DNA from: an uncultured virus (IMG/VR IMGVR_UViG_3300025789_000002)
Taxonomy: Duplodnaviria > Heunggongvirae > Uroviricota > Caudoviricetes
IMG/VR virus record: IMGVR_UViG_3300025789_000002
Strand: one strand, 5' to 3'
Length of the DNA stretch: 64,000 bases
Shown here: piece after piece, positions 1-64,000 of the stretch
How positions within the stretch are numbered: position 1 is the first letter of the stretch
Layout: each line of letters begins with the position of its first letter
The notes under the pieces: model-generated
The model's database searches: none
Seen by the model: the letters and a program-made list of their open reading frames with translations, nothing else
What the model was told of the DNA's origin: nothing
Position numbers and translations under genes: made by a program

Positions 1-1060
1 CACCCGTGGTATTTTGTGATAGGGCTGAATTACCAAAAGCCGAATTAGATGTGCCAGTTGTGTTATTAAGAAGAGCGCTATATCCAACGGCTGTATGTCC
101 GGCGCCTGTTGTGTTGTTAGACAAAGAAGCATACCCTACTGCTGTGTTTCCGCCTGCAGTGTTGTTAAAAGCTGCTTGATAGCCTATTGCTGTAGTATAA
201 GCTGAGGTTGTATTGTTGTATCCAGCTTGATAACCAATTGCAATATTACCTATGCCTGTCGTATTACTATATCCAGCTTGGTATCCTACTGCTGTGTTGT
301 TAGAAGCGGTAGTGTTGGAATAAAGTGCAGATGTTCCTAATGCAACATTAGAGTTTCCAGTCGTATTATTAGTTAATGCTTGAAAACCAATACCTTGATT
401 TGCTCCGCCTGTAGTATTTGAATATAAAGCTGTATAACCAAATGCTTCGTTAGGTGTTCCTGTGGTGTTTGTATAAAGAGACTTATAACCTACAGCGGTG
501 TTATTTGATGCGCTTCCACTGCCTAAACCAACAGTAAGGCCATGAATAGTAGCGTCTGCTGTAGTAGTTAGGGTCGAAATACCTGACAGTGAACCAGAAA
601 TGCTTGTGTTGCCAGATACTGTTAGGTTGCCGTTAACTACGAAGTTACCTGCAGAGCCGGTTTGGGCTGAGTAAAAGTTAGTACCGTCGGTGTAAACCTG
701 TGCAGTAACCCCATTAGGGATAGTAATAATAGCCCCACTTGAAGCTCCAATAGTAATTGCGTACCCGCCAGCAGTATTGTTGTACACAATGTACATTTTT
801 GGTTGGTTAAGAGGAGCAACAATTTGGTAAATACCTGAGTTTGTACCTTGCACAACAAGCACCATATTACGTGCTTCATCTAATACGCCGTTAAGGTTCG
901 ATAAAGTATAGTTGGCGTTAGCCATTGTGATGGTTTGGACACCTGATACGGCTTGCTCAATTAGGGTCCAGTTTGTATCTGTTGTCGTACCCCAATAACC
1001 AGACTGCTCTCCGCTAGCAATTTGCTGTATTTTTAAACTAGTTGTATATGAAGAAGTCAT
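1..1060 (-). CDS. Tail fibre-like protein, truncated at window start
   Basis: Read by hand from ATG at 1060 (MTSSYTTSLKIQQIASGEQSGYWGTTT...). Later contains tandem NTTG..NxAVGY repeats typical of beta-roll fibre/adhesin shafts. Absent from the ORF track because there is no stop in the window. Confidence 0.75.
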   Translation of the reverse strand, partial: MTSSYTTSLKIQQIASGEQSGYWGTTTDTNWTLIEQAVSGVQTITMANANYTLSNLNGVLDEARNMVLVVQGTNSGIYQIVAPLNQPKMYIVYNNTAGGYAITIGASSGAIITIPNGVTAQVYTDGTNFYSAQTGSAGNFVVNGNLTVSGNTSISGSLSGISTLTTTADATIHGLTVGLGSGSASNNTAVGYKSLYTNTTGTPNEAFGYTALYSNTTGGANQGIGFQALTNNTTGNSNVALGTSALYSNTTASNNTAVGYQAGYSNTTGIGNIAIGYQAGYNNTTSAYTTAIGYQAAFNNTAGGNTAVGYASLSNNTTGAGHTAVGYSALLNNTTGTSNSAFGNSALSQNTTG

Positions 1061-1069
1061 TATCTGTCC

Positions 1070-2098
1070 TTATTTCTGCGTGTTATCAATTTGCTGCCAG
1101 TTAGGATTTTGGGCGTCCCCAATATTAACCCAAGTTACTGTCTGACCGTTATTTACTGATGTCCAAGTTACTGTTTGGTTGTTATTAACGTTACCCCAGG
1201 ATGTGGTCTGCCCATTAGCTACTACTGTCCAAGTAACCGTCTGGGAGTCCACTACTTTAAACCAGCCACGCCCAACAAACTCGTCTAATGATACCAAATT
1301 CTCGGTTATTTGACTATTAAAACTTGCTTGGGCAGCTATTAAATCAACTAAATTGACTGATTCTGTTAGGGTTGTTACGAATATAGCTTGGCGGTTAGAT
1401 GAATCAGCGGACGTTAAAGCCTCTGTAATAGTATCTGATAAAGCTTTAAAAACAGATTCTGTATCGGCTAATCCGGCATTTTCTGTAATAGCGGATTGGA
1501 AATTAACCTGCACGGACTCTAAATCTGCTGCGGTTAGGGCTTCGGTAATAGCGGAGTTTAAATTCGCTTGGATGCTTTCTGCATCAGCCAAACTAGAGTT
1601 TTCAGCTAAAGTACCAGCAAAAATAGCAGTAACAGTTTGGGTATTAGCAAGAGTAGCTGCCTCAGTAATTGCGCTAGATAAAATAGCTAGGTAAGACTCT
1701 GTATCGGCTGCGCCAAAATTCTCAGTAATTGCGCTAGCAAAAATATTAACTACAAAAGATGCGTCAGCAGCCGTTAGGGGCTCAGTAATAGACACCGATA
1801 TTGTATAGGTATAGCTCGATGTATCTGCTAGGGTACTATTTTCTGTTGCTGCACTGTTAAAGTTTGTTTGGGTTGACTCGGTGTCTGCCAGATTTGAATC
1901 TTCTGTTGCGCTTGAACTTGTAACTTGTGCTGCAGATTCCGTATCAGCTAAGGTTGCGGCTTCAGTTGTGGTGGTGTTATACGCAGATTGGGCAGATTCG
2001 GAGTCGGATAGAGTTGAATTTTCTGTAATGCTTGAGTTTGAAAATAAATACCCTTGCTGTACAAAAGAAGAAGACGAAATCGCCTGTTTACCAAACAT
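1070..2098 (-). CDS. Virion structural protein with ~20-aa repeats
   Basis: Repeats such as SAITENxxLADxES; C-terminal xQTVTWxxV repeats; lies in the tail module. Confidence 0.6.
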   Translation of the reverse strand: MFGKQAISSSSFVQQGYLFSNSSITENSTLSDSESAQSAYNTTTTEAATLADTESAAQVTSSSATEDSNLADTESTQTNFNSAATENSTLADTSSYTYTISVSITEPLTAADASFVVNIFASAITENFGAADTESYLAILSSAITEAATLANTQTVTAIFAGTLAENSSLADAESIQANLNSAITEALTAADLESVQVNFQSAITENAGLADTESVFKALSDTITEALTSADSSNRQAIFVTTLTESVNLVDLIAAQASFNSQITENLVSLDEFVGRGWFKVVDSQTVTWTVVANGQTTSWGNVNNNQTVTWTSVNNGQTVTWVNIGDAQNPNWQQIDNTQK

Positions 2099-2101
2099 TA
2101 C

Positions 2102-2341
2102 TTATTCGCTTAACTGTGATACTTTAATTGTATATACCCAATCACCCATGATATAGGGGTCGCAAGGCTCCAGAAATTGAGTTTCTGGGTCATAGTCAAG
2201 GTACAGGTTTACGTTCATACAATTATTCTCAGCCATAAAGTCTGGACTTGGCCCTGAGTCTGAAAATGACGTATTGGGGAACATGGACTTATAATCTGAC
2301 AAATCAACTACTTGCCCGTTTTCAATTTTTGCTATTAACAT
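2102..2341 (-). CDS. Small tail-fibre-associated protein
   Basis: 79 aa directly downstream of the LamG fibre gene. Confidence 0.5.
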   Translation of the reverse strand: MLIAKIENGQVVDLSDYKSMFPNTSFSDSGPSPDFMAENNCMNVNLYLDYDPETQFLEPCDPYIMGDWVYTIKVSQLSE

Positions 2342-2349
2342 ATAAGTCC

Positions 2350-4365
2350 TTATTGATTAGGGAATGCTGCAGTAGGTGGTGTAAAGTTAGCTGTGTAACG
2401 AGCTATGCCATTGGTAATCCGAATATCGTCTAAATAGCAATTTGAGCTATTAGTAGGAGTTGGCAAATAAGCACCAATGCCTAAGTTATTGGATACATAG
2501 TTTGTAGAATCTGTAGTCCAGGTAGAACCTTGCTGAGTGCCGTTTACAAACAATCGTGTGTTTGTTCCGCTACGACAAACTGCCACATGATACCATTGCC
2601 CTGTAGACAAGGCTGTACCAGTAATTTGAGTCACATTTGATACATAGTAAGTAAGTGCAGAACTTACTAATTGAATAACTGGGGCAGCTTGTGTACCTGT
2701 AGAGCGTTGGTCATAAAAATCTCCGTTAGATGTAGAGTTTAGATACAACCAAAACTCAATCGTAAAGTTAGCCGTTCCAAGTGTCGTATATGGCAGAGAA
2801 GGAACAGTCATGCCATTACTGCTTGCTGCATAAGCTACAGAACCAGTACCAAATTTAACTTGAGTAGTGCTAACTTTTGGATTTGAAGCGGTAATTAAAT
2901 CTGATTTACCAGCGTTATCATAAATACCTGCGTTAGTGCCGTTTAATAATAGTTGTGTATTTGTAATAGCAGTTAGTGGCGCAGTTGGAGGCGTAAAGTT
3001 TGATGTATATACAGCAGTACCTTTTACAATTCTAACATTAGAGATATAACCGTTTACAAAGTTTAAAGAAGCATAAGAAACAGCTCCAATAGGTAAAACT
3101 GATGCAAAAGCATAGAGTGTTGCAGAAGTTGTTGTGACTGTTCCAGCTACTCCATTAAGATAAGGTGTTACTGATGTTCCATTTCGAACTAATGCAATAT
3201 GATTCCAAGTATTTAATGTTGCTGTTCCAATAGCTACACCACTTGCTACATCCCAAGATGTACCTACAGAACTTAAATAATATGTTAATGCTCCAGAAGT
3301 ATTTGATACTATTGCGTAAGAAAAATTTGCTGAGCCTGAACTACCAGTATTAATAATTTGAGGGCTTGTTGAAAAACTATTAAAATATATCCAAAATTCA
3401 ATAGTAAAATTTCCAGAACCAAATTGTAAATTAGCACTATTGGGAACAGTTAATTTGTCAGTTGTCCCATTAAAATACAAACTTCCACCATTGACACTTG
3501 TGTTATATGCAGAAGTTGGCGCATAAGGACTCCAAGGTTGGACTTGAACTGTTCCAACTATTGTTGCAGCAGCATTATTACTTGAGTTATCTTGAATGTT
3601 GTTAGATTGGCAAGTTAATAATTGAGTATTGGTAATCGCAGTTAAAGGAACTGTTGATGGTGTAAAGTTGCTTGTATATACAGCTGTACCCTTAACAATT
3701 CTAAGGTTTGATAAATAACCATTTAAAACTCTTGATGCGTTATTAGCATCATATCCAATGCCAAATGTGGCAGAACTGCTAACCATATTTGCACTTTGAG
3801 TGCCACTTACAACAGAAGTTCCATTGATATACATGGTGTAAGTAGTGCTGCTTTTTACTACTGCAATATGATACCAAGTGCCTATTGCAAGAGTTCCTGG
3901 GCTATCTAAAAGAATGACCGCAGTCGTTCCTGATTGTGCTTGAAACTGAACTGTATTTGCAGCAATAACTCTAAATAAAAATCCGTTTGTTCCAAGCGTT
4001 TGCCTGTTATCACAAAATATCTGTATTCTATTTAATTCGTTTAAATAGACCCAACATTCAATAGTAAAATCAGTATTTGTAGGGTTGTAGTTTGCATTAG
4101 AAGGAAATCTAAATCCGTTAGCACTACCATTAAAATAATTAGACCAATATCCAGCAGCTTGACTAAATGGTGTATAAGTTCCTTGAGTAGCTGTTCCTGT
4201 ACTAGTAATAGTAAAGTTATTAGAAGAAGAATCTAAGAATGTGTTGTTTTGTGCACCATTAGTGCCATCACAATGAAGCAAACAAGCCACTTGGTTAAAG
4301 TTTGGGTCAGTAGATGGAGGTGTTGTTCCTTGCCCTGCAGCAGCCCTTAACATATGATTGAGCAT
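2350..4365 (-). CDS. Tail fibre/receptor-binding protein with three LamG (ConA-like) domains
   Basis: Three FTIE(C/F)WxY...WxHIAVV...YxNG...RIxKG.A.YT.NFTPP units. Probable start MLNHML at 4365, overlapping the upstream stop. Confidence 0.85.
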   Translation of the reverse strand: MLNHMLRAAAGQGTTPPSTDPNFNQVACLLHCDGTNGAQNNTFLDSSSNNFTITSTGTATQGTYTPFSQAAGYWSNYFNGSANGFRFPSNANYNPTNTDFTIECWVYLNELNRIQIFCDNRQTLGTNGFLFRVIAANTVQFQAQSGTTAVILLDSPGTLAIGTWYHIAVVKSSTTYTMYINGTSVVSGTQSANMVSSSATFGIGYDANNASRVLNGYLSNLRIVKGTAVYTSNFTPSTVPLTAITNTQLLTCQSNNIQDNSSNNAAATIVGTVQVQPWSPYAPTSAYNTSVNGGSLYFNGTTDKLTVPNSANLQFGSGNFTIEFWIYFNSFSTSPQIINTGSSGSANFSYAIVSNTSGALTYYLSSVGTSWDVASGVAIGTATLNTWNHIALVRNGTSVTPYLNGVAGTVTTTSATLYAFASVLPIGAVSYASLNFVNGYISNVRIVKGTAVYTSNFTPPTAPLTAITNTQLLLNGTNAGIYDNAGKSDLITASNPKVSTTQVKFGTGSVAYAASSNGMTVPSLPYTTLGTANFTIEFWLYLNSTSNGDFYDQRSTGTQAAPVIQLVSSALTYYVSNVTQITGTALSTGQWYHVAVCRSGTNTRLFVNGTQQGSTWTTDSTNYVSNNLGIGAYLPTPTNSSNCYLDDIRITNGIARYTANFTPPTAAFPNQ

Positions 4366-4994
4366 TATGCACTTCCTACTAAAGCACCATAAATAGTAGA
4401 GCCGACCTTCCATAATTCAATAATAGTAGTTAAAGAAGTAGAAAGTGTTGGTGCAGAACCACCTACCCAAGTAACTGGAATACTAGACCAAGTAATAGAG
4501 TTTGTACTAGCAACAACTTGTAATGTCATAGACTGTCCTGCAGCCCATGTACCTGCTGTTGGGGTACTCGAACCTGATAATGTCCAAGTCTGAATTGTAC
4601 CATTTGTAGGGCTTAATGCAGGTGTTGTACCTGATACTGCGTAAACTGTCTCTGCATAGTTTAATAAACCTAATGAACCAGTAGAGTCTAAATAAGCTGA
4701 TTTAGAAGACGGGTAATCAACAAAAACGGTTACAGTACCGCTAAAAGTTACAGCAGAGCCTGAGTTGCTAGATGAAAGAATTGTGGTTCTAGTAAGTAAA
4801 TTACCGCTTGTTGCATATGTGCCAAGACCAACTTCCCAGTTAGTTCCGTCTGTTGCTCCATAATAAGTAGTGTTTGTATTACCTATTGCGGAACTAAATG
4901 TTTGATAGCCAGTACTAGCCCCAGCCAAACTAAAACTAACTGTAGTATTGGCTGTTGCGGTCTCTTGTACTCGGTCTTTTAAAGTAAGAGCCAT
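4365..4994 (-). CDS. Tail/fibre-associated structural protein
   Basis: MALTLKDRVQET...WEVGLGTY...LTRTTILSSSNSG N-terminus; Thr/Ser/Gly-rich; tail module. Confidence 0.65.
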   Translation of the reverse strand: MALTLKDRVQETATANTTVSFSLAGASTGYQTFSSAIGNTNTTYYGATDGTNWEVGLGTYATSGNLLTRTTILSSSNSGSAVTFSGTVTVFVDYPSSKSAYLDSTGSLGLLNYAETVYAVSGTTPALSPTNGTIQTWTLSGSSTPTAGTWAAGQSMTLQVVASTNSITWSSIPVTWVGGSAPTLSTSLTTIIELWKVGSTIYGALVGSA

Positions 4995-5006
4995 TTTAGG
5001 CTCCTA

Positions 5007-5612
5007 TTAGCTAGTAGCTGTTGTACTGTAAGTAACGTTTAACTGGTCTGTAGAAGCAACAGTCTTGTTACCACCAGTAAATGAACCCGCAGAATACAAA
5101 GTACCTGTAGTGTTATCAATAGTAGAAGAACCGTTAATGTTGATAAAGCAGCCAGCTACAGTACCAGAACCAGTAAAGGTAAACGACACAGCAGCAGAAG
5201 TTGTCTTAGTAGTTACGTTAGATGGTGTAGAACCAGAAGATGTTGCGGCACTAAATGTTGGCGTCTTACGTGTACCAGAGTAAGTAGGGGCATTAGTAGC
5301 ACCAGACTCTAACCAGCCAGAGTGTGAAGCTTGAGTATCAGCAGCGGAATATGTAGGTGTAGAAGCACCGGATACAAGCCCCATAACTACAGTGGCTGTG
5401 TATGAAGAACCAGCTAATAAAGTATCAAGCATAAGCTGTTTGCCTACTGCCATTACTAAGTTATCAATAGTTTCTTCCCATTTTAGATTACCGTCTTTAT
5501 CGTAGCAAGTTGCTACAAAACGGCCTTCCATACCAACTGCTTCAGTGAAGTCAGCGTTTTTAACCAAAGAAGCGCTGCTAAAGTCGCCAGTGCTTGAAAT
5601 TTCGTTATGCAT
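5007..5612 (-). CDS. Virion structural protein
   Basis: CYDKDGNLKWEE..DNLV motif; S/T/G-rich; GGAG RBS. Confidence 0.6.
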   Translation of the reverse strand: MHNEISSTGDFSSASLVKNADFTEAVGMEGRFVATCYDKDGNLKWEETIDNLVMAVGKQLMLDTLLAGSSYTATVVMGLVSGASTPTYSAADTQASHSGWLESGATNAPTYSGTRKTPTFSAATSSGSTPSNVTTKTTSAAVSFTFTGSGTVAGCFININGSSTIDNTTGTLYSAGSFTGGNKTVASTDQLNVTYSTTATS

Positions 5613-5620
5613 ACTTGCTC

Positions 5621-6052
5621 CTAAATAATTCTAATAATGGCAGTTGTTGAAGTTGCCGTTGGAAATGTTACAGTAAAAGTTGAACTAGCAGTTTTATCTG
5701 CCCCAAAATCTAACACACAAATAGCTGCTCCAGTAGTGCTATTATAAATTAAAGCCCCTCTAGCTGTAAAGCTTGCAGGGTTCCATACGGCGTTAGCAAA
5801 AGATATGTAAGCTGTAGTACTTCCAGTCTGGTTTGTAGGAGTTTGGGATATAACTAATGTTTTACCACCAGCGGTATACCCTGTACCGACTACTTCATTT
5901 GAAGAGGTGTATACCAAAGTATCAGCGTTAAGAATCGCATTAGCTGTATATAGTGCAATTTTATATGTGTATGGTGTGCCAGTATTAAAGTTTTCTAACC
6001 CTTTAAGGATATTATCTTTAAACACAGTACATGCAGTTTGGTAGATAGCCAT
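5621..6052 (-). CDS. Virion structural protein
   Basis: YKIALYT...NEV.GTGYTAGG...FTARGALIYN...LDFG motifs common in phage structural genes. Confidence 0.65.
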   Translation of the reverse strand: MAIYQTACTVFKDNILKGLENFNTGTPYTYKIALYTANAILNADTLVYTSSNEVVGTGYTAGGKTLVISQTPTNQTGSTTAYISFANAVWNPASFTARGALIYNSTTGAAICVLDFGADKTASSTFTVTFPTATSTTAIIRII

Positions 6053-6963
6053 TACGGATTAACCTTAATTTTTGCTTGGCCATCTCTATAAGCGTCTCCA
6101 CGTTCCATACCAGTTCCCAAACGATTAAGCATAAGCATGGCTTCTTGAAATTTATCTTCGTAGTACTTAACCATGTCCGCTTCACCTTTCATAAAAATCA
6201 TAGCTTCACGCATAGCGCCATAAAATAAAACGGGGTCAAAATTATCGCCAAGCCAGCTTTTACCTGTAGCATTAGTAACAGAAGCTACCGGGATAGAAAA
6301 CCCGCTACCAGTAGGGCCAAGGGAAGTACAAGAAAGAACATCGCCCACGACATAAAAATTGCCGCCAAAAGTAAGGGTACAGGATGTAATGACTCCGCCG
6401 GAAATAACGATATCAGCAGTTGCATTAGCACCGGAACCTCCTGTCAAAGGTACATTTTGATATACACCATTAGTGTATAAAGAGCCCGCATTAATAGTAC
6501 CTAGTGTAGCTATCTGCCCTTGAACTATTGTAGGTGGGTAGTAAAAATAATGCATTTCTACGTTATAGTTACTATCTGGGGTAGGCCCTAGCATTAGCGT
6601 TAAGTCTTCTAGATTAGATATTTGATTACCAAATAAAGCATAGTACTGTGGCTGGCCTGTAGCTGTATTTGTAGGAAATGCTTCTCTAATAAAATTAACG
6701 TCTTTGTTTAAAAGGTAGCTATAGTTATTATTAGAATCTATTACGGCTAAAGAATAATTAGATAGCCAGTCTACAGGTAGTGCTAAATACGGATTACTTG
6801 CAGTTAAAGTGCCCGTAACATTCTTACGTAAAGAAGGTATTTGAACTGAGTTATATATACGGTCTTCAGCCTCCTGTACAAAAACAGGAATAGTTGCTAC
6901 AAACAAAGACTCTGTGTTCTCAGCGTAGGCTTGAATGTTGTTATATAACGTTTCGTAGTTCAT
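6052..6963 (-). CDS. Head-tail adaptor/tail tubular-like protein with Gly-rich insertion
   Basis: AEDRIY...G.P.YYA...GPTPD.NY..E.HY pattern; residues ~150-235 form a beta-rich insert. Confidence 0.6.
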   Translation of the reverse strand: MNYETLYNNIQAYAENTESLFVATIPVFVQEAEDRIYNSVQIPSLRKNVTGTLTASNPYLALPVDWLSNYSLAVIDSNNNYSYLLNKDVNFIREAFPTNTATGQPQYYALFGNQISNLEDLTLMLGPTPDSNYNVEMHYFYYPPTIVQGQIATLGTINAGSLYTNGVYQNVPLTGGSGANATADIVISGGVITSCTLTFGGNFYVVGDVLSCTSLGPTGSGFSIPVASVTNATGKSWLGDNFDPVLFYGAMREAMIFMKGEADMVKYYEDKFQEAMLMLNRLGTGMERGDAYRDGQAKIKVNP

Positions 6964-6977
6964 TCGGGTTTACCCTA

Positions 6978-7268
6978 CTAGGCCAATGGCCCATAAGCTT
7001 TACGACCTTTAGTAGCAGCACCGTTTCCACGAGTTTCTACACCATCACGCTTTGGCTTGGAAACTGCGTAACTAACACCATTAGGTACTGGGTCTGTTAA
7101 TCCTGCTTCTTTAGCTGATTTTTCAGTTACATAAGTTTCAAATGGGCTTTCCCCTGCTTTAACAGAAGTACCATTTTTTGCATACGAATCTGCAGGTTTA
7201 TTATTACGGGCTTTGCCTAAGGTAATAGCAGGGCTATCTTTCTTAGTAGCTTTAATCTCTTTAGCCAT
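6978..7268 (-). CDS. Small basic hypothetical protein
   Basis: Start MAKEIK; C-terminal RGNGAATKG motif. Confidence 0.6.
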   Translation of the reverse strand: MAKEIKATKKDSPAITLGKARNNKPADSYAKNGTSVKAGESPFETYVTEKSAKEAGLTDPVPNGVSYAVSKPKRDGVETRGNGAATKGRKAYGPLA

Positions 7269-7269
7269 A

Positions 7270-7461
7270 TTAACGACCTCTTTGGTTGTTGGCACGGGCC
7301 ATATTACGGCCTACAGCTTTCATAGCTTTACCGGATACATTACGTGCACCTTTGCTACTCTTGCCCTTTTCAATACCAATAGTTGGACCAGTATCCCCTA
7401 GGTTTTTACCTTTAGTTTTACCGTGTTGGGTAACGCCATCTGCGCCTGATTTATATCCCAT
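7270..7461 (-). CDS. Small basic hypothetical protein
   Basis: K/G-rich; ADG...GKTKG motif; GGAG RBS. Confidence 0.6.
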   Translation of the reverse strand: MGYKSGADGVTQHGKTKGKNLGDTGPTIGIEKGKSSKGARNVSGKAMKAVGRNMARANNQRGR

Positions 7462-7471
7462 TTTGCTGCTC

Positions 7472-7861
7472 CTAAGTTGTTGTTACTGTTACTGTACCTA
7501 CTGCTATTGTACTGACTAAATAGTTCGGTGTTAACACCGTATCAAAAAGACTAGCCCCGCCTACTGGAGCCCAGCCCCACTGGATTACCCTACTACCGCC
7601 GCTAATATACCCATTTATATCCAAACCAGATGCTTCATAGCTTATATCTGTACGTGGTTCCCGTACTGCTTGTGGGTCGTTAACTGGGTACATACCTAGC
7701 TGTAACTGAGGGTGGTCTGGGTCCCAACAAGTAGGGCAAACTTTAATCTGAAACAGCTTAGTCTTAATAACTTCTTTTTTCAGTTCTCTTAACTTATAGC
7801 GTTGCCCACACCGGTCACACTCGGCGATTGCATATTTACCCGATGCAAACTTTGATGGCAT
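7472..7861 (-). CDS. Zn-ribbon late protein
   Basis: CDRCG...VCPTCWD CxxC pairs. Confidence 0.65.
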   Translation of the reverse strand: MPSKFASGKYAIAECDRCGQRYKLRELKKEVIKTKLFQIKVCPTCWDPDHPQLQLGMYPVNDPQAVREPRTDISYEASGLDINGYISGGSRVIQWGWAPVGGASLFDTVLTPNYLVSTIAVGTVTVTTT

Positions 7862-7867
7862 AGCTAA

Positions 7868-8806
7868 TTAGTAAAACAACTGTCGTGGTACAAACCGAAT
7901 AGAAGCTTTTTCTCTATCTTCTTCTGCGGCATTCTTAAATTCTTCATCGTAAGCCATCTTCAACCCCATTACTCTTTGTAGGTCTACTTCTGGTTTCTTA
8001 ACTGCAATCATATACGCTAGTCCAGCAACCATCGCTGGAATGAAACGAAACGGAATATCTTCGACATTAATACCTCCGCCAGCATCTTGCATACGACGCA
8101 AACGCCAATAAATGAAAGTATAAGGGCCACCACCATCACCAGTAGGCCAAACGTTAATATTTGGAAGCTTCTGGACAATAATAGCAGCGTTATATGCATG
8201 AGAAACTGCGGTTGTATTGTTTTGACCACGCCAGCAAGATAAGAGCTGATTTCCTGAGATATTTTCATACGCAATAATTTCTGAGCCAATCTGGATAAAG
8301 CCCGTAGTTGCAAAACCTACAGTAGAGTTTAACTGAATTGTTGTATCTGTAGCAGATATGCCGCCGTTGCCGTTAGAACCATTACCTACTAGAGTAGCTG
8401 TTGTTGTATTAGACTGTCCTGTTTGGCGGTCAATCCACACTTGAATAGGTCGGCCTTGTGCATTCTTAGTCGGTATCGTAGAGTATGTAGACTCAGAGAT
8501 GCGAGTGATATTAATATCAATTTGGTTTGTTCCAGTACCCGTGCGTACAACGTGGTCTAGCAAATCAATAGTATCTACAGGTAGCGGATAGCTGTTTTGC
8601 CCTGTATTGATAAGAATCTGACCCTGCTCAATAGTCCACAGGTTAATACCACGGTTAGCCCATTCAATAGTAAGCAAGTTAAGGCTACGGCGAGCTGTTC
8701 TTAAATCATATCCAGAACGCATCTCAAGACCAGCACGTTCAAAAGCCTCCTCAACTATTTCGGTTAGTTGAAGATTGAATGTACTAACGCCTGATGTATA
8801 TGCCAT
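7868..8806 (-). CDS. Head-tail connector-like protein
   Basis: EIVEEAFERAG...ARRSLNLL..EWANRGINLW; late module. Confidence 0.6.
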   Translation of the reverse strand: MAYTSGVSTFNLQLTEIVEEAFERAGLEMRSGYDLRTARRSLNLLTIEWANRGINLWTIEQGQILINTGQNSYPLPVDTIDLLDHVVRTGTGTNQIDINITRISESTYSTIPTKNAQGRPIQVWIDRQTGQSNTTTATLVGNGSNGNGGISATDTTIQLNSTVGFATTGFIQIGSEIIAYENISGNQLLSCWRGQNNTTAVSHAYNAAIIVQKLPNINVWPTGDGGGPYTFIYWRLRRMQDAGGGINVEDIPFRFIPAMVAGLAYMIAVKKPEVDLQRVMGLKMAYDEEFKNAAEEDREKASIRFVPRQLFY

Positions 8807-8925
8807 TACTTAGCCTTTTTCTTAACGGTCTTTTTAGCAGTTACTTTTCTAGCAATTCCACCTTTTTTCATACCTTCTGTACTAGTAGGTACCCTAGGTG
8901 GGGTTTTTGGGGATACAGCTGTCAT
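8806..8925 (-). CDS. 39-aa basic peptide (MKKGG motif), below the ORF-track cutoff
   Basis: MTAVSPKTPPRVPTSTEGMKKGGIARKVTAKKTVKKKAK; start and stop overlap both neighbours. Confidence 0.6.
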   Translation of the reverse strand: MTAVSPKTPPRVPTSTEGMKKGGIARKVTAKKTVKKKAK

Positions 8926-9185
8926 TATTTCTTTACCTTTGCAGTCTTAGCTGATTTAATAAAGTCCGCTTTAGAAGGCGCGCCCTTAGACCCAACTTTA
9001 CGCATTCTTTCACCAGAACCAGCTTTAATACGTGCCTGCTTCTTATGAATGTTTTCGTATAGACCAACTTTTCCACCTTCTTTATACATCTCAACATCCT
9101 GTGGCTTATCCTTACGCTTGATAATTTTCTTACCAGGCATTTTAGAAGGAGCTAAGTCGCCCATACCACGAGACGGTCTCATCAT
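8925..9185 (-). CDS. Small basic protein
   Basis: YKEGGKV GLYENIH...RMRK.G.KGAP. Confidence 0.65.
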   Translation of the reverse strand: MMRPSRGMGDLAPSKMPGKKIIKRKDKPQDVEMYKEGGKVGLYENIHKKQARIKAGSGERMRKVGSKGAPSKADFIKSAKTAKVKK

Positions 9186-9361
9186 TTACCTTTGAAATTC
9201 TTCTTGATATGGTCAGAGTGTTTCATGTGTGACTGCTTGTGCTTAGCATACTCATTAGAGTGGTGCTTGTGTGCGCCTTCCTCATGTTGGGAAATAAAGT
9301 CATCATGGTGAACCATGTCTGGACCTGCGATTGGCTCAATAGCCTCTTTTACCATTTTCAT
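9182..9361 (-). CDS. His-rich small hypothetical protein
   Basis: Probable start MKMVKE after an AGGA RBS. Confidence 0.5.
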   Translation of the reverse strand: MKMVKEAIEPIAGPDMVHHDDFISQHEEGAHKHHSNEYAKHKQSHMKHSDHIKKNFKGK

Positions 9362-9375
9362 TTTACTATTCCTTA

Positions 9376-9666
9376 TTAACAATTTTTGCCACGGGTATGG
9401 CCTTTTACTGCGATACCATCGGCACGTTTAGATGCTGATGAACGAACCTTACCACCTTTTTTCATACCAGTCGGACTGCCCATCTGATCTACAGGGGCTG
9501 GAGGTTGAGCAGGCATAGCAGATTGTGCTGCTGTCGGTGCGCCCATAGAACTTCTCATTCTGTCCATTACGTCAGCATCGTGAATTGCAGAGGCAGCTAA
9601 TGCAGCTTTACGGTTTTTGGCTTCTTTAGCCTTCATTGCTTTTACTTCGTCTTTATCCATAGCCAT
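9376..9666 (-). CDS. Small basic protein (KKGG, ADGIA.KG.T.G)
   Basis: ORF track; shares motifs with neighbours. Confidence 0.65.
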   Translation of the reverse strand: MAMDKDEVKAMKAKEAKNRKAALAASAIHDADVMDRMRSSMGAPTAAQSAMPAQPPAPVDQMGSPTGMKKGGKVRSSASKRADGIAVKGHTRGKNC

Positions 9667-9668
9667 GA

Positions 9669-10346
9669 TTATTTAGCTTTCTTACCCATACCGCCGCCAC
9701 ACATAGTAATGAATTTACCTTTAGTTTTACCTTTAGATTCAATACCGCCGCCACGAGCCATTTTAGTAGGGCCGGAATCACCAAGGTTAGTACCTTTAGT
9801 AAGACCACGCTTTTGGACTTTGGATTGACCAAATTTACCAAGTTTGTTTGAGCCAGATTCTACATCTTTAGACATAGACTTAGGGCCCATTGTTTCGCCA
9901 CCTTTTGCCATTTTCTTCATAGCCATACCACCTTTTTTAAGTTTAGATAAGTCAGTACCTGGACCGGCTTTATGTTCTTGTTTGTCGTGCATTTTAAATG
10001 CTTTTTTAACGATGGCTTTATCTTGCTTTACATCAGCCTTCATATCTTCTTTCATGTCGCTCTTAGCCATACCGCCCTCTTTCTTACCAATATACTTGTT
10101 TAAATTAATGTTAGGTACTTCTTTTTTCTGCCCAAAAACACTACCAGCACGGGTCTCTTGGCGGTTAATCATTCCTTTGCCACCTTGAGTTTGCCCTACC
10201 CCGCCCCCAGTACCAAACTTTTTACCTTTGTCGGCTTTATTAAAGTCTTTGCCAACAGATTGGGGGATACCAACTTTCTTAGCAAAAGCAAAATTGTGGG
10301 CTACTGCCGCCATTAGGCGAGCTTGTTTTTCACTTGTGCTTGGCAC
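9669..10346 (-). CDS. Lys/Gly-rich basic protein with multiple xKGG motifs
   Basis: MPSTSEKQARLMAAVAHN..FAKKVGIPQSV N-terminus. Confidence 0.7.
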   Translation of the reverse strand: MPSTSEKQARLMAAVAHNFAFAKKVGIPQSVGKDFNKADKGKKFGTGGGVGQTQGGKGMINRQETRAGSVFGQKKEVPNINLNKYIGKKEGGMAKSDMKEDMKADVKQDKAIVKKAFKMHDKQEHKAGPGTDLSKLKKGGMAMKKMAKGGETMGPKSMSKDVESGSNKLGKFGQSKVQKRGLTKGTNLGDSGPTKMARGGGIESKGKTKGKFITMCGGGMGKKAK

Positions 10347-10995
10347 GGGTTTTACCTCGTAAAGCTATACCATTAATAGGGCACTTGGCAACACCACCTT
10401 TTTTAAACGTATCGCCAGCGGGGTTCATATTAGACATATTTGGTTGGGTTCTTTTTGTAACTTCATCCATGGCTTTGTTGTATCGAGCAACATTTTTATC
10501 GTTCTCGGGTTTTGCGGCTTTTTCATTTTTGTCTAACTGTTCTCTAACAGAAGCCATTTGAGAATCGGAATATTTCGGAGACCTATCAATGCGTATCGAC
10601 CCTCCACCGTCATACTTTTTCACTTTGCCACCTTTTTTCATAGCCTTGGGGTTATTTAGCATTTTAAGCTCTGCTGCTGCGCCTTCGCCGCTACCGCCGC
10701 CACTACCACCTTTATAGGCTGTACCACGTCCGGCTGCAGTTGTATTACCGCTAGGGGAGATCATAGAAGGTTGTGCCGCAGCTCTTTTAGCTGCTTTCTC
10801 CTTAACTATCTCACGCATTGTCTCGTCTTGTTTTTTAGCTTCTTCACGTTGCTCTACTTTTTTAGCGTATTCTGGGTCTGATGTATAGAAGTCTTTTACT
10901 TTTTGACGTGCTTTTTCAGCGTTATCTTTAAGGTTTACTTCATCAATATCACCAAAGTCAAATCCGCTTTGGTTTGGGTTTGGTGCTTTAGCCAT
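10330..10995 (-). CDS. Basic protein with KKGG motifs
   Basis: Probable start MAKAP overlapping the upstream stop. Confidence 0.65.
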   Translation of the reverse strand: MAKAPNPNQSGFDFGDIDEVNLKDNAEKARQKVKDFYTSDPEYAKKVEQREEAKKQDETMREIVKEKAAKRAAAQPSMISPSGNTTAAGRGTAYKGGSGGGSGEGAAAELKMLNNPKAMKKGGKVKKYDGGGSIRIDRSPKYSDSQMASVREQLDKNEKAAKPENDKNVARYNKAMDEVTKRTQPNMSNMNPAGDTFKKGGVAKCPINGIALRGKTRAKHK

Positions 10996-11243
10996 TATTT
11001 GCTCCAAAAACCTTGAAATAGATTAGCCATAATAGCTCCGATAAGTGCAGCAGCACCGCCAACACCAAGTAACATTCTCCAGCCCCCATGTGCTTCTACA
11101 AGAGTTTTCTGGATAGCTTGAACAGCTTCTTTAATCTGTTTCATTTCTTCAACCATTTTATCCATATCTGCCTGTAAGTGCTGAATATCGTTAGCGTGGG
11201 TTGCTAGCTCTCTAGCGGTTGAAATTGGGTCAATATCGCTCAT
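10995..11243 (-). CDS. Coiled-coil plus C-terminal TM protein (possible holin-like)
   Basis: Heptad N-terminus followed by hydrophobic WRMLLGVGGAAALIGAIMANLF. Confidence 0.5.
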   Translation of the reverse strand: MSDIDPISTARELATHANDIQHLQADMDKMVEEMKQIKEAVQAIQKTLVEAHGGWRMLLGVGGAAALIGAIMANLFQGFWSK

Positions 11244-11503
11244 CAGCATTTCCACCGTTTTAAACTAGCAGCTTTTCGTGTCGGCTTGCCGTTTTCATCT
11301 TTCATTGGGCCAGGCATACCAGACATTCTTGCACAGAACGACTTTTTACGTGATCCACCTTCAGGTTGCGGAGCCTTTAAATGCGACCCCGTTTCCTTAT
11401 TATACTTCGCACGGCCTTTAGCTGTAAGTCCGGCCCCCTGAGAAACCGGAAGTTTCTCGCCTCTACCAACTGCAAGAGAGGGGCCTTTCTTCTTAGTAGC
11501 CAT
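11243..11503 (-). CDS. Conserved small basic phage protein (DUF6321-like)
   Basis: GLTAKGRAKYN..TGS.LK.P...RKKSFCARM...SL.RWKC. Confidence 0.65.
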   Translation of the reverse strand: MATKKKGPSLAVGRGEKLPVSQGAGLTAKGRAKYNKETGSHLKAPQPEGGSRKKSFCARMSGMPGPMKDENGKPTRKAASLKRWKC

Positions 11504-11504
11504 G

Positions 11505-14039
11505 TTATGCCATCGCTTCCTGACAAACTACGTTAACCTGAACTGTCGCACCAGCAGAAGAAGTAACAGCAATCGTCAAAATATCAGATACGTTACCTTT
11601 AATGTTAGTCAATACAGCAAAGAAGTTAGACAAATCAAGCTGTTGCAAACCATTAGGAGGGGTAGAAAACGCATATACAACCTCACCACCTGACACCGCA
11701 ATAGAACTTAAATCTTGCTCAGCAAACGAGTTATAAGAACCTAATGTATTTAAAGCAACAAAGTTTGCATTTTGCAAAGACACTTGGTTAGTAGGTGTAG
11801 AAGCAATTAACTCAACCAAACAAGTAGCAGAAGAGTTCAACAACAACGTATTTGGCAATAATTGACCACGGTCAATCAAACCAATCTGATATAAGTTTCC
11901 AGATGCAGGAGAATTAGGCATTGGATTACCAGTAATGATGTCACCAAAAGTAATTGCACTAGTTGTATTGCTTGTAATGCGAGCTGTATACGGACTTACT
12001 GCACTTGCACTGGACACATAAGAACCCGGAGTTGTAGTACCAAATGTAATAGACGCAGTGGTAGTTGGGTTAGTTGTTGGGATCGTTACAGAGAAGATAC
12101 CATTATAAGCTGTTGGATTAGAACCAGAAATAATAATAACCTCGCCTGTCTTCAAATTATGCGCAGAAGCAAACGTGATAACAGTTGAGTAAACAGTCAA
12201 ACCTGCAACAGTAGAAGTTGTAGGAGCCGCAACAGAACTAATAGCTGGCAAACTAGCTTGGTAGTAAACAGACTTACCCACCCATTGATTTACACCCCAA
12301 TATGTTCCTGTTGGGGGGACTGTAATAGTACCACCATTGGCTAACTGTATTGGTAAAACCATAGTTGTTGTTGTTGGTACGTTTTGGATTAACCAAGTTT
12401 GTGCTGGATAAGTAGTTGTACCTGTTACTGAACCAGATAAAGTGCCTTGTGTAGCACTAGTTTGGTATGTGCCATTACCGCCCGGGGCATACGATGTTAC
12501 TGTTCCAGATACTTGCCCTGTAAATGCTTGGTTAACAGTAATAGTTGCACCATTTACAAAAGTAATAAATGTACCTTGGGCAATACCTGTACCAGCAATT
12601 AATTGTCCGGGGGTAAATGAAGTACCTGCCGCTAGAGTAACAATACTAGAACCTGCTGCACCACCACTTGCATATGCTTGTGAACCAACAGCAGAACCAG
12701 TAGAGGTTAATTGTTTAACAACAGTAGAACCTGCTGTAATACCTGTACCCGACAAAACTTGTCCAGCTTGAAATAATCCTGGTGTTACGTTACCAAGCGT
12801 TATTATTGAACCAGATGAACTGTTTCCTGTAGCAGATACCCCAACAGCAACAAATGAACTTAAAGTAACATATTGAGCTGGGCTATTTGCGTTTGCTGGG
12901 TTAGTTACTGCATATCCATGAGCTGACGAAAATGTTACTAAAGACTGACCACCATTAGATTGTCCAACAATAGAACTAATAGTCGGAGTAGCTGCACTAA
13001 TAGTTAAAGTCTGTGATGTACCACCTGTAGCTGCGGCATTGGTTTGGTCAAATATATCTGCGCCCATAGAACGCATACGGAATGACATAGCTGGATAGCG
13101 AATTGCTGAAGCTGGAACTGAACGATTCTGAGTCTTAGCATTATTACCATAGGAATATGTAAAACCACGTTGCTTATCAATACCACCTTCGATAAGAACA
13201 GATACCCCATAGTGAGTCATTAAAGAAGCACCACTGCTTCCATTATCACGTTGCTCATAGCGAACAGGGAGGTTACCAGTACGGCTCCAAGGTCTAACTT
13301 GCGGAACACCATTGATAGTAGCATTACCTACACCAACTTGATGAAGAACCCAAGGCTCTCCGTTCATTGTTATACCCCAACGAAGTGAACCTGCACCGTA
13401 CCAAGCATACTCCATCCAAATCATTTGGACTTTAGTCCAATCTAAGTTATCACGGATTTGCTTACTACCGTTCCATTGAGAAGCGTCAATAACTGTATCA
13501 GTTGGTAATCCAGAAGCATCAGAACGAATAACAACACTCATTGCATACGGATTAGTAGGCGTTGGAGAGCCGCTTTGCAGAAAGAAAATGCCGTTGGAAT
13601 CATCAAAAATACCAACACGTTGTGTTTGGCCAGTAACAGAAGAGCCAAAGTTTACGTTAGAAGCCATGTACATTGTCTTACCAGGCTGATAACGATGGTA
13701 AGGACGTGACTGACGAATAGTAATATCACCGGGAGTATTACCACCACCGATGTTCATTGAAACGCCACCTAGACCTGGGTTTTGAACAATATAAGCTTGT
13801 CCAGATACGTTTTGGATATACTGCTCCCAACGCAGGGGCTGAACGCCGTACTCAAAGTCAGCGTCATAAATATTTTGCGATTGTGATACTTTTAGCTTAC
13901 CAACAACGTCACGCAAACGTTGAGGAGCGATAAATTCTGCTGCGCCATCAATACCTTGCCAAGCAGTACTTGGGGTTTGAGTCCCCATAGCACCCGTTTG
14001 GTTATTGGGCGAGAAGAAATTGAATAAATTTAAACCCAT
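11505..14039 (-). CDS. Large beta-rich virion protein
   Basis: RDVVGKLKVS, YQPGK, WYGAG motifs; T/S/G-rich insert with TF.SAH repeats. Confidence 0.65.
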   Translation of the reverse strand: MGLNLFNFFSPNNQTGAMGTQTPSTAWQGIDGAAEFIAPQRLRDVVGKLKVSQSQNIYDADFEYGVQPLRWEQYIQNVSGQAYIVQNPGLGGVSMNIGGGNTPGDITIRQSRPYHRYQPGKTMYMASNVNFGSSVTGQTQRVGIFDDSNGIFFLQSGSPTPTNPYAMSVVIRSDASGLPTDTVIDASQWNGSKQIRDNLDWTKVQMIWMEYAWYGAGSLRWGITMNGEPWVLHQVGVGNATINGVPQVRPWSRTGNLPVRYEQRDNGSSGASLMTHYGVSVLIEGGIDKQRGFTYSYGNNAKTQNRSVPASAIRYPAMSFRMRSMGADIFDQTNAAATGGTSQTLTISAATPTISSIVGQSNGGQSLVTFSSAHGYAVTNPANANSPAQYVTLSSFVAVGVSATGNSSSGSIITLGNVTPGLFQAGQVLSGTGITAGSTVVKQLTSTGSAVGSQAYASGGAAGSSIVTLAAGTSFTPGQLIAGTGIAQGTFITFVNGATITVNQAFTGQVSGTVTSYAPGGNGTYQTSATQGTLSGSVTGTTTYPAQTWLIQNVPTTTTMVLPIQLANGGTITVPPTGTYWGVNQWVGKSVYYQASLPAISSVAAPTTSTVAGLTVYSTVITFASAHNLKTGEVIIISGSNPTAYNGIFSVTIPTTNPTTTASITFGTTTPGSYVSSASAVSPYTARITSNTTSAITFGDIITGNPMPNSPASGNLYQIGLIDRGQLLPNTLLLNSSATCLVELIASTPTNQVSLQNANFVALNTLGSYNSFAEQDLSSIAVSGGEVVYAFSTPPNGLQQLDLSNFFAVLTNIKGNVSDILTIAVTSSAGATVQVNVVCQEAMA

Positions 14040-14058
14040 TTTAGCTCCTTAGATTATT

Positions 14059-14083
14059 TAAAAAAGGGGGATATTAACCCCCT
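14059..14083 (-). terminator. Intrinsic terminator
   Basis: AGGGG...CCCCT stem followed by a T run on the minus strand. Confidence 0.6.
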
Positions 14084-14092
14084 ATTGAGTCA

Positions 14093-14794
14093 TTAATCAA
14101 AGTTACCGTATGGATAAGCAGTGCTAGAACCAATATTCAAATCTTGTTGGGCATATTTTAAAGAAACAGCAATTTGACCAGATGTTGGAGTTGTTAAACT
14201 AGTATTAGTAATCTTCAATGTAACAACAACTTGTGAGAACCATGTAGGTTGTGTACCAGGTTGCAAGTTTTGTACGTCTTGTAATGTACCAAAAGAACTA
14301 ACTAATTGTGAACCTACAAAAGTTGCTGTGCCACGAGTAGCTGAAGTAATAGCAGCCATAGTAGCGTATACGCCAGAAGAAGTAGCAAAGTTGTTAGAAA
14401 CATATGGTTGGATTGAGTTAGCAGTAACTGATCCATCGGTTGGAAGTACACCTACGTCAACAATAACGTCGGTAATATTTGAGCCTTGTGGCAATAAGAA
14501 AACAGCACCACGATAGATAGTGCCAGAAGCATCAGCTGTCGGTGAAGAAGCAGCAGTGGGGCCGTTTGTGCTATATGCACCAGCTTGAGGTGTCCAAATT
14601 GTAGCAGCCCTATTTGGAATGCCGTTTGGAGTTACAAATGTACCTGAACCGCCACCGTAGTTAGTAGTGTTAGCTGAAGTTACAGAAAAGTCTAAAAAAG
14701 CTTGTTGCGACAACAAAACTGGGCCAACGTCACGTTGTGGGCCAAAACGATTATCTCCAGCTAAAACTGGGCCTTCAAATGTACTACGTCCCAT
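14093..14794 (-). CDS. Capsid decoration-like protein
   Basis: Start MGRSTFEGPV with AAGGAG RBS; follows the capsid gene. Confidence 0.55.
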   Translation of the reverse strand: MGRSTFEGPVLAGDNRFGPQRDVGPVLLSQQAFLDFSVTSANTTNYGGGSGTFVTPNGIPNRAATIWTPQAGAYSTNGPTAASSPTADASGTIYRGAVFLLPQGSNITDVIVDVGVLPTDGSVTANSIQPYVSNNFATSSGVYATMAAITSATRGTATFVGSQLVSSFGTLQDVQNLQPGTQPTWFSQVVVTLKITNTSLTTPTSGQIAVSLKYAQQDLNIGSSTAYPYGNFD

Positions 14795-14882
14795 AATGGA
14801 CTCCTTATGCAAAAGTTACTATCCCGATCATTGCATTGTCTGCTGGGGCAGTGGTGGAATAGTGGATTACCCAGATGTGTTA

Positions 14883-14911
14883 TTTATACTACTTTTTAAA
14901 ACTGTGTGCAA
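14883..14911 (-). promoter_or_regulatory. Sigma70-type promoter
   Basis: TTGCAC-17bp-TATAAA on the minus strand. Confidence 0.6.
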
Positions 14912-14922
14912 GTATTTAAAGG

Positions 14923-14947
14923 AAAAACCCCGCCTTTTGAGCGGGGT
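14923..14947 (-). terminator. Intrinsic terminator after capsid gene
   Basis: ACCCCGC/GCGGGGT stem plus T run. Confidence 0.75.
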
Positions 14948-14980
14948 CCAAACTTATTTACGTTTGCTTAAAACTACGGA

Positions 14981-15883
14981 TTAATATGAACCGTAGATAC
15001 CGAGTGGGTCAGAGTAACCGAAGCTATAACGCTCACGGCTCTTATAACGCACATTGCCAGTATCAAAGTCACCGTCCATAGAATTCTGGAGAGGTGTACG
15101 TTCGAAATGCTTCAAACCGTTAGGTACATCAGTTGTCAAGAACCATGCATTAGTTGCAGTCAAGAAGTGGTTAATTGTGTAACCTTCTGGAACGGAACCG
15201 TTGTTCTTAATAGCGTTGATGTCGTTGTTGTTTGTACCAACACGGAGTTCTGTGTCGAGCAAACGAGTAGCAACGAATTGCAATGCTGGTGGAACAACCA
15301 ATTTACGTGGTTTTGCAGCGATCAAGAGGCCACGCTCGTCAGTCCAAGCAGCGATCTGAATAACAGCATTTTCAAGTGCAGTTTCATTCAAGTCAGCAGG
15401 AGTAGATGGAGTGTTACCGTTTGTACCGCCGTTTACCAATGGGTGAGCAGTGCTGAACAATGTTTGACCATCACCACCAACAAAGGAGGCATTGAAACCA
15501 TTGTTTAATACAGCAGCAGCTTTAACCTGTTTGGTATAAGCCATAGCACGAGCTAGACCTTTAGTATAGCGAGCAGATAAAGAATCGTAGAGGTTATCTT
15601 CGATTGCTTCTTCAGTCAAGCTAAAGCCAAGGGCGATAGTTTCGTGGTTGTAGCGAGCTGTCCAAGCTTCTTGTGCATTGTCATAAGCAATTGCAGAACC
15701 TTCATTCTTAACCGGAGCGGCTGAGAATCCAGACAGTTTTGTTTCTTCTTCAAAAGAACGCTCAGAAGTCTCTGTTTCGTAGATTTCTTTGTGTTCTTCA
15801 CCATAGCGAGCATACTCTAATCCGAACAATGCATTCAATCCGGGGAGCAACTCTTTCAGTAGTTGTGCGCGTGAAATAGCCAT
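14981..15883 (-). CDS. Major capsid protein
   Basis: MAISRAQLLKELLPGLNALFGLEY...LVVPPAL...RYKSRERYSFG; strong codon bias; downstream terminator. Confidence 0.9.
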   Translation of the reverse strand: MAISRAQLLKELLPGLNALFGLEYARYGEEHKEIYETETSERSFEEETKLSGFSAAPVKNEGSAIAYDNAQEAWTARYNHETIALGFSLTEEAIEDNLYDSLSARYTKGLARAMAYTKQVKAAAVLNNGFNASFVGGDGQTLFSTAHPLVNGGTNGNTPSTPADLNETALENAVIQIAAWTDERGLLIAAKPRKLVVPPALQFVATRLLDTELRVGTNNNDINAIKNNGSVPEGYTINHFLTATNAWFLTTDVPNGLKHFERTPLQNSMDGDFDTGNVRYKSRERYSFGYSDPLGIYGSY

Positions 15884-15898
15884 TTAAAAGCTCCTTAA

Positions 15899-16726
15899 TT
15901 AAACTGCAGTAGCAGAGTAGTAACCGTGATAACCGAAGTTAAATTTCACGAGTACTTCTGGATACTGTGTGAACACCAATGTCGAATTTGCTACAAAAGC
16001 TGCAGTTGGTGCTGCGTTGATGGTAACGGAAGTAGCGCCTGCAGTAGCTGCAGAAGATACATATGAACCGCTTTGGATAAGTTGACCAGCAGAGTCTAAA
16101 GAGCCTACATCTGTACCTAATACGAGTGCTTGTGGGAGGGCGCTTGTAGTCAAAGTAGTAGATGCACCTGATACGAAAGTAGCAGTGCCTAAAGAAACAG
16201 CAGTATCACGAACGATGTCGATAACGCGGAAAGGCAATGTAGCTGTGCTCAATGAAGATGGAACCAAGATTGAGTTAGCAGAGTCACCTGTGTTTGTGTT
16301 ACCAGCAACAGTTGTAATACCACCAACGTTGGAACCGACCATTACTTGAGCTGCAGAACCGATAGTAGAACCAGCGGAACACATAACAGCCTTAATAACG
16401 ATATCTGGGTCATCAGAAATGATTGCAGTAATATCGCCAGCAAGGATGCCGCCAGGATAGTATTGTGACCATAAACGTTGTTTAGTTGTTGGGCTAGTGT
16501 AGTAGCAACCCAAGAACACACCAGTAGTTTGGTTAGCAGTAGTTGCGGATGCAATTGATGCGCGGGTAACAAACCCGTTTACTTCTTTAATCGCGTCGCC
16601 AAAAAAGATTGCGGTAGCATAGTTGTACTGAATCTGCACATTACGTGTAGAACCAGAAAACACTTGACCACCGATCAAGTTAAGCGGCTTGTACCCATAG
16701 GGTGCTGGAACGATAGGATAAGCCAT
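15899..16726 (-). CDS. Head decoration/cement protein
   Basis: APYGYKP..IFFGD..GVFLGC..DDPD pattern immediately upstream of the capsid gene. Confidence 0.6.
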   Translation of the reverse strand: MAYPIVPAPYGYKPLNLIGGQVFSGSTRNVQIQYNYATAIFFGDAIKEVNGFVTRASIASATTANQTTGVFLGCYYTSPTTKQRLWSQYYPGGILAGDITAIISDDPDIVIKAVMCSAGSTIGSAAQVMVGSNVGGITTVAGNTNTGDSANSILVPSSLSTATLPFRVIDIVRDTAVSLGTATFVSGASTTLTTSALPQALVLGTDVGSLDSAGQLIQSGSYVSSAATAGATSVTINAAPTAAFVANSTLVFTQYPEVLVKFNFGYHGYYSATAV

Positions 16727-16745
16727 TTGAAACTCCTAAGTTTAT

Positions 16746-17195
16746 TTAATTACCTTTACCAAAACTAGTCGATGATCTGCTTTCTTTAAAAATAGGCATT
16801 CTCGAATCGCTTTGGCGCATTAAATTATTATCTACAGCTTCTGTCTGAGCTTGGGTTTGCTTAGCATAATATTCCTGCTGCTGAACCAATAACTCTTCTG
16901 GAGTTTTGCAAAGTAATAATCCACCAATCTCAATATTGTCTTTAAAACGACTATCAGGATCAGTTAACAGTTTAAATTTGGGTTGTTCTTCGATTCTTAC
17001 TGGCTCCCAACCTTCTCTTATTTTGGAAGAGACGTTGCGTGGGTCAGCTTTATCTAGCATCGAAACACGAATCCAACGATACGCATACCCAGCCTCTTTG
17101 TCAGGCTCTGGGAGTAATTCTGGGGGAGTCCACTGCTTAGGACGCTCCTGTGTTACACGGGTATCTAATTCACGAGTAATTCTGTTGTTAGCCAT
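16746..17195 (-). CDS. Head assembly-region protein
   Basis: YRWIR...REGWEPV...IGGLLLCK. Confidence 0.65.
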   Translation of the reverse strand: MANNRITRELDTRVTQERPKQWTPPELLPEPDKEAGYAYRWIRVSMLDKADPRNVSSKIREGWEPVRIEEQPKFKLLTDPDSRFKDNIEIGGLLLCKTPEELLVQQQEYYAKQTQAQTEAVDNNLMRQSDSRMPIFKESRSSTSFGKGN

Positions 17196-18145
17196 TATTG
17201 TTTCTCCAATTTCATTTGTTCACGGGCATACTGCTCTGGGGTTAAGCCTAGCTTTTTAGCAATCGCTTGCGCTGAGGTCGATAGTTTTACTTGTTTGGAA
17301 GATGTACTTCGAGTTGCGGGCGCAACAACTACTTTTGGCTTAGCTCTAGTAGGTTTTTGGGCCTCTGATTCGCTCTCTGCCTCGTCCTCTATAGTACTAA
17401 AGTACTCAGGGAACTTTTCCCGCATAGTTTTGTCTATGCGTTTGAAATATTGGTCGGTACCAACAATGTTCTGTCCGTACTCGTCTAACAATTCTTCATG
17501 CACACCAACAGCAAAACTGGACATAGCTTTTTTGGCGCCATACCAAGGATTATTGTCTAACCAAGCTTGAGTTTTAGGCTCAATTTTTGGCTTAGTGTTT
17601 TGCACTGACTCTATTGTTACATCGTTTTCAAATTCTTGTAAAGCACTAGGTCTAAACTGCCGAGCCTGCTGTGTCTTATAAGATGCTTCATTGAGTTGTG
17701 TCTGTGCTTCGACGATTAAGTTAGCATCTCCACTCTCCAATGCGTCTTTGTAAGCACGTTGGGCATTTTGTAGCTCAAGGTTAGCAGAGCTTTGTACAGT
17801 CTCAATATAGGATTTTTCGCCTGTAGAGAGGGTTGCACGGAGCCTTTTGTTCTCATCGAGTGCTTTTTTAGCTAAATTAATAGCTTCTTGCTGCTCTCTA
17901 AGGGCTGCTTCTTTGGCTCTACGCTCATCGTTCCATACCTTTTTATATTGCGCTAGGCGTTCTTTTTGAGCTTTAGGGTCTAATTCTTCTTCTGCTGGGT
18001 CTTCTTTTTCCAGCTTTTCCACAATTTCTTTAGGCATTGGTTGCCGATTGCGGTCTTCTGGGGGTGTATCGTCTTCGATTTCAATTTCAATATCTAACTC
18101 TTCGTTATCAATTTCATCGGGAAACTTAAATTCTTGCTCAGCCAT
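17195..18145 (-). CDS. Scaffold protein
   Basis: Acidic coiled coil; W...NPW; C-terminal AKKLGLTPEQYA. Confidence 0.7.
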   Translation of the reverse strand: MAEQEFKFPDEIDNEELDIEIEIEDDTPPEDRNRQPMPKEIVEKLEKEDPAEEELDPKAQKERLAQYKKVWNDERRAKEAALREQQEAINLAKKALDENKRLRATLSTGEKSYIETVQSSANLELQNAQRAYKDALESGDANLIVEAQTQLNEASYKTQQARQFRPSALQEFENDVTIESVQNTKPKIEPKTQAWLDNNPWYGAKKAMSSFAVGVHEELLDEYGQNIVGTDQYFKRIDKTMREKFPEYFSTIEDEAESESEAQKPTRAKPKVVVAPATRSTSSKQVKLSTSAQAIAKKLGLTPEQYAREQMKLEKQ

Positions 18146-18155
18146 TTGGGGCTCC

Positions 18156-18575
18156 TTAATTTGCACGTTTGATGCCGCGTGGGTCTTGTACTACGGCCTC
18201 TACGGAATCATCATTAATCATACGAAACTCACGGCCATGAATAAGTAGGCGTGTACCAGCATTGGGTCTGACCAATACAAAATCACCTTGTTTACACCAC
18301 GGACCTGAGGGGAAACGCTCTTTATCAGAGTAGCAGTCTGGACCAAGCGATACTACGAATAGAACTGTTGCCAGCTTTTCTTCGAAGCTCATGGTTTGAT
18401 CTGCTTTTAGAATGCCGCTTTCAAATTCCTTTTCCACTTCGGGAATAGCGCACATAATGCGATAACCTGATGGTGTCGGTACTTGTCGGGCTTTTTCATC
18501 GTCTGTTGCTTGAAATTTTACTGAACCTACTATTTCTGGATTATCGGGGTTTGAGCCGATAAGGATTTCAGTCAT
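18156..18575 (-). CDS. groES: GroES-like co-chaperonin
   Basis: P.GYRI...SGIL...V.LGPDCY...WCK.GDFV...GT...FR.INDD.V.AVV Cpn10 pattern. Confidence 0.85.
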   Translation of the reverse strand: MTEILIGSNPDNPEIVGSVKFQATDDEKARQVPTPSGYRIMCAIPEVEKEFESGILKADQTMSFEEKLATVLFVVSLGPDCYSDKERFPSGPWCKQGDFVLVRPNAGTRLLIHGREFRMINDDSVEAVVQDPRGIKRAN

Positions 18576-18756
18576 CTGAGTGCTCCAATTGTTTTGCGAG
18601 GTCTTCAATGATTGCACATGCAGCTTCTAGACCTCGAATCTGTCCACATGTGTACCTATATTCCGCAAAGTCTGTACAGGCGCCACGGGCTAATGCTTTT
18701 TGAAGCATCTCCATACGTTCCTTTAGTTCTTTGAGGTAATACTCGTTTAGATCCAT
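18568..18756 (-). CDS. Small conserved protein downstream of portal
   Basis: EYRY.CGQIRGL. Confidence 0.65.
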   Translation of the reverse strand: MDLNEYYLKELKERMEMLQKALARGACTDFAEYRYTCGQIRGLEAACAIIEDLAKQLEHSDD

Positions 18757-21299
18757 TATTCTTTACCTTTTGGGGTTTGATTACGTTTTTGTGCTTCCAT
18801 TTGCGCTATTGCTTGCTCGTGTGTGAGCCTTGCTTGATGGGTTTGTGCTGCAATTTGATCCTTAGCTTTAGCTACATCTACACCAATTCTTAGGCCATCT
18901 GTTGCCTGTCTTGCTGCTAAATTAGCCTTATCGTTCTGGACTTTTGCTCCAATATTCATACCAGCAATCTTTTCTTGAGACTGGATACGGGCACGTTCAA
19001 GTTCAATCTGGTCAGCTTTAGCAGAGGCATCAGCAATCATCTTCTTCTGCTTAGTTTCAGCATCAAGCTTCTTAATAGCGAGTTCTTGTTGTTGCATTTG
19101 GACAATCGGATCTTGCGCTGCTTGCTGAGCTTGTTGTGCTGCAATTGCTGTCTTATTCTGGTTAAGAATAACTTGAGATGCTTGGGCAGCAAGTTGAGAG
19201 ATATGAACTTCCATAGCTGGAGGCATACCTTGGTCTTCTGGGGCATCATCTGGATGGAACGGCAACTCAACACCCATCTGGGCTTCCATTTGTTTACGAT
19301 ACTCATAGGCAATATGCTCATTGATATGCGCAGTCATAGCAGCCATAAGGGTTTGTGCTTGTGGGTTTTGGCCAATAAGCTGAGCAATCTTAGGGTCTTG
19401 CATTGCAGACTTATGTACCATGATGTGTGCCTGATGGTCTTGATATAAAAACGCACGGACAGGTTTGCTCATCAAAATGTTCTGGTTCTCAGTGATCGGA
19501 TCTTCTGGCTTATGGTCATCAGGTAACTGAACTAACTTAGCTGCATTCTTAACGCCAAGAACTTCTAACATCTGACGGTGTAGATACGGGAGGTTATATA
19601 ACTGTGGTGCTTGTTGTGCTAACTGCATTACTGCTTGGTACTGCACAACCTTTTGTGACATGGTCGCTGCATTAGGGTCGCTAACTGGAATAACTTCTAC
19701 TAAATCATAGTCAGACCGTTTAGCTTTGCGCTCACCTTCCTCTGGCTCATACTCATACTCATCAGGGGTGTAGTCACGAATAATGTCGCGCAGAAGACAG
19801 AGCTCCTTCTTCAATGCATAGTGGATGCGGGCTTGTACTGCGGACATAACTTTCAGCGTACGTTCTAGAATTGCTAGAGTTGTACCAACGGGAGCCTGGG
19901 CGGACATATCACTAACTTGTAAGTCAGCTGCGCCTGCAAAACCACGACCTTCTGTAATAATCTTATCTAATAACCCTGCTAATACTTGACTTGGCTCTTT
20001 GTATGGCAACGGCATGATGTTGTCACGCATTGTGCCACTAGGAACATCTACGTCCCTGAACTCGCCGGGGGCGATGGGGGTGTCATCACCTTTGACTCGC
20101 AAGCCACGGGTCTTAAAGCCACCTGGCAAGTTTGCAAGTGATCCGGCGTCGACAAGCTGACGTAAGATAGAAGTACCACTCTTAGCAAATGCCCCAATAA
20201 GATGAATAAGGCCAAAACAATAGAAGCCAAAACCAGGTATATACCCGTAGTGGACGAAGTGCGATCTTGCTTTCTTGAGTTCATCTTCTGGTCTCCAATT
20301 TCTGCGGATAGCTAAAACCGTCTGGGTAGCTTTCTCTATTGTCACAATGTATGGAAGTGCTATACCAGTCGGCTCGCCTTCGTCATCTAAGTCCTCATAC
20401 CCTTCAAGGTCGAGGTTAACCATCATCTCTAATATCTTATAGCGGCTATCTACAGAGGCACGAAAGCCCATCTTCTCTGCAATTTTCTTCTCTACTTCAT
20501 CAAAGCTATCTACTGGCTCTGGTAAATCAATATCTAACCAAAAACCTGCGTGTTGCAATATGCGAACTTCATTCTCTGTCTTGCGCATTACATGCGTTAC
20601 CCGTGGAGCTGTTTCAAGGCTCGAAGCGCCGTACGGCACAACTAAGTCTTCCGCTGGGACAAACATACTAACTTGGCGGTTCAATGATGGGTCAAAGTAA
20701 ACCTTTTTAAACGCATTACCTGAAAGACCTAAGCCCCACAACATTCGCTCTGTTTCTGGGCGGTACTCTTCCATTACATCAGTTAACTGATAGTTCATGT
20801 CATCTTGGACACGAGTTGCTGCATCTTTTTTCTCTTGTGTTTCTTTACCAATGATCTGGGTTTTTACAGGGCCCGATGCAGGGAATATGCTGGTAATTGT
20901 TTCTGCTTGGAACTTAACTAGGGTCTCGGAAAGCAATGGATGATATACACCACAAGCTCCAGGCCACGGCTCCATACGCTCTTCAATGTTCATACCTAAC
21001 AACTGTAGACCATCTACATACGTCTGAATCCAGTCTTTACGAGAGGATATATCTTCCTCAAATTCGCCAAGTAAATCACCAGCTAACATCTGCAACTGGC
21101 CTTCTGTAAGATACTCAGCTAAGTTATCATCAAAGCCTTCTTCGTCTTCACCATCTTTTTCCATGTGCAATAGAGACTGCCCGCCAATACCAATGTCTAC
21201 AGACTCTGGGTCTTCAATCGAAATCTCAAGGGGCTCTTCTTCCTCCGCTGCTTGGTTGATTCCTAGTGGTGCTGCGTATAAACCTTTTTCCATTGCCAT
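18756..21299 (-). CDS. Portal protein (P22-like, long C-terminal coiled coil)
   Basis: 847 aa after TerL; G.AFKKVY.D, GFGFY.FGL motifs; Q/A-rich tail. Confidence 0.85.
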   Translation of the reverse strand: MAMEKGLYAAPLGINQAAEEEEPLEISIEDPESVDIGIGGQSLLHMEKDGEDEEGFDDNLAEYLTEGQLQMLAGDLLGEFEEDISSRKDWIQTYVDGLQLLGMNIEERMEPWPGACGVYHPLLSETLVKFQAETITSIFPASGPVKTQIIGKETQEKKDAATRVQDDMNYQLTDVMEEYRPETERMLWGLGLSGNAFKKVYFDPSLNRQVSMFVPAEDLVVPYGASSLETAPRVTHVMRKTENEVRILQHAGFWLDIDLPEPVDSFDEVEKKIAEKMGFRASVDSRYKILEMMVNLDLEGYEDLDDEGEPTGIALPYIVTIEKATQTVLAIRRNWRPEDELKKARSHFVHYGYIPGFGFYCFGLIHLIGAFAKSGTSILRQLVDAGSLANLPGGFKTRGLRVKGDDTPIAPGEFRDVDVPSGTMRDNIMPLPYKEPSQVLAGLLDKIITEGRGFAGAADLQVSDMSAQAPVGTTLAILERTLKVMSAVQARIHYALKKELCLLRDIIRDYTPDEYEYEPEEGERKAKRSDYDLVEVIPVSDPNAATMSQKVVQYQAVMQLAQQAPQLYNLPYLHRQMLEVLGVKNAAKLVQLPDDHKPEDPITENQNILMSKPVRAFLYQDHQAHIMVHKSAMQDPKIAQLIGQNPQAQTLMAAMTAHINEHIAYEYRKQMEAQMGVELPFHPDDAPEDQGMPPAMEVHISQLAAQASQVILNQNKTAIAAQQAQQAAQDPIVQMQQQELAIKKLDAETKQKKMIADASAKADQIELERARIQSQEKIAGMNIGAKVQNDKANLAARQATDGLRIGVDVAKAKDQIAAQTHQARLTHEQAIAQMEAQKRNQTPKGKE

Positions 21300-21301
21300 A
21301 A

Positions 21302-21565
21302 TTATTTCCTAAGTGTTGCTCTGTTTGTCTTTGGGTCGTACTTAAATTCTGACGGAGTTCGCCCAGATCCTTTTGATGCTCTATCTATTGCACGTTCTTT
21401 AGCGGTCATGTTGTCACGTTTCTGACCCGCTTTTGTTAATGTCTTTCCATCTGCTTCTAACTGCCCACGTTTTTTAAGGATACCAATGGCTATTTCTTCG
21501 CTACCTACCTGAGCTGCAAGTCTTTTAACTAGCTGGTGCCTACCCATGTATTTCTGCGTTGTCAT
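21302..21565 (-). CDS. Hypothetical basic protein
   Basis: Lies between TerL and portal with coupled start. Confidence 0.6.
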   Translation of the reverse strand: MTTQKYMGRHQLVKRLAAQVGSEEIAIGILKKRGQLEADGKTLTKAGQKRDNMTAKERAIDRASKGSGRTPSEFKYDPKTNRATLRK

Positions 21566-23115
21566 ACGTTGTAATAACCCATATTTCTTCTTGACCTGAA
21601 CTGCAGTGGCTCATCTTCCTCATCGGAATCTAAGCGAACGAAGCCCCCTCTACGAAAGCGCAACAATGCCTGGGTCATCGAATCCACTAAGTCATCGTGC
21701 TCCCCAGACGGAAAACTTGCCACATCTTCCACTAATTCTTCTGCCCAATGTGTAGCGGGCACCCAAACTCTTCCCGAAGCGAACATATCTGCTACAGCAT
21801 TCAATCTGGCTATTTTATCATTGCCTTTACTAGGAGTGTACTCTTGAACTGGAATACCCATCGCCCGCAATTCAAATACTAGAGGCGCACCGGAAGCTTT
21901 TGCCTCGACGATTAACGCATCTGGTTCCCATTCTTTATAGTGTTCTAGTGCTGTTTGCTTTAGTTCTGGGAACTCCATACGCTGCTTGAACGAGTTTAGA
22001 AGGATGATACTAGCTACAGGAACCACGTTTTGGCCCCGTCTTTCATCGTTATAAAATACTCCCCAAGTAGTACAAGCACTGTAGTCTGAGCGTTGAGTCT
22101 TTAGAAAAGCTGTGTCCCAGCTCTGTATGATAAATTCGCATGGCGGCGGGGTGTCGTGTTCCCATATCTTCCACCACTCTCGTTTGACAATAGCAGACAC
22201 ATCTGAGGTAGGCGACTGCATATACTGCGCCATCCACTTACCATTAGGCAATTCATTACGCAGTGCTAAAAGTTCTTCTAGTTTCCAAAACTCAGGCCAT
22301 AGTGGTTTATCGTCCGGTAGGATAGCCGGGAACTCAATTACTTCCCATTGTTCGCCACTACGTGCAGAGGCAGCCTTTACTACTTGCCCAGTCAGATCTT
22401 TCTTAGACCAACGGGTCATCACTATAATAATAGCGCCGCCTGGTTGTAGACGTTGGCGAGGCCCAGAGGTATACCACTCGTAAGTTTTATCGTAAACCTC
22501 GGGGTTTGACTCTGCTAGTGTTGCTTCTTGTTCTGAATGTGGGTCATCAATAATGAGGATATCCGCGCCCTTACCCGTAACTGCTCCTCCCACACCGATA
22601 GCAAAATAGTCTCCACCTTGGTTAGTCGCCCACCGGCCAGCAGCTTTAGAATCAGACTGGAGCCCCACGCCCGGGAATATGGACTTATATACGTCTGAAT
22701 CAACCAAGTTACGCACTTTTCTACCAAACCCGACCGCCAACTCTGCTGTATGTGCTGTCTCGATAATCTTCTTTTTTGGAAACTTACCAAGAAACCAAGC
22801 GGGTAATAGATAAGAAGCGAACTCAGATTTAGTATGACGAGGCGGCATATTGATAATAAGCCTTTTAATTTCTCCATTTGCAACTCTTTCAAAAGCTCGT
22901 GCCATCTCTTGATGATGTGCACCGTCAATAAACCCAGGCCATACCTTATGAGCGAAATCCATAAAGTTTTCCTGGCAGTTTTCTACTTCCTTAGACTCTA
23001 CTGTCTCAGATAATTGTGCATAAAGGGCCCTTAGTTGGCCTTCGTTTAGCTTACTAAGGTTGTTTTCCAGAGCTTTTAGCTCCGAGTTACTCAGTTTCTT
23101 GGGTGCTGTCGTCAT
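21562..23115 (-). CDS. terL: Terminase large subunit
   Basis: NMPPRHTKS Walker A, LIIDDP Walker B, MTRW coupling motif, SWDTA and HDD.VD nuclease motifs. Confidence 0.95.
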   Translation of the reverse strand: MTTAPKKLSNSELKALENNLSKLNEGQLRALYAQLSETVESKEVENCQENFMDFAHKVWPGFIDGAHHQEMARAFERVANGEIKRLIINMPPRHTKSEFASYLLPAWFLGKFPKKKIIETAHTAELAVGFGRKVRNLVDSDVYKSIFPGVGLQSDSKAAGRWATNQGGDYFAIGVGGAVTGKGADILIIDDPHSEQEATLAESNPEVYDKTYEWYTSGPRQRLQPGGAIIIVMTRWSKKDLTGQVVKAASARSGEQWEVIEFPAILPDDKPLWPEFWKLEELLALRNELPNGKWMAQYMQSPTSDVSAIVKREWWKIWEHDTPPPCEFIIQSWDTAFLKTQRSDYSACTTWGVFYNDERRGQNVVPVASIILLNSFKQRMEFPELKQTALEHYKEWEPDALIVEAKASGAPLVFELRAMGIPVQEYTPSKGNDKIARLNAVADMFASGRVWVPATHWAEELVEDVASFPSGEHDDLVDSMTQALLRFRRGGFVRLDSDEEDEPLQFRSRRNMGYYNV

Positions 23116-23680
23116 CTAATGCATTTGTTAGGCGTTCTGAGGTAGGAGTTACATCAATTGTGTTCATTTGCATAAGCAAACGTATCTTTTCCCTGATTCC
23201 TTCTTGCAATTCAAGGCTATTTTTGTGTGTAATGGTGATTTCTTGGTGTTCTGTGAACAAATCTGAGGCTTTTCCGAGCAATTCGACCGCTTTAATAGCT
23301 ATTTTTAAGTCTTCTTCTTGGCTCATTTCGAGCAAGCGGTTCACAGCAATATTACGAAGCTGTACTTTATCTGCAATTACTTGTTTATCGTAGTGAGATA
23401 TATACCCTGCTAACGCATAAGCAACCCCAGGGGTTGACGCAGCAGCAACTTCTTTTTTCTGTTTGGGTTTTGATGGGTCTTCACCGTCAATTTGTTTGAA
23501 TAACTCCATTGCTTCAGCACGTTCTTCCTCAGTTACCTCTATTGTGGCACCAAGTTCTTTAAGAATAAGAGCAGTATTAGCTTTAACGCGTAGATTGTCT
23601 GAATGTGACTGAGCCACCTCGTCTCTAGCGTAGTGTTCTGGTTGTGGAACGTCTTTGGTCGGTTCTACATTTACCGGCAT
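23087..23680 (-). CDS. terS: Probable terminase small subunit
   Basis: Helical; KAVELLGK...LFTE motif; immediately upstream of TerL. Confidence 0.6.
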   Translation of the reverse strand: MPVNVEPTKDVPQPEHYARDEVAQSHSDNLRVKANTALILKELGATIEVTEEERAEAMELFKQIDGEDPSKPKQKKEVAAASTPGVAYALAGYISHYDKQVIADKVQLRNIAVNRLLEMSQEEDLKIAIKAVELLGKASDLFTEHQEITITHKNSLELQEGIREKIRLLMQMNTIDVTPTSERLTNALDDDSTQETE

Positions 23681-23697
23681 GTTTGGTTGCTGGTTAG

Positions 23698-24057
23698 TTA
23701 TGATGAGCTAATAATACCAGCTTTTTCTTCGTAATGGTGTATTCGGTGGCAGTTAGCGCATAGGACTATGCATTTTTTAATTTCTTCGTATGCTTTTGTG
23801 AACTGCTTATTAGAGACTAGTCGATTAACGTTGTACTCTTTAGTGCTTGGGTCTTCGTGGTGAAAGTCTAGTGCAGCTATATGGTCAAACCCACACTTAG
23901 TGCATTTAAGGCCTCGCTTAAACTCTGACCATGTTTCTTTTTGTTGTGCTTTGCTTGCTTTATTTTTTTGTATTATTTCTTCTTGGTTTTTTAAGTAGTG
24001 CTTACGGCTGTATTCCTTGTGTTTCTTTTTTCTTGTACTCTCGTCTTTGTACGGCAT
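23698..24057 (-). CDS. HNH endonuclease
   Basis: CTKCG...LDFHH...KC.VLCANCHRIHH. Confidence 0.85.
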   Translation of the reverse strand: MPYKDESTRKKKHKEYSRKHYLKNQEEIIQKNKASKAQQKETWSEFKRGLKCTKCGFDHIAALDFHHEDPSTKEYNVNRLVSNKQFTKAYEEIKKCIVLCANCHRIHHYEEKAGIISSS

Positions 24058-24490
24058 CAGGATCTAGCTTTCTTTTCCAATAGCATGCGTTACGGAAGGA
24101 CCACGGTTTCCCCGGAGTATACATCTTAAACCCGGCGTTGATTAAAGAATTTGCACTAGCTGGATTATTTGTCGTGTCTGTAATGCACCACGCCCAGCCT
24201 AACTTCTTAGCTTGCGCAAGGCGAACTTTAATCATACGCAGCTGCAGTCCATGACCTGTAAAGCCATCCATTACACCTGCCCTACATAAGTAACCTGTAT
24301 CTGTCCATTTGATCGAGCGTACCAGACCCGCAAAACCTATGGGCTTCCCACATTCTGCATAAGCTATCCACCAATGCCCACGATCCGGAGTGTACGGTTG
24401 GTCTTCCGGCAAAATCTTTCTCTGAAGAAATAGCAACAGATTCTGAATTGCTGGGTTTCTTATATCGACTTTTCTTACTGTGAACTTCAT
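24002..24490 (-). CDS. GNAT-family acetyltransferase
   Basis: YLCRAGV...GHGLQ.R...N.ASANSL..AGF. Confidence 0.75.
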   Translation of the reverse strand: MKFTVRKVDIRNPAIQNLLLFLQRKILPEDQPYTPDRGHWWIAYAECGKPIGFAGLVRSIKWTDTGYLCRAGVMDGFTGHGLQLRMIKVRLAQAKKLGWAWCITDTTNNPASANSLINAGFKMYTPGKPWSFRNACYWKRKLDPDAVQRREYKKKETQGIQP

Positions 24491-24633
24491 GCATCGTCCC
24501 CCCTCTCGTGAAACTAAATTATATAGGTGGGGGTGTGGGAGGTAAACGACTTATGGGGGGTACTTCTAGAGAATGGGCTAGTCTATATAGCCTGGTAACA
24601 AAGCATGGGGGTGGGGGCCTTAGCCCCCTGATA

Positions 24634-24750
24634 TTACTTAGTGAACTGCTTGAGGCTGGAGATTACTGCATTTACCCAGAACTCGTTAAGTTGTTGAACT
24701 TGCTTAGCTAAATCTTGAAACTTCTTTTCTGCGTCTTTGAAATCGAACAT
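24634..24750 (-). CDS. 38-aa amphipathic peptide (below the ORF-track cutoff)
   Basis: MFDFKDAEKKFQDLAKQVQQLNEFWVNAVISSLKQFTK; AGGAG RBS, own promoter, GC hairpin at 24613-24628. Confidence 0.75.
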   Translation of the reverse strand: MFDFKDAEKKFQDLAKQVQQLNEFWVNAVISSLKQFTK

Positions 24751-24781
24751 TGTGTTCTCCTAATAGGGGTTAATTTTGTGT

Positions 24782-24812
24782 AGTATATTACACAATTTGC
24801 TGCGCTGCAACA
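24782..24812 (-). promoter_or_regulatory. Sigma70 promoter with overlapping PhaR/PhbF-like box
   Basis: TTGCAG-17bp-TATACT; TGTTGCAGCGCAGCA covers the -35. Confidence 0.65.
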
Positions 24813-24832
24813 TTGTTACTAGGCAGTTTTTG

Positions 24833-25150
24833 ATATGTATAGTATTTGCAGCTTTGTAGACATGTTCTGGCGATATGTACATTTTTGTCGACATTTTATA
24901 CACATTGTGCGGCCTATTAGCAGTTTGGTTGACTTATAAATAAGGCTTTAAGTGGGTTACGGACTCATTAATGAGTCATTTCTTTTTCTTATAAAATACC
25001 CCGTTCGGGAATATTTTCCTACATTTGCCTACTTTTTCATCAATTCTTCCCGTTCGGGAAACTTTTTTATACCTATAGGTTGGAATTGCTTTGTTGTTTT
25101 GATACCTATAGGTATCAATTTTATGCCTGTCGATGTCACATGTTTGCACG
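24833..25150. repeat. Cluster of paired short palindromes (operator-like)
   Basis: GACTTATAAATAAGGC/GACTCATTAATGAGTC; CCCGTTCGGGAA x2; ACCTATAGGT x2; TGTAGACA/TGTCGACA. Confidence 0.7.
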
Positions 25151-25215
25151 GGTTTTCTTTTTAAAATCATATAGTTACAGCGTTATTTTTTAGAGGTGGT
25201 TTTCAAATTTTTTAT

Positions 25216-25233
25216 ATACCCCCCGGGGGGTAT
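25216..25233. repeat. Perfect palindrome ATAC6G6TAT
   Basis: ATACCCCCCGGGGGGTAT. Confidence 0.8.
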
Positions 25234-25423
25234 GCACTATAAAGAGGCATGGGGGTACTTATTGCCGATTTTATTTTTGATATATCTACTGTGCAAAACA
25301 CTGTGTATGTATTGCAGTAGGTACCATCTAAGCGAATCGGGTTGGTGGGGGTATGGTGGGGTTGGCTGGCTGGCATGACATTCTGAGCTGGGGCTAAGAT
25401 AGTCTAAATTAGTTTTGGTTTTC

Positions 25424-25465
25424 TTGATCTAGGTCAAGAGTTTATCTCGCATACTCGGTTATATT
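25424..25465 (+). promoter_or_regulatory. Class II FNR/CRP-family-type promoter
   Basis: TTGATCTAGGTCAA (25424-25437) with TATATT at 25460-25465, which puts the site centre at about -41.5. Confidence 0.6.
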
Positions 25466-25507
25466 CAAAGCGTACCAAGTCGGTACATAACTTAGAAAGG
25501 ATTTACC

Positions 25508-26116
25508 ATGTCATACATTACTACAGAATTAACTAAAGCGGGCTTTATCTCTATTGGCTCAGCATGTGCTGACATTGATGGACAACGGGATGAAGCCTTG
25601 CTATCGTTTTATCATGCTGTGCTGGTTGATGGCGATATCAGCTATGACGCTTGGACTGAGGGCTCTACTTGCTGGAAGGTTGGGTATGCTCAGGCTAAGC
25701 GTTGTGCTCCTGAGGATAATAAGGTATCAGTAGCGTGGCACAGTTTTACTAGCGATCTCAAGACTCAATACGATATCGTTAAGCCAGTTAAGCCATCCAA
25801 AGCAGGTCAAGTCAAGGCTGAGCAAAGAGGCAAAGCGGCTGTGGAAATGGAAATGCTCAAGGCTAAGCCAATCGAAGAGTTGGTTGAAGAGGTTGCAATG
25901 CTTACCCAAAACCCTAGTCTTGAGAATATCAAAAAAGCCACAAAAGTACAGAAGGCTGTAGAGGCTAAGCGAAAAGAAGCCATGAAGGATCGCATGGACG
26001 GTATCAGCGAATTACAGAAGGTAGTTATTAGTTTAACCAAAGAATGCCTAGATGAGATGACGCTAGAGCATTGTAGAGCTATCCTCAATGGCGAGGTTGA
26101 TATCTCCATAATGTAG
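25508..26116 (+). CDS. Early hypothetical protein, paralogue of 26971..27570
   Basis: GAAAGGA RBS; IEELVEEVAMLTQNPSLENIKKA aligns with IDELKHEAKNLLSNPTLKNIEQA. Confidence 0.8.
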   Translation: MSYITTELTKAGFISIGSACADIDGQRDEALLSFYHAVLVDGDISYDAWTEGSTCWKVGYAQAKRCAPEDNKVSVAWHSFTSDLKTQYDIVKPVKPSKAGQVKAEQRGKAAVEMEMLKAKPIEELVEEVAMLTQNPSLENIKKATKVQKAVEAKRKEAMKDRMDGISELQKVVISLTKECLDEMTLEHCRAILNGEVDISIM

Positions 26117-26120
26117 TAAG

Positions 26121-26179
26121 AGCTGGGGGCAACCCCAGCTTGTTTTATCCAGCCCAGCTTAGGCTGGGTTTTTTATTTT
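26121..26179 (+). terminator. Tandem hairpins/intrinsic terminator
   Basis: AGCTGGGG-GCAA-CCCCAGCT, then CCCAGC..GCTGGG plus T run. Confidence 0.75.
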
Positions 26180-26258
26180 ATTAGGGAACTGGTTGTAAGC
26201 GACGCATTAGCCATGTTCGCCATGCGAACGCAGTCGGCATCACACGCAAAGCGAACTC

Positions 26259-26289
26259 GGACATTATTAGGTGTTGGCTAAGTTTGTCC
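26259..26289 (-). repeat. 30-bp palindromic element, inverted copy (7-nt spacer)
   Basis: Reverse complement GGACA-AA-CTTAG-CCAACAC-CTAAT-AA-TGTCC. Confidence 0.8.
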
Positions 26290-26295
26290 TCGCAA

Positions 26296-26632
26296 TGCAA
26301 TGTTCCGTTTTATTCGCTTTGTTCTAAGCAATGTTCCTGCTAAGTTATTGATTTATAAGTAATGTTCGCAATGTTCTAATGTTACACTCGAAAATCTACT
26401 TCCAGTTTTCCAAAAATTTCGTTCGCTTGATCCGTCTCGCATAGTGCAAGAAATAGATTTTTTAAGCTCGATATATAAATAAAATAACATTATAACATTA
26501 TAACAATATACTAATAAATGACCTTCTAACCTAATAAGTATAAGGGTTTTGTAATGTTCCAACGAAGCGAACAAATCGGAACAATTAGTCGGTTTTTCGA
26601 ACATTCCTAGTTTGGTATTTCTTAGCGAACAA
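26296..26632. other. Putative replication origin
   Basis: Convergent AATGTTC / GAACA / TAACATTA iterons around an AT-rich core. Confidence 0.55.
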
Positions 26633-26770
26633 AGCATCACCACGCATACCCGCTAAATATCGTGATCTAAACAGAGAATATTCCATACCATAAAACCTCG
26701 CCCAATACGCTAGAGTTCCTTTTACTCCATCAATAGTAATGTAAACAAAATCTGCTTTTTTCTTTTTCAT
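26585..26770 (-). CDS. Small DNA-binding protein
   Basis: ITIDG..GTL..WA..YG...SL...RY..G resembles the HTH tail of HNH homing endonucleases; AAGGAG RBS. Confidence 0.55.
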   Translation of the reverse strand: MKKKKADFVYITIDGVKGTLAYWARFYGMEYSLFRSRYLAGMRGDALFAKKYQTRNVRKTD

Positions 26771-26830
26771 GTGTAAATCTCCTTAAAACCCTATTATAGA
26801 ACAATACCTAAAACATTGTAGGACAAACAC

Positions 26831-26859
26831 TTGACATTGTAATGATTCTCTGTTATACT
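26831..26859 (+). promoter_or_regulatory. Strong sigma70 early promoter
   Basis: TTGACA-17bp-(TG)TATACT. Confidence 0.85.
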
Positions 26860-26901
26860 ACAAGGGTAGTAAAGATTAAAAGGCAGTAAGCAGTAAAAAG
26901 C

Positions 26902-26931
26902 GGACAAACTTAGGTAGTGCTAAGAATGTCC
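26902..26931 (+). repeat. 30-bp palindromic element
   Basis: GGACA-AA-CTTAG-GTAGTG-CTAAG-AA-TGTCC. Confidence 0.9.
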
Positions 26932-26970
26932 AGTAAACCAAACCAAACTTAAGAGGATTTAAAACACACT

Positions 26971-27570
26971 ATGAAAACTACCATTAAAACCCAAGAAATG
27001 CTCTATGCATTTGACGAGCAACAAACTGCATCAATCAAGGCATCTGCCGTAAACTTCTTTGAATCTGAAGAATCTGCCGAGCAAGCCGTTTTGACCTATC
27101 AACGCATCATCGGTTTAAACCCGACTTTTGATCAATACGAAATGGGTCGTTTGTTGTTTATCGAAGCAATCTCTGAAGCAAAGCCCGACATCACCGACAA
27201 TGCATTAAATGTGCGTTGGAATACCTTTAGCAAAAAATTAGGTATTGATAAGCCTAAAAAGACAGAATCGGCAGATGCAGTTCGCAAAGCGAACGAGAGA
27301 GCATTGGCAAAAGAGAAACAACAGGCAGAATTTGCGGGCATGACTATTGACGAGCTAAAGCACGAAGCCAAAAACTTGTTATCTAATCCTACTTTGAAGA
27401 ACATCGAGCAAGCCAAGAAATATACCAAGCAAGCCGAGATGCTCTATAAAGAAGCGAACAAGGAAGAAGCCGAGCAAAAGGCGCAGTTGGTTAAAGACCT
27501 GACCGCATGGGCAAAAGATCAGTCATACCTAGACTTATATACAATCTGCGAGAACATGGGCATAATCTAA
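26971..27570 (+). CDS. Early hypothetical protein, paralogue of 25508..26116
   Basis: GAGGA RBS; monocistronic with its own promoter and terminator. Confidence 0.8.
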   Translation: MKTTIKTQEMLYAFDEQQTASIKASAVNFFESEESAEQAVLTYQRIIGLNPTFDQYEMGRLLFIEAISEAKPDITDNALNVRWNTFSKKLGIDKPKKTESADAVRKANERALAKEKQQAEFAGMTIDELKHEAKNLLSNPTLKNIEQAKKYTKQAEMLYKEANKEEAEQKAQLVKDLTAWAKDQSYLDLYTICENMGII

Positions 27571-27590
27571 ACCAAACCCGCTTCACTCTG

Positions 27591-27614
27591 ACCCCGCTAT
27601 ATGCGGGGTTTTTT
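27591..27614 (+). terminator. Intrinsic terminator
   Basis: ACCCCGC-TATAT-GCGGGGT plus T run. Confidence 0.8.
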
Positions 27615-27743
27615 ATTATGTAGGATTTGTTTAGGTGTGCTATGTCGTTCCTATACAACAGAGAACTGGCGGGACAAGCGTGCGACGCAAAAGGAACGAG
27701 CCACAAAACGCAATCAAATCAACGCCTTAGGAAGGACAACCCC

Positions 27744-27772
27744 TTGACAAAGTAAAGACTTTATGGTATACT
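27744..27772 (+). promoter_or_regulatory. Strong sigma70 early promoter
   Basis: TTGACA-17bp-(TG)TATACT. Confidence 0.85.
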
Positions 27773-27803
27773 AGAAGGGTAAGTAGAAATTCAAACTCAA
27801 TCA

Positions 27804-27833
27804 GGACAAACTTAGCAACACCTAAGAATGTCC
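27804..27833 (+). repeat. 30-bp palindromic element
   Basis: Spacer CAACAC. Confidence 0.9.
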
Positions 27834-27852
27834 ACAGCAAAAGGATATAAAC

Positions 27853-28110
27853 ATGAAGCGACTAGCAAGCCATGAATCACACCGCTATTTCTGCGTAGCT
27901 AATATTGCCAAAGACTGCGACACCTATGTTGATGGCGAGCGTGCAGACATTCTAAACAACCAACACCGACCACTAACTTGCTTAAAGTGTGGCGATGTCA
28001 TTGCCAAAAGCAAGAAGCACATCGTGCAGATACCCTATTCCAAAGGTGCGTATCAATATATCCACAACCCGCAAGACTTATTCTTTACTAACCCAAAGAG
28101 GACAACATGA
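27853..28110 (+). CDS. Small Zn-ribbon early protein
   Basis: C..C and CLKCG; P.SKGAYQYI. Confidence 0.65.
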   Translation: MKRLASHESHRYFCVANIAKDCDTYVDGERADILNNQHRPLTCLKCGDVIAKSKKHIVQIPYSKGAYQYIHNPQDLFFTNPKRTT

Positions 28111-28250
28111 GCAACCCATATATCTATAACCCAACCAAAAAGCTAGTGCCTTGGACACCGAGAACCCAAGAGCAGTATCTCGACTTTGTTAAACGAGTGT
28201 ATGCAATGCACAAGCGACTTGGGTTTGAACCACCGAAGAGGACAACATGA
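28107..28250 (+). CDS. 47-aa early peptide
   Basis: Read by hand (MSNPYIYNPTKK...PKRTT); ATGA overlaps at both ends. Confidence 0.6.
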   Translation: MSNPYIYNPTKKLVPWTPRTQEQYLDFVKRVYAMHKRLGFEPPKRTT

Positions 28251-28474
28251 GCGTAATGATTGAAGCGAACAACAACTGGCGCAAGTTTATAGACCAGCTA
28301 GAAGCGAACAACCCTGATGTGTATAAAAACATATGGCTAAAAGCACCCGCAAGCGACCCAAAAGTAATAAGCGAGGACTACCATGCGTGGCGCAACCTAG
28401 TTCAACAAGCGTTTTTTGAGGGGTATGAAGCGGGTTTTACTGACAGATTATTTAAAGGAGATAGAGATGAGTAA
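28247..28474 (+). CDS. Early hypothetical protein
   Basis: Coupled start; F.EGYEAG motif. Confidence 0.6.
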   Translation: MSVMIEANNNWRKFIDQLEANNPDVYKNIWLKAPASDPKVISEDYHAWRNLVQQAFFEGYEAGFTDRLFKGDRDE

Positions 28475-28679
28475 GACAAACTTAGCAGAACCTAAGAATG
28501 TCCAAGAAAACGACAGAGGACAATGGTTTGACGATGGACTAACTAAAGCATTTAGATATGCTGAGAGTAACAAAGTAGTAAAGATAGACCGCAAAGGGGT
28601 TGCATGTGACGCATATCTTGATGGGTTTTTAGAAGGCATTGCTTACTATATTTTAGAAAGGAGACAGAACGATGAGTGA
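28467..28679 (+). CDS. Early hypothetical protein
   Basis: AAGGAG RBS; start MSKTNLAEPKNVQ. Confidence 0.6.
   Translation: MSKTNLAEPKNVQENDRGQWFDDGLTKAFRYAESNKVVKIDRKGVACDAYLDGFLEGIAYYILERRQNDE
28474..28503 (+). repeat. 30-bp palindromic element (inside CDS)
   Basis: AGACA-AA-CTTAG-CAGAAC-CTAAG-AA-TGTCC. Confidence 0.85.
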
Positions 28680-28845
28680 TGTAAATAGCAGAGCAGACGA
28701 AGCATGGAGAAAAATTAACCACCGCTACGACAAATACAGTAGTGATGAATTCTTTGTGCTTTATGAATTGTTTGTGGAAGCATTTGGGCTTGGCGAAGAA
28801 AGCGTATTAAGTATTTGGGAAAGGGCGGGTGGAAAAGTTGACTGA
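28672..28845 (+). CDS. 57-aa early peptide
   Basis: GAAAGGAG RBS; MSDVNSRADEAWRK..., read by hand. Confidence 0.5.
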   Translation: MSDVNSRADEAWRKINHRYDKYSSDEFFVLYELFVEAFGLGEESVLSIWERAGGKVD

Positions 28846-29044
28846 ATATTACAAAGGGCAACGCATTAGCGAGTTGCTTGAGCACATAGAAGAAATGGAA
28901 GGGCGACTCAAGACTTTGGTGCAAATAGCAACTGAGCACCCCGATGAACCCTTTTCTTTAGCGCAGTATGAAGAAGTAGCACAGGGCTATACATCGCTTG
29001 CCCTAGCAAAAGCGAAGTTTAAAGCATTACAAGGAGAGAAGTGA
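28829..29044 (+). CDS. Early hypothetical protein
   Basis: ORF track; overlaps both neighbours. Confidence 0.55.
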   Translation: MEKLTEYYKGQRISELLEHIEEMEGRLKTLVQIATEHPDEPFSLAQYEEVAQGYTSLALAKAKFKALQGEK

Positions 29045-29262
29045 TGAACATGATGCACGATTTACACCAAGACTTGTCGGAGTTTATTCCCGATGAGCGT
29101 GACCAAGCGACCCTGTTAGAAATCTTTTGGGGTTTGAACGACAAGCATGGCGATGCCGACAGTCGTAAAAAAATTGCTATGCAAATCGTCGACCTACGCA
29201 ATATCTATGGCGACTTGCTTGACGATGCGGTTGAGGTTCTCTACCAGTATAAGAACAAATGA
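29041..29262 (+). CDS. Early hypothetical protein
   Basis: AAGGAG RBS; coupled start. Confidence 0.6.
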   Translation: MMNMMHDLHQDLSEFIPDERDQATLLEIFWGLNDKHGDADSRKKIAMQIVDLRNIYGDLLDDAVEVLYQYKNK

Positions 29263-29398
29263 CACCAAGCGAACGAAGCGAACTACAAACCCTAATTGAC
29301 AACTTATCACTCATTAACATAGAAAGGACACCCGCATCACTCGTAAGACTAATAGCATTGCAAGCAAGAGATGTATTAGAGAAGTTAATAAGAGAATC

Positions 29399-29428
29399 GG
29401 ACAGACTTAGCAAGCCCTAAGAATGTCC
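29399..29428 (+). repeat. 30-bp palindromic element
   Basis: GGACA-GA-CTTAG-CAAGCC-CTAAG-AA-TGTCC. Confidence 0.85.
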
Positions 29429-29452
29429 ACAAACCAACGAAAGGAAGTAAAT

Positions 29453-29731
29453 ATGTATTGGAATAATAGAGTAGTAAGAACCCTATCTCGTTACGAGCAT
29501 GAGGGACAAGCAGTAGCAGAGCCTTACTTTGAAATCAGCGAGGTTTTCTACAACGACAAGGGTCAGCCATGTGGCTACACCTCGACAAGTATTGGCGGGG
29601 AAACACCTGAGGAAATGCGTGAGGTATACGAGAGAATGGCGGAAGCATTTGAGCACCCTGTTCTCGATGCTGAGACTGACTTTAATAATAAGTTTGAAGA
29701 AGATGAGGAGGATGGACATGAATTCGCTTGA
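29453..29731 (+). CDS. Acidic early protein
   Basis: GAAAGGA RBS; MYWNNRVV...I.EVFY...G.P motif. Confidence 0.7.
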   Translation: MYWNNRVVRTLSRYEHEGQAVAEPYFEISEVFYNDKGQPCGYTSTSIGGETPEEMREVYERMAEAFEHPVLDAETDFNNKFEEDEEDGHEFA

Positions 29732-29927
29732 GAAAAACTTAAGACCTGTCCCCCGCACATTGGATGAGGCAACACGCAACGCAACATATGCATCATCTAT
29801 TCAGGCATTTAAGAGCGACACACAAGAAGCGTGGGAGTTCTTGCTCGGTGCAGTTTATGGGTTCATCATGGTCGGTTGGGCATTTATTGCAATCGGCTTA
29901 GTTCTTTACTATTTCTTTGGAGGTTAA
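29718..29927 (+). CDS. Small membrane protein
   Basis: PRTL.EA motif plus C-terminal TM segment. Confidence 0.6.
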   Translation: MNSLEKNLRPVPRTLDEATRNATYASSIQAFKSDTQEAWEFLLGAVYGFIMVGWAFIAIGLVLYYFFGG

Positions 29928-29928
29928 T

Positions 29929-30885
29929 ATGGGTTGGGGTTATGGAAATTGCGGTAGATTAAAACCACTATCTACTTATCAGCAAGCACAGGAACACTTT
30001 AACTGGGTGACTCCTATTCGTGGTCGTAGCAAAGAAACTAAACCATTGGGTTTAAACCGACGCTATACGCACTATCTTATCAAAGAGAATATGCGAGTGG
30101 TTGACGATGGTTGTCTAGGTGCGTGGCAGAAGACTTACTCTGCTAATCTGTATAACACGGATATGGTTGAGTGGTATCCCAATGGCGATATTGCGATAGG
30201 AACTGGTGGTTGGCAGTCGCCGACGAGTCACGCATTTATAAATTACACCATCCAAGATTTGGGGTTCATCGAATCGTGGAGTGGCAAGTGGTATTTCACT
30301 AATAAGGAACAGAAAAGGTTTTTACTCAAGGGTAAGACTAAAGATAGGCTCGTGTTAGTTAATACTGGTCGCCAAGTCCAAACCTATGCTAGAGGAATGT
30401 GTGATGTATATGAGCCAGCTCATCCAATACAAGAGCATAAATACTCAGCGAACAGAAAAGAAATGAATCATCTAAAAAAATACTACGCACCATTTGTTGA
30501 GTATGGCAAGAATATGCTACTCATCGACAATAAGTTTGACTACAACGAGGAAGAGAATAAGAGAGTCTTTAACAAGTGGGCAAGTCCACACATGATTTCG
30601 TATGGGTATCACAGAGAGGAAGCCAAGCGAAATAGGAATTTCTTTATGACTAAGGTTGGTGAATTTATTGATGAGGGCAGTATGAACTTAGAACTAGCCT
30701 ATAACTTAGCATTACTTTGTGCGAAGTCTATATCGGGCTGGGGACAGCGTTGTATGCCCCAAGAGTTTGAGGCGCATTTCATCGAGTTAATAAGGAATCA
30801 CCATAATAAAGAAGTATTTAGAGCAACTCCTATGCCAATAGGTGAAGCATTTACTGACCGCAACGCAAAGTATTTTTTAGTTTAA
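29929..30885 (+). CDS. Early hypothetical protein
   Basis: GGAGG RBS; 318-aa ORF. Confidence 0.75.
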   Translation: MGWGYGNCGRLKPLSTYQQAQEHFNWVTPIRGRSKETKPLGLNRRYTHYLIKENMRVVDDGCLGAWQKTYSANLYNTDMVEWYPNGDIAIGTGGWQSPTSHAFINYTIQDLGFIESWSGKWYFTNKEQKRFLLKGKTKDRLVLVNTGRQVQTYARGMCDVYEPAHPIQEHKYSANRKEMNHLKKYYAPFVEYGKNMLLIDNKFDYNEEENKRVFNKWASPHMISYGYHREEAKRNRNFFMTKVGEFIDEGSMNLELAYNLALLCAKSISGWGQRCMPQEFEAHFIELIRNHHNKEVFRATPMPIGEAFTDRNAKYFLV

Positions 30886-30901
30886 TAGTAGTTAACCCAA
30901 C

Positions 30902-30931
30902 GGACAAACTTAGCAAGACCTAAGAATGTCC
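30902..30931 (+). repeat. 30-bp palindromic element
   Basis: Spacer CAAGAC; upstream of the AAA gene RBS. Confidence 0.9.
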
Positions 30932-30953
30932 ACAACAACGGAAGGAAGTAACC

Positions 30954-32048
30954 ATGTCTGAAGTATTTTTGAATAAAGTAGCAACTCTAGTAGAAGCAGA
31001 GAACCTTATCCTCTCTATTGGTGCTAACGGAACAGTTCACTTAGTTGGTGAGCCAGGTGTAGGCAAGACCTCAATGTTTAAGAACATCGTGCGTCGCACA
31101 GGCTTCAAAGGTATCTATATTGATGCACCGAACATCGAACTAGGCGAATTAGGTATTCCAATCCCTGACCATGCTACTAAGACAACGCGTATCTATCCCA
31201 ACGAGCAATGGGGATTTCATGTTAATGAGCCAAAGGTAATCTTCATCGACGAGTTCACTAAAGCACACAACGCAGTTAAGAATATGCTTCATCCTATGCT
31301 TAACGAACCACGAATGATTATGGGTATCCCATTGCACGAGAAAGATATTGTCGTAACGGCAGGTAATTACTCAGGCGACGGGGTAGGCGATAACATGATG
31401 GCTCACTCTCGTAATCGTGTGACTGTCGTGCAAGTTAAGAAACCTCATGCGGGTTTGAATCCTGATGGCTCTATTGATCCTGATTCTTGGGGTGCATGGG
31501 CGGTGGATAATGACATTGCTCCTGAGGTTCTAGCATGGGTTAAGGAAACTCCTCATTGCTTGGCTTCATATCTCGATGGCGCACAGGCGGGGAATAAGTA
31601 TATCTTTAACCCTAAGGAAGCACAGAAGTCTTTTGTTTCTCCTCGCTCTCTTGCTAGAGCATCAGCAATTCTTAAGGCACGCTTAGGAGTAACTACCAAC
31701 GCAACTATTTGTGCGCTAGAGGGAACGATTGGTGCTCCTGCGGCTCGGGATTTGATGTCTTATGTGGAAGTCGCCGACTCGCTACCAACTTGGGCTGATA
31801 TTCTTAAGAGTCCACAGACTGCGATTGTGCCTAACTCACCCGCCGCATTGTGCTTGCTAGCTTTCTCTGCGGTGCAAAAGGTTGATAGGGAATCTATTAG
31901 TAAGTTCTTTGAATACCTCAAGCGAACTCCAAAGGAATTGCAATCGGTGTTCTGCTTAACAGGCATGAAGAACGACGACAAGAAAAAATTGTTCTTAACA
32001 AGCCAATCATTCACGACATGGATGCGTGAGAACCAATACCTATTCTAA
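30954..32048 (+). CDS. MoxR/dynein-related AAA+ ATPase
   Basis: GEPGVGKT Walker A, IFIDE Walker B, AGN sensor 1, SPRS sensor 2. Confidence 0.9.
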   Translation: MSEVFLNKVATLVEAENLILSIGANGTVHLVGEPGVGKTSMFKNIVRRTGFKGIYIDAPNIELGELGIPIPDHATKTTRIYPNEQWGFHVNEPKVIFIDEFTKAHNAVKNMLHPMLNEPRMIMGIPLHEKDIVVTAGNYSGDGVGDNMMAHSRNRVTVVQVKKPHAGLNPDGSIDPDSWGAWAVDNDIAPEVLAWVKETPHCLASYLDGAQAGNKYIFNPKEAQKSFVSPRSLARASAILKARLGVTTNATICALEGTIGAPAARDLMSYVEVADSLPTWADILKSPQTAIVPNSPAALCLLAFSAVQKVDRESISKFFEYLKRTPKELQSVFCLTGMKNDDKKKLFLTSQSFTTWMRENQYLF

Positions 32049-32167
32049 GGAGATAGCATGGAAGATTTACCGAAAGACATAAGGGAGTTGGTGTTGTATG
32101 CATTGCAAGATGTAATGAACCGACTACATAGAATTGAAGAAATGCTTTGTGATAACGAGGAAGAAGA

Positions 32168-32374
32168 ATGAAAGAAATTGTAGATGCAATGCGTGAGCAT
32201 AGTCGTATCAAAGCCGAAGCGAAAAGGAATAACCTTGAACTGATGAAGTTAGCGGTGCAGACAGGGTTGCCTCAAGAAGAGGCTTTGAAAATAAATCTGT
32301 CTATGTATTTAGATGGTTACTTAATGGCATTAGGGCATATGCCCGCACACAGAAGAGGAGTTGTAAATGATTGA
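32168..32374 (+). CDS. Hypothetical protein
   Basis: ORF track. Confidence 0.5.
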   Translation: MKEIVDAMREHSRIKAEAKRNNLELMKLAVQTGLPQEEALKINLSMYLDGYLMALGHMPAHRRGVVND

Positions 32375-32564
32375 GATTACCTACGCAGATTTGTTCCTAT
32401 TCGTTGTTATTGTGTTGGTGTCAACTCTCTGGTTGAAGGCAAAGGCAGAGATGGTCATGCAAAAACGAGCCATGATGCAAGGGTTGTATGCCTTGTATCA
32501 TGGTGAGGCTGAAGTAATCGTTGATGAAGAAGAAGGTTCAATCCGTTTACAGGAGAAAGTATGA
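32367..32564 (+). CDS. Small membrane protein
   Basis: N-terminal TM segment; AGGAG RBS. Confidence 0.55.
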   Translation: MIEITYADLFLFVVIVLVSTLWLKAKAEMVMQKRAMMQGLYALYHGEAEVIVDEEEGSIRLQEKV

Positions 32565-33751
32565 GTAAGTTAACAGCAGAACAGCGCATCGAACGCACCC
32601 ATGTTCAGCTAATGAAGCACCCCAATTTTTGTTTGTTCTCGGGGTTGTTCATGGTGGGCAAGGTGTCGGTAGATGATGAGTGTCCTAGTGCTAAGACCAA
32701 TGGGGTTGATGTAACCTATGGTCGTGGGTTCGTGGATAGTTTGAGCGACAAGGCTTTGGCTTTCGTTATATTGCACGAGAATATGCACAAGGCTTATCGT
32801 CACTTGGTGGTATGGACAAACTTGCACAAGAAGAACGCACAGTTAGCTAATGCGGCTTGTGACTATGTTATCAATCTACAAATCCGTGACTATGACCCTG
32901 ATGGTCGTGATACTGAGATGCCTGTCGACGCCGACGGCAATGTGATGGGACTTATCGACGAGAAGTATCGTGGTATGGATGCGGCTCAAGTCTTTAGATT
33001 GCTAGAGGAAGAGCATGGCGGTGGCGGTGGTGGCGGTGGTCAAGGTATAGATGACCATGACTGGGAAGGCGCACAGGAAGCAACACCTGAGGAACAAGAA
33101 GCGATTACTAACGAGATCGAGCGAGCATTGCGACAAGGCGGTATCTTGGCGGGCAAGATGGGTGGTAAGGTTTCTAAAGAAATGCAAGACCTCTTAACTC
33201 CTAAGGTTGACTGGCGAGAAGCCTTGCGTGATTTCGTTAAGACTTCTACTCAGGGTAAAGACCAAACGACTTGGCGTCGGTTGCATAAACGCTATATCGG
33301 TTGCGACATCATCATGCCATCATCTTATGATGAGAAGGTTGGCGGTATCTTAATTGGTATCGACACCTCAGGTTCTATTGGTGGGGAGGAACTGGCGGGG
33401 TTCTTGGGTGAGGTCAAATCCATTTGTGATGAAGTTGCGCCTGAGAAAATTGACTTACTTTATTGGGACACCCATGTGGCATCTCACGAAGTATGGCAAG
33501 GCAACGACCTAGCTGGTCTTACAGAATCAACTAAACCAGCGGGCGGTGGCGGAACAGAGCCAGCTTGTGTGCCTAAGTATATGAAGAAAGAAGCATTAGA
33601 CCCTGAGTGTGTCATCATGCTAACTGATGGATACATCGGAACGCAGAACCCAAACGATTGGGAGATAGGCAAGCCTATTCTATGGTGCATCAAAGGTAAC
33701 GAGCGCTTTAATAGTTCTCAAGTATCAGGAAAGGTGGTTCATGTGGAATGA
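32561..33751 (+). CDS. Metallopeptidase-like plus VWA domain protein (DUF2201 type)
   Basis: HENMH (HExxH), N.A.DY.IN, DTSGS MIDAS, GGGGT, LTDGY. Confidence 0.9.
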   Translation: MSKLTAEQRIERTHVQLMKHPNFCLFSGLFMVGKVSVDDECPSAKTNGVDVTYGRGFVDSLSDKALAFVILHENMHKAYRHLVVWTNLHKKNAQLANAACDYVINLQIRDYDPDGRDTEMPVDADGNVMGLIDEKYRGMDAAQVFRLLEEEHGGGGGGGGQGIDDHDWEGAQEATPEEQEAITNEIERALRQGGILAGKMGGKVSKEMQDLLTPKVDWREALRDFVKTSTQGKDQTTWRRLHKRYIGCDIIMPSSYDEKVGGILIGIDTSGSIGGEELAGFLGEVKSICDEVAPEKIDLLYWDTHVASHEVWQGNDLAGLTESTKPAGGGGTEPACVPKYMKKEALDPECVIMLTDGYIGTQNPNDWEIGKPILWCIKGNERFNSSQVSGKVVHVE

Positions 33752-34028
33752 TAAAAAACCGTGGTGGCAGAAACCTAAAGGCGACCCTAAAAAGGTAGTC
33801 GATAGGCAGTATGCCAAGAATTGGTGCGTGTTTGTGCAAAAGCTTGGTGTATATGACCCTAACAGTTGGGGTATGAAAGTAATGATTCATTACACAGCTT
33901 GCGCCAAACTCAATGTGCCTAGATTTCTGCATCAAACACAGGAAGAAGTAGTGGTAGTAGATAACTTAACTAAGCAAGAGGCAAACGAAGTAGCCAAAGG
34001 CTTAAACTTTTTAGATGGACAAACTTAG
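33741..34028 (+). CDS. Hypothetical protein
   Basis: ORF track; stop codon falls within the palindromic element. Confidence 0.55.
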   Translation: MWNDKKPWWQKPKGDPKKVVDRQYAKNWCVFVQKLGVYDPNSWGMKVMIHYTACAKLNVPRFLHQTQEEVVVVDNLTKQEANEVAKGLNFLDGQT

Positions 34029-34046
34029 GTAGAACTAAGAATGTCC
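34017..34046 (+). repeat. 30-bp palindromic element
   Basis: Spacer GTAGAA. Confidence 0.9.
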
Positions 34047-34064
34047 TTAACGATAGGAATGATT

Positions 34065-34967
34065 ATGAACCAAGAAAATAGTATTTCCATTGCATCTTCT
34101 GCAATGTTGGTAGAACTTAGCATTAGTGGTTGGAGTGCTAGGAAGTTAGACAAGCGTGCCTCGGCTCAAGTAGATATCACCAACTCTACCAAGACCAAAG
34201 CGGGTAACTATAACAAGAACCTATTAGCTGGCACAGGGTTCTTGGATACCATAACGAAGTATGCGGCACAGGCTCGTGCATGGCATCTAAGTCAGACATT
34301 GCCTTGGTCGGATAACGGCTTGCGTCTATTACCTATGGGTAGGTTTCTAGAGTATAAGGAGCAACTCAACACTCTGGAGGCAAACTACATGGCGCTAGTG
34401 GATAAGTTCGTCGTAGCGTATCCGAATCTGGTAAGTGCCGCCGCATTTCAGTTAGGTGATTTGTTTGACCGAAGCGAATATCCCGAGGTCGAGAAGATCC
34501 CAGCGAAATTCAAATTCTCGGTTAACTACTTGCCTGTCCCGATGGCTGGAGATTTCAGAGTAGACATTGGTGAGGAAGCGAAAGCCGAACTTGTTAAGTC
34601 ATGTGAAGATGCTTACAACGAGCGACTAGGTAATGCTATGAAAGATGCATGGGATAGATTACATGGTTGCTTGACCCGTATGTCTGACCGCTTGGCTGAT
34701 GAAGTAGTGGAGAAAGAAGTAGATGGACAGATTGTTCAAGTGTCTCAACGAAAACGAATCCACGACACAGTAATAGAGCATGGTGTCGAGTTAGTAGAAC
34801 TCCTGAAACACTTTAACCTCACAGGCGACGCTAGCATGGAGATGGCACGCAAGGACCTCGAGAGAGCAATCGGTGGTCACAATGCCGACGACCTCAAAGA
34901 CAGCGAGGCTATTCGCATGGGTGTTAAGAGCAAGGTCGATGCAATTCTCAGTAAGTTTTCTTTTTAA
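34065..34967 (+). CDS. Conserved early protein (DUF3150-like) associated with AAA/VWA
   Basis: SAMLV.L.IS.W.A.K.D...TLPW...G.RLLP...LG.LF...EYP. Confidence 0.7.
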   Translation: MNQENSISIASSAMLVELSISGWSARKLDKRASAQVDITNSTKTKAGNYNKNLLAGTGFLDTITKYAAQARAWHLSQTLPWSDNGLRLLPMGRFLEYKEQLNTLEANYMALVDKFVVAYPNLVSAAAFQLGDLFDRSEYPEVEKIPAKFKFSVNYLPVPMAGDFRVDIGEEAKAELVKSCEDAYNERLGNAMKDAWDRLHGCLTRMSDRLADEVVEKEVDGQIVQVSQRKRIHDTVIEHGVELVELLKHFNLTGDASMEMARKDLERAIGGHNADDLKDSEAIRMGVKSKVDAILSKFSF

Positions 34968-34976
34968 GGAGGAAGT

Positions 34977-35177
34977 ATGCGAAGTTATAAAGCACGCAAT
35001 AGGACTAAGTTAATAGCGGAGGCGAACAAGAACTCGCTAACCGCATTGCTTAAACAAGACATTCCTATCGAAGAGAAATATGCAATGGTGGAGGAGCGCA
35101 ACCCATTCCTTCATGCATTATTTATTAAGAAAGTTAAAGTTGTTATTAAAGGAGAAGAAGATGATTGTGGTAAATAG
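34977..35177 (+). CDS. Hypothetical protein
   Basis: AAGGAGG RBS. Confidence 0.55.
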   Translation: MRSYKARNRTKLIAEANKNSLTALLKQDIPIEEKYAMVEERNPFLHALFIKKVKVVIKGEEDDCGK

Positions 35178-36030
35178 AGACAAATTGAAGGCTGAGTATC
35201 GTTCCGACATTAAATACCTTGACGGATTGGAAAGTTTCTTAACCGATGTAGCATTAGCCAAGCCATTGCTAACTTATGATGTCGACGATATGTGTATCTC
35301 TAATGAGCGAACTAAGGATGCTAACGGCGACTTAAAGATAGAGAAGCAACTATATCGCATTAGAGTTTATGGTGCGGGGGAATACCTCGGGGATATTGGC
35401 ATCATCGACAGATGGCGTGGTGGTAGCAAAGAAAGGGCTTACCTAGTCGAGTGTTTTCGCATCAGCAAAGGGCGTGGCCGGCAGAATGGAACTACAACGA
35501 TTGACCCGAAGACTGCGTTGCGTGAGGCTAAGAAAGCATTTAACCCAAGACAAGACGACGAGTTAAAGACTCTTATCAAGAGCATGGTTAAGAATCAGGT
35601 TAACACTATGCTGGATCAGGCTCGTAGTTATTTGCGTTGGAACTTTGAGCAAGATGCTGAACTATGCCACTATGCCGTCGTAGCTTTTAACGCTAGGAAA
35701 AATGGTGACTTGTTTGCCAAGATGCCTGTACATCCAGTAACTGTTAAAGATACTAAAGAACACGATAAGCGTTGTGAAAAGTTTATAAATAGCCAAGAAC
35801 TTTTTGATGCTATAAACGCTAATCGAGGGTATGGCATTAGAACTAATATGGATAACACTCTAGTTGTATATAGCTACGCTACCGACACCGTTGGTAAGGT
35901 TAATTCGTTTGACGATTTGCCTGAGGCTATTCAGTCTAAGTTTGCTATGTTTAAGGTATTAGAGGCGAATGATCCTGTGGGTAGCATTGGGGTTAAACTA
36001 GCTGATAACTTTTATTATGTAATGCAATGA
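35161..36030 (+). CDS. Hypothetical protein
   Basis: AAGGAG RBS before MIVVNRD. Confidence 0.7.
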   Translation: MIVVNRDKLKAEYRSDIKYLDGLESFLTDVALAKPLLTYDVDDMCISNERTKDANGDLKIEKQLYRIRVYGAGEYLGDIGIIDRWRGGSKERAYLVECFRISKGRGRQNGTTTIDPKTALREAKKAFNPRQDDELKTLIKSMVKNQVNTMLDQARSYLRWNFEQDAELCHYAVVAFNARKNGDLFAKMPVHPVTVKDTKEHDKRCEKFINSQELFDAINANRGYGIRTNMDNTLVVYSYATDTVGKVNSFDDLPEAIQSKFAMFKVLEANDPVGSIGVKLADNFYYVMQ

Positions 36031-36044
36031 GGTATACTATGGTC

Positions 36045-36210
36045 AGGTTGACTTCATAGTTAATCCTTTCGTGAGGGTGGTTGGAATGTATGGCAGATGC
36101 AAACCAACTGGGATTACCTGATTAACATACTAGGATGTAATCTGCCTTACCTAGCGAATATGTATCCATATTCATCCTCCAAAACTAAGCCACCTTCGGG
36201 TGGCTTTTTT
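36045..36210 (+). ncRNA. Candidate structured sRNA
   Basis: TATACT at 36033; four stems with two possible pseudoknots; ends at an intrinsic terminator. Confidence 0.5.
36187..36210 (+). terminator. Intrinsic terminator
   Basis: AAGCCACC-TTCG-GGTGGCTT plus T run. Confidence 0.85.
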
Positions 36211-36213
36211 ATT

Positions 36214-36243
36214 GGACAAACTTAGGTAGTGCTAAGAATGTCC
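36214..36243 (+). repeat. 30-bp palindromic element
   Basis: Identical to the copy at 26902. Confidence 0.9.
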
Positions 36244-36268
36244 TTAGGGAAACCCCCTATAAATTAAT

Positions 36269-36297
36269 TTGCTATGTTATTTTTGGTGTGGTATACT
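36269..36297 (+). promoter_or_regulatory. Sigma70 promoter of the replication operon
   Basis: TTGCTA-17bp-(TG)TATACT. Confidence 0.7.
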
Positions 36298-36334
36298 ATG
36301 TCAATAATAATAGTTTCACCGAAAGATAAAACCA

Positions 36335-36652
36335 ATGGCAACCCCTGAGTCTAAAGTAAAAGACGCAGTAGTTAAGATACTTAAAAAGCATAGTATCTAC
36401 TACTTTTTTCCAGCTACGCATGGCTATGGTCGCTCGGGCGTGCCTGATATTATAGCGTGCTTTCGTGGGCAGTTCGTAGCTATCGAATGTAAGGCTGGAA
36501 ACAACAAGCCGACTGCATTACAACAACGAGAACTCAAAAATATTATGACTGCTGGCGGTCATGCCTTTGTAGCGAACGAAGAAAACATTAGCTTTTTTGA
36601 ATCTTATTTTAATCGGTTTGACTTTGGTTTTGATGACGATGACCGATGCTGA
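36335..36652 (+). CDS. VRR-NUC nuclease (Holliday junction resolvase-like)
   Basis: PESKVK...GVPDI...AIECKA...PTALQ. Confidence 0.85.
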   Translation: MATPESKVKDAVVKILKKHSIYYFFPATHGYGRSGVPDIIACFRGQFVAIECKAGNNKPTALQQRELKNIMTAGGHAFVANEENISFFESYFNRFDFGFDDDDRC

Positions 36653-36682
36653 TATCCCACCAGTTACAAGAAAGGAAACGAC

Positions 36683-37186
36683 ATGAATGACGGCGTAGCT
36701 ATGCTAATTGAAAGAATGAAAACAAACCCTGAGGAGTTTACGGAAGGGAAATGGAACGCTTTAATACAATCCCACAAAATGTTTTTAAACCCCGAAGACT
36801 GCAAAGCCCTTGATGATGGCGTCAATACACTAATGCAACAACGCTTTACCGAGAAGGTTATGGAGGAACTTGTTGACCCAAAGTCGAAGGACGGAGTGAC
36901 ACTAAACAACATAAGTCATCCGAACGCTACGATTGGGGCTATACGGACCCAGCCACTCTCTTTAAATACTAATGCAGTAACAGGAACTATAAGCAACGGT
37001 GGAAGCTGGGGTCATAATATGCTAATAAACAAACTTTTCATGGAATTTTATGAAGCTAGATCCGCAAGTTCTATTAGTCTAGAGCATGATGAGCATATGA
37101 AAGCCCATATAGAAGCACTAAAGAGAGAAGTAGAAAAGCAGAAAGAACATAAGACTTTATTCGGAAAGCTATTTAATTACCTATGA
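36683..37186 (+). CDS. Hypothetical protein
   Basis: GAAAGGA RBS; L.ERM.TNPEEF. Confidence 0.65.
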   Translation: MNDGVAMLIERMKTNPEEFTEGKWNALIQSHKMFLNPEDCKALDDGVNTLMQQRFTEKVMEELVDPKSKDGVTLNNISHPNATIGAIRTQPLSLNTNAVTGTISNGGSWGHNMLINKLFMEFYEARSASSISLEHDEHMKAHIEALKREVEKQKEHKTLFGKLFNYL

Positions 37187-39015
37187 ATATCATCACGATA
37201 GACTTTGAAACATATTACAGTCGGGACTTTAGCTTAACGAAGTCAACGACTGAGGAGTATGTTCGTTCGGATTTGTTTGAAGTAATAGGCGTATCAGTAA
37301 AGGAGAACGATAATGACGCTACATGGTTTAGCGGTAGTCACGATGAGGTGGCTGAGTTTTTGCGTGGCTTTGACTGGGCTAATTCTTTTGCTCTTGCCCA
37401 TAATGCTATGTTTGACGGTGCTATTCTCACTTGGCGGTTTGATATTAAACCGATGGCTTGGCTTGACACACTTGCAATGGCTCGTGCAACAGACGGTCTT
37501 GAAGTTGGAAACTCTCTCGCTAAGTTGGTGGAGCGATACTCTTTGGGGAGAAAAGGCACAGAAGTTCTTGACGCCCTCGGTAAACGACGTGCAGATTTTA
37601 GCAAGCAGGAACTTCACGCTTATGCTGGGTATTGCAAGAATGACGTGGAATTAACCTATAAGCTGTTTATGATTCTTGTACAACGCTTTTCTAAATCGGA
37701 ACTACAACTCATTAGCCTCACGATTAAGATGTTTTCTGAACCAACACTTCAGTTAAATACCCCATTGTTAGAGCAACACCTAATGCAAGTGCAGACCAAG
37801 AAGGAGAAGCTATTAGAGGCATGCTTAGCTAATAAAGAAACACTCATGTCTAACATTAAGCTAGCCGAACTACTTATTACTATGGGTGTAGAACCACCTA
37901 TGAAAGAAAGTCCGACAACTGGAAAGGTCACCTATGCGTTTGCCAAAACAGATGAAGAATTCAAAGCCCTTGCAGAACACCCCGACCTCAGAGTCCAAGC
38001 GATTGTTGCCGCAAGACTCGGTACTAAGTCGACTCTTGAAGAAACTCGAACCCAGCGATTTATTAATATCTCGCTTAGAGGTTCTATGCCTGTACCTCTT
38101 CGTTATTATGCTGCTCATACGGGGCGTTGGGGCGGTGATGACAAGCTTAACCTCCAAAACTTACCTCGTAAGTCTAGCCTCAAAGATTCTATTTCTGCCC
38201 CTAAAGGATTTGTTTTAATTGACGCCGACTCCTCACAGATTGAGGCTCGTACTGTAGCATGGCTATCAGGACAAAACGATTTAGTCGATGCGTTTGAAAG
38301 GAAAGAAGATGTATACAAGATCATGGCGTCTGCTATCTACGGCAAGGCGGAAACAGAAATCGACTCGGGCGAAAGGTTCGTGGGGAAGACGACAATCCTT
38401 GGTGCGGGTTATGGTATGGGAAGTACTAAATTTGGAATCCAACTCAAGACTTTTGGCGTGGAAATTGCGGATGAGGAGGCGGCACGCATCATTGCGGTCT
38501 ATCGACAAACCTATCCCCATATCCCTAGACTTTGGAAAGAAGCTAATAATTCCTTGGATGCCATCAGACAGGGCAAGACTACGTCGGTTGGTCACCAGCC
38601 ACAGGCATTATCGGTCACGGCATCAGGTTTCTTATTACCATCAGGACTATATCTAAACTACCCTGACTTACAAGAGGGCGATGACGGCTATACATATAAG
38701 AGTCGTCGTGGTCGCATTAAGATTTATGGCGGTAAGGTAGTAGAGAATATCTGTCAGGCTGTGGCTCGTTGCATTATCGGGGAGCAGATGCTTAGGATAG
38801 CGAAGAAATACAGAGTAGCATTGACCGTACATGATGCGGTGATGGCAGTTGTGAAAGAAGAGGAACAAGAGGAGGCTATGCGCTACATAGATGAGTGCTT
38901 GAAGTGGCGGCCGGAGTGGGCGAAAACCCTTCCTCTTACTTGTGAATTGGGTGTAGGTAAAAGCTATGGTGATTGTGGTATTAAGAAACCTATCGAACAA
39001 TGGGGGTTGAAATGA
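37183..39015 (+). CDS. polA: Family A DNA polymerase with 3'-5' exonuclease
   Basis: DFET and HNAMFD exonuclease motifs; TGRW, NLQN, DSSQIEAR (A), K...LG.GYG (B), VHD (C). Confidence 0.95.
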   Translation: MNIITIDFETYYSRDFSLTKSTTEEYVRSDLFEVIGVSVKENDNDATWFSGSHDEVAEFLRGFDWANSFALAHNAMFDGAILTWRFDIKPMAWLDTLAMARATDGLEVGNSLAKLVERYSLGRKGTEVLDALGKRRADFSKQELHAYAGYCKNDVELTYKLFMILVQRFSKSELQLISLTIKMFSEPTLQLNTPLLEQHLMQVQTKKEKLLEACLANKETLMSNIKLAELLITMGVEPPMKESPTTGKVTYAFAKTDEEFKALAEHPDLRVQAIVAARLGTKSTLEETRTQRFINISLRGSMPVPLRYYAAHTGRWGGDDKLNLQNLPRKSSLKDSISAPKGFVLIDADSSQIEARTVAWLSGQNDLVDAFERKEDVYKIMASAIYGKAETEIDSGERFVGKTTILGAGYGMGSTKFGIQLKTFGVEIADEEAARIIAVYRQTYPHIPRLWKEANNSLDAIRQGKTTSVGHQPQALSVTASGFLLPSGLYLNYPDLQEGDDGYTYKSRRGRIKIYGGKVVENICQAVARCIIGEQMLRIAKKYRVALTVHDAVMAVVKEEEQEEAMRYIDECLKWRPEWAKTLPLTCELGVGKSYGDCGIKKPIEQWGLK

Positions 39016-39299
39016 ATAATGAACTACCAGCAGAACAATTAGCTCAATGGTGCGATGAAGCATCACAGGAATATGGTAATAAACCACTTGTGCAAGCAGC
39101 CACCATGCTACGCCAGCAACAAGCTGAAATAGAGGCGTTGAAATATGAAAAGTCTAGCGGTGTTTATGATTTAGAAAAGACACTAACAGATGAGGAAATA
39201 ATGGATGCCTATGTAGAGCATTGTAAAACTGAAGCTAGTGGCAAAGGAAATTTAATTGATTTTGCTAGAGCAATACTAAGAAAGGCACAAGAAAAATAA
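39012..39299 (+). CDS. Modular mini-protein (modules B, C, D)
   Basis: ATMLRQQQAEIEALK, KTLTDEEI, FARAILRKAQEK. Confidence 0.75.
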   Translation: MNNELPAEQLAQWCDEASQEYGNKPLVQAATMLRQQQAEIEALKYEKSSGVYDLEKTLTDEEIMDAYVEHCKTEASGKGNLIDFARAILRKAQEK

Positions 39300-39403
39300 T
39301 GGACTATGCACTAGGGTTTTTAGCTGGAATGTATTTCACTATTTTGTGTATTTGGACACAGTTAGTTGTTAGAGAAAACAAAAGAAAGGCACAAGAGAAA
39401 TGA
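39299..39403 (+). CDS. 34-aa TM peptide ending in partial module D
   Basis: MDYALGFLAGMYFTILCIWTQLVVRENKRKAQEK, read by hand. Confidence 0.6.
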   Translation: MDYALGFLAGMYFTILCIWTQLVVRENKRKAQEK

Positions 39404-39576
39404 ACGCTAAAGAAATTGAATTGAAATTGACTTGTCAAATAGTTACCTATAACCAACAAGAAATACTAAAGTTGCGTGAAAAATTATATGAAGCCTTTGA
39501 AAACTGCACCCATAACATAGTTGATAGGGAAGGCTTAGTAGGTAATCTACAACTTGAACTGTCTGGCGAACACTAA
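39400..39576 (+). CDS. 58-aa mini-protein (module A variant)
   Basis: MNAKEIELK...; module D remnant follows out of frame. Confidence 0.55.
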   Translation: MNAKEIELKLTCQIVTYNQQEILKLREKLYEAFENCTHNIVDREGLVGNLQLELSGEH

Positions 39577-39592
39577 GAAAGGCTAATGAGAA

Positions 39593-39826
39593 ATGAACAA
39601 TGAACCAGTAGCGTGGATGCACAAAACCGCAACAAGCTGGGTTAGCACTTTTATTCATCCTGAAACTGAACCTGATGAATGGATTCCACTCTACACCCAT
39701 CCAGCAAAGACACTAACAGATGAGGAAATAGTAGAAGTCTTTGACAATACTTTTAAGGTGCGTGATTTTGAAGATTACTTTTTAAAGTTTGCTAGAGCAA
39801 TATTAAGAAAGGCACAAGAGAAATGA
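39593..39826 (+). CDS. Modular mini-protein (EPVAW, PLYTHP, C, D)
   Basis: ORF track. Confidence 0.75.
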   Translation: MNNEPVAWMHKTATSWVSTFIHPETEPDEWIPLYTHPAKTLTDEEIVEVFDNTFKVRDFEDYFLKFARAILRKAQEK

Positions 39827-40101
39827 ACGCAAATGAACTAGCTGATGATTTAGATTACGCTTGTACCATATCTGAACCAAGAATCACAATGATGGGTCGT
39901 ATGCACATGGCAGCCACCATGCTACGCCAGCAACAAGCTGAAATAGAGGCGTTGAAAAACGGTTTTAATACAACTTGGGCAGGAACTAGTAATTCTGAAA
40001 TGGCAGAAGTAAGAGCAAGGGCTAATGTTGATGGTCATTCATCTATGGAACAGTTGAAATGGTTTGCTAGAGCAATACTAAGAAAGGCACATGGGAAATG
40101 A
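39823..40101 (+). CDS. Modular mini-protein (A, B, D)
   Basis: ORF track. Confidence 0.75.
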   Translation: MNANELADDLDYACTISEPRITMMGRMHMAATMLRQQQAEIEALKNGFNTTWAGTSNSEMAEVRARANVDGHSSMEQLKWFARAILRKAHGK

Positions 40102-40253
40102 TGGACTCAAAACAAGTAATAGAAGAACTAACTAAAAAATTAAACAAACAATTAGCAAAAATGCCTAACGATAAAGCAAGACAAAGGGCATTAGATGATT
40201 TAAGCAACCGAATGTTTTGCGGAAAGGTAAAGAAAAAAGATGAACGCAAATGA
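40098..40253 (+). CDS. 51-aa peptide within the modular array
   Basis: MMDSKQVIEELTKK..., read by hand; coupled start. Confidence 0.5.
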   Translation: MMDSKQVIEELTKKLNKQLAKMPNDKARQRALDDLSNRMFCGKVKKKDERK

Positions 40254-40518
40254 ACTAGCTAATTTATTGGAAGTAGATAGTTGGTATAAGCTAGTAACTA
40301 GAGAAGAAATAGCCACTATGCTACGACAGCAACAAGCTGAAATAGAAGCGTTGAAAAAGGAAGCCGCACTACAAAGGCTATCTGACTTCACGCAAGAAGC
40401 TACAAAGACACTAACAGATGAGGAAATAGAAAAAGTGGCACAGGCTTTAATTGATGACTGCTCCTACTGTTCTTTGCATTTTGCTAGAGCAATACTAAAA
40501 AAGGCACAAAAAAAATGA
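40240..40518 (+). CDS. Modular mini-protein (A, B, C, D)
   Basis: ORF track. Confidence 0.75.
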   Translation: MNANELANLLEVDSWYKLVTREEIATMLRQQQAEIEALKKEAALQRLSDFTQEATKTLTDEEIEKVAQALIDDCSYCSLHFARAILKKAQKK

Positions 40519-40706
40519 TTGATTCTATTATGGCAGTAGTAATAGGATTCTTTGCTGGACTATGTATTCCAAAGCGTAGTAGCTGGGATGAGCAACGCAA
40601 AATATATGAGGCTAGGTTACAAGAGCAAGCGAATACTATTGAATACTATAAAAGATTAACCAAGACTTTAGTTGAAGAGAACACAGAACTTAGGAGAGAG
40701 CAATGA
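40515..40706 (+). CDS. Small TM/coiled-coil protein
   Basis: ATGA-coupled start. Confidence 0.6.
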   Translation: MIDSIMAVVIGFFAGLCIPKRSSWDEQRKIYEARLQEQANTIEYYKRLTKTLVEENTELRREQ

Positions 40707-40882
40707 GAGATGGCGGCAAGGGCGATAGACCAAGACCTTTAGGCGTAGACATGGAACAGTTTGATAAAAGCTGGGACTCTATCTTTGGTAAGAAGGAAGA
40801 AAAGAAACCTGAGATAGAACTAGACTTAGAAGTCGATAATGATTCACAAGAAGTAACTATTAAGAAAACGTGGGAGTTCTAA
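40703..40882 (+). CDS. 59-aa conserved phage peptide
   Basis: MRDGGKGDRPRP...FDKSWDSIFGKK, read by hand. Confidence 0.6.
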   Translation: MRDGGKGDRPRPLGVDMEQFDKSWDSIFGKKEEKKPEIELDLEVDNDSQEVTIKKTWEF

Positions 40883-41100
40883 TGGGTATTACAGTACAAA
40901 TCATTAAGGAAAATAAAGATGGATCAGCCAATGCTCAAGTTAGGTTTGACAAAGAAGGGCTCGAAACGCTCGTGCAATGGGGGCTTGTTGCTATGCTTAC
41001 CAAAGCAGTTGATGCATACAGAGTTAGACCTGAGGAAGATGAGGAAGTTGTGGTTGCCCCTGTTAAAAAACCAAAAAAGAAAGTAGTTAAATCTAAATGA
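40882..41100 (+). CDS. Hypothetical protein
   Basis: ENKDGSA motif; coupled start. Confidence 0.6.
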   Translation: MGITVQIIKENKDGSANAQVRFDKEGLETLVQWGLVAMLTKAVDAYRVRPEEDEEVVVAPVKKPKKKVVKSK

Positions 41101-41768
41101 ACTTTACTTGGTCATACTCATCACTTGGTTTATTCCAACAATGCCCTAGGAAATACTACCATCTAAGGGTAATCAAGGATATACAAGAGCCTCCTACTGA
41201 AGCGATACTCTTTGGTAAGGAAGTGCATCAAGCTGCGGAGGATTACATAGGTAAGGGGACACCAATCCCTGCGAAATATAAGTTTATCGAACCAGTTCTC
41301 CAACTGCTTGAAAAGATGCCCGGAGAAAAGCTAGTGGAGTACAAGATGGGCTTGACTAAAAGTTTAGAGGCATGTGATTTCTTCTCTAAAGAAGTTTGGT
41401 TCAGAGGTGTAGCAGACTTAATTATTATTGATGGGGATGTAGCTAGTGTTGTCGACTACAAAACAGGTAAGTCTAGTCAGTACGCCGACACTAAACAGTT
41501 AGAGTTAATGGCATTGGCTGTGTTTAAGCACTTCCCGCAAGTAACTAAAGTAAAAGCAGGACTAGCATTTGTAGTGTGTGAGGATTTTGTTAAGGCTAAG
41601 TACAGCGTAGATGATGCGTCATTGTTTTGGTTACGCTGGATTGAAGAGACTAGCCGATTAGAAAATGCTTATAAGAATGATGTATGGAACCCTAAACAGA
41701 ACTTTACATGTAAGAACTACTGCAAGGTATTAACTTGTGAACATAACGGAAAAGGGCAATACAGATGA
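41097..41768 (+). CDS. PD-(D/E)XK (Cas4/RecB-like) exonuclease
   Basis: WSYS...CPR.Y, G..VH, RG.AD, DYKTGK, QL.L.A, terminal CxxC...C. Confidence 0.85.
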   Translation: MNFTWSYSSLGLFQQCPRKYYHLRVIKDIQEPPTEAILFGKEVHQAAEDYIGKGTPIPAKYKFIEPVLQLLEKMPGEKLVEYKMGLTKSLEACDFFSKEVWFRGVADLIIIDGDVASVVDYKTGKSSQYADTKQLELMALAVFKHFPQVTKVKAGLAFVVCEDFVKAKYSVDDASLFWLRWIEETSRLENAYKNDVWNPKQNFTCKNYCKVLTCEHNGKGQYR

Positions 41769-41977
41769 GTGATGACAAACTAACCAAAGAACAATGTGAT
41801 GCGGGGCTAACTATTGAAGGACAGTTAAATGAACGCTTTGATGAACTGTTTAGGCAAACATGGAACGCTAGAATTAAACCGTTTGTATTACAAATGATTA
41901 ACGAAAAGATTGCAGAAGAAGCTATGAAGCTAGGTAAACAATTGGGTGAAATACATAGTAAACGAGGCAACCTATGA
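41765..41977 (+). CDS. Hypothetical protein
   Basis: Coupled ORF. Confidence 0.55.
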   Translation: MSDDKLTKEQCDAGLTIEGQLNERFDELFRQTWNARIKPFVLQMINEKIAEEAMKLGKQLGEIHSKRGNL

Positions 41978-42189
41978 ACGACAATGATTTTAGAGATGCT
42001 TGTAGTATTTTAGTGTTGCCTGCTTTGATACAGGCTTATGCAATTATGGGCGTTAAGCTAAATGTAGAAGAGTTATGTGATGGCGCACTTCAATATGCAG
42101 TAAAGCTGGCAGAATTAAAAAACCAAGAACCGAAAGAAGAAGTTGGTATTGTTGCAGCTAAACCTAAGAGGAGAACTAAGAGTGAGTAA
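41974..42189 (+). CDS. Hypothetical protein
   Basis: Coupled ORF. Confidence 0.55.
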   Translation: MNDNDFRDACSILVLPALIQAYAIMGVKLNVEELCDGALQYAVKLAELKNQEPKEEVGIVAAKPKRRTKSE

Positions 42190-42334
42190 GATAATTATAT
42201 TTTGGTTTGTTGTTTTGGCGCTAATGCTTTTTACCGTGGTATCTTATGCATGTACCGTTCAAGTATTTGTTATTGATGGAAGACATGTAACCTGCACAAT
42301 ATGCCCCGAAACAAACACAACCGTTTGCAATTAG
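42182..42334 (+). CDS. Small secreted Cys-rich peptide
   Basis: Signal peptide ending SYA|C; CT...TCTIC...TVCN. Confidence 0.55.
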   Translation: MSKIIIFWFVVLALMLFTVVSYACTVQVFVIDGRHVTCTICPETNTTVCN

Positions 42335-42567
42335 TCGAGATAGTAGACGAAGCTTTAAAACATTTACCTATAACCATACCTAAGTTTTCTAACCTAAAGA
42401 GTTTTTCTAATGTACCTGATATACGACGAGAACAAAGAATTGATGCGAACGGTCTCAAGACAAGAAGAAGCACGGGTAATAGTAAATGGGAGAGCTGGGT
42501 GGATATTCAAGCTGGTAAGAACGAAACGCAAAGTAATTGATTTATCACTGTTTGAGGAGGCTTTAAT

Positions 42568-42918
42568 ATGAGCGTTGGAGATGTGAATAGTAGCGACAAG
42601 GGGTCAGGCGCACGATATAACGATGACAAGGCCGACTTTAGTTTAATCCCCCTGTGTACGCTAGAAGATGAGGCTAGAGTATGGTCTTACGGTGAGAAAA
42701 AATATGCTGCATGGAATTGGGCAAAAGGTATGCCTTGGTCTGTTCCCTATGCTTGTGCAATGCGACACTTAGCTGCTTGGCAAAAAGGGGAAGATATAGA
42801 CCCTGAGTCAGGACAAACCCACCTAGCCCATGTGATGTGCAATATTAGAATGTTGATGCTGTACTCTAAAACGTATCCCGAAGGCGACAACCGCCCTCCT
42901 AAAGAATTGATGCCATGA
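42568..42918 (+). CDS. dATP/dGTP diphosphohydrolase (DUF5664)
   Basis: K...SLIP...YG.KKY..WNW.KG...RHL..W..GED.DPESG..HLAH..CN. Confidence 0.85.
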   Translation: MSVGDVNSSDKGSGARYNDDKADFSLIPLCTLEDEARVWSYGEKKYAAWNWAKGMPWSVPYACAMRHLAAWQKGEDIDPESGQTHLAHVMCNIRMLMLYSKTYPEGDNRPPKELMP

Positions 42919-43033
42919 GTTTTACTATCTATCAAGCTGATGGCATGAAAGTTATTCAATGGTTCTTTAATATAGATGACCTTATTAAAGCTATGCTTAA
43001 TAACCCAAAAGATTCTTACCATAGGAACTCATA

Positions 43034-43360
43034 ATGAGCGAAATTAAAATCACCCAATATAATCCTGATTGGTATCCACCTTGTTTTGCTAGCCAACAAC
43101 AACACAAAGAGTATATGTTTGCCGTAGTACAAACAGGTAGGCCTATGGATCCAAATAATTATTGTATGGACTGTACTAGAGGGTATAAAGTTAAGATGCT
43201 GCGAGAAAAGAAATGCGAACATCCTGAGACTATTTTTGTAACTTGGCGAACTACTTATAAGCAACCCACGGCTGAAGGTAGAGTAGTGTCTACAACCGAA
43301 ACAGATATGATCGGTATCTCTGATATTAGCAAGTTTTGGAACAGCCCTTTATATGATTGA
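43034..43360 (+). CDS. Cys-containing hypothetical protein
   Basis: PPCF...YCMDCT..Y...M....C.HP. Confidence 0.65.
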   Translation: MSEIKITQYNPDWYPPCFASQQQHKEYMFAVVQTGRPMDPNNYCMDCTRGYKVKMLREKKCEHPETIFVTWRTTYKQPTAEGRVVSTTETDMIGISDISKFWNSPLYD

Positions 43361-43658
43361 TAACCACGAACCAATACCATTTGCAGGCTTAATAGACCTT
43401 GAATTAGAAGACTTTATTAGGGAAACCTATGGCGAAGATCTGCAAAATATGCCAAAATATGTGGTATTAGGGGATGGCGCTGTGTACATCTACCATAAAG
43501 AAGGGAACCAATATGCCATATGTCAACAAGCCTCGTCCATACAAGAAGGAATACCAACAGCAGAAGGAGCGTGGGGAACAACCAGCTCGGAATGCTCGGG
43601 AACGAGCACGCTATGCGATGGACAAGAAGGGTGTGGACAGGAAGGGCAAGGATATTGA
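43353..43658 (+). CDS. Hypothetical protein (C-terminus overlaps HNH gene)
   Basis: ORF track. Confidence 0.4.
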   Translation: MIDNHEPIPFAGLIDLELEDFIRETYGEDLQNMPKYVVLGDGAVYIYHKEGNQYAICQQASSIQEGIPTAEGAWGTTSSECSGTSTLCDGQEGCGQEGQGY

Positions 43659-43797
43659 CCATGTTATCCCTCTTTCAAAAGGCGGAACAAACGCCCCCTC
43701 AAATCTTAAAGTTAAATCCGCTAGTGCTAACCGCTCATTTAGCCGAAACTCAGACCACACCATTAAGAAAAACCGACCGAAAAATGGAAAAGCCTGA
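43513..43797 (+). CDS. Small HNH nuclease
   Basis: DIDHVIPLSKGGTN...NL......NR. Confidence 0.8.
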   Translation: MPYVNKPRPYKKEYQQQKERGEQPARNARERARYAMDKKGVDRKGKDIDHVIPLSKGGTNAPSNLKVKSASANRSFSRNSDHTIKKNRPKNGKA

Positions 43798-45166
43798 CGT
43801 ATATTCTTGGCCGGGTGTATACCCACCAATGCAGCACCAACGTGAGACAGCGATATTTTTAGCAACTAATCAAAGAGCCTTTTGTTTTAACGAGCAAGGC
43901 ACAGGCAAGACAGCCTCATCTATATGGGCAGCAGATTGCCTTATGGAGCAAGAGATTATCCGTAGGGTTTTAATTATCTGCCCTCTTTCTATTATGCAGT
44001 CAGCGTGGCAAGCAGATTTATTTAAGTTTGCCGTACATAGAAAAGTAGCCGTAGCTTATGGTGACCGTCTAAAGCGTAGAGCAATCATTGAAAGTGACGC
44101 CGACTTCGTTATCATTAATTATGATGGTGTAGAGATTGTTGCTGATGCTATTGCTAACGGTGGGTTTGACTTAATTATTATTGACGAAGCGAACGCATAC
44201 AAAACAGTGACCACTCAGCGGTGGAAAACACTTAATAAACTTATTACTGAAGACACTTGGTTATGGATGATGACAGGCACACCGGCAGCTCAAAGTCCTA
44301 CTGATGCTTTCGGATTAGCTAAGATGTGTGTTCCAGGTAATGTCCCACGTTTCTTTGGTGCGTTCCGTGATAAGACGATGGTAAACATTACTAAGTTCAA
44401 GTGGATACCAAGACCTGATGCTAGTGATGTTGTTTTTAAAGCCCTACAACCTGCAATTAGATTTACTAAAGAAGATTGCTTAGACCTACCTGAGGTGACC
44501 CATGTTTTTAGAGATGCTCCGCTTACTCCGCAACAAGATAAATACTATAAGCTTCTTAAAAAAGAAATGCTCATGCACGCCGACGGAGAAGAAATCAGCA
44601 CCGTCAATGCCGCCGTCAATCTTAACAAACTCTTACAGATATCAGGAGGAGCTGTTTATACTGATAGTGGCTCTGTTGTTGAATTCGATGTTACTAATCG
44701 CCTTCGTGTTATAACAGAAGTAATTGAAGAGTCAAGCAATAAGGTACTTGTCTTTGTCCCATTCACGCATACAATAGAGTTGCTCAGTGCGCATTTGAGA
44801 GGGGCAGGTATTGTCTGCGATATCATAAATGGTAACGTTCCCGTATCTAAGCGAACTGAAATATTTAAAAGATTTCAAGAGACTGAATACCCAAAAGTCC
44901 TTTTAATTCAACCACAAGCAGCAGCACATGGTGTTACTCTAACAGCAGCAGACACTATCATATGGTATTCCCCAGTAACGTCTATAGAAACCTATTTGCA
45001 AGCAAACGCACGTATAGATCGACAAGGGCAAAAGAACACAATGACTATTGTGCATATTAAGGGTTCTCCCGTAGAAGCAAAATTATATGCAATGCTTCAA
45101 ACAAAACTAGAAGTCCATGATAAACTGATCGACCTTTATAACAATGAAGTTGAAGAAGGGTCTTGA
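43784..45166 (+). CDS. SNF2-family helicase
   Basis: QGTGKT, IIDEA, MTGTP, GVTLT.A, QANARIDR.GQ. Confidence 0.9.
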   Translation: MEKPDVYSWPGVYPPMQHQRETAIFLATNQRAFCFNEQGTGKTASSIWAADCLMEQEIIRRVLIICPLSIMQSAWQADLFKFAVHRKVAVAYGDRLKRRAIIESDADFVIINYDGVEIVADAIANGGFDLIIIDEANAYKTVTTQRWKTLNKLITEDTWLWMMTGTPAAQSPTDAFGLAKMCVPGNVPRFFGAFRDKTMVNITKFKWIPRPDASDVVFKALQPAIRFTKEDCLDLPEVTHVFRDAPLTPQQDKYYKLLKKEMLMHADGEEISTVNAAVNLNKLLQISGGAVYTDSGSVVEFDVTNRLRVITEVIEESSNKVLVFVPFTHTIELLSAHLRGAGIVCDIINGNVPVSKRTEIFKRFQETEYPKVLLIQPQAAAHGVTLTAADTIIWYSPVTSIETYLQANARIDRQGQKNTMTIVHIKGSPVEAKLYAMLQTKLEVHDKLIDLYNNEVEEGS

Positions 45167-45191
45167 CAAAGTAAATAAGCTGTTGTAGTAT
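45163..45191 (+). promoter_or_regulatory. Sigma70 promoter
   Basis: TTGACA-17bp-TAGTAT. Confidence 0.7.
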
Positions 45192-45238
45192 CTATCTAAC
45201 AGACGTAGAGCTGTGAAAATAAATCTTGAAAGGATAGT

Positions 45239-45634
45239 ATGGAAGATACAAATTTAGACCAATTAGTTGAAGTCTATATAAAGATACGTGACGCTAAGTC
45301 CGAGGCAGCGAAGAAAGCTGCTGAAGTAGAAGCTGAATTTGATGCGCAGTTAGATACACTTGAGCAGCATATGTTGGAAGCCTGCAAAACTACTGGAGCA
45401 TCAAGTATTAAAACGCCACATGGCACAATCATGCAGTCAGTAAAAACACGGTATTGGACAAATGACTGGGAAAAGTTTTATCAGTTTATGTTTGAGAACC
45501 ATGTACCTGAGTTGCTTGAGAAACGTATTCAACAAACAAACATGAAACAATTTTTAGAAGAAAACCCCGATATCCTACCGCAGGGGCTAAACGTGGATAG
45601 GGAACACTCGATAACTGTAAGGAGAAGTAAATGA
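45239..45634 (+). CDS. Coiled-coil replication-module protein (Gam/gp157-like fold possible)
   Basis: YIKIRD...SIKT.HGT...DW..F...LLEKR. Confidence 0.6.
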   Translation: MEDTNLDQLVEVYIKIRDAKSEAAKKAAEVEAEFDAQLDTLEQHMLEACKTTGASSIKTPHGTIMQSVKTRYWTNDWEKFYQFMFENHVPELLEKRIQQTNMKQFLEENPDILPQGLNVDREHSITVRRSK

Positions 45635-45810
45635 ACCCAAATGATATTCAACTAAGAGCAATGACTCTAGACTTAGCAATCAAGGCACACACTGATGGGG
45701 CTATTGATTGGAGTGAACCTGATGCTGGCGATACAGATGCATTAGTACATACAGCACAAAAGTTTTACGATTATCTAACTGGATCAACAACTGTAGAGGT
45801 GGTAGCATGA
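45631..45810 (+). CDS. 59-aa hypothetical protein
   Basis: Read by hand; coupled at both ends. Confidence 0.5.
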   Translation: MNPNDIQLRAMTLDLAIKAHTDGAIDWSEPDAGDTDALVHTAQKFYDYLTGSTTVEVVA

Positions 45811-46700
45811 GCGAAATTACTTTATTTAACCAAGACTTACCTGACTATTTAAAAGACGTAGAATTAGATGCAGTAACTAAAGCCCTAGTCGGTAATGGTG
45901 GTAGCAAGCGTATTTCTTTGCGTGGTGGCAAGTTCCGTATGGTTGTAAATGGCGAGGAAATCCTTACTAGCAATAGCGATACTTTGAATGTAGTTATCGT
46001 TAACGCTGCTAAGGATGTATCTCGTACTTTTTATGAAGGCGTATATAACCCTAAAGAAAAAGCTGGACCTCCTGATTGTTGGTCCGCGGACGGCGTAACC
46101 CCTGATGCTTCTATAGCAGAACCACAACATCATAATTGCGGTGAGTGCCCACAAAATATTAAAGGGTCTGGTGCAGGTGGTGGTCGTGCGTGCCGTCACT
46201 TCCGTAGGATTGCAGTAGCATTAGCCGACGATATCGGTGGAGACATCTACCAGCTCACTTTAGCTTCAAAGTCTATTTTTGGTAAGGGAGATTTAAACCA
46301 TATGCCATTTGAGCAATACGCTAAGTATGTAGGTTCACAAGGCTATAACTTAAATACTTTATCTACTGAGATGCGCTTTGATGAAGATAGCGATACTGCT
46401 AAGTTGTATTTTAAACCCTTGAAGTTCTTATCCAAAGAACAATGGGAAGTTGCTAAGAAGCAAGGCACAACACCAGCAGCTATTAAAGCCGTTGAGATGA
46501 GCGTACCTAAAAACCCAACAGGCGAGAATGCTCCGAAGTTAGTTGCACCTGCGTATATCCATAGGGACGTACCAAAGTTTGAACAAGAAGAGCCTGAAGT
46601 AGCAGAACCTAAGAAACGTGCTGAGAAAAAAGCTGTGGAACCTACGCCTAAGAAAGACCTAAAAGCTATCATGGGTGACTGGAGCAAAGAATCAACATGA
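45807..46700 (+). CDS. Putative ssDNA-binding/annealing protein
   Basis: RISLRGGKF...P.CWS.DG..P...C..CPQN.KGS...RAC; charged tail. Confidence 0.6.
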   Translation: MSEITLFNQDLPDYLKDVELDAVTKALVGNGGSKRISLRGGKFRMVVNGEEILTSNSDTLNVVIVNAAKDVSRTFYEGVYNPKEKAGPPDCWSADGVTPDASIAEPQHHNCGECPQNIKGSGAGGGRACRHFRRIAVALADDIGGDIYQLTLASKSIFGKGDLNHMPFEQYAKYVGSQGYNLNTLSTEMRFDEDSDTAKLYFKPLKFLSKEQWEVAKKQGTTPAAIKAVEMSVPKNPTGENAPKLVAPAYIHRDVPKFEQEEPEVAEPKKRAEKKAVEPTPKKDLKAIMGDWSKEST

Positions 46701-46924
46701 GTCTAAGAGGCTATAGCTACCTCCTTGTAAAAGCCAATAAAGCTGCTGACACTAAAAGTATTGGAGTCAAGCTGGGTAGGTATTGCATTGCTAATGACAT
46801 TGAAGTTGCACGAGTTGCTGCAGTATTAGGCGTAAGTCGTATGACGGTGTATCAATGGTTTACTGGCAAGGCAACCCCTCACAAGGATAAAGTAGACAGA
46901 ATACAAGAGCTATTAAGTAAATAG
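46697..46924 (+). CDS. XRE/Cro-like HTH regulator
   Basis: VAAVLGVSRMTVYQWFTG. Confidence 0.8.
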   Translation: MSLRGYSYLLVKANKAADTKSIGVKLGRYCIANDIEVARVAAVLGVSRMTVYQWFTGKATPHKDKVDRIQELLSK

Positions 46925-46933
46925 TTTACCCCC

Positions 46934-46987
46934 AGGGCAGCTAGTTTGACGGAGCGAAAAGGGAGACGCCGAATCCCCTGCTGCCCT
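46934..46987 (+). promoter_or_regulatory. Structured leader upstream of primase gene
   Basis: AGGGCAGC/GCTGCCCT stem enclosing a GGGA/TCCC hairpin. Confidence 0.45.
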
Positions 46988-47012
46988 TCCTTTCTTCGGA
47001 TTTTGAGGTGAT

Positions 47013-49862
47013 ATGGCAACGAAAGATTTATTGACAGCAGTACTATCCCCACAAGGGTGGTATTGCATTGTCGGTCTAAAACAAGAAGGGCATCCACGGC
47101 AAGTATTTGCAGAGACTTTAGTAGAAGCTGAAGATGAAATTGCAAACTTGTTGGCTCAAAATTACGATGTGTATTTTGCATGTGCAAAGTATGAGAACGA
47201 TACCGACGGGCGTACACAAAAGAATAGTACGTACTTTAAATCCTTTTGGTTAGATGTAGATTGTGGTATTGATAAAGATTTAACTGGTAAAGGTTATGTC
47301 GACCAAGAAACAGGCATAGCTGAGTTAAAGATATTTTGTGATAAGACTGGCCTGCCATTACCGACTATAGTTAATTCTGGTCGTGGCGTTCATGCATACT
47401 GGAGACTTGCAGAAACTATTACTCGTACTGAGTGGAAGCCTGTAGCTGACCGTATAAAAGCATTGTGTGAAGAGCATGGATTTAGGGCTGACCCATCACG
47501 TACTGCGGAGAGTGCATCTATTCTTCGTGTACCTGAGACTCTTAACTTTAAACAAGAACCGCCGTTACCTGTTGAGATTTTAGCTATTGCACCTGAGACA
47601 GACTATGAAGATATTAAAGGAATCATAGGAGTATTAATCGCTCCAGACTATATCCCACGTCAAGCAAGTGCAATGTCACAAGCTATGTTTAACAATCGTC
47701 AAAGTCGTTTTAAAACGATTATGATTAAGACTACCGAAGGTAAAGGTTGTGCTCAACTAGAGCATATTGCTATTAACCAAGAATCTATTGAGGAACCATT
47801 ATGGAGAGCAGGACTATCTATTGCTCAAGCGTGCATTGATGCGGACGAAGCGATTCATATCATTTCGAGTAACCACCCTGAGTACGATGCGCATCAGACT
47901 GAAAGGAAGGCAGCCTCAACTAAAGGACCATATACCTGTACGACATTTGAGAAGCTCAATCCCGAGGGGTGTAAGGAATGCCCGCACAAGGGTTCGCTAT
48001 CGTCTCCGATACAGCTCGGCTCTGAAATTGCGGCCGCTCCCAAGGATGCTCCTATCGTCGTGGAAACAGATGAAGGTGAAAGACAAACTTTTAAGATTCC
48101 AGAATATCCCTTCCCATACTTTAGGGGAAAAAGCGGCGGAGTCTATAAACGAGCAATAGACGAAGATGATGAAGACAGCGATGGCCCTACTGTAGTCTAC
48201 GAACATGACCTATATGTAGTTAAGCGTTTGTTTGACCCTAACAAGGGCGAGACTGTATGGATTAGATTGCACTTACCTATGGATGGTATGCGTGAATTTG
48301 CAATGCCTCAAACAGATGCACTAACTTATGAGAGGTTACGTGAGAAATTAGCTTGGTATGGTGTAGCTGCCCCCAAGAAACAAATGGATAACATAATGCA
48401 TTACATCATTATGTCAATTAAGGAAATGCAATTTAAAGATAAGGTAGAAATGATGCGAACACAATTTGGTTGGGCAGACAACGATAGTACATTTATTCTT
48501 GGTGACCAAGAGATTAGCGCAACAGGCTCGAGATATAGTCCTCCTTCTAGTGCTACTGGTAGCTTAGCGAACCATATGAAACCTACTGGTGATTTAGAAG
48601 TATGGCAGTCCATAGCTAATACTTATAATGCTCCTAGCTTTGAACCGCATGCGTTTGGATTTTTTACCGCTTTCGGGGCACCCCTGCTTAAACACCTTAA
48701 CTTAAAAGGTGCAATTATTAACCTCGTCAATAACACGTCGGGCACAGGTAAATCTACAGTACTTAAAATGTGCAATAGCGTATATGGTCATCCTGAGGAA
48801 CTAATGCTTCAGTGGAAAGATACTATGAACTCTATGGTTCATCGCTTGGGTATTATGAATAACTTGCCTGTAACTATTGACGAGATTACTAAGTTATCGG
48901 GAGACAATTTCTCGGACTTAGCGTACAGCATATCTCAAGGCCGTGGTAAGAACCGCATGATGCAGCATGATAATGCCGAGCGAATTAATGCTACTAAGTG
49001 GGCGACTATTGCGCTATGTAGTTCCAATGCTTCATTCTATGACAAACTTGCTTCTATCAAAGCTACTCCGGATGGTGAGTTCATGCGCCTGCTAGAGTAT
49101 AGGATTGAAGTAACCGAGGCCTTAACGAAGGAAGAAGCCGATGCTATATTCAATGAGCTTTATTCTAACTATGGTCACGCAGGGGATATGTATATTAAGT
49201 ACCTCGTAGCAAACTTAGAAACAGCGATTGATACAGTTATTCAAGTACAAAAGAAGTTAGATGAGGAAGTAAACTTCACAAGCCGTGAGCGTTTCTGGTC
49301 GGCGACGGCTGCATGTAATATTGCAGGAGCTTTGCTTGCTAAGGATCTAGGTATTATCCCTGACTTTGATATTGGCAGAGTGTATCGCTGGTTAGTTAAA
49401 GAATTACAAGCCATGCGTGGTGAAGTAAGAACGCCGACTGCAACCAACCAAGCTAGTGTTATTGGTGAGTTTATGAATGAGCACCGTGCATCTACCCTAG
49501 TTATTAATAGTAAGGCCGATGCTAGATCAGGAATGGAGCAGTTACCCATTGTTGAGCCAAAATTTAATGATCTCTTCGTTCGCATTGAGCCTGATGATAA
49601 GCGCCTTTATATCAATGCCAAGCAACTGCGTACTTACTGCGCTAAGCAACAGATTACTCTTAAGGACATCCTCAAGGGACTAACCGCTGACGGTATCTAT
49701 CTAGGGCAAGTGAAGAAGCGTTTGTCTAAAGGAACCAAGTTATCTTCTCCAGCTATTGACGCCTATGTATTTGACCTTAGTGCTGAGAACTTCTTGGATA
49801 CTGAGACTTATATAACCGCTGCAAAGAACGCACCTGATGTTGATTCACGGGCTGGACTTTAA
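47013..49862 (+). CDS. Primase-polymerase plus DUF927 helicase
   Basis: WLDVD and SGRGVHAYW primase motifs, LRVP.T.N, Cys cluster, SGTGKS Walker A, IDE. Confidence 0.85.
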   Translation: MATKDLLTAVLSPQGWYCIVGLKQEGHPRQVFAETLVEAEDEIANLLAQNYDVYFACAKYENDTDGRTQKNSTYFKSFWLDVDCGIDKDLTGKGYVDQETGIAELKIFCDKTGLPLPTIVNSGRGVHAYWRLAETITRTEWKPVADRIKALCEEHGFRADPSRTAESASILRVPETLNFKQEPPLPVEILAIAPETDYEDIKGIIGVLIAPDYIPRQASAMSQAMFNNRQSRFKTIMIKTTEGKGCAQLEHIAINQESIEEPLWRAGLSIAQACIDADEAIHIISSNHPEYDAHQTERKAASTKGPYTCTTFEKLNPEGCKECPHKGSLSSPIQLGSEIAAAPKDAPIVVETDEGERQTFKIPEYPFPYFRGKSGGVYKRAIDEDDEDSDGPTVVYEHDLYVVKRLFDPNKGETVWIRLHLPMDGMREFAMPQTDALTYERLREKLAWYGVAAPKKQMDNIMHYIIMSIKEMQFKDKVEMMRTQFGWADNDSTFILGDQEISATGSRYSPPSSATGSLANHMKPTGDLEVWQSIANTYNAPSFEPHAFGFFTAFGAPLLKHLNLKGAIINLVNNTSGTGKSTVLKMCNSVYGHPEELMLQWKDTMNSMVHRLGIMNNLPVTIDEITKLSGDNFSDLAYSISQGRGKNRMMQHDNAERINATKWATIALCSSNASFYDKLASIKATPDGEFMRLLEYRIEVTEALTKEEADAIFNELYSNYGHAGDMYIKYLVANLETAIDTVIQVQKKLDEEVNFTSRERFWSATAACNIAGALLAKDLGIIPDFDIGRVYRWLVKELQAMRGEVRTPTATNQASVIGEFMNEHRASTLVINSKADARSGMEQLPIVEPKFNDLFVRIEPDDKRLYINAKQLRTYCAKQQITLKDILKGLTADGIYLGQVKKRLSKGTKLSSPAIDAYVFDLSAENFLDTETYITAAKNAPDVDSRAGL

Positions 49863-50034
49863 GATAGAGTGGTCTAAGTTTATAGTTGGCGCTTCCTTTT
49901 TTATCCCTTGTTTGGATACCAAAGAGGCGCTGACTCAGATTAAACGTACCACTAGCAGACTAAGATTCCGCATAAAATCCCGGGCCGTTATCGAAGAAGG
50001 GGTTTATGGCTTGCGTGTTTGGAGAATTAAGTAG
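49837..50034 (+). CDS. Small DNA-binding-like protein
   Basis: W..F.VG.SFFIP...GLRVWR. Confidence 0.65.
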   Translation: MLIHGLDFKIEWSKFIVGASFFIPCLDTKEALTQIKRTTSRLRFRIKSRAVIEEGVYGLRVWRIK

Positions 50035-50087
50035 TATTATCGGGGGGTAGTCCGTTTGGTTTCGGCTACTCCTTTCGAGTGATATTT

Positions 50088-50116
50088 GGTCCCGCCGTAA
50101 AAAGCGGGACTTTTTT
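50088..50116. terminator. Terminator at convergence of the two arms
   Basis: GTCCCGC/GCGGGAC stem plus T run. Confidence 0.8.
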
Positions 50117-53100
50117 ATTCTTCAGAATACCCAAGCATCGGTGCTAGCTTGCCAATAGCCTTCTTATTAATGTTTACGCCACCTGTCATATTGGCTAAAG
50201 CACGCTGCATGTAACGACGTTTAATTGAAGCCTGTAATCCTTTTGCGTCAATCATATACTCAGGATTTGCTGTATCAAACTTAATAATCTTTTGCATTAC
50301 ACGCTGTTGCATATCAGAATCACCGCTATCAAATGCCATAAAGAAAGCGTTTTCTAAGTCAGTCTTGCGTTGAGTAATTTCCATATCTTGGCTCTTCATT
50401 TCCATTGCAGCTTTTTGTTTTTGAGCTGTATCTTCTGGAGAGAAACCAAGCATTTGTTTTAAAGCGTCTCGTGCTGGAACGTTATCGTCTAGTGTGTCGC
50501 CCTTCATAGTTAGAGCTTTACCCTCTACTAAATACCTAGTACCGACAAAGATATTCTTAATACCGGCGGGTAACATAGCTTCAGCAGCACGTTCATAGTG
50601 CCCGTCATTTAGACGTTTAAGCGCCTCGGCGTATCCTAGTGCAGCACCAGCTACAGGACCCATTAAGTTAGTCATAACATTTTGTAAATATTGCACTTCA
50701 TCTTGGCTTTTCTTAACGCTTGGGAACCACATATCGCTCATGTTAATACTCATACGGTCTGCAAAGTTTGCTCCAGTAGCCTGGGATAATACGCCACGAG
50801 ATATAGAGTCGCCGACAAACCCACCAAAATGCCTATTACACCAATTCTTAAACCAATTATCTGCATCAAATGGCTCGTCAGAATCACCAAAAGCAGCGTG
50901 GAAAGCTGATGCAATAGCAGAGAATAGGAAGTAGAAAGGCATACCAGATAGGCCAGCAGTAATCATAGTCATACCCATCATGCCCCAGAAAGATTCAATT
51001 GCTTCTTTCTTAATATCTTTTAGCTCAGCCTCTTTAGCTTTCATTAATTCAGCTTTGCGTGGGTCTTTTTCTACTTGCTTCGCATAGGCTTCTAACTCAG
51101 TTTTCATGCCCCCGCCTAAGGAGTTATAGAATGTACGTGCCATTAGCACAGTCATTTGCTGTGGGTACATCTTAAACTGAGACACAATACTTACTAAGTT
51201 ACCACGGAAGTAGCGGGGCTTATTAGCTGTGTTGTAGTTAAACATAGTCTTTTGAACTAGGTCACGTGCATCCTGAGTAGCTTTCTCAAATGCTTTTGCA
51301 GGGCTAAGAGTCTGTATGTGCTTAGCATAGGCTAGCTCAAACGTAGCCATGTATGTAGTTTCACGGTTGTATTTCTCAGCTGCATGGAATGGTAAGCTGG
51401 CATAGTACATGAACTTTTGGAAGCGCCCAGTATAGTCTGCTGATGGAGTATCACCAACGTGTGCGCTCTCATGACTAAGGGTTGTATCAATAGCACCAAG
51501 CAACACACCTTTTTCATATGCATCGGCATAAGTCATTGCTACTTTGTTGGTCTGTCCGGTAGTCTCATCTACTTTATCTATTAGAATCTTTTTGCCGTTC
51601 TTGTCTAGCAATGGCATCTCGCTCATCTTAGAACGTGCTAGGGATAGGAATTCGTATTTACCAGTCTTATCATTAACAAAACCAGTTCCCCCTAAAAGCT
51701 TATTGTATTTTGCAAGCGCAGCCAAAACAGGCTTAGTGCCATACTTAGCTCGGGCAAATGGAATATAGATTCCAGGGATTGCCATCATGTTCACAACAGC
51801 GGAAGCGGGCGAAGTTAAGAAATGTAAAAAGCCAAATTGTGTAATACCACGCACTATAGCGCTTTGCTTTGGCGGCTCAAGTACTGCAGTCTTTAAGTTT
51901 AGCTCTAATTCACGCACTAACGCACGATTTAATGCTGCTTCTTTACCATAAGGCATATCTCGTAAACGAATGCGTGCGGCTTCAACTGCGTTAAATAACT
52001 GTGGCATATGTTCAAAGCGGGCCCGTTGATACGCAATACGGTATCTAGATTCTGCAAAAGCACGAAGCATATCCTCGCTCGCACCTTGAATGTTGTCACG
52101 ATGTAGGAACATTTTGCGAATACTTTGGTTAGGTGCAATCTCTAGCACGTATTGATCCATGCTATCTTTCATAGCTTCACGAAGCGAATTAAGTTCGTTA
52201 CCCACTGCAGTAGGGTCGGCAGCCACATCTTCTGTAGCCATATCAATACGTTCTTTTAGCCTATTAAGCTGAGCAATGTCAGATAAGCTAGATTTAGCAA
52301 GTTCTGTAAAACCCTCGCCAGTACGAAGTAAAGTATTAATATCCTCGTCTTTATATCCTTGTTTACGTTTATCTGCTTTTACTTGTTCTATACCAGCATT
52401 TCGTGCTGCAGCAGACTCGAACTGCATAAAGATTTTATCTTTACCTTTTCCAAACTGGAGCCAGTATTCTCCAAAACGTTTTAATGGGAAATAAGGACTA
52501 ATAATTCCTTCTTGGATAGCTTTACGCTGCTCTAATGCAAGCCGCTTAATTTCTTTAGGGTCGGTGTTTTTAGCCTGCTCCCTTTCTACTAAACGTTTTT
52601 CTTGTATCTCTAAATACTCATCCATACGACGCTCGTAAAATGCACGGACATCTCTATAGATTTTCATTGCGATAGCGCCATCTTTACCTGATACTAACTT
52701 ATTCCATGCTTCTTGCGTTTTAGGGAAGTTAGGCAAATCTTTAGCGTTATACCCACGGCTTGTTGGGTCTGGATCTATTTTGTTAATAGTAGCTTGTAGC
52801 ATCATATGTGCTAATTGCTGAGATTTTTCTGGATTAGATTTAAGTAGCTCAGCCCATGCTCTAATAGGTTTGTCACCTTCTGCCATAATGCGATTACGAG
52901 TAGCAATCATGGCGTCTATTTCATGCACATAAAGCTTAAACTGTGGTAATTCCTCGCCTGCTAAGTCTGTAAGTTGGTCAAGGGTCAATGCGCCGAGTAA
53001 ATACTGACGGTAATGGTCGTTCACATTAGTAAAGAAGCTCTTTACGTTCGCTTTATTAACGTCTTTCCAATTTAGGCGGCCTTTAATTAAACGGCTCCAG

Positions 53101-56100
53101 TATCCAGAATTTTCTCCAGGGTTTAAGACAAAGTTTTCCTCGTGTACTCCACCTTTAGTTATTTTTGGCAGTTCATCTGATGTCTCGTTGGAGAATATAG
53201 TAGAGTTTGTTGGGGTCGATGTGCTGCCTTTATTAGCAGAGAATATAACGTCGGCGTTAGCCATAGTATGGAATAGCACATTATCTGTGCCGAAAATCTG
53301 TCCAACTAACTGAATGAATTTAGACCACATAGATTGGTCAGAACGCATAGTTGTTTTTAATTTGCGTAATTCTTTTTGGAATTCTGGATTACTAAATGCT
53401 TCTGCTATAAACTCATGGATATTAGTAAATCCATACTGACCTTTATTAATTTTTGCCTTGGCATTCTGGTATAATATTTGGAGGTTACCGACTGCTCTGC
53501 GTTGTTTTTCATCTAATAATTCTGGATGGTCAATAGCCCAATGCGTAGCCGCATGAGAAATTTCATGTATAACAGTATGATTAGTATTCCCGCCTAAATT
53601 AGGGTTTATATTAATAGCATCTTGTATATCAAAATAAGAACCTGCTGCTCTTGTAAGAGTTTTATTAACATCGCTATACCTTTTAGCTAGGTCTGCTAAA
53701 TCCTGAGCTATAGGGTTTAGGTCTACTTTTACTAGTTTGCCTTTTTCTGCAACTGCGCCACCAGCACGTATAAAATTAAAATAATACGCCAACATTCTTA
53801 TAGCTTCTGGATTATAGGTATCGAATTTAATCTGTACTGGCTCAAAATATTTTTTGTATGCGTCTGGGTAGTTCGCCTCAATATAGAGTAAAAATCTTTC
53901 CCTCTGGCCTTTAACAGTATCTAAATAAGCTTTAACCAATTCATTTTGCTTATTAGAATATATATTAGTAGTTAACCCTAGTTCAGATAGACGTTTAGCG
54001 AACGCTGCTAGAAATTTGTTACCCTTAGTTTTGTAGAAGTTAAGCACACCCTTAAGGTTGTTATCTTTGATTGCTTGTTCTACTTCTGGATGCAAAGGTT
54101 TACGCAACGGGTCATCAGCAGATAGCTCGTTTTCTTTAGGGCTAGAGGTTACTTGGGCTTTTTGTTTTTGTTGTCTAAGTACGTGGTTATACACGCTTTC
54201 GGCAGTTATTTCGCCTTGGCGCCTATCATTGTTTGCCAGCTCTGGGTATTGTTTATTAAAAGCGTTAATAAAAGCAGCTCTTGCTTTACCAGACTTTACA
54301 TTGCGGCTTTGGTTTTCTTGCCAAATTGGGTTTTGTGCTACATATAATTGTTCGCTTCTATCATATGCACGCTCGTCAGACTTTTCTAAGCGTTCAGTTT
54401 CATGCCCTACCGCAGTATTTAAAAGGGTTTGTAAGTGTTCTGGCATTGCGGCAGCAATATCACTTAACCGACTATCTTGTGCAGGTGCATTTAATATCGT
54501 AGGTAACTCTGATTTTATTTCTGGTGGGTTTAGGTTATTTAATTCTCTATCAGATGCTATTGATTTAACTGTTTTTACTGGGTTTCCATTTTCGTCAAAA
54601 CCTTCAGGGTGTCCTTCTACATCAATTTCAATCTCGTACATATTCGTAAATTCAGAACCAGGACCTTCATCAAGCACTTTAGTTACTCGGGCTTTTTGTC
54701 CGGGGTATTGGTTTTGATTTACAATTGCGCCTGGCTTAAAGTAAGTCCACGGGCCAGTAGATGTTTGATATGTCTCTCTATCATTTTGTTCTTGATTAGC
54801 TGGAGTAGTTTGCGCCGAGGTTATTTGCTGCTCTAGGTTCTTTTTAAAATCTAAAGTGTCTACATGTTGCTGTAGCATTGCAACTTCTTCAGGGGTTTGT
54901 GCTTCTCTTGTAGTTTGTTGTGCTTCTACAGGAGCAATAGCAGTCTTAATAGCCTCAATGGTATTAGCCATCTTAGCGCCTTTTTTAACTTCAAGGCCAA
55001 GGTCTCTTGCAATACTATTAACTGTTCTAGCTGTTGGTATTAGTGTTTTGTCATCTATAGAAGCTAAGTAGTTTGTTGCCCGTGCTTTTACTTCAGGGTC
55101 TAATGCACCACGCTCTGTTTCTTCTCCTGCTGTAGTAACGCCAGCAGCTCGTTGATCTCCACCCAAGCTTCCAGTGGTAGATGTTGCAGTTCCAGTGGCG
55201 GGCTCGTTACTTCCTTCTTGCTCAGATACTTGAAGGCCAGGTTCAGCTGTTCCGGTGTCAGTTCCAATATCTGCATATTCTTCCCCTTTATTTTCTTCCG
55301 CCGCTGCAGGTTCTTCTGCCATAACTTTGAAGTGGTTATCGACAATTGTATCTAATTGGTCTTTAGTTGGCTTCTCGCCTTTAGCTTCTAAGTCCTGTTT
55401 ATATATGTCTCTAACTTCGGCACGTTGCTGCTTCTCGTCTAAGTGACCTTTAAGGGATTGAACACCTTTATTAACACTAGCTCCAGCGCCCATCATAATA
55501 CCGCCTTGGACTACTGTAGCAGCTAATGTATCTGCAGCACCTTCAAAAAACTCTTGTAACCCAGCTTCTGGGTTCATGCCATAGCCTTTATCTACTGCAA
55601 ACTGTCCAGCATAGGTAAGCTCTTCTCCAGGTACTTCTCTTGCCAGCGCTTTAGCAAAGTATCCCGCAAGCTCTTTAGTAGGTACGCCTTTAGCAGAAGC
55701 TTTCAGTGCTTTAATCTCTGCACCTAAACCAAACTTTTCACCGACAACTTCTAATGTTCCGTATAAGCCTGAGCGAATCGTACTGTCTTTTAAATCTAAA
55801 CCTTCTCGGCGGCTCTCATCATAAGTCTGACCAAACGATTGGACAAACATTCCTGTTAACGCAGTACCACCAGCAATAGCTTCAGCAGCGCCAGCCGTAG
55901 CAAGAGCAGCACCACCAATTACAGGAGCAGCGGCAGCGGCACCGATACCACCAATAATAAGAGGTACTTGTTGAATAATAGAACTTACAGCGCCTTCTAC
56001 AATTTTAGCTGCGTGACTTTCTGGACTACCTAAAGTTTTTGTAACCGCATCAAGATGGTCAAGATTCTTTTGGTTATCAGTATTATCTAAGCCAAGAATA

Positions 56101-56486
56101 TCGTTACCAAAGCGCTTCAAACCACCAAAACTTTGTTCGACACCGACAGCAGCTTGTTTTCCTGCACGTTTTAAGAGGCGGCTAGCATAATCAATATTCC
56201 CCATTTCAGAGGAAATACCATATTCTTCTTTGAGCTTTGCTTCTTCTTCTGGGTCTAATTTTGTTTCTTGTTTGGCAGCATCGTATCTACCTAGCTCATC
56301 AGGTTTTGGTGCTTTAGTATCTACAGGTACTCCCCCAAACTGCGCAGCTAAATCGTTAACAGCTGGTTTTTCTTCGACAGGTTTCCCTCCGAACTTAGCG
56401 GCTAATTCATTTACTTCAGTTTTCTTAGGCTCTTCGGCTTCTACTGGCTTACCACCGAACTTAGCAGCTAATTCATTAAGATCCAT
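50115..56486 (-). CDS. Large polyvalent/ejection protein with zincin-like domain
   Basis: 2123 aa; HEISHA...HEFIAEAFSNPEF; YFPLKRFG; N-terminal NELAAKFGGKPV x3. Confidence 0.8.
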   Translation of the reverse strand: MDLNELAAKFGGKPVEAEEPKKTEVNELAAKFGGKPVEEKPAVNDLAAQFGGVPVDTKAPKPDELGRYDAAKQETKLDPEEEAKLKEEYGISSEMGNIDYASRLLKRAGKQAAVGVEQSFGGLKRFGNDILGLDNTDNQKNLDHLDAVTKTLGSPESHAAKIVEGAVSSIIQQVPLIIGGIGAAAAAPVIGGAALATAGAAEAIAGGTALTGMFVQSFGQTYDESRREGLDLKDSTIRSGLYGTLEVVGEKFGLGAEIKALKASAKGVPTKELAGYFAKALAREVPGEELTYAGQFAVDKGYGMNPEAGLQEFFEGAADTLAATVVQGGIMMGAGASVNKGVQSLKGHLDEKQQRAEVRDIYKQDLEAKGEKPTKDQLDTIVDNHFKVMAEEPAAAEENKGEEYADIGTDTGTAEPGLQVSEQEGSNEPATGTATSTTGSLGGDQRAAGVTTAGEETERGALDPEVKARATNYLASIDDKTLIPTARTVNSIARDLGLEVKKGAKMANTIEAIKTAIAPVEAQQTTREAQTPEEVAMLQQHVDTLDFKKNLEQQITSAQTTPANQEQNDRETYQTSTGPWTYFKPGAIVNQNQYPGQKARVTKVLDEGPGSEFTNMYEIEIDVEGHPEGFDENGNPVKTVKSIASDRELNNLNPPEIKSELPTILNAPAQDSRLSDIAAAMPEHLQTLLNTAVGHETERLEKSDERAYDRSEQLYVAQNPIWQENQSRNVKSGKARAAFINAFNKQYPELANNDRRQGEITAESVYNHVLRQQKQKAQVTSSPKENELSADDPLRKPLHPEVEQAIKDNNLKGVLNFYKTKGNKFLAAFAKRLSELGLTTNIYSNKQNELVKAYLDTVKGQRERFLLYIEANYPDAYKKYFEPVQIKFDTYNPEAIRMLAYYFNFIRAGGAVAEKGKLVKVDLNPIAQDLADLAKRYSDVNKTLTRAAGSYFDIQDAININPNLGGNTNHTVIHEISHAATHWAIDHPELLDEKQRRAVGNLQILYQNAKAKINKGQYGFTNIHEFIAEAFSNPEFQKELRKLKTTMRSDQSMWSKFIQLVGQIFGTDNVLFHTMANADVIFSANKGSTSTPTNSTIFSNETSDELPKITKGGVHEENFVLNPGENSGYWSRLIKGRLNWKDVNKANVKSFFTNVNDHYRQYLLGALTLDQLTDLAGEELPQFKLYVHEIDAMIATRNRIMAEGDKPIRAWAELLKSNPEKSQQLAHMMLQATINKIDPDPTSRGYNAKDLPNFPKTQEAWNKLVSGKDGAIAMKIYRDVRAFYERRMDEYLEIQEKRLVEREQAKNTDPKEIKRLALEQRKAIQEGIISPYFPLKRFGEYWLQFGKGKDKIFMQFESAAARNAGIEQVKADKRKQGYKDEDINTLLRTGEGFTELAKSSLSDIAQLNRLKERIDMATEDVAADPTAVGNELNSLREAMKDSMDQYVLEIAPNQSIRKMFLHRDNIQGASEDMLRAFAESRYRIAYQRARFEHMPQLFNAVEAARIRLRDMPYGKEAALNRALVRELELNLKTAVLEPPKQSAIVRGITQFGFLHFLTSPASAVVNMMAIPGIYIPFARAKYGTKPVLAALAKYNKLLGGTGFVNDKTGKYEFLSLARSKMSEMPLLDKNGKKILIDKVDETTGQTNKVAMTYADAYEKGVLLGAIDTTLSHESAHVGDTPSADYTGRFQKFMYYASLPFHAAEKYNRETTYMATFELAYAKHIQTLSPAKAFEKATQDARDLVQKTMFNYNTANKPRYFRGNLVSIVSQFKMYPQQMTVLMARTFYNSLGGGMKTELEAYAKQVEKDPRKAELMKAKEAELKDIKKEAIESFWGMMGMTMITAGLSGMPFYFLFSAIASAFHAAFGDSDEPFDADNWFKNWCNRHFGGFVGDSISRGVLSQATGANFADRMSINMSDMWFPSVKKSQDEVQYLQNVMTNLMGPVAGAALGYAEALKRLNDGHYERAAEAMLPAGIKNIFVGTRYLVEGKALTMKGDTLDDNVPARDALKQMLGFSPEDTAQKQKAAMEMKSQDMEITQRKTDLENAFFMAFDSGDSDMQQRVMQKIIKFDTANPEYMIDAKGLQASIKRRYMQRALANMTGGVNINKKAIGKLAPMLGYSEE

Positions 56487-56489
56487 TAA

Positions 56490-59399
56490 TTACCCGTTTT
56501 GTTTTTGTTTCGCAGCCTTATAAGCATCTAAGCTCTTTTGGTCAGGGAATACGTGTCCATCCATTATAAGTGAAGATTGACCTATAGGTGGTGGGGCATT
56601 TCCGGCAACAACTTGTTTTTGATATCTATCACGAATAGGTGCAGCAATCTCTTCAATTTGTTGTTGTAATGCCTTACGTTTTTCTGGGTCTTTTTCAGTT
56701 TGTAATTGCAGCTGCAACATACCCGTAGCTTTATCAACAGCAGCATCAGCCGCCTTATTAGAAGATATATCTGAAGCTTCCATACGTGGTGCATTTTTAA
56801 CTGCGGCGTATGCTTCCCAATCAGTTGCTCCTGGATGTGTTTTCTTATACATTTCCATAGCTTGTATCTCAAGGTTTGTGGCTTTGCCTGAAGAAGCAGC
56901 ATTAATACCAGCAACTTTTTCAGCGCTAGCAGCACGCATTTGCTCAATATCTCTATCTTTCTTAAGCTTCTCAGCTTCTTCATAAGACTTAGTAGCACCT
57001 TGCCAATCACCTTCAGCAGCTTTGCGATTAGATTCCTCAAGGGCAGCTTGGCTTTGGGCATTAGCAAGTTTAGCTTTATCAGCAGAATCTACGGCTTGAG
57101 CATACCCAGTAGCACCAACACCAACAGCATGCGCAGCAGGTTTAAGTAATCCAGCAAGGCCTGTACCTGTAGCAGGAGTTTGTGCAAAATCTAAGAAGCC
57201 TTGCGCAATAGCCAAACGTTTTTGGAAATCAGACTTGTCCGGTTCTGCAGCTTGTTGTGCTTCTAATGCAGACATTGCTGATTTAGACTTAGCGCCAACA
57301 CCTGGCTCAATGCCACGAGATTTAAAGTAGTTTTCTTGCTCAGCTAAATATGCTTCTTTAGAGCCAGGGGCTGGAGCATTAGGGTCTTGTACCTCATCAC
57401 CTGCAGCGAAAGCTAAAATACCGCCGCCAGCCATACGAACTGGAGAACTCATACCTTGGAACGCACCGCCACCACCTTGAGCAATACCTGATAGGCGTGC
57501 ATCCATCGGCATTTGCTGTGGATTCTGTGGTGGGGGAGGTGGCATACCAGCTTGAGCAATAGCTTGTCCTGCACCAGGAATTTGACGTAGTCGGTTTTGG
57601 TCAGCTTGAACACCTTGGAATAGCTGGCGTTCGTCTGGGTTTACTGAAGGGTCAGTGATGCGCTTTTGTAACTGTTGTGAGCTTAGACCTTGAGCGTCAT
57701 TTTGTAATTGAGCTTGATTAATTAAAGTACCATATTTAAAACCCGGAACTTCTCCACCAGCTTTCATGCCAATAACGCCGCCTTCTTTCTTAGTAGCGCC
57801 GGCCAATGCAGCGCCAGCACCGAGTAAACCAATACCAGATTGAACTGCAGTAGGTTGTGCTTGATATGATGCTGTGCTTGATTGCTGCATTGGTAAACCA
57901 CGTAACATAGCATTGAGCTGACCCAATTGCATAAATGGATACTGTTGTGCAGTAGCATAGTTTTGAACAGCTTGATTGATAACGTTTTGCTGTTGAGTCT
58001 GCTGCTGCGCACCCTGTGTAGATTGCGTATTAATAATACCTTGTTGGGCTGCAAGATCCTGAGCACCGATATTAGCAAGATTAGATGCCTGTGCACCCGC
58101 TTGAGCATATCCAGCTTGTTGTGCGCCGACGCCAGATAGACCAGCTTGAGCGCCTTGAATACCTAGGCTACCCGCTTGTTGTGCGCCTTGAAGTCCTTGT
58201 GCTGTACCTTGCATACCTAATTGGCCTTGCGCTTGCGCACCAGCTAAACCAGCATTTGCACCAGAGATACCAAGTTGACCGGCCTGTGCTGCACCAGAAA
58301 GACCCATGCCATAGCCTTGCATAGATTGCGCACCAGCTTGTTGAGCACCTTGTAATCCTTGAGCAGTACCAGCTAAACCTAATTGGCCTGCTTGGTTAGC
58401 ACCAGCTAGTCCTTGTGAAATTCCTTGTTGGGCTTGAGCGTTACCACTTAGAGCCGCTTGATTAGCAGCATTCATTTGATTCTGAGCATTAGTAAAGGCT
58501 GTGTTATATCCTTGACCAATAATTTGATTTTGGGCCAGCATTTGATTTTGCTGATTTAAGCCTTGCATTAAAGCATTACGTGAGCCACCAAAAGCCCCTT
58601 GTTGAGTAGCTTGGCCTTGCTGCGCTGCACCTTGCATACCATATTGTTGCGCAGCTAATTGTAATTGCGGAGCTAAAGATTGCTGAATATACGGGTTCAT
58701 GTAAGCGCCAATAGCGCTTGGGTTTGTTGATTGTTGGCCTAAACTTGCACCAATTTGAGCGCCTTGTTGTCCTTGTCCAACACCCATACCACCAAGCATA
58801 TTAGACATTCCAGCAGCCTGCTGCCCTGTTTGCGCACCCATACCACCATACATACTTGATTGGCCTGCGGCCTGTTGGCCAGCCATAGAACCTAGACCGC
58901 CATATACATTAGATAATCCTGCAGCTTGTTGTCCTGTAGCCGCACCCATACCACCATACATACCAGCTTGTTGCCCAGCTTGTTGGCCAGTAGCAGCACC
59001 AAGATTACCATAAGCGCTAGACATACCAGCAGCTTGTTGACCAGCCATATTACCCATTGCGCCATAGCCTGCAGCCTGGCCTGTTGTACCCAATGCACCT
59101 AAAGCAGAAGTACCAGCTATGTTAGAAGCCGCACCATATTGACCTGGAACCTGTAAGTTAGCCGCTGAAGATTGCGCTTGTTGCTGTAGTGGAGAAAAGC
59201 TAGCTACATAATCTTGTGGGTTAGTACTATATGGGTTGTAGGCGTTAAACCCAGTCATATCAGGGTTAAATACTTGGGTTTGCGCAGCCTGCAACATATT
59301 CATTACATACGGCTGTGCGTAGTCAGGAATATTAGTATTCGTTACCGTTGTATTTGTCGGTGCTGCTGATGCTGATGGAGCTGATGATCCGCCACTCAT
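56490..59399 (-). CDS. Internal virion/ejection protein
   Basis: IP.YA.PY, YMNPY.Q, GAFGGSR motifs; G/Q/A repeats. Confidence 0.75.
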   Translation of the reverse strand: MSGGSSAPSASAAPTNTTVTNTNIPDYAQPYVMNMLQAAQTQVFNPDMTGFNAYNPYSTNPQDYVASFSPLQQQAQSSAANLQVPGQYGAASNIAGTSALGALGTTGQAAGYGAMGNMAGQQAAGMSSAYGNLGAATGQQAGQQAGMYGGMGAATGQQAAGLSNVYGGLGSMAGQQAAGQSSMYGGMGAQTGQQAAGMSNMLGGMGVGQGQQGAQIGASLGQQSTNPSAIGAYMNPYIQQSLAPQLQLAAQQYGMQGAAQQGQATQQGAFGGSRNALMQGLNQQNQMLAQNQIIGQGYNTAFTNAQNQMNAANQAALSGNAQAQQGISQGLAGANQAGQLGLAGTAQGLQGAQQAGAQSMQGYGMGLSGAAQAGQLGISGANAGLAGAQAQGQLGMQGTAQGLQGAQQAGSLGIQGAQAGLSGVGAQQAGYAQAGAQASNLANIGAQDLAAQQGIINTQSTQGAQQQTQQQNVINQAVQNYATAQQYPFMQLGQLNAMLRGLPMQQSSTASYQAQPTAVQSGIGLLGAGAALAGATKKEGGVIGMKAGGEVPGFKYGTLINQAQLQNDAQGLSSQQLQKRITDPSVNPDERQLFQGVQADQNRLRQIPGAGQAIAQAGMPPPPPQNPQQMPMDARLSGIAQGGGGAFQGMSSPVRMAGGGILAFAAGDEVQDPNAPAPGSKEAYLAEQENYFKSRGIEPGVGAKSKSAMSALEAQQAAEPDKSDFQKRLAIAQGFLDFAQTPATGTGLAGLLKPAAHAVGVGATGYAQAVDSADKAKLANAQSQAALEESNRKAAEGDWQGATKSYEEAEKLKKDRDIEQMRAASAEKVAGINAASSGKATNLEIQAMEMYKKTHPGATDWEAYAAVKNAPRMEASDISSNKAADAAVDKATGMLQLQLQTEKDPEKRKALQQQIEEIAAPIRDRYQKQVVAGNAPPPIGQSSLIMDGHVFPDQKSLDAYKAAKQKQNG

Positions 59400-59400
59400 A

Positions 59401-59859
59401 TTAATTTCCTAACATTTTTGTAAATACTTTATCTGTTATTTTGTAACCTAAATATTCAAACAATCTTGAATTGTCTAAATGAATCTTCGTGTTCACTACT
59501 ATTCTTTGTACACCACGACGTTTTAAAGCATCTTCTGCGTACTGAAATAATCTAATACCAATCCTACCCTTGCGATATTCTTTTCTAACGAAGTAAATAT
59601 CTTCTGTTGCTGTTACACAAGATTTATAATGCAAATGCGGGGACACAAAAAATATAATGTATCCAATTAACTCACCATCTGCTCTACAAGTAATACACCG
59701 CAACATACCTGCCTGTGCTACACGCCTATACCCTTCATAATCTGGCTCTAGCGGAAATTCTTTAGTAACACTTAATTCTTCATAGTGGAGAGGTAAGAGT
59801 CGTTCAAATTCAGGTAAAAATCCAAAAGCATCTACATCTTCATAAACAATAGTGGTCAT
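59401..59859 (-). CDS. GNAT-fold protein within the ejection module
   Basis: FVRKEYRKGRIG..L...E...K.RGV. Confidence 0.75.
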   Translation of the reverse strand: MTTIVYEDVDAFGFLPEFERLLPLHYEELSVTKEFPLEPDYEGYRRVAQAGMLRCITCRADGELIGYIIFFVSPHLHYKSCVTATEDIYFVRKEYRKGRIGIRLFQYAEDALKRRGVQRIVVNTKIHLDNSRLFEYLGYKITDKVFTKMLGN

Positions 59860-62084
59860 TTTGGCATGTATTTATTTACGTTAACTTGCGGGGCTTGCTT
59901 CTTTCGCCCTGTCCGTGCTTTCCTTATTTTATCCATCATTGCGTATAAGTGCTTAGCTCCTGCTTCAGTAGAGCCATTGCCCAAATGAGACACAACATCA
60001 GCAGGCACCACAAACTCGCCATCTGCCAAGCGTGCAGGTTGTTTAGCACCAATTTGAGCCGGGATAGAATCGGACATGCCATCTCCAGGGCCTTTCAATA
60101 AGTGACCACCGTCAGAATAAGAACCTAAACTTGGTATATCTCCGCCATGCGCATAATGTAATTCGTTTGGCATTAGCCCACCTCCAGCGCCACCAGGTCC
60201 TGCATCCCCATAGTAACCATTTTGCTGTTGTTGCTGTGCCGCTGCCGCTTGGGCCTGCGCTGCTTGTTGCGCTTGCATTTGTTGGTAAGCAGGGGAGCCT
60301 ACCATAGTTGTTGGGTCTATTGCACGGCCTGTAGAAGTTGGTGCTGTTGCTCGTGTTGGCGCTACGATACCTTGTTGTGGGTAAGCTCTCGTTGCTGCTT
60401 GTAGTTGTGCAGGAGCCATTGTTGGCTGAGGCTGAAATGGTGTTTGTTTGTAATTAGCATATTGTGGGTGATATATTGCAGCACCGCCACCGGCCATACC
60501 AATAACTCCGCCTTCTGCTGCTTCTGTTTCTGGTAATTGAGCCGCAGCTTGTTGTGCTTGGGCTTGTTGTGCTTGGGCTTGTTGCTTTGCAGCAGCTAAT
60601 TGTGCCATATAGGAATCAGAAGACATACCTGAGCTTAGAGTTCTTGCTGAAGGCAAAGCTGATTTTATACCAGCAGTAGGCATCTTAGCAGCGGCTTGAA
60701 TTTTTGCTTGGCGAGCAATAGTAGCTGAAAATGCGTCTAAATTTCTTGTATCAGGGTCTGTATCTTGGTAGGTTGTTGCATCAGCTGGGTTAGCTGCAGG
60801 AGCTGTTCCGTGCTTAATATAGCTTTGTGGGTCATATGGATTATTACTGCCCATATAGCTTTGTGGGTCGTATTTATTAACCAAATCACCGGATTTAAAA
60901 GCAATAGCTCCGCCGCCAGCAAATCCTTGAGGCATCATTTCACCAGTCATAGGATTAGTTTTAGTATCGTAGTCAGCCGCAACAGCTTGGGCACCAGTAT
61001 TCATTTGAGTCGGTGTTGCATACTGTGGGCTAGTAATCTGACTTTGTGGGAACATTCCTGTAGAACCACCAACTGCCATACCCTCTAATGGGCTACTGCT
61101 ATCTGTTATACCACCAGCTGCCATGTTTGTTGTCGGCGCATATGGGTTATATGGGTTTTGCACATAGTTAGGGTACTGTGCTTGGTAATGTGGATTAGGT
61201 TGTGTTGGAAATGAGCCTTGGAAATTAGACGAAATTCTTTGCAATGGTTGACCATACCCACTTGTACTATTTGACGTTGCAGGACCACCTTGCAATGTAG
61301 GAGTTCTAGTTAAAGCACTACCAACTAAAGGTGCAGCTACTGCAGCTACTTGGCCTAAATGACTACCCATATAATCCATCACGTTGCCAGACCCTAAACC
61401 AGCATACGCTGTAGATAATGGGCTTGCTGCCGCTTGCGCATTAGCACTTAGCATACCGGTAGCTTGCGCTGTACCTGCTGGGTTAAATGCTGCATTTGCG
61501 TTTAAAGCTGCTGTTTGTTCTGCTGTTAAACCTGCGGTGTTAGCTACTTGATTTTGTGCTATGCTGGTTGCTAGACTAGGGTTTTCCCCAGCTAACATTT
61601 CTGAGGGTGTAAAACCACTAGTAGCTGGGTTATATCCAGAAATACCTTCACCTAAAGTTTTAGCAGCTTCTGCATTATAAGCAGCGTTCCCAGCATCGCC
61701 CCCGCTTTGTACTAAAGCATCGGCACCTAACCCTTCAATCCCACTAGCCAGACTACCACCACCCCATGCGCCAAGACCAGCCATAAGGCCTTGGGTTAAA
61801 GAGCCAGTCATAGCGTAGTCGGCAAGACCAATACCACCTGCAACAAGCGGAAGCATCTCTGGACCTAAAAAAGCAGAAGCTGCAACACCGGCAACCATAG
61901 GTAAAACACTGCTTAAAAAGCCTGCTTCTGGTAAACCCGTAGTTGGGTTAATTGTTAAGTCACCACCGTGGGCTTGAGCAAGCTGACGTAAACCCTTAAT
62001 CTCACCTTTTGTCATGTGGATTAATTCAGTATCAGGGCCTCGGCCTTGTGCTTTTAGGTGCTCTGCTGCTATTTTTAGGCTCAT
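59856..62084 (-). CDS. Internal virion protein
   Basis: GRGPDT.L.HM...TINP.TGLPEA; GPGDGMSDSIPA...LADGEFVVPADVV. Confidence 0.75.
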   Translation of the reverse strand: MSLKIAAEHLKAQGRGPDTELIHMTKGEIKGLRQLAQAHGGDLTINPTTGLPEAGFLSSVLPMVAGVAASAFLGPEMLPLVAGGIGLADYAMTGSLTQGLMAGLGAWGGGSLASGIEGLGADALVQSGGDAGNAAYNAEAAKTLGEGISGYNPATSGFTPSEMLAGENPSLATSIAQNQVANTAGLTAEQTAALNANAAFNPAGTAQATGMLSANAQAAASPLSTAYAGLGSGNVMDYMGSHLGQVAAVAAPLVGSALTRTPTLQGGPATSNSTSGYGQPLQRISSNFQGSFPTQPNPHYQAQYPNYVQNPYNPYAPTTNMAAGGITDSSSPLEGMAVGGSTGMFPQSQITSPQYATPTQMNTGAQAVAADYDTKTNPMTGEMMPQGFAGGGAIAFKSGDLVNKYDPQSYMGSNNPYDPQSYIKHGTAPAANPADATTYQDTDPDTRNLDAFSATIARQAKIQAAAKMPTAGIKSALPSARTLSSGMSSDSYMAQLAAAKQQAQAQQAQAQQAAAQLPETEAAEGGVIGMAGGGAAIYHPQYANYKQTPFQPQPTMAPAQLQAATRAYPQQGIVAPTRATAPTSTGRAIDPTTMVGSPAYQQMQAQQAAQAQAAAAQQQQQNGYYGDAGPGGAGGGLMPNELHYAHGGDIPSLGSYSDGGHLLKGPGDGMSDSIPAQIGAKQPARLADGEFVVPADVVSHLGNGSTEAGAKHLYAMMDKIRKARTGRKKQAPQVNVNKYMPK

Positions 62085-62122
62085 ATACGCCCCTTGGTAT
62101 AGTGTTGGGTTGATTTTATCAT

Positions 62123-62413
62123 TTAGACTACAGTTCCACTAGCATTTACCCAAGCTTTACCGTTCCACCAAATGGGATACCCAAGGGTAGTATCAAAAAA
62201 CTGCCATCCAACTTGTAGGTTAAGTGTCGGTCTTTGAGTCTTAGGGCCATTGTCAGGGGTTAAAACAGACTGGGTAAAATTATCTATTTGTGTGAAGTAA
62301 AGGCGAAATGAGTTGTTAAGCTGGTCTTGGTATTGCTGTGTATAGTCTACCGGTGCAATAGGTAAATTAGGTGCCTTTGAAGGGCGTAGGACTATTGTTT
62401 TTGGTGTAGCCAT
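62123..62413 (-). CDS. Small tail-associated protein
   Basis: PNLP.AP..Y...RLYF; RP...G.QFFDTTLG.PIWW. Confidence 0.6.
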   Translation of the reverse strand: MATPKTIVLRPSKAPNLPIAPVDYTQQYQDQLNNSFRLYFTQIDNFTQSVLTPDNGPKTQRPTLNLQVGWQFFDTTLGYPIWWNGKAWVNASGTVV

Positions 62414-64000
62414 TATCTTCTACCATCCGGCCTAATATCAATACGTGGGCTACCAAGCTGCCATGTGACACCAAGCTGGCCCATTGACTCAATCCTAAAG
62501 CTCATCTGACGCCCACGAAGTCGTGTATAAACTTGACCAGTAAATTGTTGGATTGTATAGGCTGGCAAAACAGTATAGTTTTGTGAACTAGTAACTTGAG
62601 GATTATCTGCTTGTCCATAAGCGGAACCAGAGTTTGCCCGTGGTTTTACAGTCATAGTTACATAAGGCTGATTTGTAGTAGAGCCATTAAAATTAACGTC
62701 AGGAAGTATACGCCACACAAACCCAAAATTATGACCATCCCCAATATCAAAATCAGAAGATTGTACATAAGAATCAATAGGTTGCGGGTTAGTAGTTGCT
62801 TGGTCATCACACCCATTCTCATGGTAAAGCAGTCGTCCATTGTAGTCGGCGGCGATAGGGTAAGGCTGTGTTCCTGTTTGCATCCAAGCAGTGCGGCCAT
62901 TTAAAGCCCATGCCATGCCAGTACCAGACCCAGTACCAGTAGCAACAAAATACGTACCTACATCGTTAGAAGAAGCACCGATAAGCTGGAAATTAGTAGT
63001 TCCAACGCTAGCAATAACGTATTGTTTACCCACCACAAAAGACCCAGCTTGTACTTGGCTAGCATTAAATGTGCCGTAATACCATACACGGTCTAAGTAG
63101 TTATAAATAACGTAGCGGTCAACGGAAAAATCTAAGCTTTCTTCACTAACATAAAACCACCACACTTCATTAAAGGCTTCGTTCGCACCAGTAAAGACTT
63201 GGTATGCTTGCTGTTGATTTATATCGTCAAAAATATATTGGCGAAGCGAACAAGGTAAAGTCTCTACTCGGCCTGAGTACATATAGAATCGGTCTCGGCC
63301 CATCCAGTAAGTCACATTATTAACTGTAATCATTGAGTTAGGCGAAATAATAGATATGTTATCCATCAGAATTTGGAACCCCCAAACATAAGGAGCACCT
63401 AAATACTGCATAGAATAAATAGCAGAATCAGTCCAAACTAAAATCTCTTGACGAGTTGCACGGGCGCCCATAATATAAGAGCCGTTAGTTAGTAAGTATT
63501 CGCCAGATTGGTTTGTTAATTGAGGTATCCATTGGTATGCGTTCGCTTGGTCCGACCATCTAACCAACATAGGGTTAAATGTAGTCGCTGCATTATTAGG
63601 CGAATATGAATTAGCACCAAAAGCAATAACAAATTCTTGGATAGCTGAAGTAATAACTTGATAAGTTTGCGTAGGTACAAAGGCACCAGCGTAAGAATAG
63701 TTATAATTACCTGAGCTGGCCCCAGAAGTTGTAGTAGTGATAGGAACTGTTGTAGCCCCTGTTATATAGCTAGATGCTATTTTTGTATTTGCAGGTAGGT
63801 TAGTTCCTGTGATAACCATGTAAGGAAATAGGTTTGGTGCTGCTGCTGAAGAAACAGTAATGCTTGTTGCACTTCCTGCAAACGTAGTTCCCGAATCTAC
63901 ATAAGATGTAGTTGTGTTTGCTATGGAGCTTAAATACTGAGCACGAGATGACACGGTACCAGAATCTGCCCAATAGAAGATAGGACCACCTCGAGGTGCA
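62413..64000 (-). CDS. Tail nozzle/DNA stabilisation protein (P22 gp10-like), 5' end outside the window
   Basis: VRWSDQ, YWMG...FY.Y.G.V..LPC, EVWWFY, R.RGRQ; the frame appears open to the window edge. Confidence 0.75.
   Translation of the reverse strand, partial: APRGGPIFYWADSGTVSSRAQYLSSIANTTTSYVDSGTTFAGSATSITVSSAAAPNLFPYMVITGTNLPANTKIASSYITGATTVPITTTTSGASSGNYNYSYAGAFVPTQTYQVITSAIQEFVIAFGANSYSPNNAATTFNPMLVRWSDQANAYQWIPQLTNQSGEYLLTNGSYIMGARATRQEILVWTDSAIYSMQYLGAPYVWGFQILMDNISIISPNSMITVNNVTYWMGRDRFYMYSGRVETLPCSLRQYIFDDINQQQAYQVFTGANEAFNEVWWFYVSEESLDFSVDRYVIYNYLDRVWYYGTFNASQVQAGSFVVGKQYVIASVGTTNFQLIGASSNDVGTYFVATGTGSGTGMAWALNGRTAWMQTGTQPYPIAADYNGRLLYHENGCDDQATTNPQPIDSYVQSSDFDIGDGHNFGFVWRILPDVNFNGSTTNQPYVTMTVKPRANSGSAYGQADNPQVTSSQNYTVLPAYTIQQFTGQVYTRLRGRQMSFRIESMGQLGVTWQLGSPRIDIRPDGRR

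Follow-up and report, generated by a model that had tools for sequence, protein, structure and literature searches.

A 38-aa amphipathic peptide gene in an uncultured tailed phage is preceded by a palindrome of the PhaR/PhbF type, and this box is conserved upstream of the gene throughout the phage family. We propose, with a probability of about 0.5, that the gene forms a unit controlled by the PhaR protein of the host, that its product adsorbs to PHB granules and that carbon is released for the phage. The operator is well supported by sequence comparison, and the role of the peptide is inferred. The window, that is, the whole stretch that was analysed, is the first 64,000 nucleotides of a virus record of 68,695 bases, which has direct terminal repeats and is 100% complete according to CheckV.

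Elements of the minus-strand unit and its setting

The preliminary description had proposed a self-contained unit of promoter, RBS, 38-aa ORF, hairpin and box, and all of these were found at the positions given here. The palindromic operator, TGCTGCGCTGCAACA = TGTTGCAGCGCAGCA, lies at 24798-24812 and covers the -35; its core, TGC-N3-GCA, is at 24801-24809 and with the A/T-rich arms it spans 24795-24815. The putative -35, TTGCAG (24805-24810, minus strand), is followed after a 17-nt spacer by the putative -10, TATACT (24782-24787, minus strand), and 47 of the 70 relatives have a TATA[A/C]T-type hexamer with this spacing to the box (42 of class I, with the box over the -35, and 5 with both arrangements). 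The RBS, AGGAG (24757-24761, minus strand), is 6 nt ahead of the ATG, and a purine-rich RBS precedes the same start in the relatives. The gene (24634-24750, minus strand) runs from the ATG at 24750 to a TAA at 24636-24634, encodes MFDFK...QFTK, and is followed 5 nt past the stop by the hairpin GGGGGC-TAAG-GCCCCC (24613-24628, minus strand, -14.5 kcal/mol). Thus the promoter and the GC hairpin are where they had been claimed to be, but the -35 agrees with TTGACA at only 3 of 6 positions and there is no U-tract after the hairpin on the minus strand. The TTGCAG-17-TATACT promoter was not among the calls of a consensus promoter scanner. A hairpin follows the gene in 63 of 74 relatives, with a T tail in 17 of those 63, and it is a candidate for a weak or factor-dependent terminator or for a 3' stabiliser.

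Sequence comparison revealed another palindrome of 18 bp, TGTGTAATATACTACACA, with the -10 at its centre (24777-24794). No other exact TGTGT-N8-ACACA occurs in the genome. Half of the relatives (35 of 70) have a TGTRT-N8-AYACA-like element 14-15 nt from the start of the PhaR core, and the palindrome is a candidate second operator or leader hairpin. In two relatives in which the -10 has moved (L301 and L024) this palindrome is still perfect, and the two differ by a compensating swap. The unit had no match in Rfam.

The unit heads the minus-strand packaging module, which consists of GNAT, HNH, probable small terminase (TerS), TerL and portal genes. The next gene, the GNAT acetyltransferase (24002-24490, minus strand), has a promoter-like TTTACC-17-TATAAT of its own (24518-24546, minus strand; scanner, 10 of 12 match), which suggests that the peptide unit stands alone. 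The plus-strand genes lie back to back with the unit and are driven by two TTGACA-17-TATACT promoters. Palindromes and short repeats, in part shared with related loci (5-22 of 60 each), cluster between the divergent arms at 24950-25260 and are possibly origin or packaging signals. The gene order is similar to that of the HTVC023P-like podophages (HTVC023P, HTVC027P and DSL-LC04), whose TerL and major capsid proteins are 52-59% and 62-64% identical, respectively, to those of the window; unlike the window phage, DSL-LC04 has no peptide gene and, at the one site checked, no intergenic box. When the 66 window proteins were compared with PHROGs, neither an integrase nor an RNA polymerase was found.

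Conservation of the box in the phage family

Counted within the window only, the motif hardly exceeds chance: TGNTGCNNNGCAA has 3 matches compared to 0.96 expected, a number reached by 4 of 100 shuffles, and the bare core TGCNNNGCA occurs 25 times compared to 22.3 expected, which is the chance level. It is conservation in the family that raises it. Among 220 viral loci collected through TerS or peptide patterns, without using the box, 104 had the gene; 74 of these were distinct and 70 had at least 120 bases upstream. The strict core TGCRNYGCA was present within 120 nt upstream of the gene in all 70. Of 135 further ORFs in these loci that have an RBS, only 2 were preceded by it, and it turned up in 0.36% of 1,400 shuffles. 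A metagenome scan in which 65 loci were examined added 27 distinct ones, and the core was found in all 21 that had enough upstream DNA. The co-occurrence of box and ORF in related phages, on which the preliminary description had staked its proposal, therefore extends to 91 of 91 distinct family loci, all chosen without using the box, although the kinship of these loci means that this figure overstates their independence and does not stand for 91 separate events. The TerS proteins of the family loci range from 22 to 100% identity to that of the window, and the family consensus of the box is WWWTGYTGCANYGCAACAWAA.

The position of the box relative to the promoter varies. With promoter hexamers assigned by pattern in the 70 loci, 42 have the box over the -35, 19 have it three bases beyond a TATAAT-type -10, 5 show both arrangements and 4 some other one. 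On a 45-row TerS tree, which carries a warning for two long branches, the past-the--10 geometry requires 10 changes, 9 of them forced by supported branches, compared to a mean of 10.7 after shuffling. Since the geometry is unclustered on this tree, the promoter has been rearranged repeatedly while the box stayed. That the box is kept as the -10 shifts argues that it is an operator and not a by-product of the -35. The unit itself was found at four genomic sites. In most loci it lies just upstream of the packaging module; of the three other sites, one is behind the major capsid gene. A scan of 20 virus records with a stricter 15-nt pattern gave 19 sites, and of the 18 that were checked 12 were at the family gene and 6 within coding sequence; the intergenic box occurs once per phage genome.

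Comparison with bacterial PhaR/PhbF sites

In PMC3206438, the footprint motif of Herbaspirillum seropedicae PhbF, which represses phaP1 and phbF, is given as TG[N]TGC[N]3GCAA, and this motif is fitted by the window site and by 68 of the 70 sites of its relatives. PMC12542648 describes for Sinorhizobium meliloti PhaR a 21-nt consensus with A/T arms, whose sites flank the -35 or lie between the -10 and the start; 54 of the 70 relatives fit this consensus and the window site misses it at position 1.

When GTDB was scanned with the commonest phage form of the box, 120 loci of an estimated 880 were taken, nearly all from Proteobacteria. In 92 of these loci 114 downstream ORFs were called, and 92 ORFs were scanned after 22 near-duplicates or doubtful calls had been dropped. 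PHB genes stood behind the exact phage-type box in 43 of the 120 loci: 37 of them Phasin_2 (36 above the cut-off), 3 PhaR, 1 PhaC and 2 of PHB depolymerase families, so that in this sample of 120 of an estimated 880 phasins were the commonest gene behind the exact box. Starting from the phasins instead, the box was found within 260 bases of 24 of 30 phasin genes in 22 small Burkholderiales genomes. A matrix built from the 42 sites of these phasin promoters scored 24795-24815 at 22.0 bits, the best site in the 68,695 bases of the genome, and the next best at 14.9 bits. The phage box agrees column by column with the bacterial phasin-promoter consensus TTATGTTGCACTGCAACATAA, and several bacterial phasin promoters share the promoter-box geometry of the window. 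Family conservation, the phasin-promoter matrix and the bacterial phasin and phaR loci thus lend strong comparative support to the suggestion of the preliminary description that this is a PhaR/PhbF operator, and we consider it very probable, judging from sequence, that host PhaR binds and represses the box. PhaR was absent from all five near-complete phage genomes, and the reader of the box would therefore be the PhaR of the host. A sigma-54 promoter was rejected, GG at -24 being present in only 8 of 70 loci.

Other bacterial genes were also seen behind the box. One is a DUF1127 gene (L385:963-1124), and others are helical genes of about 95-102 aa with no Pfam match in Smithellaceae, Syntrophaceae and other deltaproteobacterial records (L392, L407, L425 and L456), two of which (L392 and L407) are divergent from phaR. 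These four are candidates for unannotated phasins.

Candidate host

A literature search did not find the host of this phage group, and the host is deduced here from phage DNA links. With an 11-kb phage query, 13 genomes matched among the 241 of one Burkholderiales genus (that of G096), compared to 1 of 401 order-wide, the single order-wide match being a chance 29-mer. The 29-nt match in G401 was rejected: it falls within a coding gene, and there is no CRISPR-like array. Contigs of this phage group were binned in G602 and G476, and the 2.0-Mb chromosome of G503 has a prophage-like region with a GNAT that is 59% identical to the one next to the unit. In the same genome, a prophage-like region (L599:7570-9217) holds two ORFs, which we take to resemble a diversity-generating retroelement accessory protein and a reverse transcriptase. 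Outside the unit, the window has a tandem GACTCAT..ATGAGTC palindrome (24930-24984) with 79-85% identity to candidate-host chromosomes, and it is common to about ten genomes of the genus. In those chromosomes the palindrome precedes a gene pair coding for an HTH and a HipA-like protein (L593-L597), and in three phage loci (L038, L058 and L092) it sits within the leader of the peptide gene; it is possibly a second host-repressor site or a decoy. From these indirect links, namely the co-binned contigs, the prophage-shared gene and the palindrome, the host is probably a PhaR-bearing Burkholderiales genus. The genomes of this genus are near 2 Mb with 42-46% GC, which fits Polynucleobacter. PhaR (PF07879) is carried by all five linked genomes tested. 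In the order to which L430, a Burkholderiales locus, belongs, 142 of the 201 genomes sampled have it. In the candidate-host genomes the box precedes phaR and a phasin. In all five candidate-genus genomes inspected (L601, L602, L603, L609 and L614) a box also lies about 40 nt before a gene of 321-330 aa with an N-terminal hydrophobic segment. Capsid matches in Burkholderiales, at 48% or less, were uninformative on the host, and a tRNA search of the phage found none and gave no clue.

The 38-aa peptide and its family

The unannotated amphipathic ORF of the preliminary description proved to be a real gene. A search with a profile of 27 sequences gave a phage family of 583 protein clusters at 90% identity, and phmmer gave 22 representatives at 50% identity. 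When 27 loci were fetched through the neighbouring TerS-like protein, 20 held a homologue of the peptide; of the other seven, five had fewer than 400 bases upstream, one had 1,607 and one (L008) had 5,000, and in this last both the gene and the box are absent. Some relatives can dispense with the gene, as G420 and DSL-LC04 are without it. Where it is present, pN/pS was 0.14 across 45 close pairs, which indicates purifying selection. Longer "homologues" were rejected because their start had been called too far upstream, so that the frame runs through the box. P0170 resembles a chimera and P0131 is unrelated to the family.

The 68 distinct peptides are 37-49 aa long with insertions near the N-terminus, the net charge is 0 or +1 in 66 of them, and their helical periodicity peaks at 100 degrees. 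The amphipathicity of the window peptide exceeds that of shuffles (moment, p=0.0015), z exceeds 2 in 97% of the 68, and their mean hydrophobic moment is 0.42 compared to 0.30-0.33 in phasin sets. AlphaFold2 folded a 49-aa relative (L014) as one helix with a pLDDT of 89.5, and the 38-aa product is accordingly predicted to be a single amphipathic helix; it has no hydrophobic stretch long enough for a membrane span. Trp25 is invariant in 83 members, and F2, F4, K9, E12, N22, F24 and K34 as well as the motif NEFW are near-invariant. The family matched no known family in Pfam, PHROGs, NCBIfam or PDB sequences, and in the ESM Atlas only unnamed clusters were found, at 0.79 or below; none of these searches supports the label "HicB family nuclease" that JGI gives to some members. 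No match was found among cultured phage records, and no cellular homologue was found in the samples searched, namely GTDB (with one pattern), 401 Burkholderiales genomes and 241 genomes of the candidate genus.

Relation to phasins and other small genes behind the box

The term mini-phasin, used in the preliminary description, fails as a statement of ancestry and is reasonable as a working analogy. According to PMC5658603, the phasin Pfam families are PF09361, PF05597, PF09602 and PF09650; no phasin family was among the Pfam matches of 27 members or the NCBIfam matches of 83, while a positive control (L560) matched Phasin_2 at 3.3e-29, and hhalign against four phasin groups gave probabilities of 0.2-1.2%. 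The composition also differs, with 5% Ala and 18% Phe/Trp/Tyr in the peptide compared to 17-24% and 4-8%, respectively, in phasin sets. The peptide is like phasins, and like MinP, a 48-aa fragment of PhaF (PMC7267194), in that it is predicted to be all-helical and amphipathic over its full length, and its size is near that of MinP. It differs from phasins in having no detectable homology, in being one third as long as the shortest phasin fetched and in being rich in aromatic residues and Lys/Glu and poor in Ala. By analogy, it may act like a phasin fragment but it is not demonstrably a phasin. PMC7267194 reports that MinP and the whole tag bind granules equally strongly, that MinP falls short of full phasin activity and that it gave no higher PHA yield, so that a short binder is not bound to function as a phasin.

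A box-first scan of viral contigs covered 120 loci of about 900. The peptide family was behind the box in 6 and other small helical proteins in 12, 18 together; the 12 comprise a 70-81-aa family in 7, a 39-41-aa aromatic family in 4 and one 74-aa protein. Helical proteins of 70-81 aa are in L112, L145, L148, L180, L202, L207 and L209 and, separately, in L110, and two of them have sub-threshold matches to Phasin_2 (L202, E 0.0023; L145, E 0.024). The 39-41-aa amphipathic family (L126, L173, L179 and L210) has 74 clusters, and its motif V..FW.NY echoes the V.EFW.N of the window family; hhalign between these two families gave 12-26%, compared to 11-29% for reversed controls in other pairings. DUF3563-like phage ORFs were also seen behind the box (L184:357-512, sub-threshold at E 0.0017, and L192:75-248).

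Proposed mechanism and alternatives

In the proposed mechanism, host PhaR on the operator would keep the promoter of the unit off, and PHB granules would draw PhaR away and switch the unit on, likely only in hosts with stored carbon. The amphipathic helix would then adsorb to the granule surface, where it would likely aid the host depolymerase and so free carbon for phage production. Given PhaR control, it is rather likely that the peptide binds granules. Adsorption, with carbon release as the likeliest purpose, is favoured for these reasons: PhaR control delivers a protein when granule surface exists and PhaZ depolymerase attack requires phasins such as PhaP1 and ApdA (both from PMC5658603), the hydrophobic moment is above that of phasins, MinP binds granules, and other helices are linked to the box. 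That the purpose is mobilisation and not mere shielding is the weakest step. Tentatively, and with the balance tilted against it, one may imagine that several unrelated aquatic phage lineages independently joined the host PhaR regulon, each with its own granule-binding helices of 35-80 residues, and that a lytic phage gauges PHB as it enters, then strips the granule or opens it for virions. On that reading, phages would channel the bioplastic reserves of bacteria into the viral shunt, and the helices would be minimal PHB-binding peptides of a new class.

What counts against the granule surface as the target is that an invariant Trp and a near-invariant NEFW are more in keeping with one specific partner than with the surface of a generic polymer. 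The PhaR-controlled helix could instead bind a protein of the granule machinery, such as a phasin bundle, the granule-binding domain of PhaR, PhaC or PhaZ, and redirect carbon in this way. The other near-invariant positions and the nearly constant net charge favour this, and since phasins pack as helical bundles via hydrophobic faces (PMC5658603 and PMC5180188) a free helix could enter them. However, peptide length varies through insertions near the N-terminus, and several unrelated or barely related helices stand behind the box in other phages, for which a shared physical property is the better fit. We regard a protein partner as a minor possibility.

Amphipathic helices can also bind membranes. 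PhaR may serve only as a gauge of host carbon, with the peptide acting elsewhere, for instance at the inner membrane in lysis timing or superinfection exclusion, or in packaging. Most units are just upstream of the packaging module, PhaR regulons extend beyond PHB genes (PMC12542648), and lysis timing has been proposed for CtrA sites in other phages (PMC9437464). On the other hand, the unit also occurs at the three other sites, it is followed by a hairpin of its own, a separate promoter-like site precedes the next gene, the exact box most often precedes phasins, and the peptide has no membrane-spanning stretch, so that action elsewhere seems rather unlikely.

It is improbable that the palindrome is read by another regulator, be it a phage repressor or some other host factor. 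Palindromes abound in the intergenic region, a second one overlaps the -10 in half of the loci (35 of 70), and PHROGs labels an HTH gene at 46697-46921 a transcription regulator, but there is no box near this gene or at the strong early promoters at 26831 and 27744, the intergenic box is single in each genome, a sigma-54 pattern is rare, and the box matches the bacterial phasin-promoter consensus column for column. Finally, the marginal count in the window and the likeness of TTGCA to TTGACA might suggest a -35 by-product or chance, and the box might also act only as a sponge, soaking up PhaR while the phage DNA is copied, but these readings are largely refuted, as the box is retained in the 19 loci where a -35 role is impossible, a sponge would have no need to stay with this one promoter at four genomic sites, and a relative without the gene is also without the intergenic box.

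Comparison with known systems

If PhaR control and granule binding by the peptide are true, the use of stored carbon by phages in abundant aquatic bacteria becomes directly testable. The box would also offer a marker for host prediction in a large group of uncultured phages, as the host must carry PhaR, and the family would offer hundreds of natural candidates of about 40 residues for PHB-binding tags. No published phage phasin, phage PhaR site or phage acting on PHB granules was found in the main texts of open-licence PMC and bioRxiv papers, where "phasin" labels in phage tables could escape a search; host-factor control of phage genes is known, and control via a PHB sensor is without published precedent found in this open-licence literature.

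The closest known system is the PhaR/PhbF/AniA-phaP repression circuit of PHB-storing Proteobacteria (PMC3206438, PMC12542648). The phage unit shares with it an operator TGC-N3-GCA with TG..CA and A/T arms, the placement of the box on the -35 or between the -10 and the start, and a small amphipathic helical product. It differs in that the phage has no phaR and one site per genome, and in that its product, of 37-49 aa, shows no sequence kinship with phasins. Host regulators of DNA damage or of the cell cycle are known to be read by phages; LexA controls temperate phages. Phages of Alphaproteobacteria have promoters with CtrA sites that are read by the host factor (PMC9437464), and like these CtrA- and LexA-read promoters, the site of a host regulator would here let the phage sense the state of its host. 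Unlike in those phages, no integrase was found among the 66 window proteins with PHROGs, the signal would be a carbon-storage polymer, and the single site is tied to one mobile micro-gene.

Follow-up and report, generated by a model that had tools for sequence, protein, structure and literature searches.

In the Cluster A mycobacteriophages, temperate phages that include L5 and TipsytheTRex, a monomeric protein binds asymmetric 13-mer sequences termed stoperators, which run in the direction of transcription, according to the parts of the published work drawn on here (PMC9283540, PMC6550527). In phage SPbeta, as set out in the portion of the source used, lysogeny is maintained by MrpR (YopR), a 320-amino acid monomer with a tyrosine-recombinase fold that recognizes a 15-bp motif (PMC10516654).

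The locus compared with these systems belongs to an uncultured freshwater phage whose complete genome spans 68.7 kb (68,695 bp). We consider it moderately probable, somewhat better than an even chance, that the repeats in its early region are duplex DNA operators for dimers of two early proteins, here called gA and gB, acting as roadblocks that damp early transcription.

A palindrome array in the early region

Scanning of the whole 68,695-bp genome identifies nine copies of a 30-base near-palindrome, all in the early region. A tenth copy was not found anywhere else in the genome, in agreement with the original prediction, which was made on a window of 64,000 nucleotides, the whole stretch of DNA analysed, whose numbering is used throughout. 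The seven plus-strand copies have the coordinates and spacers originally assigned to them, and 100 shuffles produce 0 matches. The two minus-strand copies are also present. The copy between gA and promoter P1 (26259..26289), taken for another 30-bp element, is actually 31 bp long; its spacer measures 7 nt, and it has a single mismatch. The degenerate copy upstream of gA (25376..25405) carries mismatches at 5 of 24 arm positions, and 10 shuffles give no match with five or fewer; a degenerate site occupies the same place in the relatives L025, L029 and L070. Arm and linker sequences require correction in two copies: the left linker at 29399 is GA, not AA, and the copy at 28474 begins AGACA. Rfam returns no match at any of the sites.

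The sequence contexts described earlier, namely after promoters, before ribosome-binding sites, after a terminator and inside the open reading frame (ORF) at 28467, are correct. On the plus strand, the site at 26902..26931 is centred approximately +51 from P1 and lies 39 nt before the gB start, and that at 27804..27833, flipped in L025 and L070, is centred approximately +40 from promoter P2. The site at 28474..28503 occupies the first codons of ORF 28467-28679, whose homologue in L026 starts with a site of different sequence, and the site at 29399..29428 overlaps the stop codon of ORF 29259-29420. Further downstream, a site at 30902..30931 sits 22 nt before the gene for a MoxR-like AAA ATPase, a position kept across relatives, and another (34017..34046) provides the TAG stop of ORF 33741-34028 before the gene at 34065. 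The last site (36214..36243) directly follows the T tract of a terminator, with 25 nt between it and the following promoter-like -35 box.

Related phages each possess their own palindrome, with 5-2-5 arms and a 5-7 bp spacer, in the same places. Loci hold nine sites here and up to 11 in relatives, many of them in short intergenic gaps. The half-sites vary independently and without wobble bias. The claim that a conserved AA/AA mismatch confers polarity fails, as homologous copies in phages with the same element read AA/AA (19/32 sites) or TT/TT (8/32) on the transcribed strand. The sites avoid symmetry at the linker. Linker pairing amounts to 0.16 in 18 two-copy genomes vs 0.57 in 18 one-copy genomes; an obligate gA-gB heterodimer as the source of this asymmetry was set aside as a hint only, seven of the 18 one-copy genomes also being strongly asymmetric. 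Three loci in which automatic seeding gave no array, L159, L160 and L166, were left out of the statistics; by eye, L166 has a site-like sequence before the AAA gene.

Among cultured phages, tblastn with gB gives no match, and the scanned parts of the RHph_TM27A, Rollin and CRP-7 genomes contain no family member and no repeated palindrome. Among the papers accessible to our literature search, we found no description of the array or of the gA/gB family.

Two paralogous early proteins that co-vary with the sites

The first early genes, both unannotated, encode gA (25508..26116, plus strand; 202 aa) and gB (26971..27570, plus strand; 199 aa). They are paralogs (28% identity over 156 aa, E 7e-11) that form separate clades with support of 98 and 99. 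The label 'FNR-type' first given to gA is not borne out, since Pfam and PHROG give no match and the protein is the paralog of gB. Clustered at 50% identity, their family amounts to 524 clusters, for which Pfam, PHROG and PDB yield no consistent match. Members occur in 34 of the 36 loci spanning TerS to AAA, and the two loci without gA/gB also lack the array.

Sequence co-variation singles out these two proteins as candidate site binders. All 14 top columns for the inner bases and all 14 for the outer bases fall within gA/gB, which contribute 393 of 2822 columns; with distant pairs only, gA/gB still hold 13 of 14 (inner) and 14 of 14 (outer). Across 34 representatives the Mantel rho between site distance and gA/gB is 0.63, vs -0.25 to -0.09 for eight other genes, and restricting the comparison to one fixed copy in the main clade gives 0.60-0.67 vs at most 0.175 for eight other genes. 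Weak signals appear for g29929, VWA and TerS (0.14-0.18, p 0.005-0.04), and the exonuclease shows a weak link (0.26, p 0.03, n=11). We consider it quite probable that gA/gB bind the sites.

Within gB the signal concentrates in one helix. This helix was initially chosen by eye, and a sliding window over the protein peaks at residues 76-87. With AAA and the remainder of the protein controlled for, the inner 5 bp correlate with it at 0.62, compared with -0.06 for that remainder; given the giant ejection protein discussed below, the value is 0.55 (n=15). The gB helix and its counterpart in gA (approximately residues 70-85) change in parallel with the site; in this comparison, which covers three site types only, the helix holds six of the top 12 columns (of 186). 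Residue-base rules fixed on the first loci were for the most part borne out by later loci. The pairing of K/R at W-2 with GA gave 14/0/0/34 and then 17/0/5/5, and that of R at W+2 with a terminal C gave 34/1/0/13 and then 23/0/4/0, the latter a one-sided test because no later site lacks the terminal C. Taken singly, no rule is significant, each representing only 4-5 independent pairs. Window peak, rules, parallel paralog change and a helix in the structural model thus suggest that the segment encoded at 27196..27240 (plus strand, residues 76-90) is the recognition helix for the inner 5 bp.

The gB protein is predicted to be all-helical and dimeric. The dimer prediction scores 0.73 (best control 0.00), at least 68% of contacts agree between runs, and pLDDT is at least 76; among solved pairs, 20 of 30 attained the mark used, as did one of 23 single chains. 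Residues 82, 85 and 86 contact the partner subunit in the model, which counts against the recognition-helix reading. The model also has a separate C-terminal helical part. In the fold libraries searched, no known DNA-binding fold was matched to gB: the best VIA Z is 6.6 (rmsd 3.6, 82 aligned), to an unrelated helical domain, and Foldseek E values are 0.79 or worse. Tyrosine-recombinase core-binding and Myb-like folds, considered as leads, are unsupported by these searches. Mechanistically, the dimer would form through N-terminal helices, and in each half-site the inner 5 bp would be read by helix 76-90 of one subunit and the outer bases by other protein parts, possibly a basic helix at residues 101-120.

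The two proteins originally put forward as binders were both rejected. The Cro-like helix-turn-helix protein at 46697 has a nearly invariant recognition helix and shows no relation to site distance (rho -0.016, 12 contigs); the ORF at 26585 is an HNH-like fragment of patchy occurrence, present in four of 49 other loci examined in full. The idea of operators for a phage or host protein is supported in itself, with gA/gB in place of these two. SSB, primase, SNF2, g45239, g49837 and g56490 show no significant link to the site. A host transcription factor, with lineages differing through their hosts, would suit the host-type promoters; the exact pattern is found twice, singly, in the GTDB genome collection vs approximately 1.6 expected, and the co-variation points to a single helix in a phage protein, so that this explanation is scarcely credible.

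The remaining partner considered is a giant LPD39 virion/ejection-type protein (50115..56486, minus strand). It follows the gA/gB type, as its neighbour genes do not, and correlates with the site at rho 0.67 in the main clade and with gA/gB at 0.52; AAA is therefore a weak lineage control, and the whole-protein signal is partly ancestry. Once gA/gB is controlled for, the link to the site falls to -0.09, and across all 22 genomes it is 0.004. The giant protein was therefore rejected as a direct site reader. Polar sites for an ejected protein, as once suggested, fail on both this result and the polarity. A broader alternative holds that gA/gB bind duplex sites for DNA handling rather than repression, by looping or compacting the early region or by docking the giant protein at DNA entry. 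It draws on the shared inheritance of giant protein and gA/gB type, on sites that never overlap a promoter core and also follow terminators, and on the C-terminal part of gB, which in the model could bridge sites. No site signal attaches to the giant protein independently of gA/gB, and the site placement described below points to transcription; we regard DNA handling as rather unlikely.

Site placement, transcription and competing readings

Consensus scans place sigma70-type promoters on the plus strand at 26831..26859 (P1, TTGACA-17-TATACT, with a promoter-like match here in most relatives) and at 27744..27772 (P2). By such scans only, terminator-like hairpins follow gA (26120..26170); others follow gB (27590..27610) and close the early operon (36187..36206), all on the plus strand. 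A site is centred at +30 to +70 at 44 of 86 promoter-like matches and at -30 to +10 at none of the 86. Classical promoter occlusion is thus absent, and any repression would rest on a roadblock; the fixed placement after promoters points to transcription. If gA and gB do bind, a repressing role is likely. To judge from position, gA/gB accumulating at sites 30-70 bp after strong host-type promoters and at gene junctions would slow RNA polymerase, and the outcome would be negative feedback on gA/gB together with an early-gene shut-off specific to phage type.

Leaders and gene junctions are equally the places where RNA hairpins might be read by gA/gB or by a host nuclease. The lambda N-boxB antitermination system and the RNase III sites of T7 are precedents for such hairpins. 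Folded in the context of its transcript, every copy tested forms a hairpin, gA and gB are the first genes and are followed by terminators, and at linker position 6 A-A outnumbers U-U by 125 to 35. Against this, wobble pairs are not favoured among core mismatches (G-T 67 vs A-C 69; 58 vs 77 among 218 unique arm pairs), and the real sites give a weaker fold than do sites whose arms have been re-dealt (-11.06 vs -11.71 kcal/mol, 0/60). The lack of G-U bias, with arms pairing at or below the level of independent halves, argues against an RNA hairpin, as do orientation flips at homologous positions, the variable loop and the last copy lying beyond the terminator. An RNA function, among the hypotheses first advanced, is therefore improbable.

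The original prediction also raised recombination sites bounding exchangeable early cassettes. Core sites of the loxP or dif type have a cognate tyrosine recombinase and matching spacers of 6-8 bp, and repeats of the REP/RAYT type have a linked Y1 HUH nuclease. The 12-6-12 layout resembles such sites, copies flip, of 126 breakpoints, 29 are no more than 30 nt from a site vs a background of approximately 8%, and one cassette of approximately 184 bp was lost from site to site in L050 relative to L219. In contrast, no tyrosine recombinase (PF00589, PF02899), serine recombinase or Y1 HUH enzyme (PF01797) was found in the complete phage genome, which extends the earlier observation that the window encodes no recombinase; a host enzyme might still act on the sites. 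Spacers are 5 bp in 185 of 283 sites and in most lineages, and are identical in only 63 of 1016 within-genome site pairs. Just eight of the 126 breakpoints fall inside sites, and most of those nearby spare the site, which stays whole at a gene edge. Joints at the spacer, the sign proposed for recombination, did not appear among the contigs compared: none of nine joints in four DNA runs lies inside a site, with contigs dropping rare forms. No RNA run was listed as containing the sequence. A dedicated recombination function is thus very unlikely.

The operator reading names a candidate partner protein for the array and is testable. Since a recognition helix is predicted and more than a dozen protein-site pairs occur naturally, specificity swaps can be tested directly, and such pairs could supply orthogonal repressors with their operators. 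A further question is why integrase-less phages would diversify repressor-like specificity. A more speculative reading, which we think rather unlikely, takes gA/gB for a sequence-specific DNA-binding dimer of new fold with a readable helix-to-base code, and each type of gA/gB with its sites for a module of self/non-self identity in freshwater phages that lack an integrase. Such a module would silence or exclude same-type co-infecting phages and diversify to escape others and, as its type travels with the giant ejected protein, may also couple early-region binding to DNA entry.

Relation to known repeat systems

The following comparisons rest on the portions of the cited studies used here. The SPBRE of SPbeta was, like our array, a repeated intergenic element found by sequence analysis, and was later shown to be bound by the phage master repressor (PMC10516654). 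Unlike MrpR, gA and gB are approximately 200 aa long, and the resemblance of gB to the tyrosine-recombinase fold is weak and sub-threshold (atlas TM 0.48, below the bar; probability 0.1% against the XerD N-terminus; this fold absent among the fold matches listed). The 17-bp palindromes of Cluster O and the ESAS inverted repeats of Cluster K are likewise dyads of unknown function near non-structural genes, the former also without fixed orientation and the latter also with a subcluster-specific consensus; their sequences and layouts are unrelated to ours, and the material cited names no binding protein (PMC4351075, PMC3203893). The PeSL cassettes of T4-type phages share repeats among small early genes and the loss of cassettes by recombination between copies, but PeSLs are units of promoter plus terminator stem-loop, whereas the sites here belong to neither class and contain few of the breakpoints (PMC2839356).

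The Cluster A stoperators resemble the array in arrangement: many lie in short intergenic gaps, where they are proposed to halt elongation. Superinfection immunity is a further trait of that system. Its repressor, at approximately 180-200 aa, matches gA/gB in size and contacts DNA through two parts, a division also proposed for gA/gB; its combination of HTH and Stoperator domain has no match in gA/gB by sequence or fold search. Unlike stoperators, the sites here are dyads of 29-31 bp that occur in both orientations and in the early region only, with a predicted dimer as candidate binder, and neither integrase nor ParA was found in this phage. In both systems the site motif diverges with a phage-encoded protein, the repressor there and the candidates gA/gB here; the Cluster A motif tracks whole-genome distance too, whereas the sites here barely track the AAA, VWA and terminase genes.

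The repeat array and its layout

The repeat array is real. Seven forward copies of the near-palindrome, in which mirrored arms of an outer 5 bp, a 2-bp linker and an inner 5 bp enclose a spacer, lie where the original prediction placed them (26902, 27804, 28474, 29399, 30902, 34017 and 36214), and 100 shuffled sequences yield none. A flexible scan, whose control gives no match with five or fewer mismatches in 10 shuffles, also recovers the degenerate copy at 25376 and the inverted copy at 26259, the latter measuring 31 bp with a 7-nt spacer and not the 30 bp first proposed. The statement that no copies were noticed elsewhere extends to the whole genome, where nine sites are the total. The phage record containing the window is complete (68,695 bp, direct terminal repeats) and is found in runs on freshwater or pond metagenomes. 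Its gene content, comprising terminase, portal, capsid, PolA, SNF2, a DUF927 primase, a MoxR-like AAA ATPase (AAA) with DUF2201 and a giant LPD39 protein, suggests a podovirus-like phage. Cultured relatives are remote (AAA below 30% identity, primase 31% at best).

Among loci fetched with the AAA gene, 51 of 53 carry an array, the two exceptions being outliers at 34% identity; in a more distant clade one was obtained in 13 of 16 loci. Site sequence is lineage-specific, and all lineages share one layout: an outer 5 bp in which AC hardly varies, a 2-bp linker that does vary, an inner 5 bp (among them CTTAG, CTGAC, GTGTC, GTTAC, GCGAC, TCGAC, TCAAG, ATAAG and ACCAT) and a spacer of 5-7 bp. Scanned with the window's own matrix, just 3 of 34 representatives (below 95% AAA identity) show a full array, and two more give one or two stray matches. 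Site positions are kept across relatives, namely past strong promoters, ahead of AAA, ahead of gene 34065 and past the terminator; the 12 contigs covering both regions yielded none in the replication or late stretch past the terminal site.

Individual copies form hairpins when folded, a property of any dyad. Of 283 sites in a non-redundant set of 38 genomes, just 5 are perfect palindromes, arm pairing does not exceed that expected of independent half-sites (at position 6, 0.32 observed versus 0.48), and wobble is not favoured among core mismatches (G-T 67, A-C 69). A second, overlapping set gives the same outcome on pairing and wobble, and folding of its real sites is less stable than that of sites with re-dealt arms. 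Of the polarity attributed to the AA/AA linkers, the asymmetry is kept but the direction is not (AA/AA 19/32, TT/TT 8/32 in phages with the window's element); the sites are not mutually independent, which makes the p-values optimistic. The pairing and linker pattern fits two half-sites on duplex DNA.

A candidate site-binding family

The paralogs gA (25508..26116, +) and gB (26971..27570, +) are candidate binders of the site. An iterated profile places one or two copies of their family in 34 of 36 loci spanning TerS to AAA. Among the 34 representatives, nearly all of the columns with the greatest power to predict site bases belong to this family. Distances between sites correlate with those between gA/gB proteins (rho 0.63; p 0.005, the lowest value the permutations allow), and none of eight further genes shows such a correlation. 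When the distant clade is left out and a single fixed copy is used, gA/gB give rho 0.60-0.67 and the other genes at most 0.175, three of them nominally significant. The HTH protein at 46697, originally proposed as binder, does not track the site (rho -0.016, 12 contigs).

The inner 5 bp associate with gB residues 76-87 (partial correlation 0.62, versus -0.06 for the rest of the protein; a sliding window agrees), part of a helix at residues 76-90 (about 70-85 in gA); the outer bases associate with the rest of gB, with peaks around residues 19-42 and 101-121. When the helix is left out of tree building, gA-type and gB-type copies fall into two clades, and helix residues switch with the site in both alike: CTTAG phages have V at helix position W-2 and have lost R at W+2 in both gA and gB. 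When columns are ranked by parallel change (13 genomes, three site types), the helix holds 6 of the top 12 of 186. Residue-base rules from the first 48 proteins mostly held on 27 later ones, with 4-5 independent pairs per rule and none significant. In the distant clade (L158-L173, AAA 55-64% identical), gA and gB are encoded on the other strand and point towards terminase, and array and helix rules persist despite the reversal.

Within the main clade, the giant virion/ejection-type LPD39 protein (50115..56486, -) correlates with the site (rho 0.63 over 11 genomes, 0.67 over 17), and it also follows gA/gB (0.52). AAA thus serves poorly as a control for lineage, and shared ancestry accounts for part of the whole-protein gA/gB signal. 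Where a genome has both (n = 15), the giant protein given gA/gB retains no residual site link (-0.09) and the helix given the giant protein keeps 0.55; across the full set of 22 genomes, the giant protein's correlation with the site is 0.004. In our view it is a marker or partner that travels with gA/gB and does not itself read the site. The groups it forms within the main clade coincide with those of gA/gB, its C-terminal 690 aa being 75% identical in a same-type phage, 55-60% within the GGACA group and about 37-43% in others, and may be a gA/gB partner or host-range marker. The adjoining primase, SSB, HTH and g56490 show no link with site type.

The family comprises 227 relatives by word-indexed search and 524 clusters at 50% identity, with no consistent Pfam match, a weak PHROG match in 1 of 135 representatives and no description found in a literature search. 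AlphaFold models gB as a confident all-helical chain (pLDDT 88.5, pTM 0.44) with helices at 16-47, 53-70, 76-90 and 101-120 followed by a C-terminal helical part; modelled on its own, the N-terminal stretch of 100 residues has pTM 0.82, and fold searches with gB returned no clear match. The predicted homodimer scores 0.73 (best of three controls, 0.00), by a mark that 20 of 30 solved pairs and 1 of 23 single chains reach, with contact agreement of at least 68% and pLDDT of at least 76 across runs. Since the predicted interface is mainly residues 4-71, helix 76-90 would adjoin the dimer core, as expected of an inner-base reader.

Two other widespread, unannotated early genes (29929-30885 and 35161-36030) evolve fast, at mostly 30-45% identity where AAA is 75-89%. 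A 61-aa ORF at 26585-26770 (-), patchy in relatives, resembles part of the HNH endonuclease family phrog_3377 (E 5e-5) and is possibly a remnant.

Proposed consequences of binding, and known systems

In the 34 representatives, the site is centred at +30 to +70 for 44 of 86 strong promoter-like matches and at -30 to +10 for none; at the window's promoters the centres lie at +51 and +40, and the remaining sites occupy gene junctions and the position directly past the final terminator. Promoter occlusion does not match these positions and a roadblock fits them: dimers bound after promoters and at junctions would obstruct transcription. As gA and gB are the first genes expressed, the simplest circuit, judged from site position, would be negative feedback with early shut-off. 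The complete genome contains no integrase, resolvase or ParA that we could find, leaving a lysogeny role without support; more probably the system controls the lytic programme or co-infecting kin.

Several features adjoin the array. The promoter past the last site (36260-36315) has a conserved TATACT-N2-TGTCAA motif doubling as a leftward -35 box, and in L057, L058 and L072, loci of relatives, the last site lies about +44 from that leftward promoter-like element. AATGTT/AACATT words cluster at 26290-26610, kb 26 holding 10 of the genome's 58, together with an exact IHF-type box at 26341 (-); this is a candidate origin or packaging region. Two of four runs show a 2-3-fold rise in contig depth across 24834-25267, and contig breaks occur near 24977-25059; either a motif shared among relatives or a genome end may be the cause.

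The suggestion that sites bound exchangeable cassettes is disfavoured as a dedicated function. Comparison of 25 pairs of related loci yields 126 breakpoints, 29 of them within 30 nt of a site, against a background of about 8% that is understated, the nearer of two genomes having been taken and sites lying at gene edges; 8 fall inside a site. One of seven inspected alignments shows a cassette lost from site to site, and in four DNA runs none of nine joints falls in a site. We treat shuffling at sites as an occasional by-product, comparable to that reported for PeSLs (PMC2839356).

Roadblock action has been proposed for mycobacteriophage stoperators (PMC9283540). The window's sites, being unoriented dyads, do not belong to the stoperator class. 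Stoperator and SPBRE/MrpR systems are what the array most resembles, as a dispersed set whose type-specific sequence would be read by a phage-made regulator; the tie to SPBRE/MrpR is one of likeness only, and here sequence covariation makes gA/gB the candidate regulator, with helix 76-90 as the putative reader.
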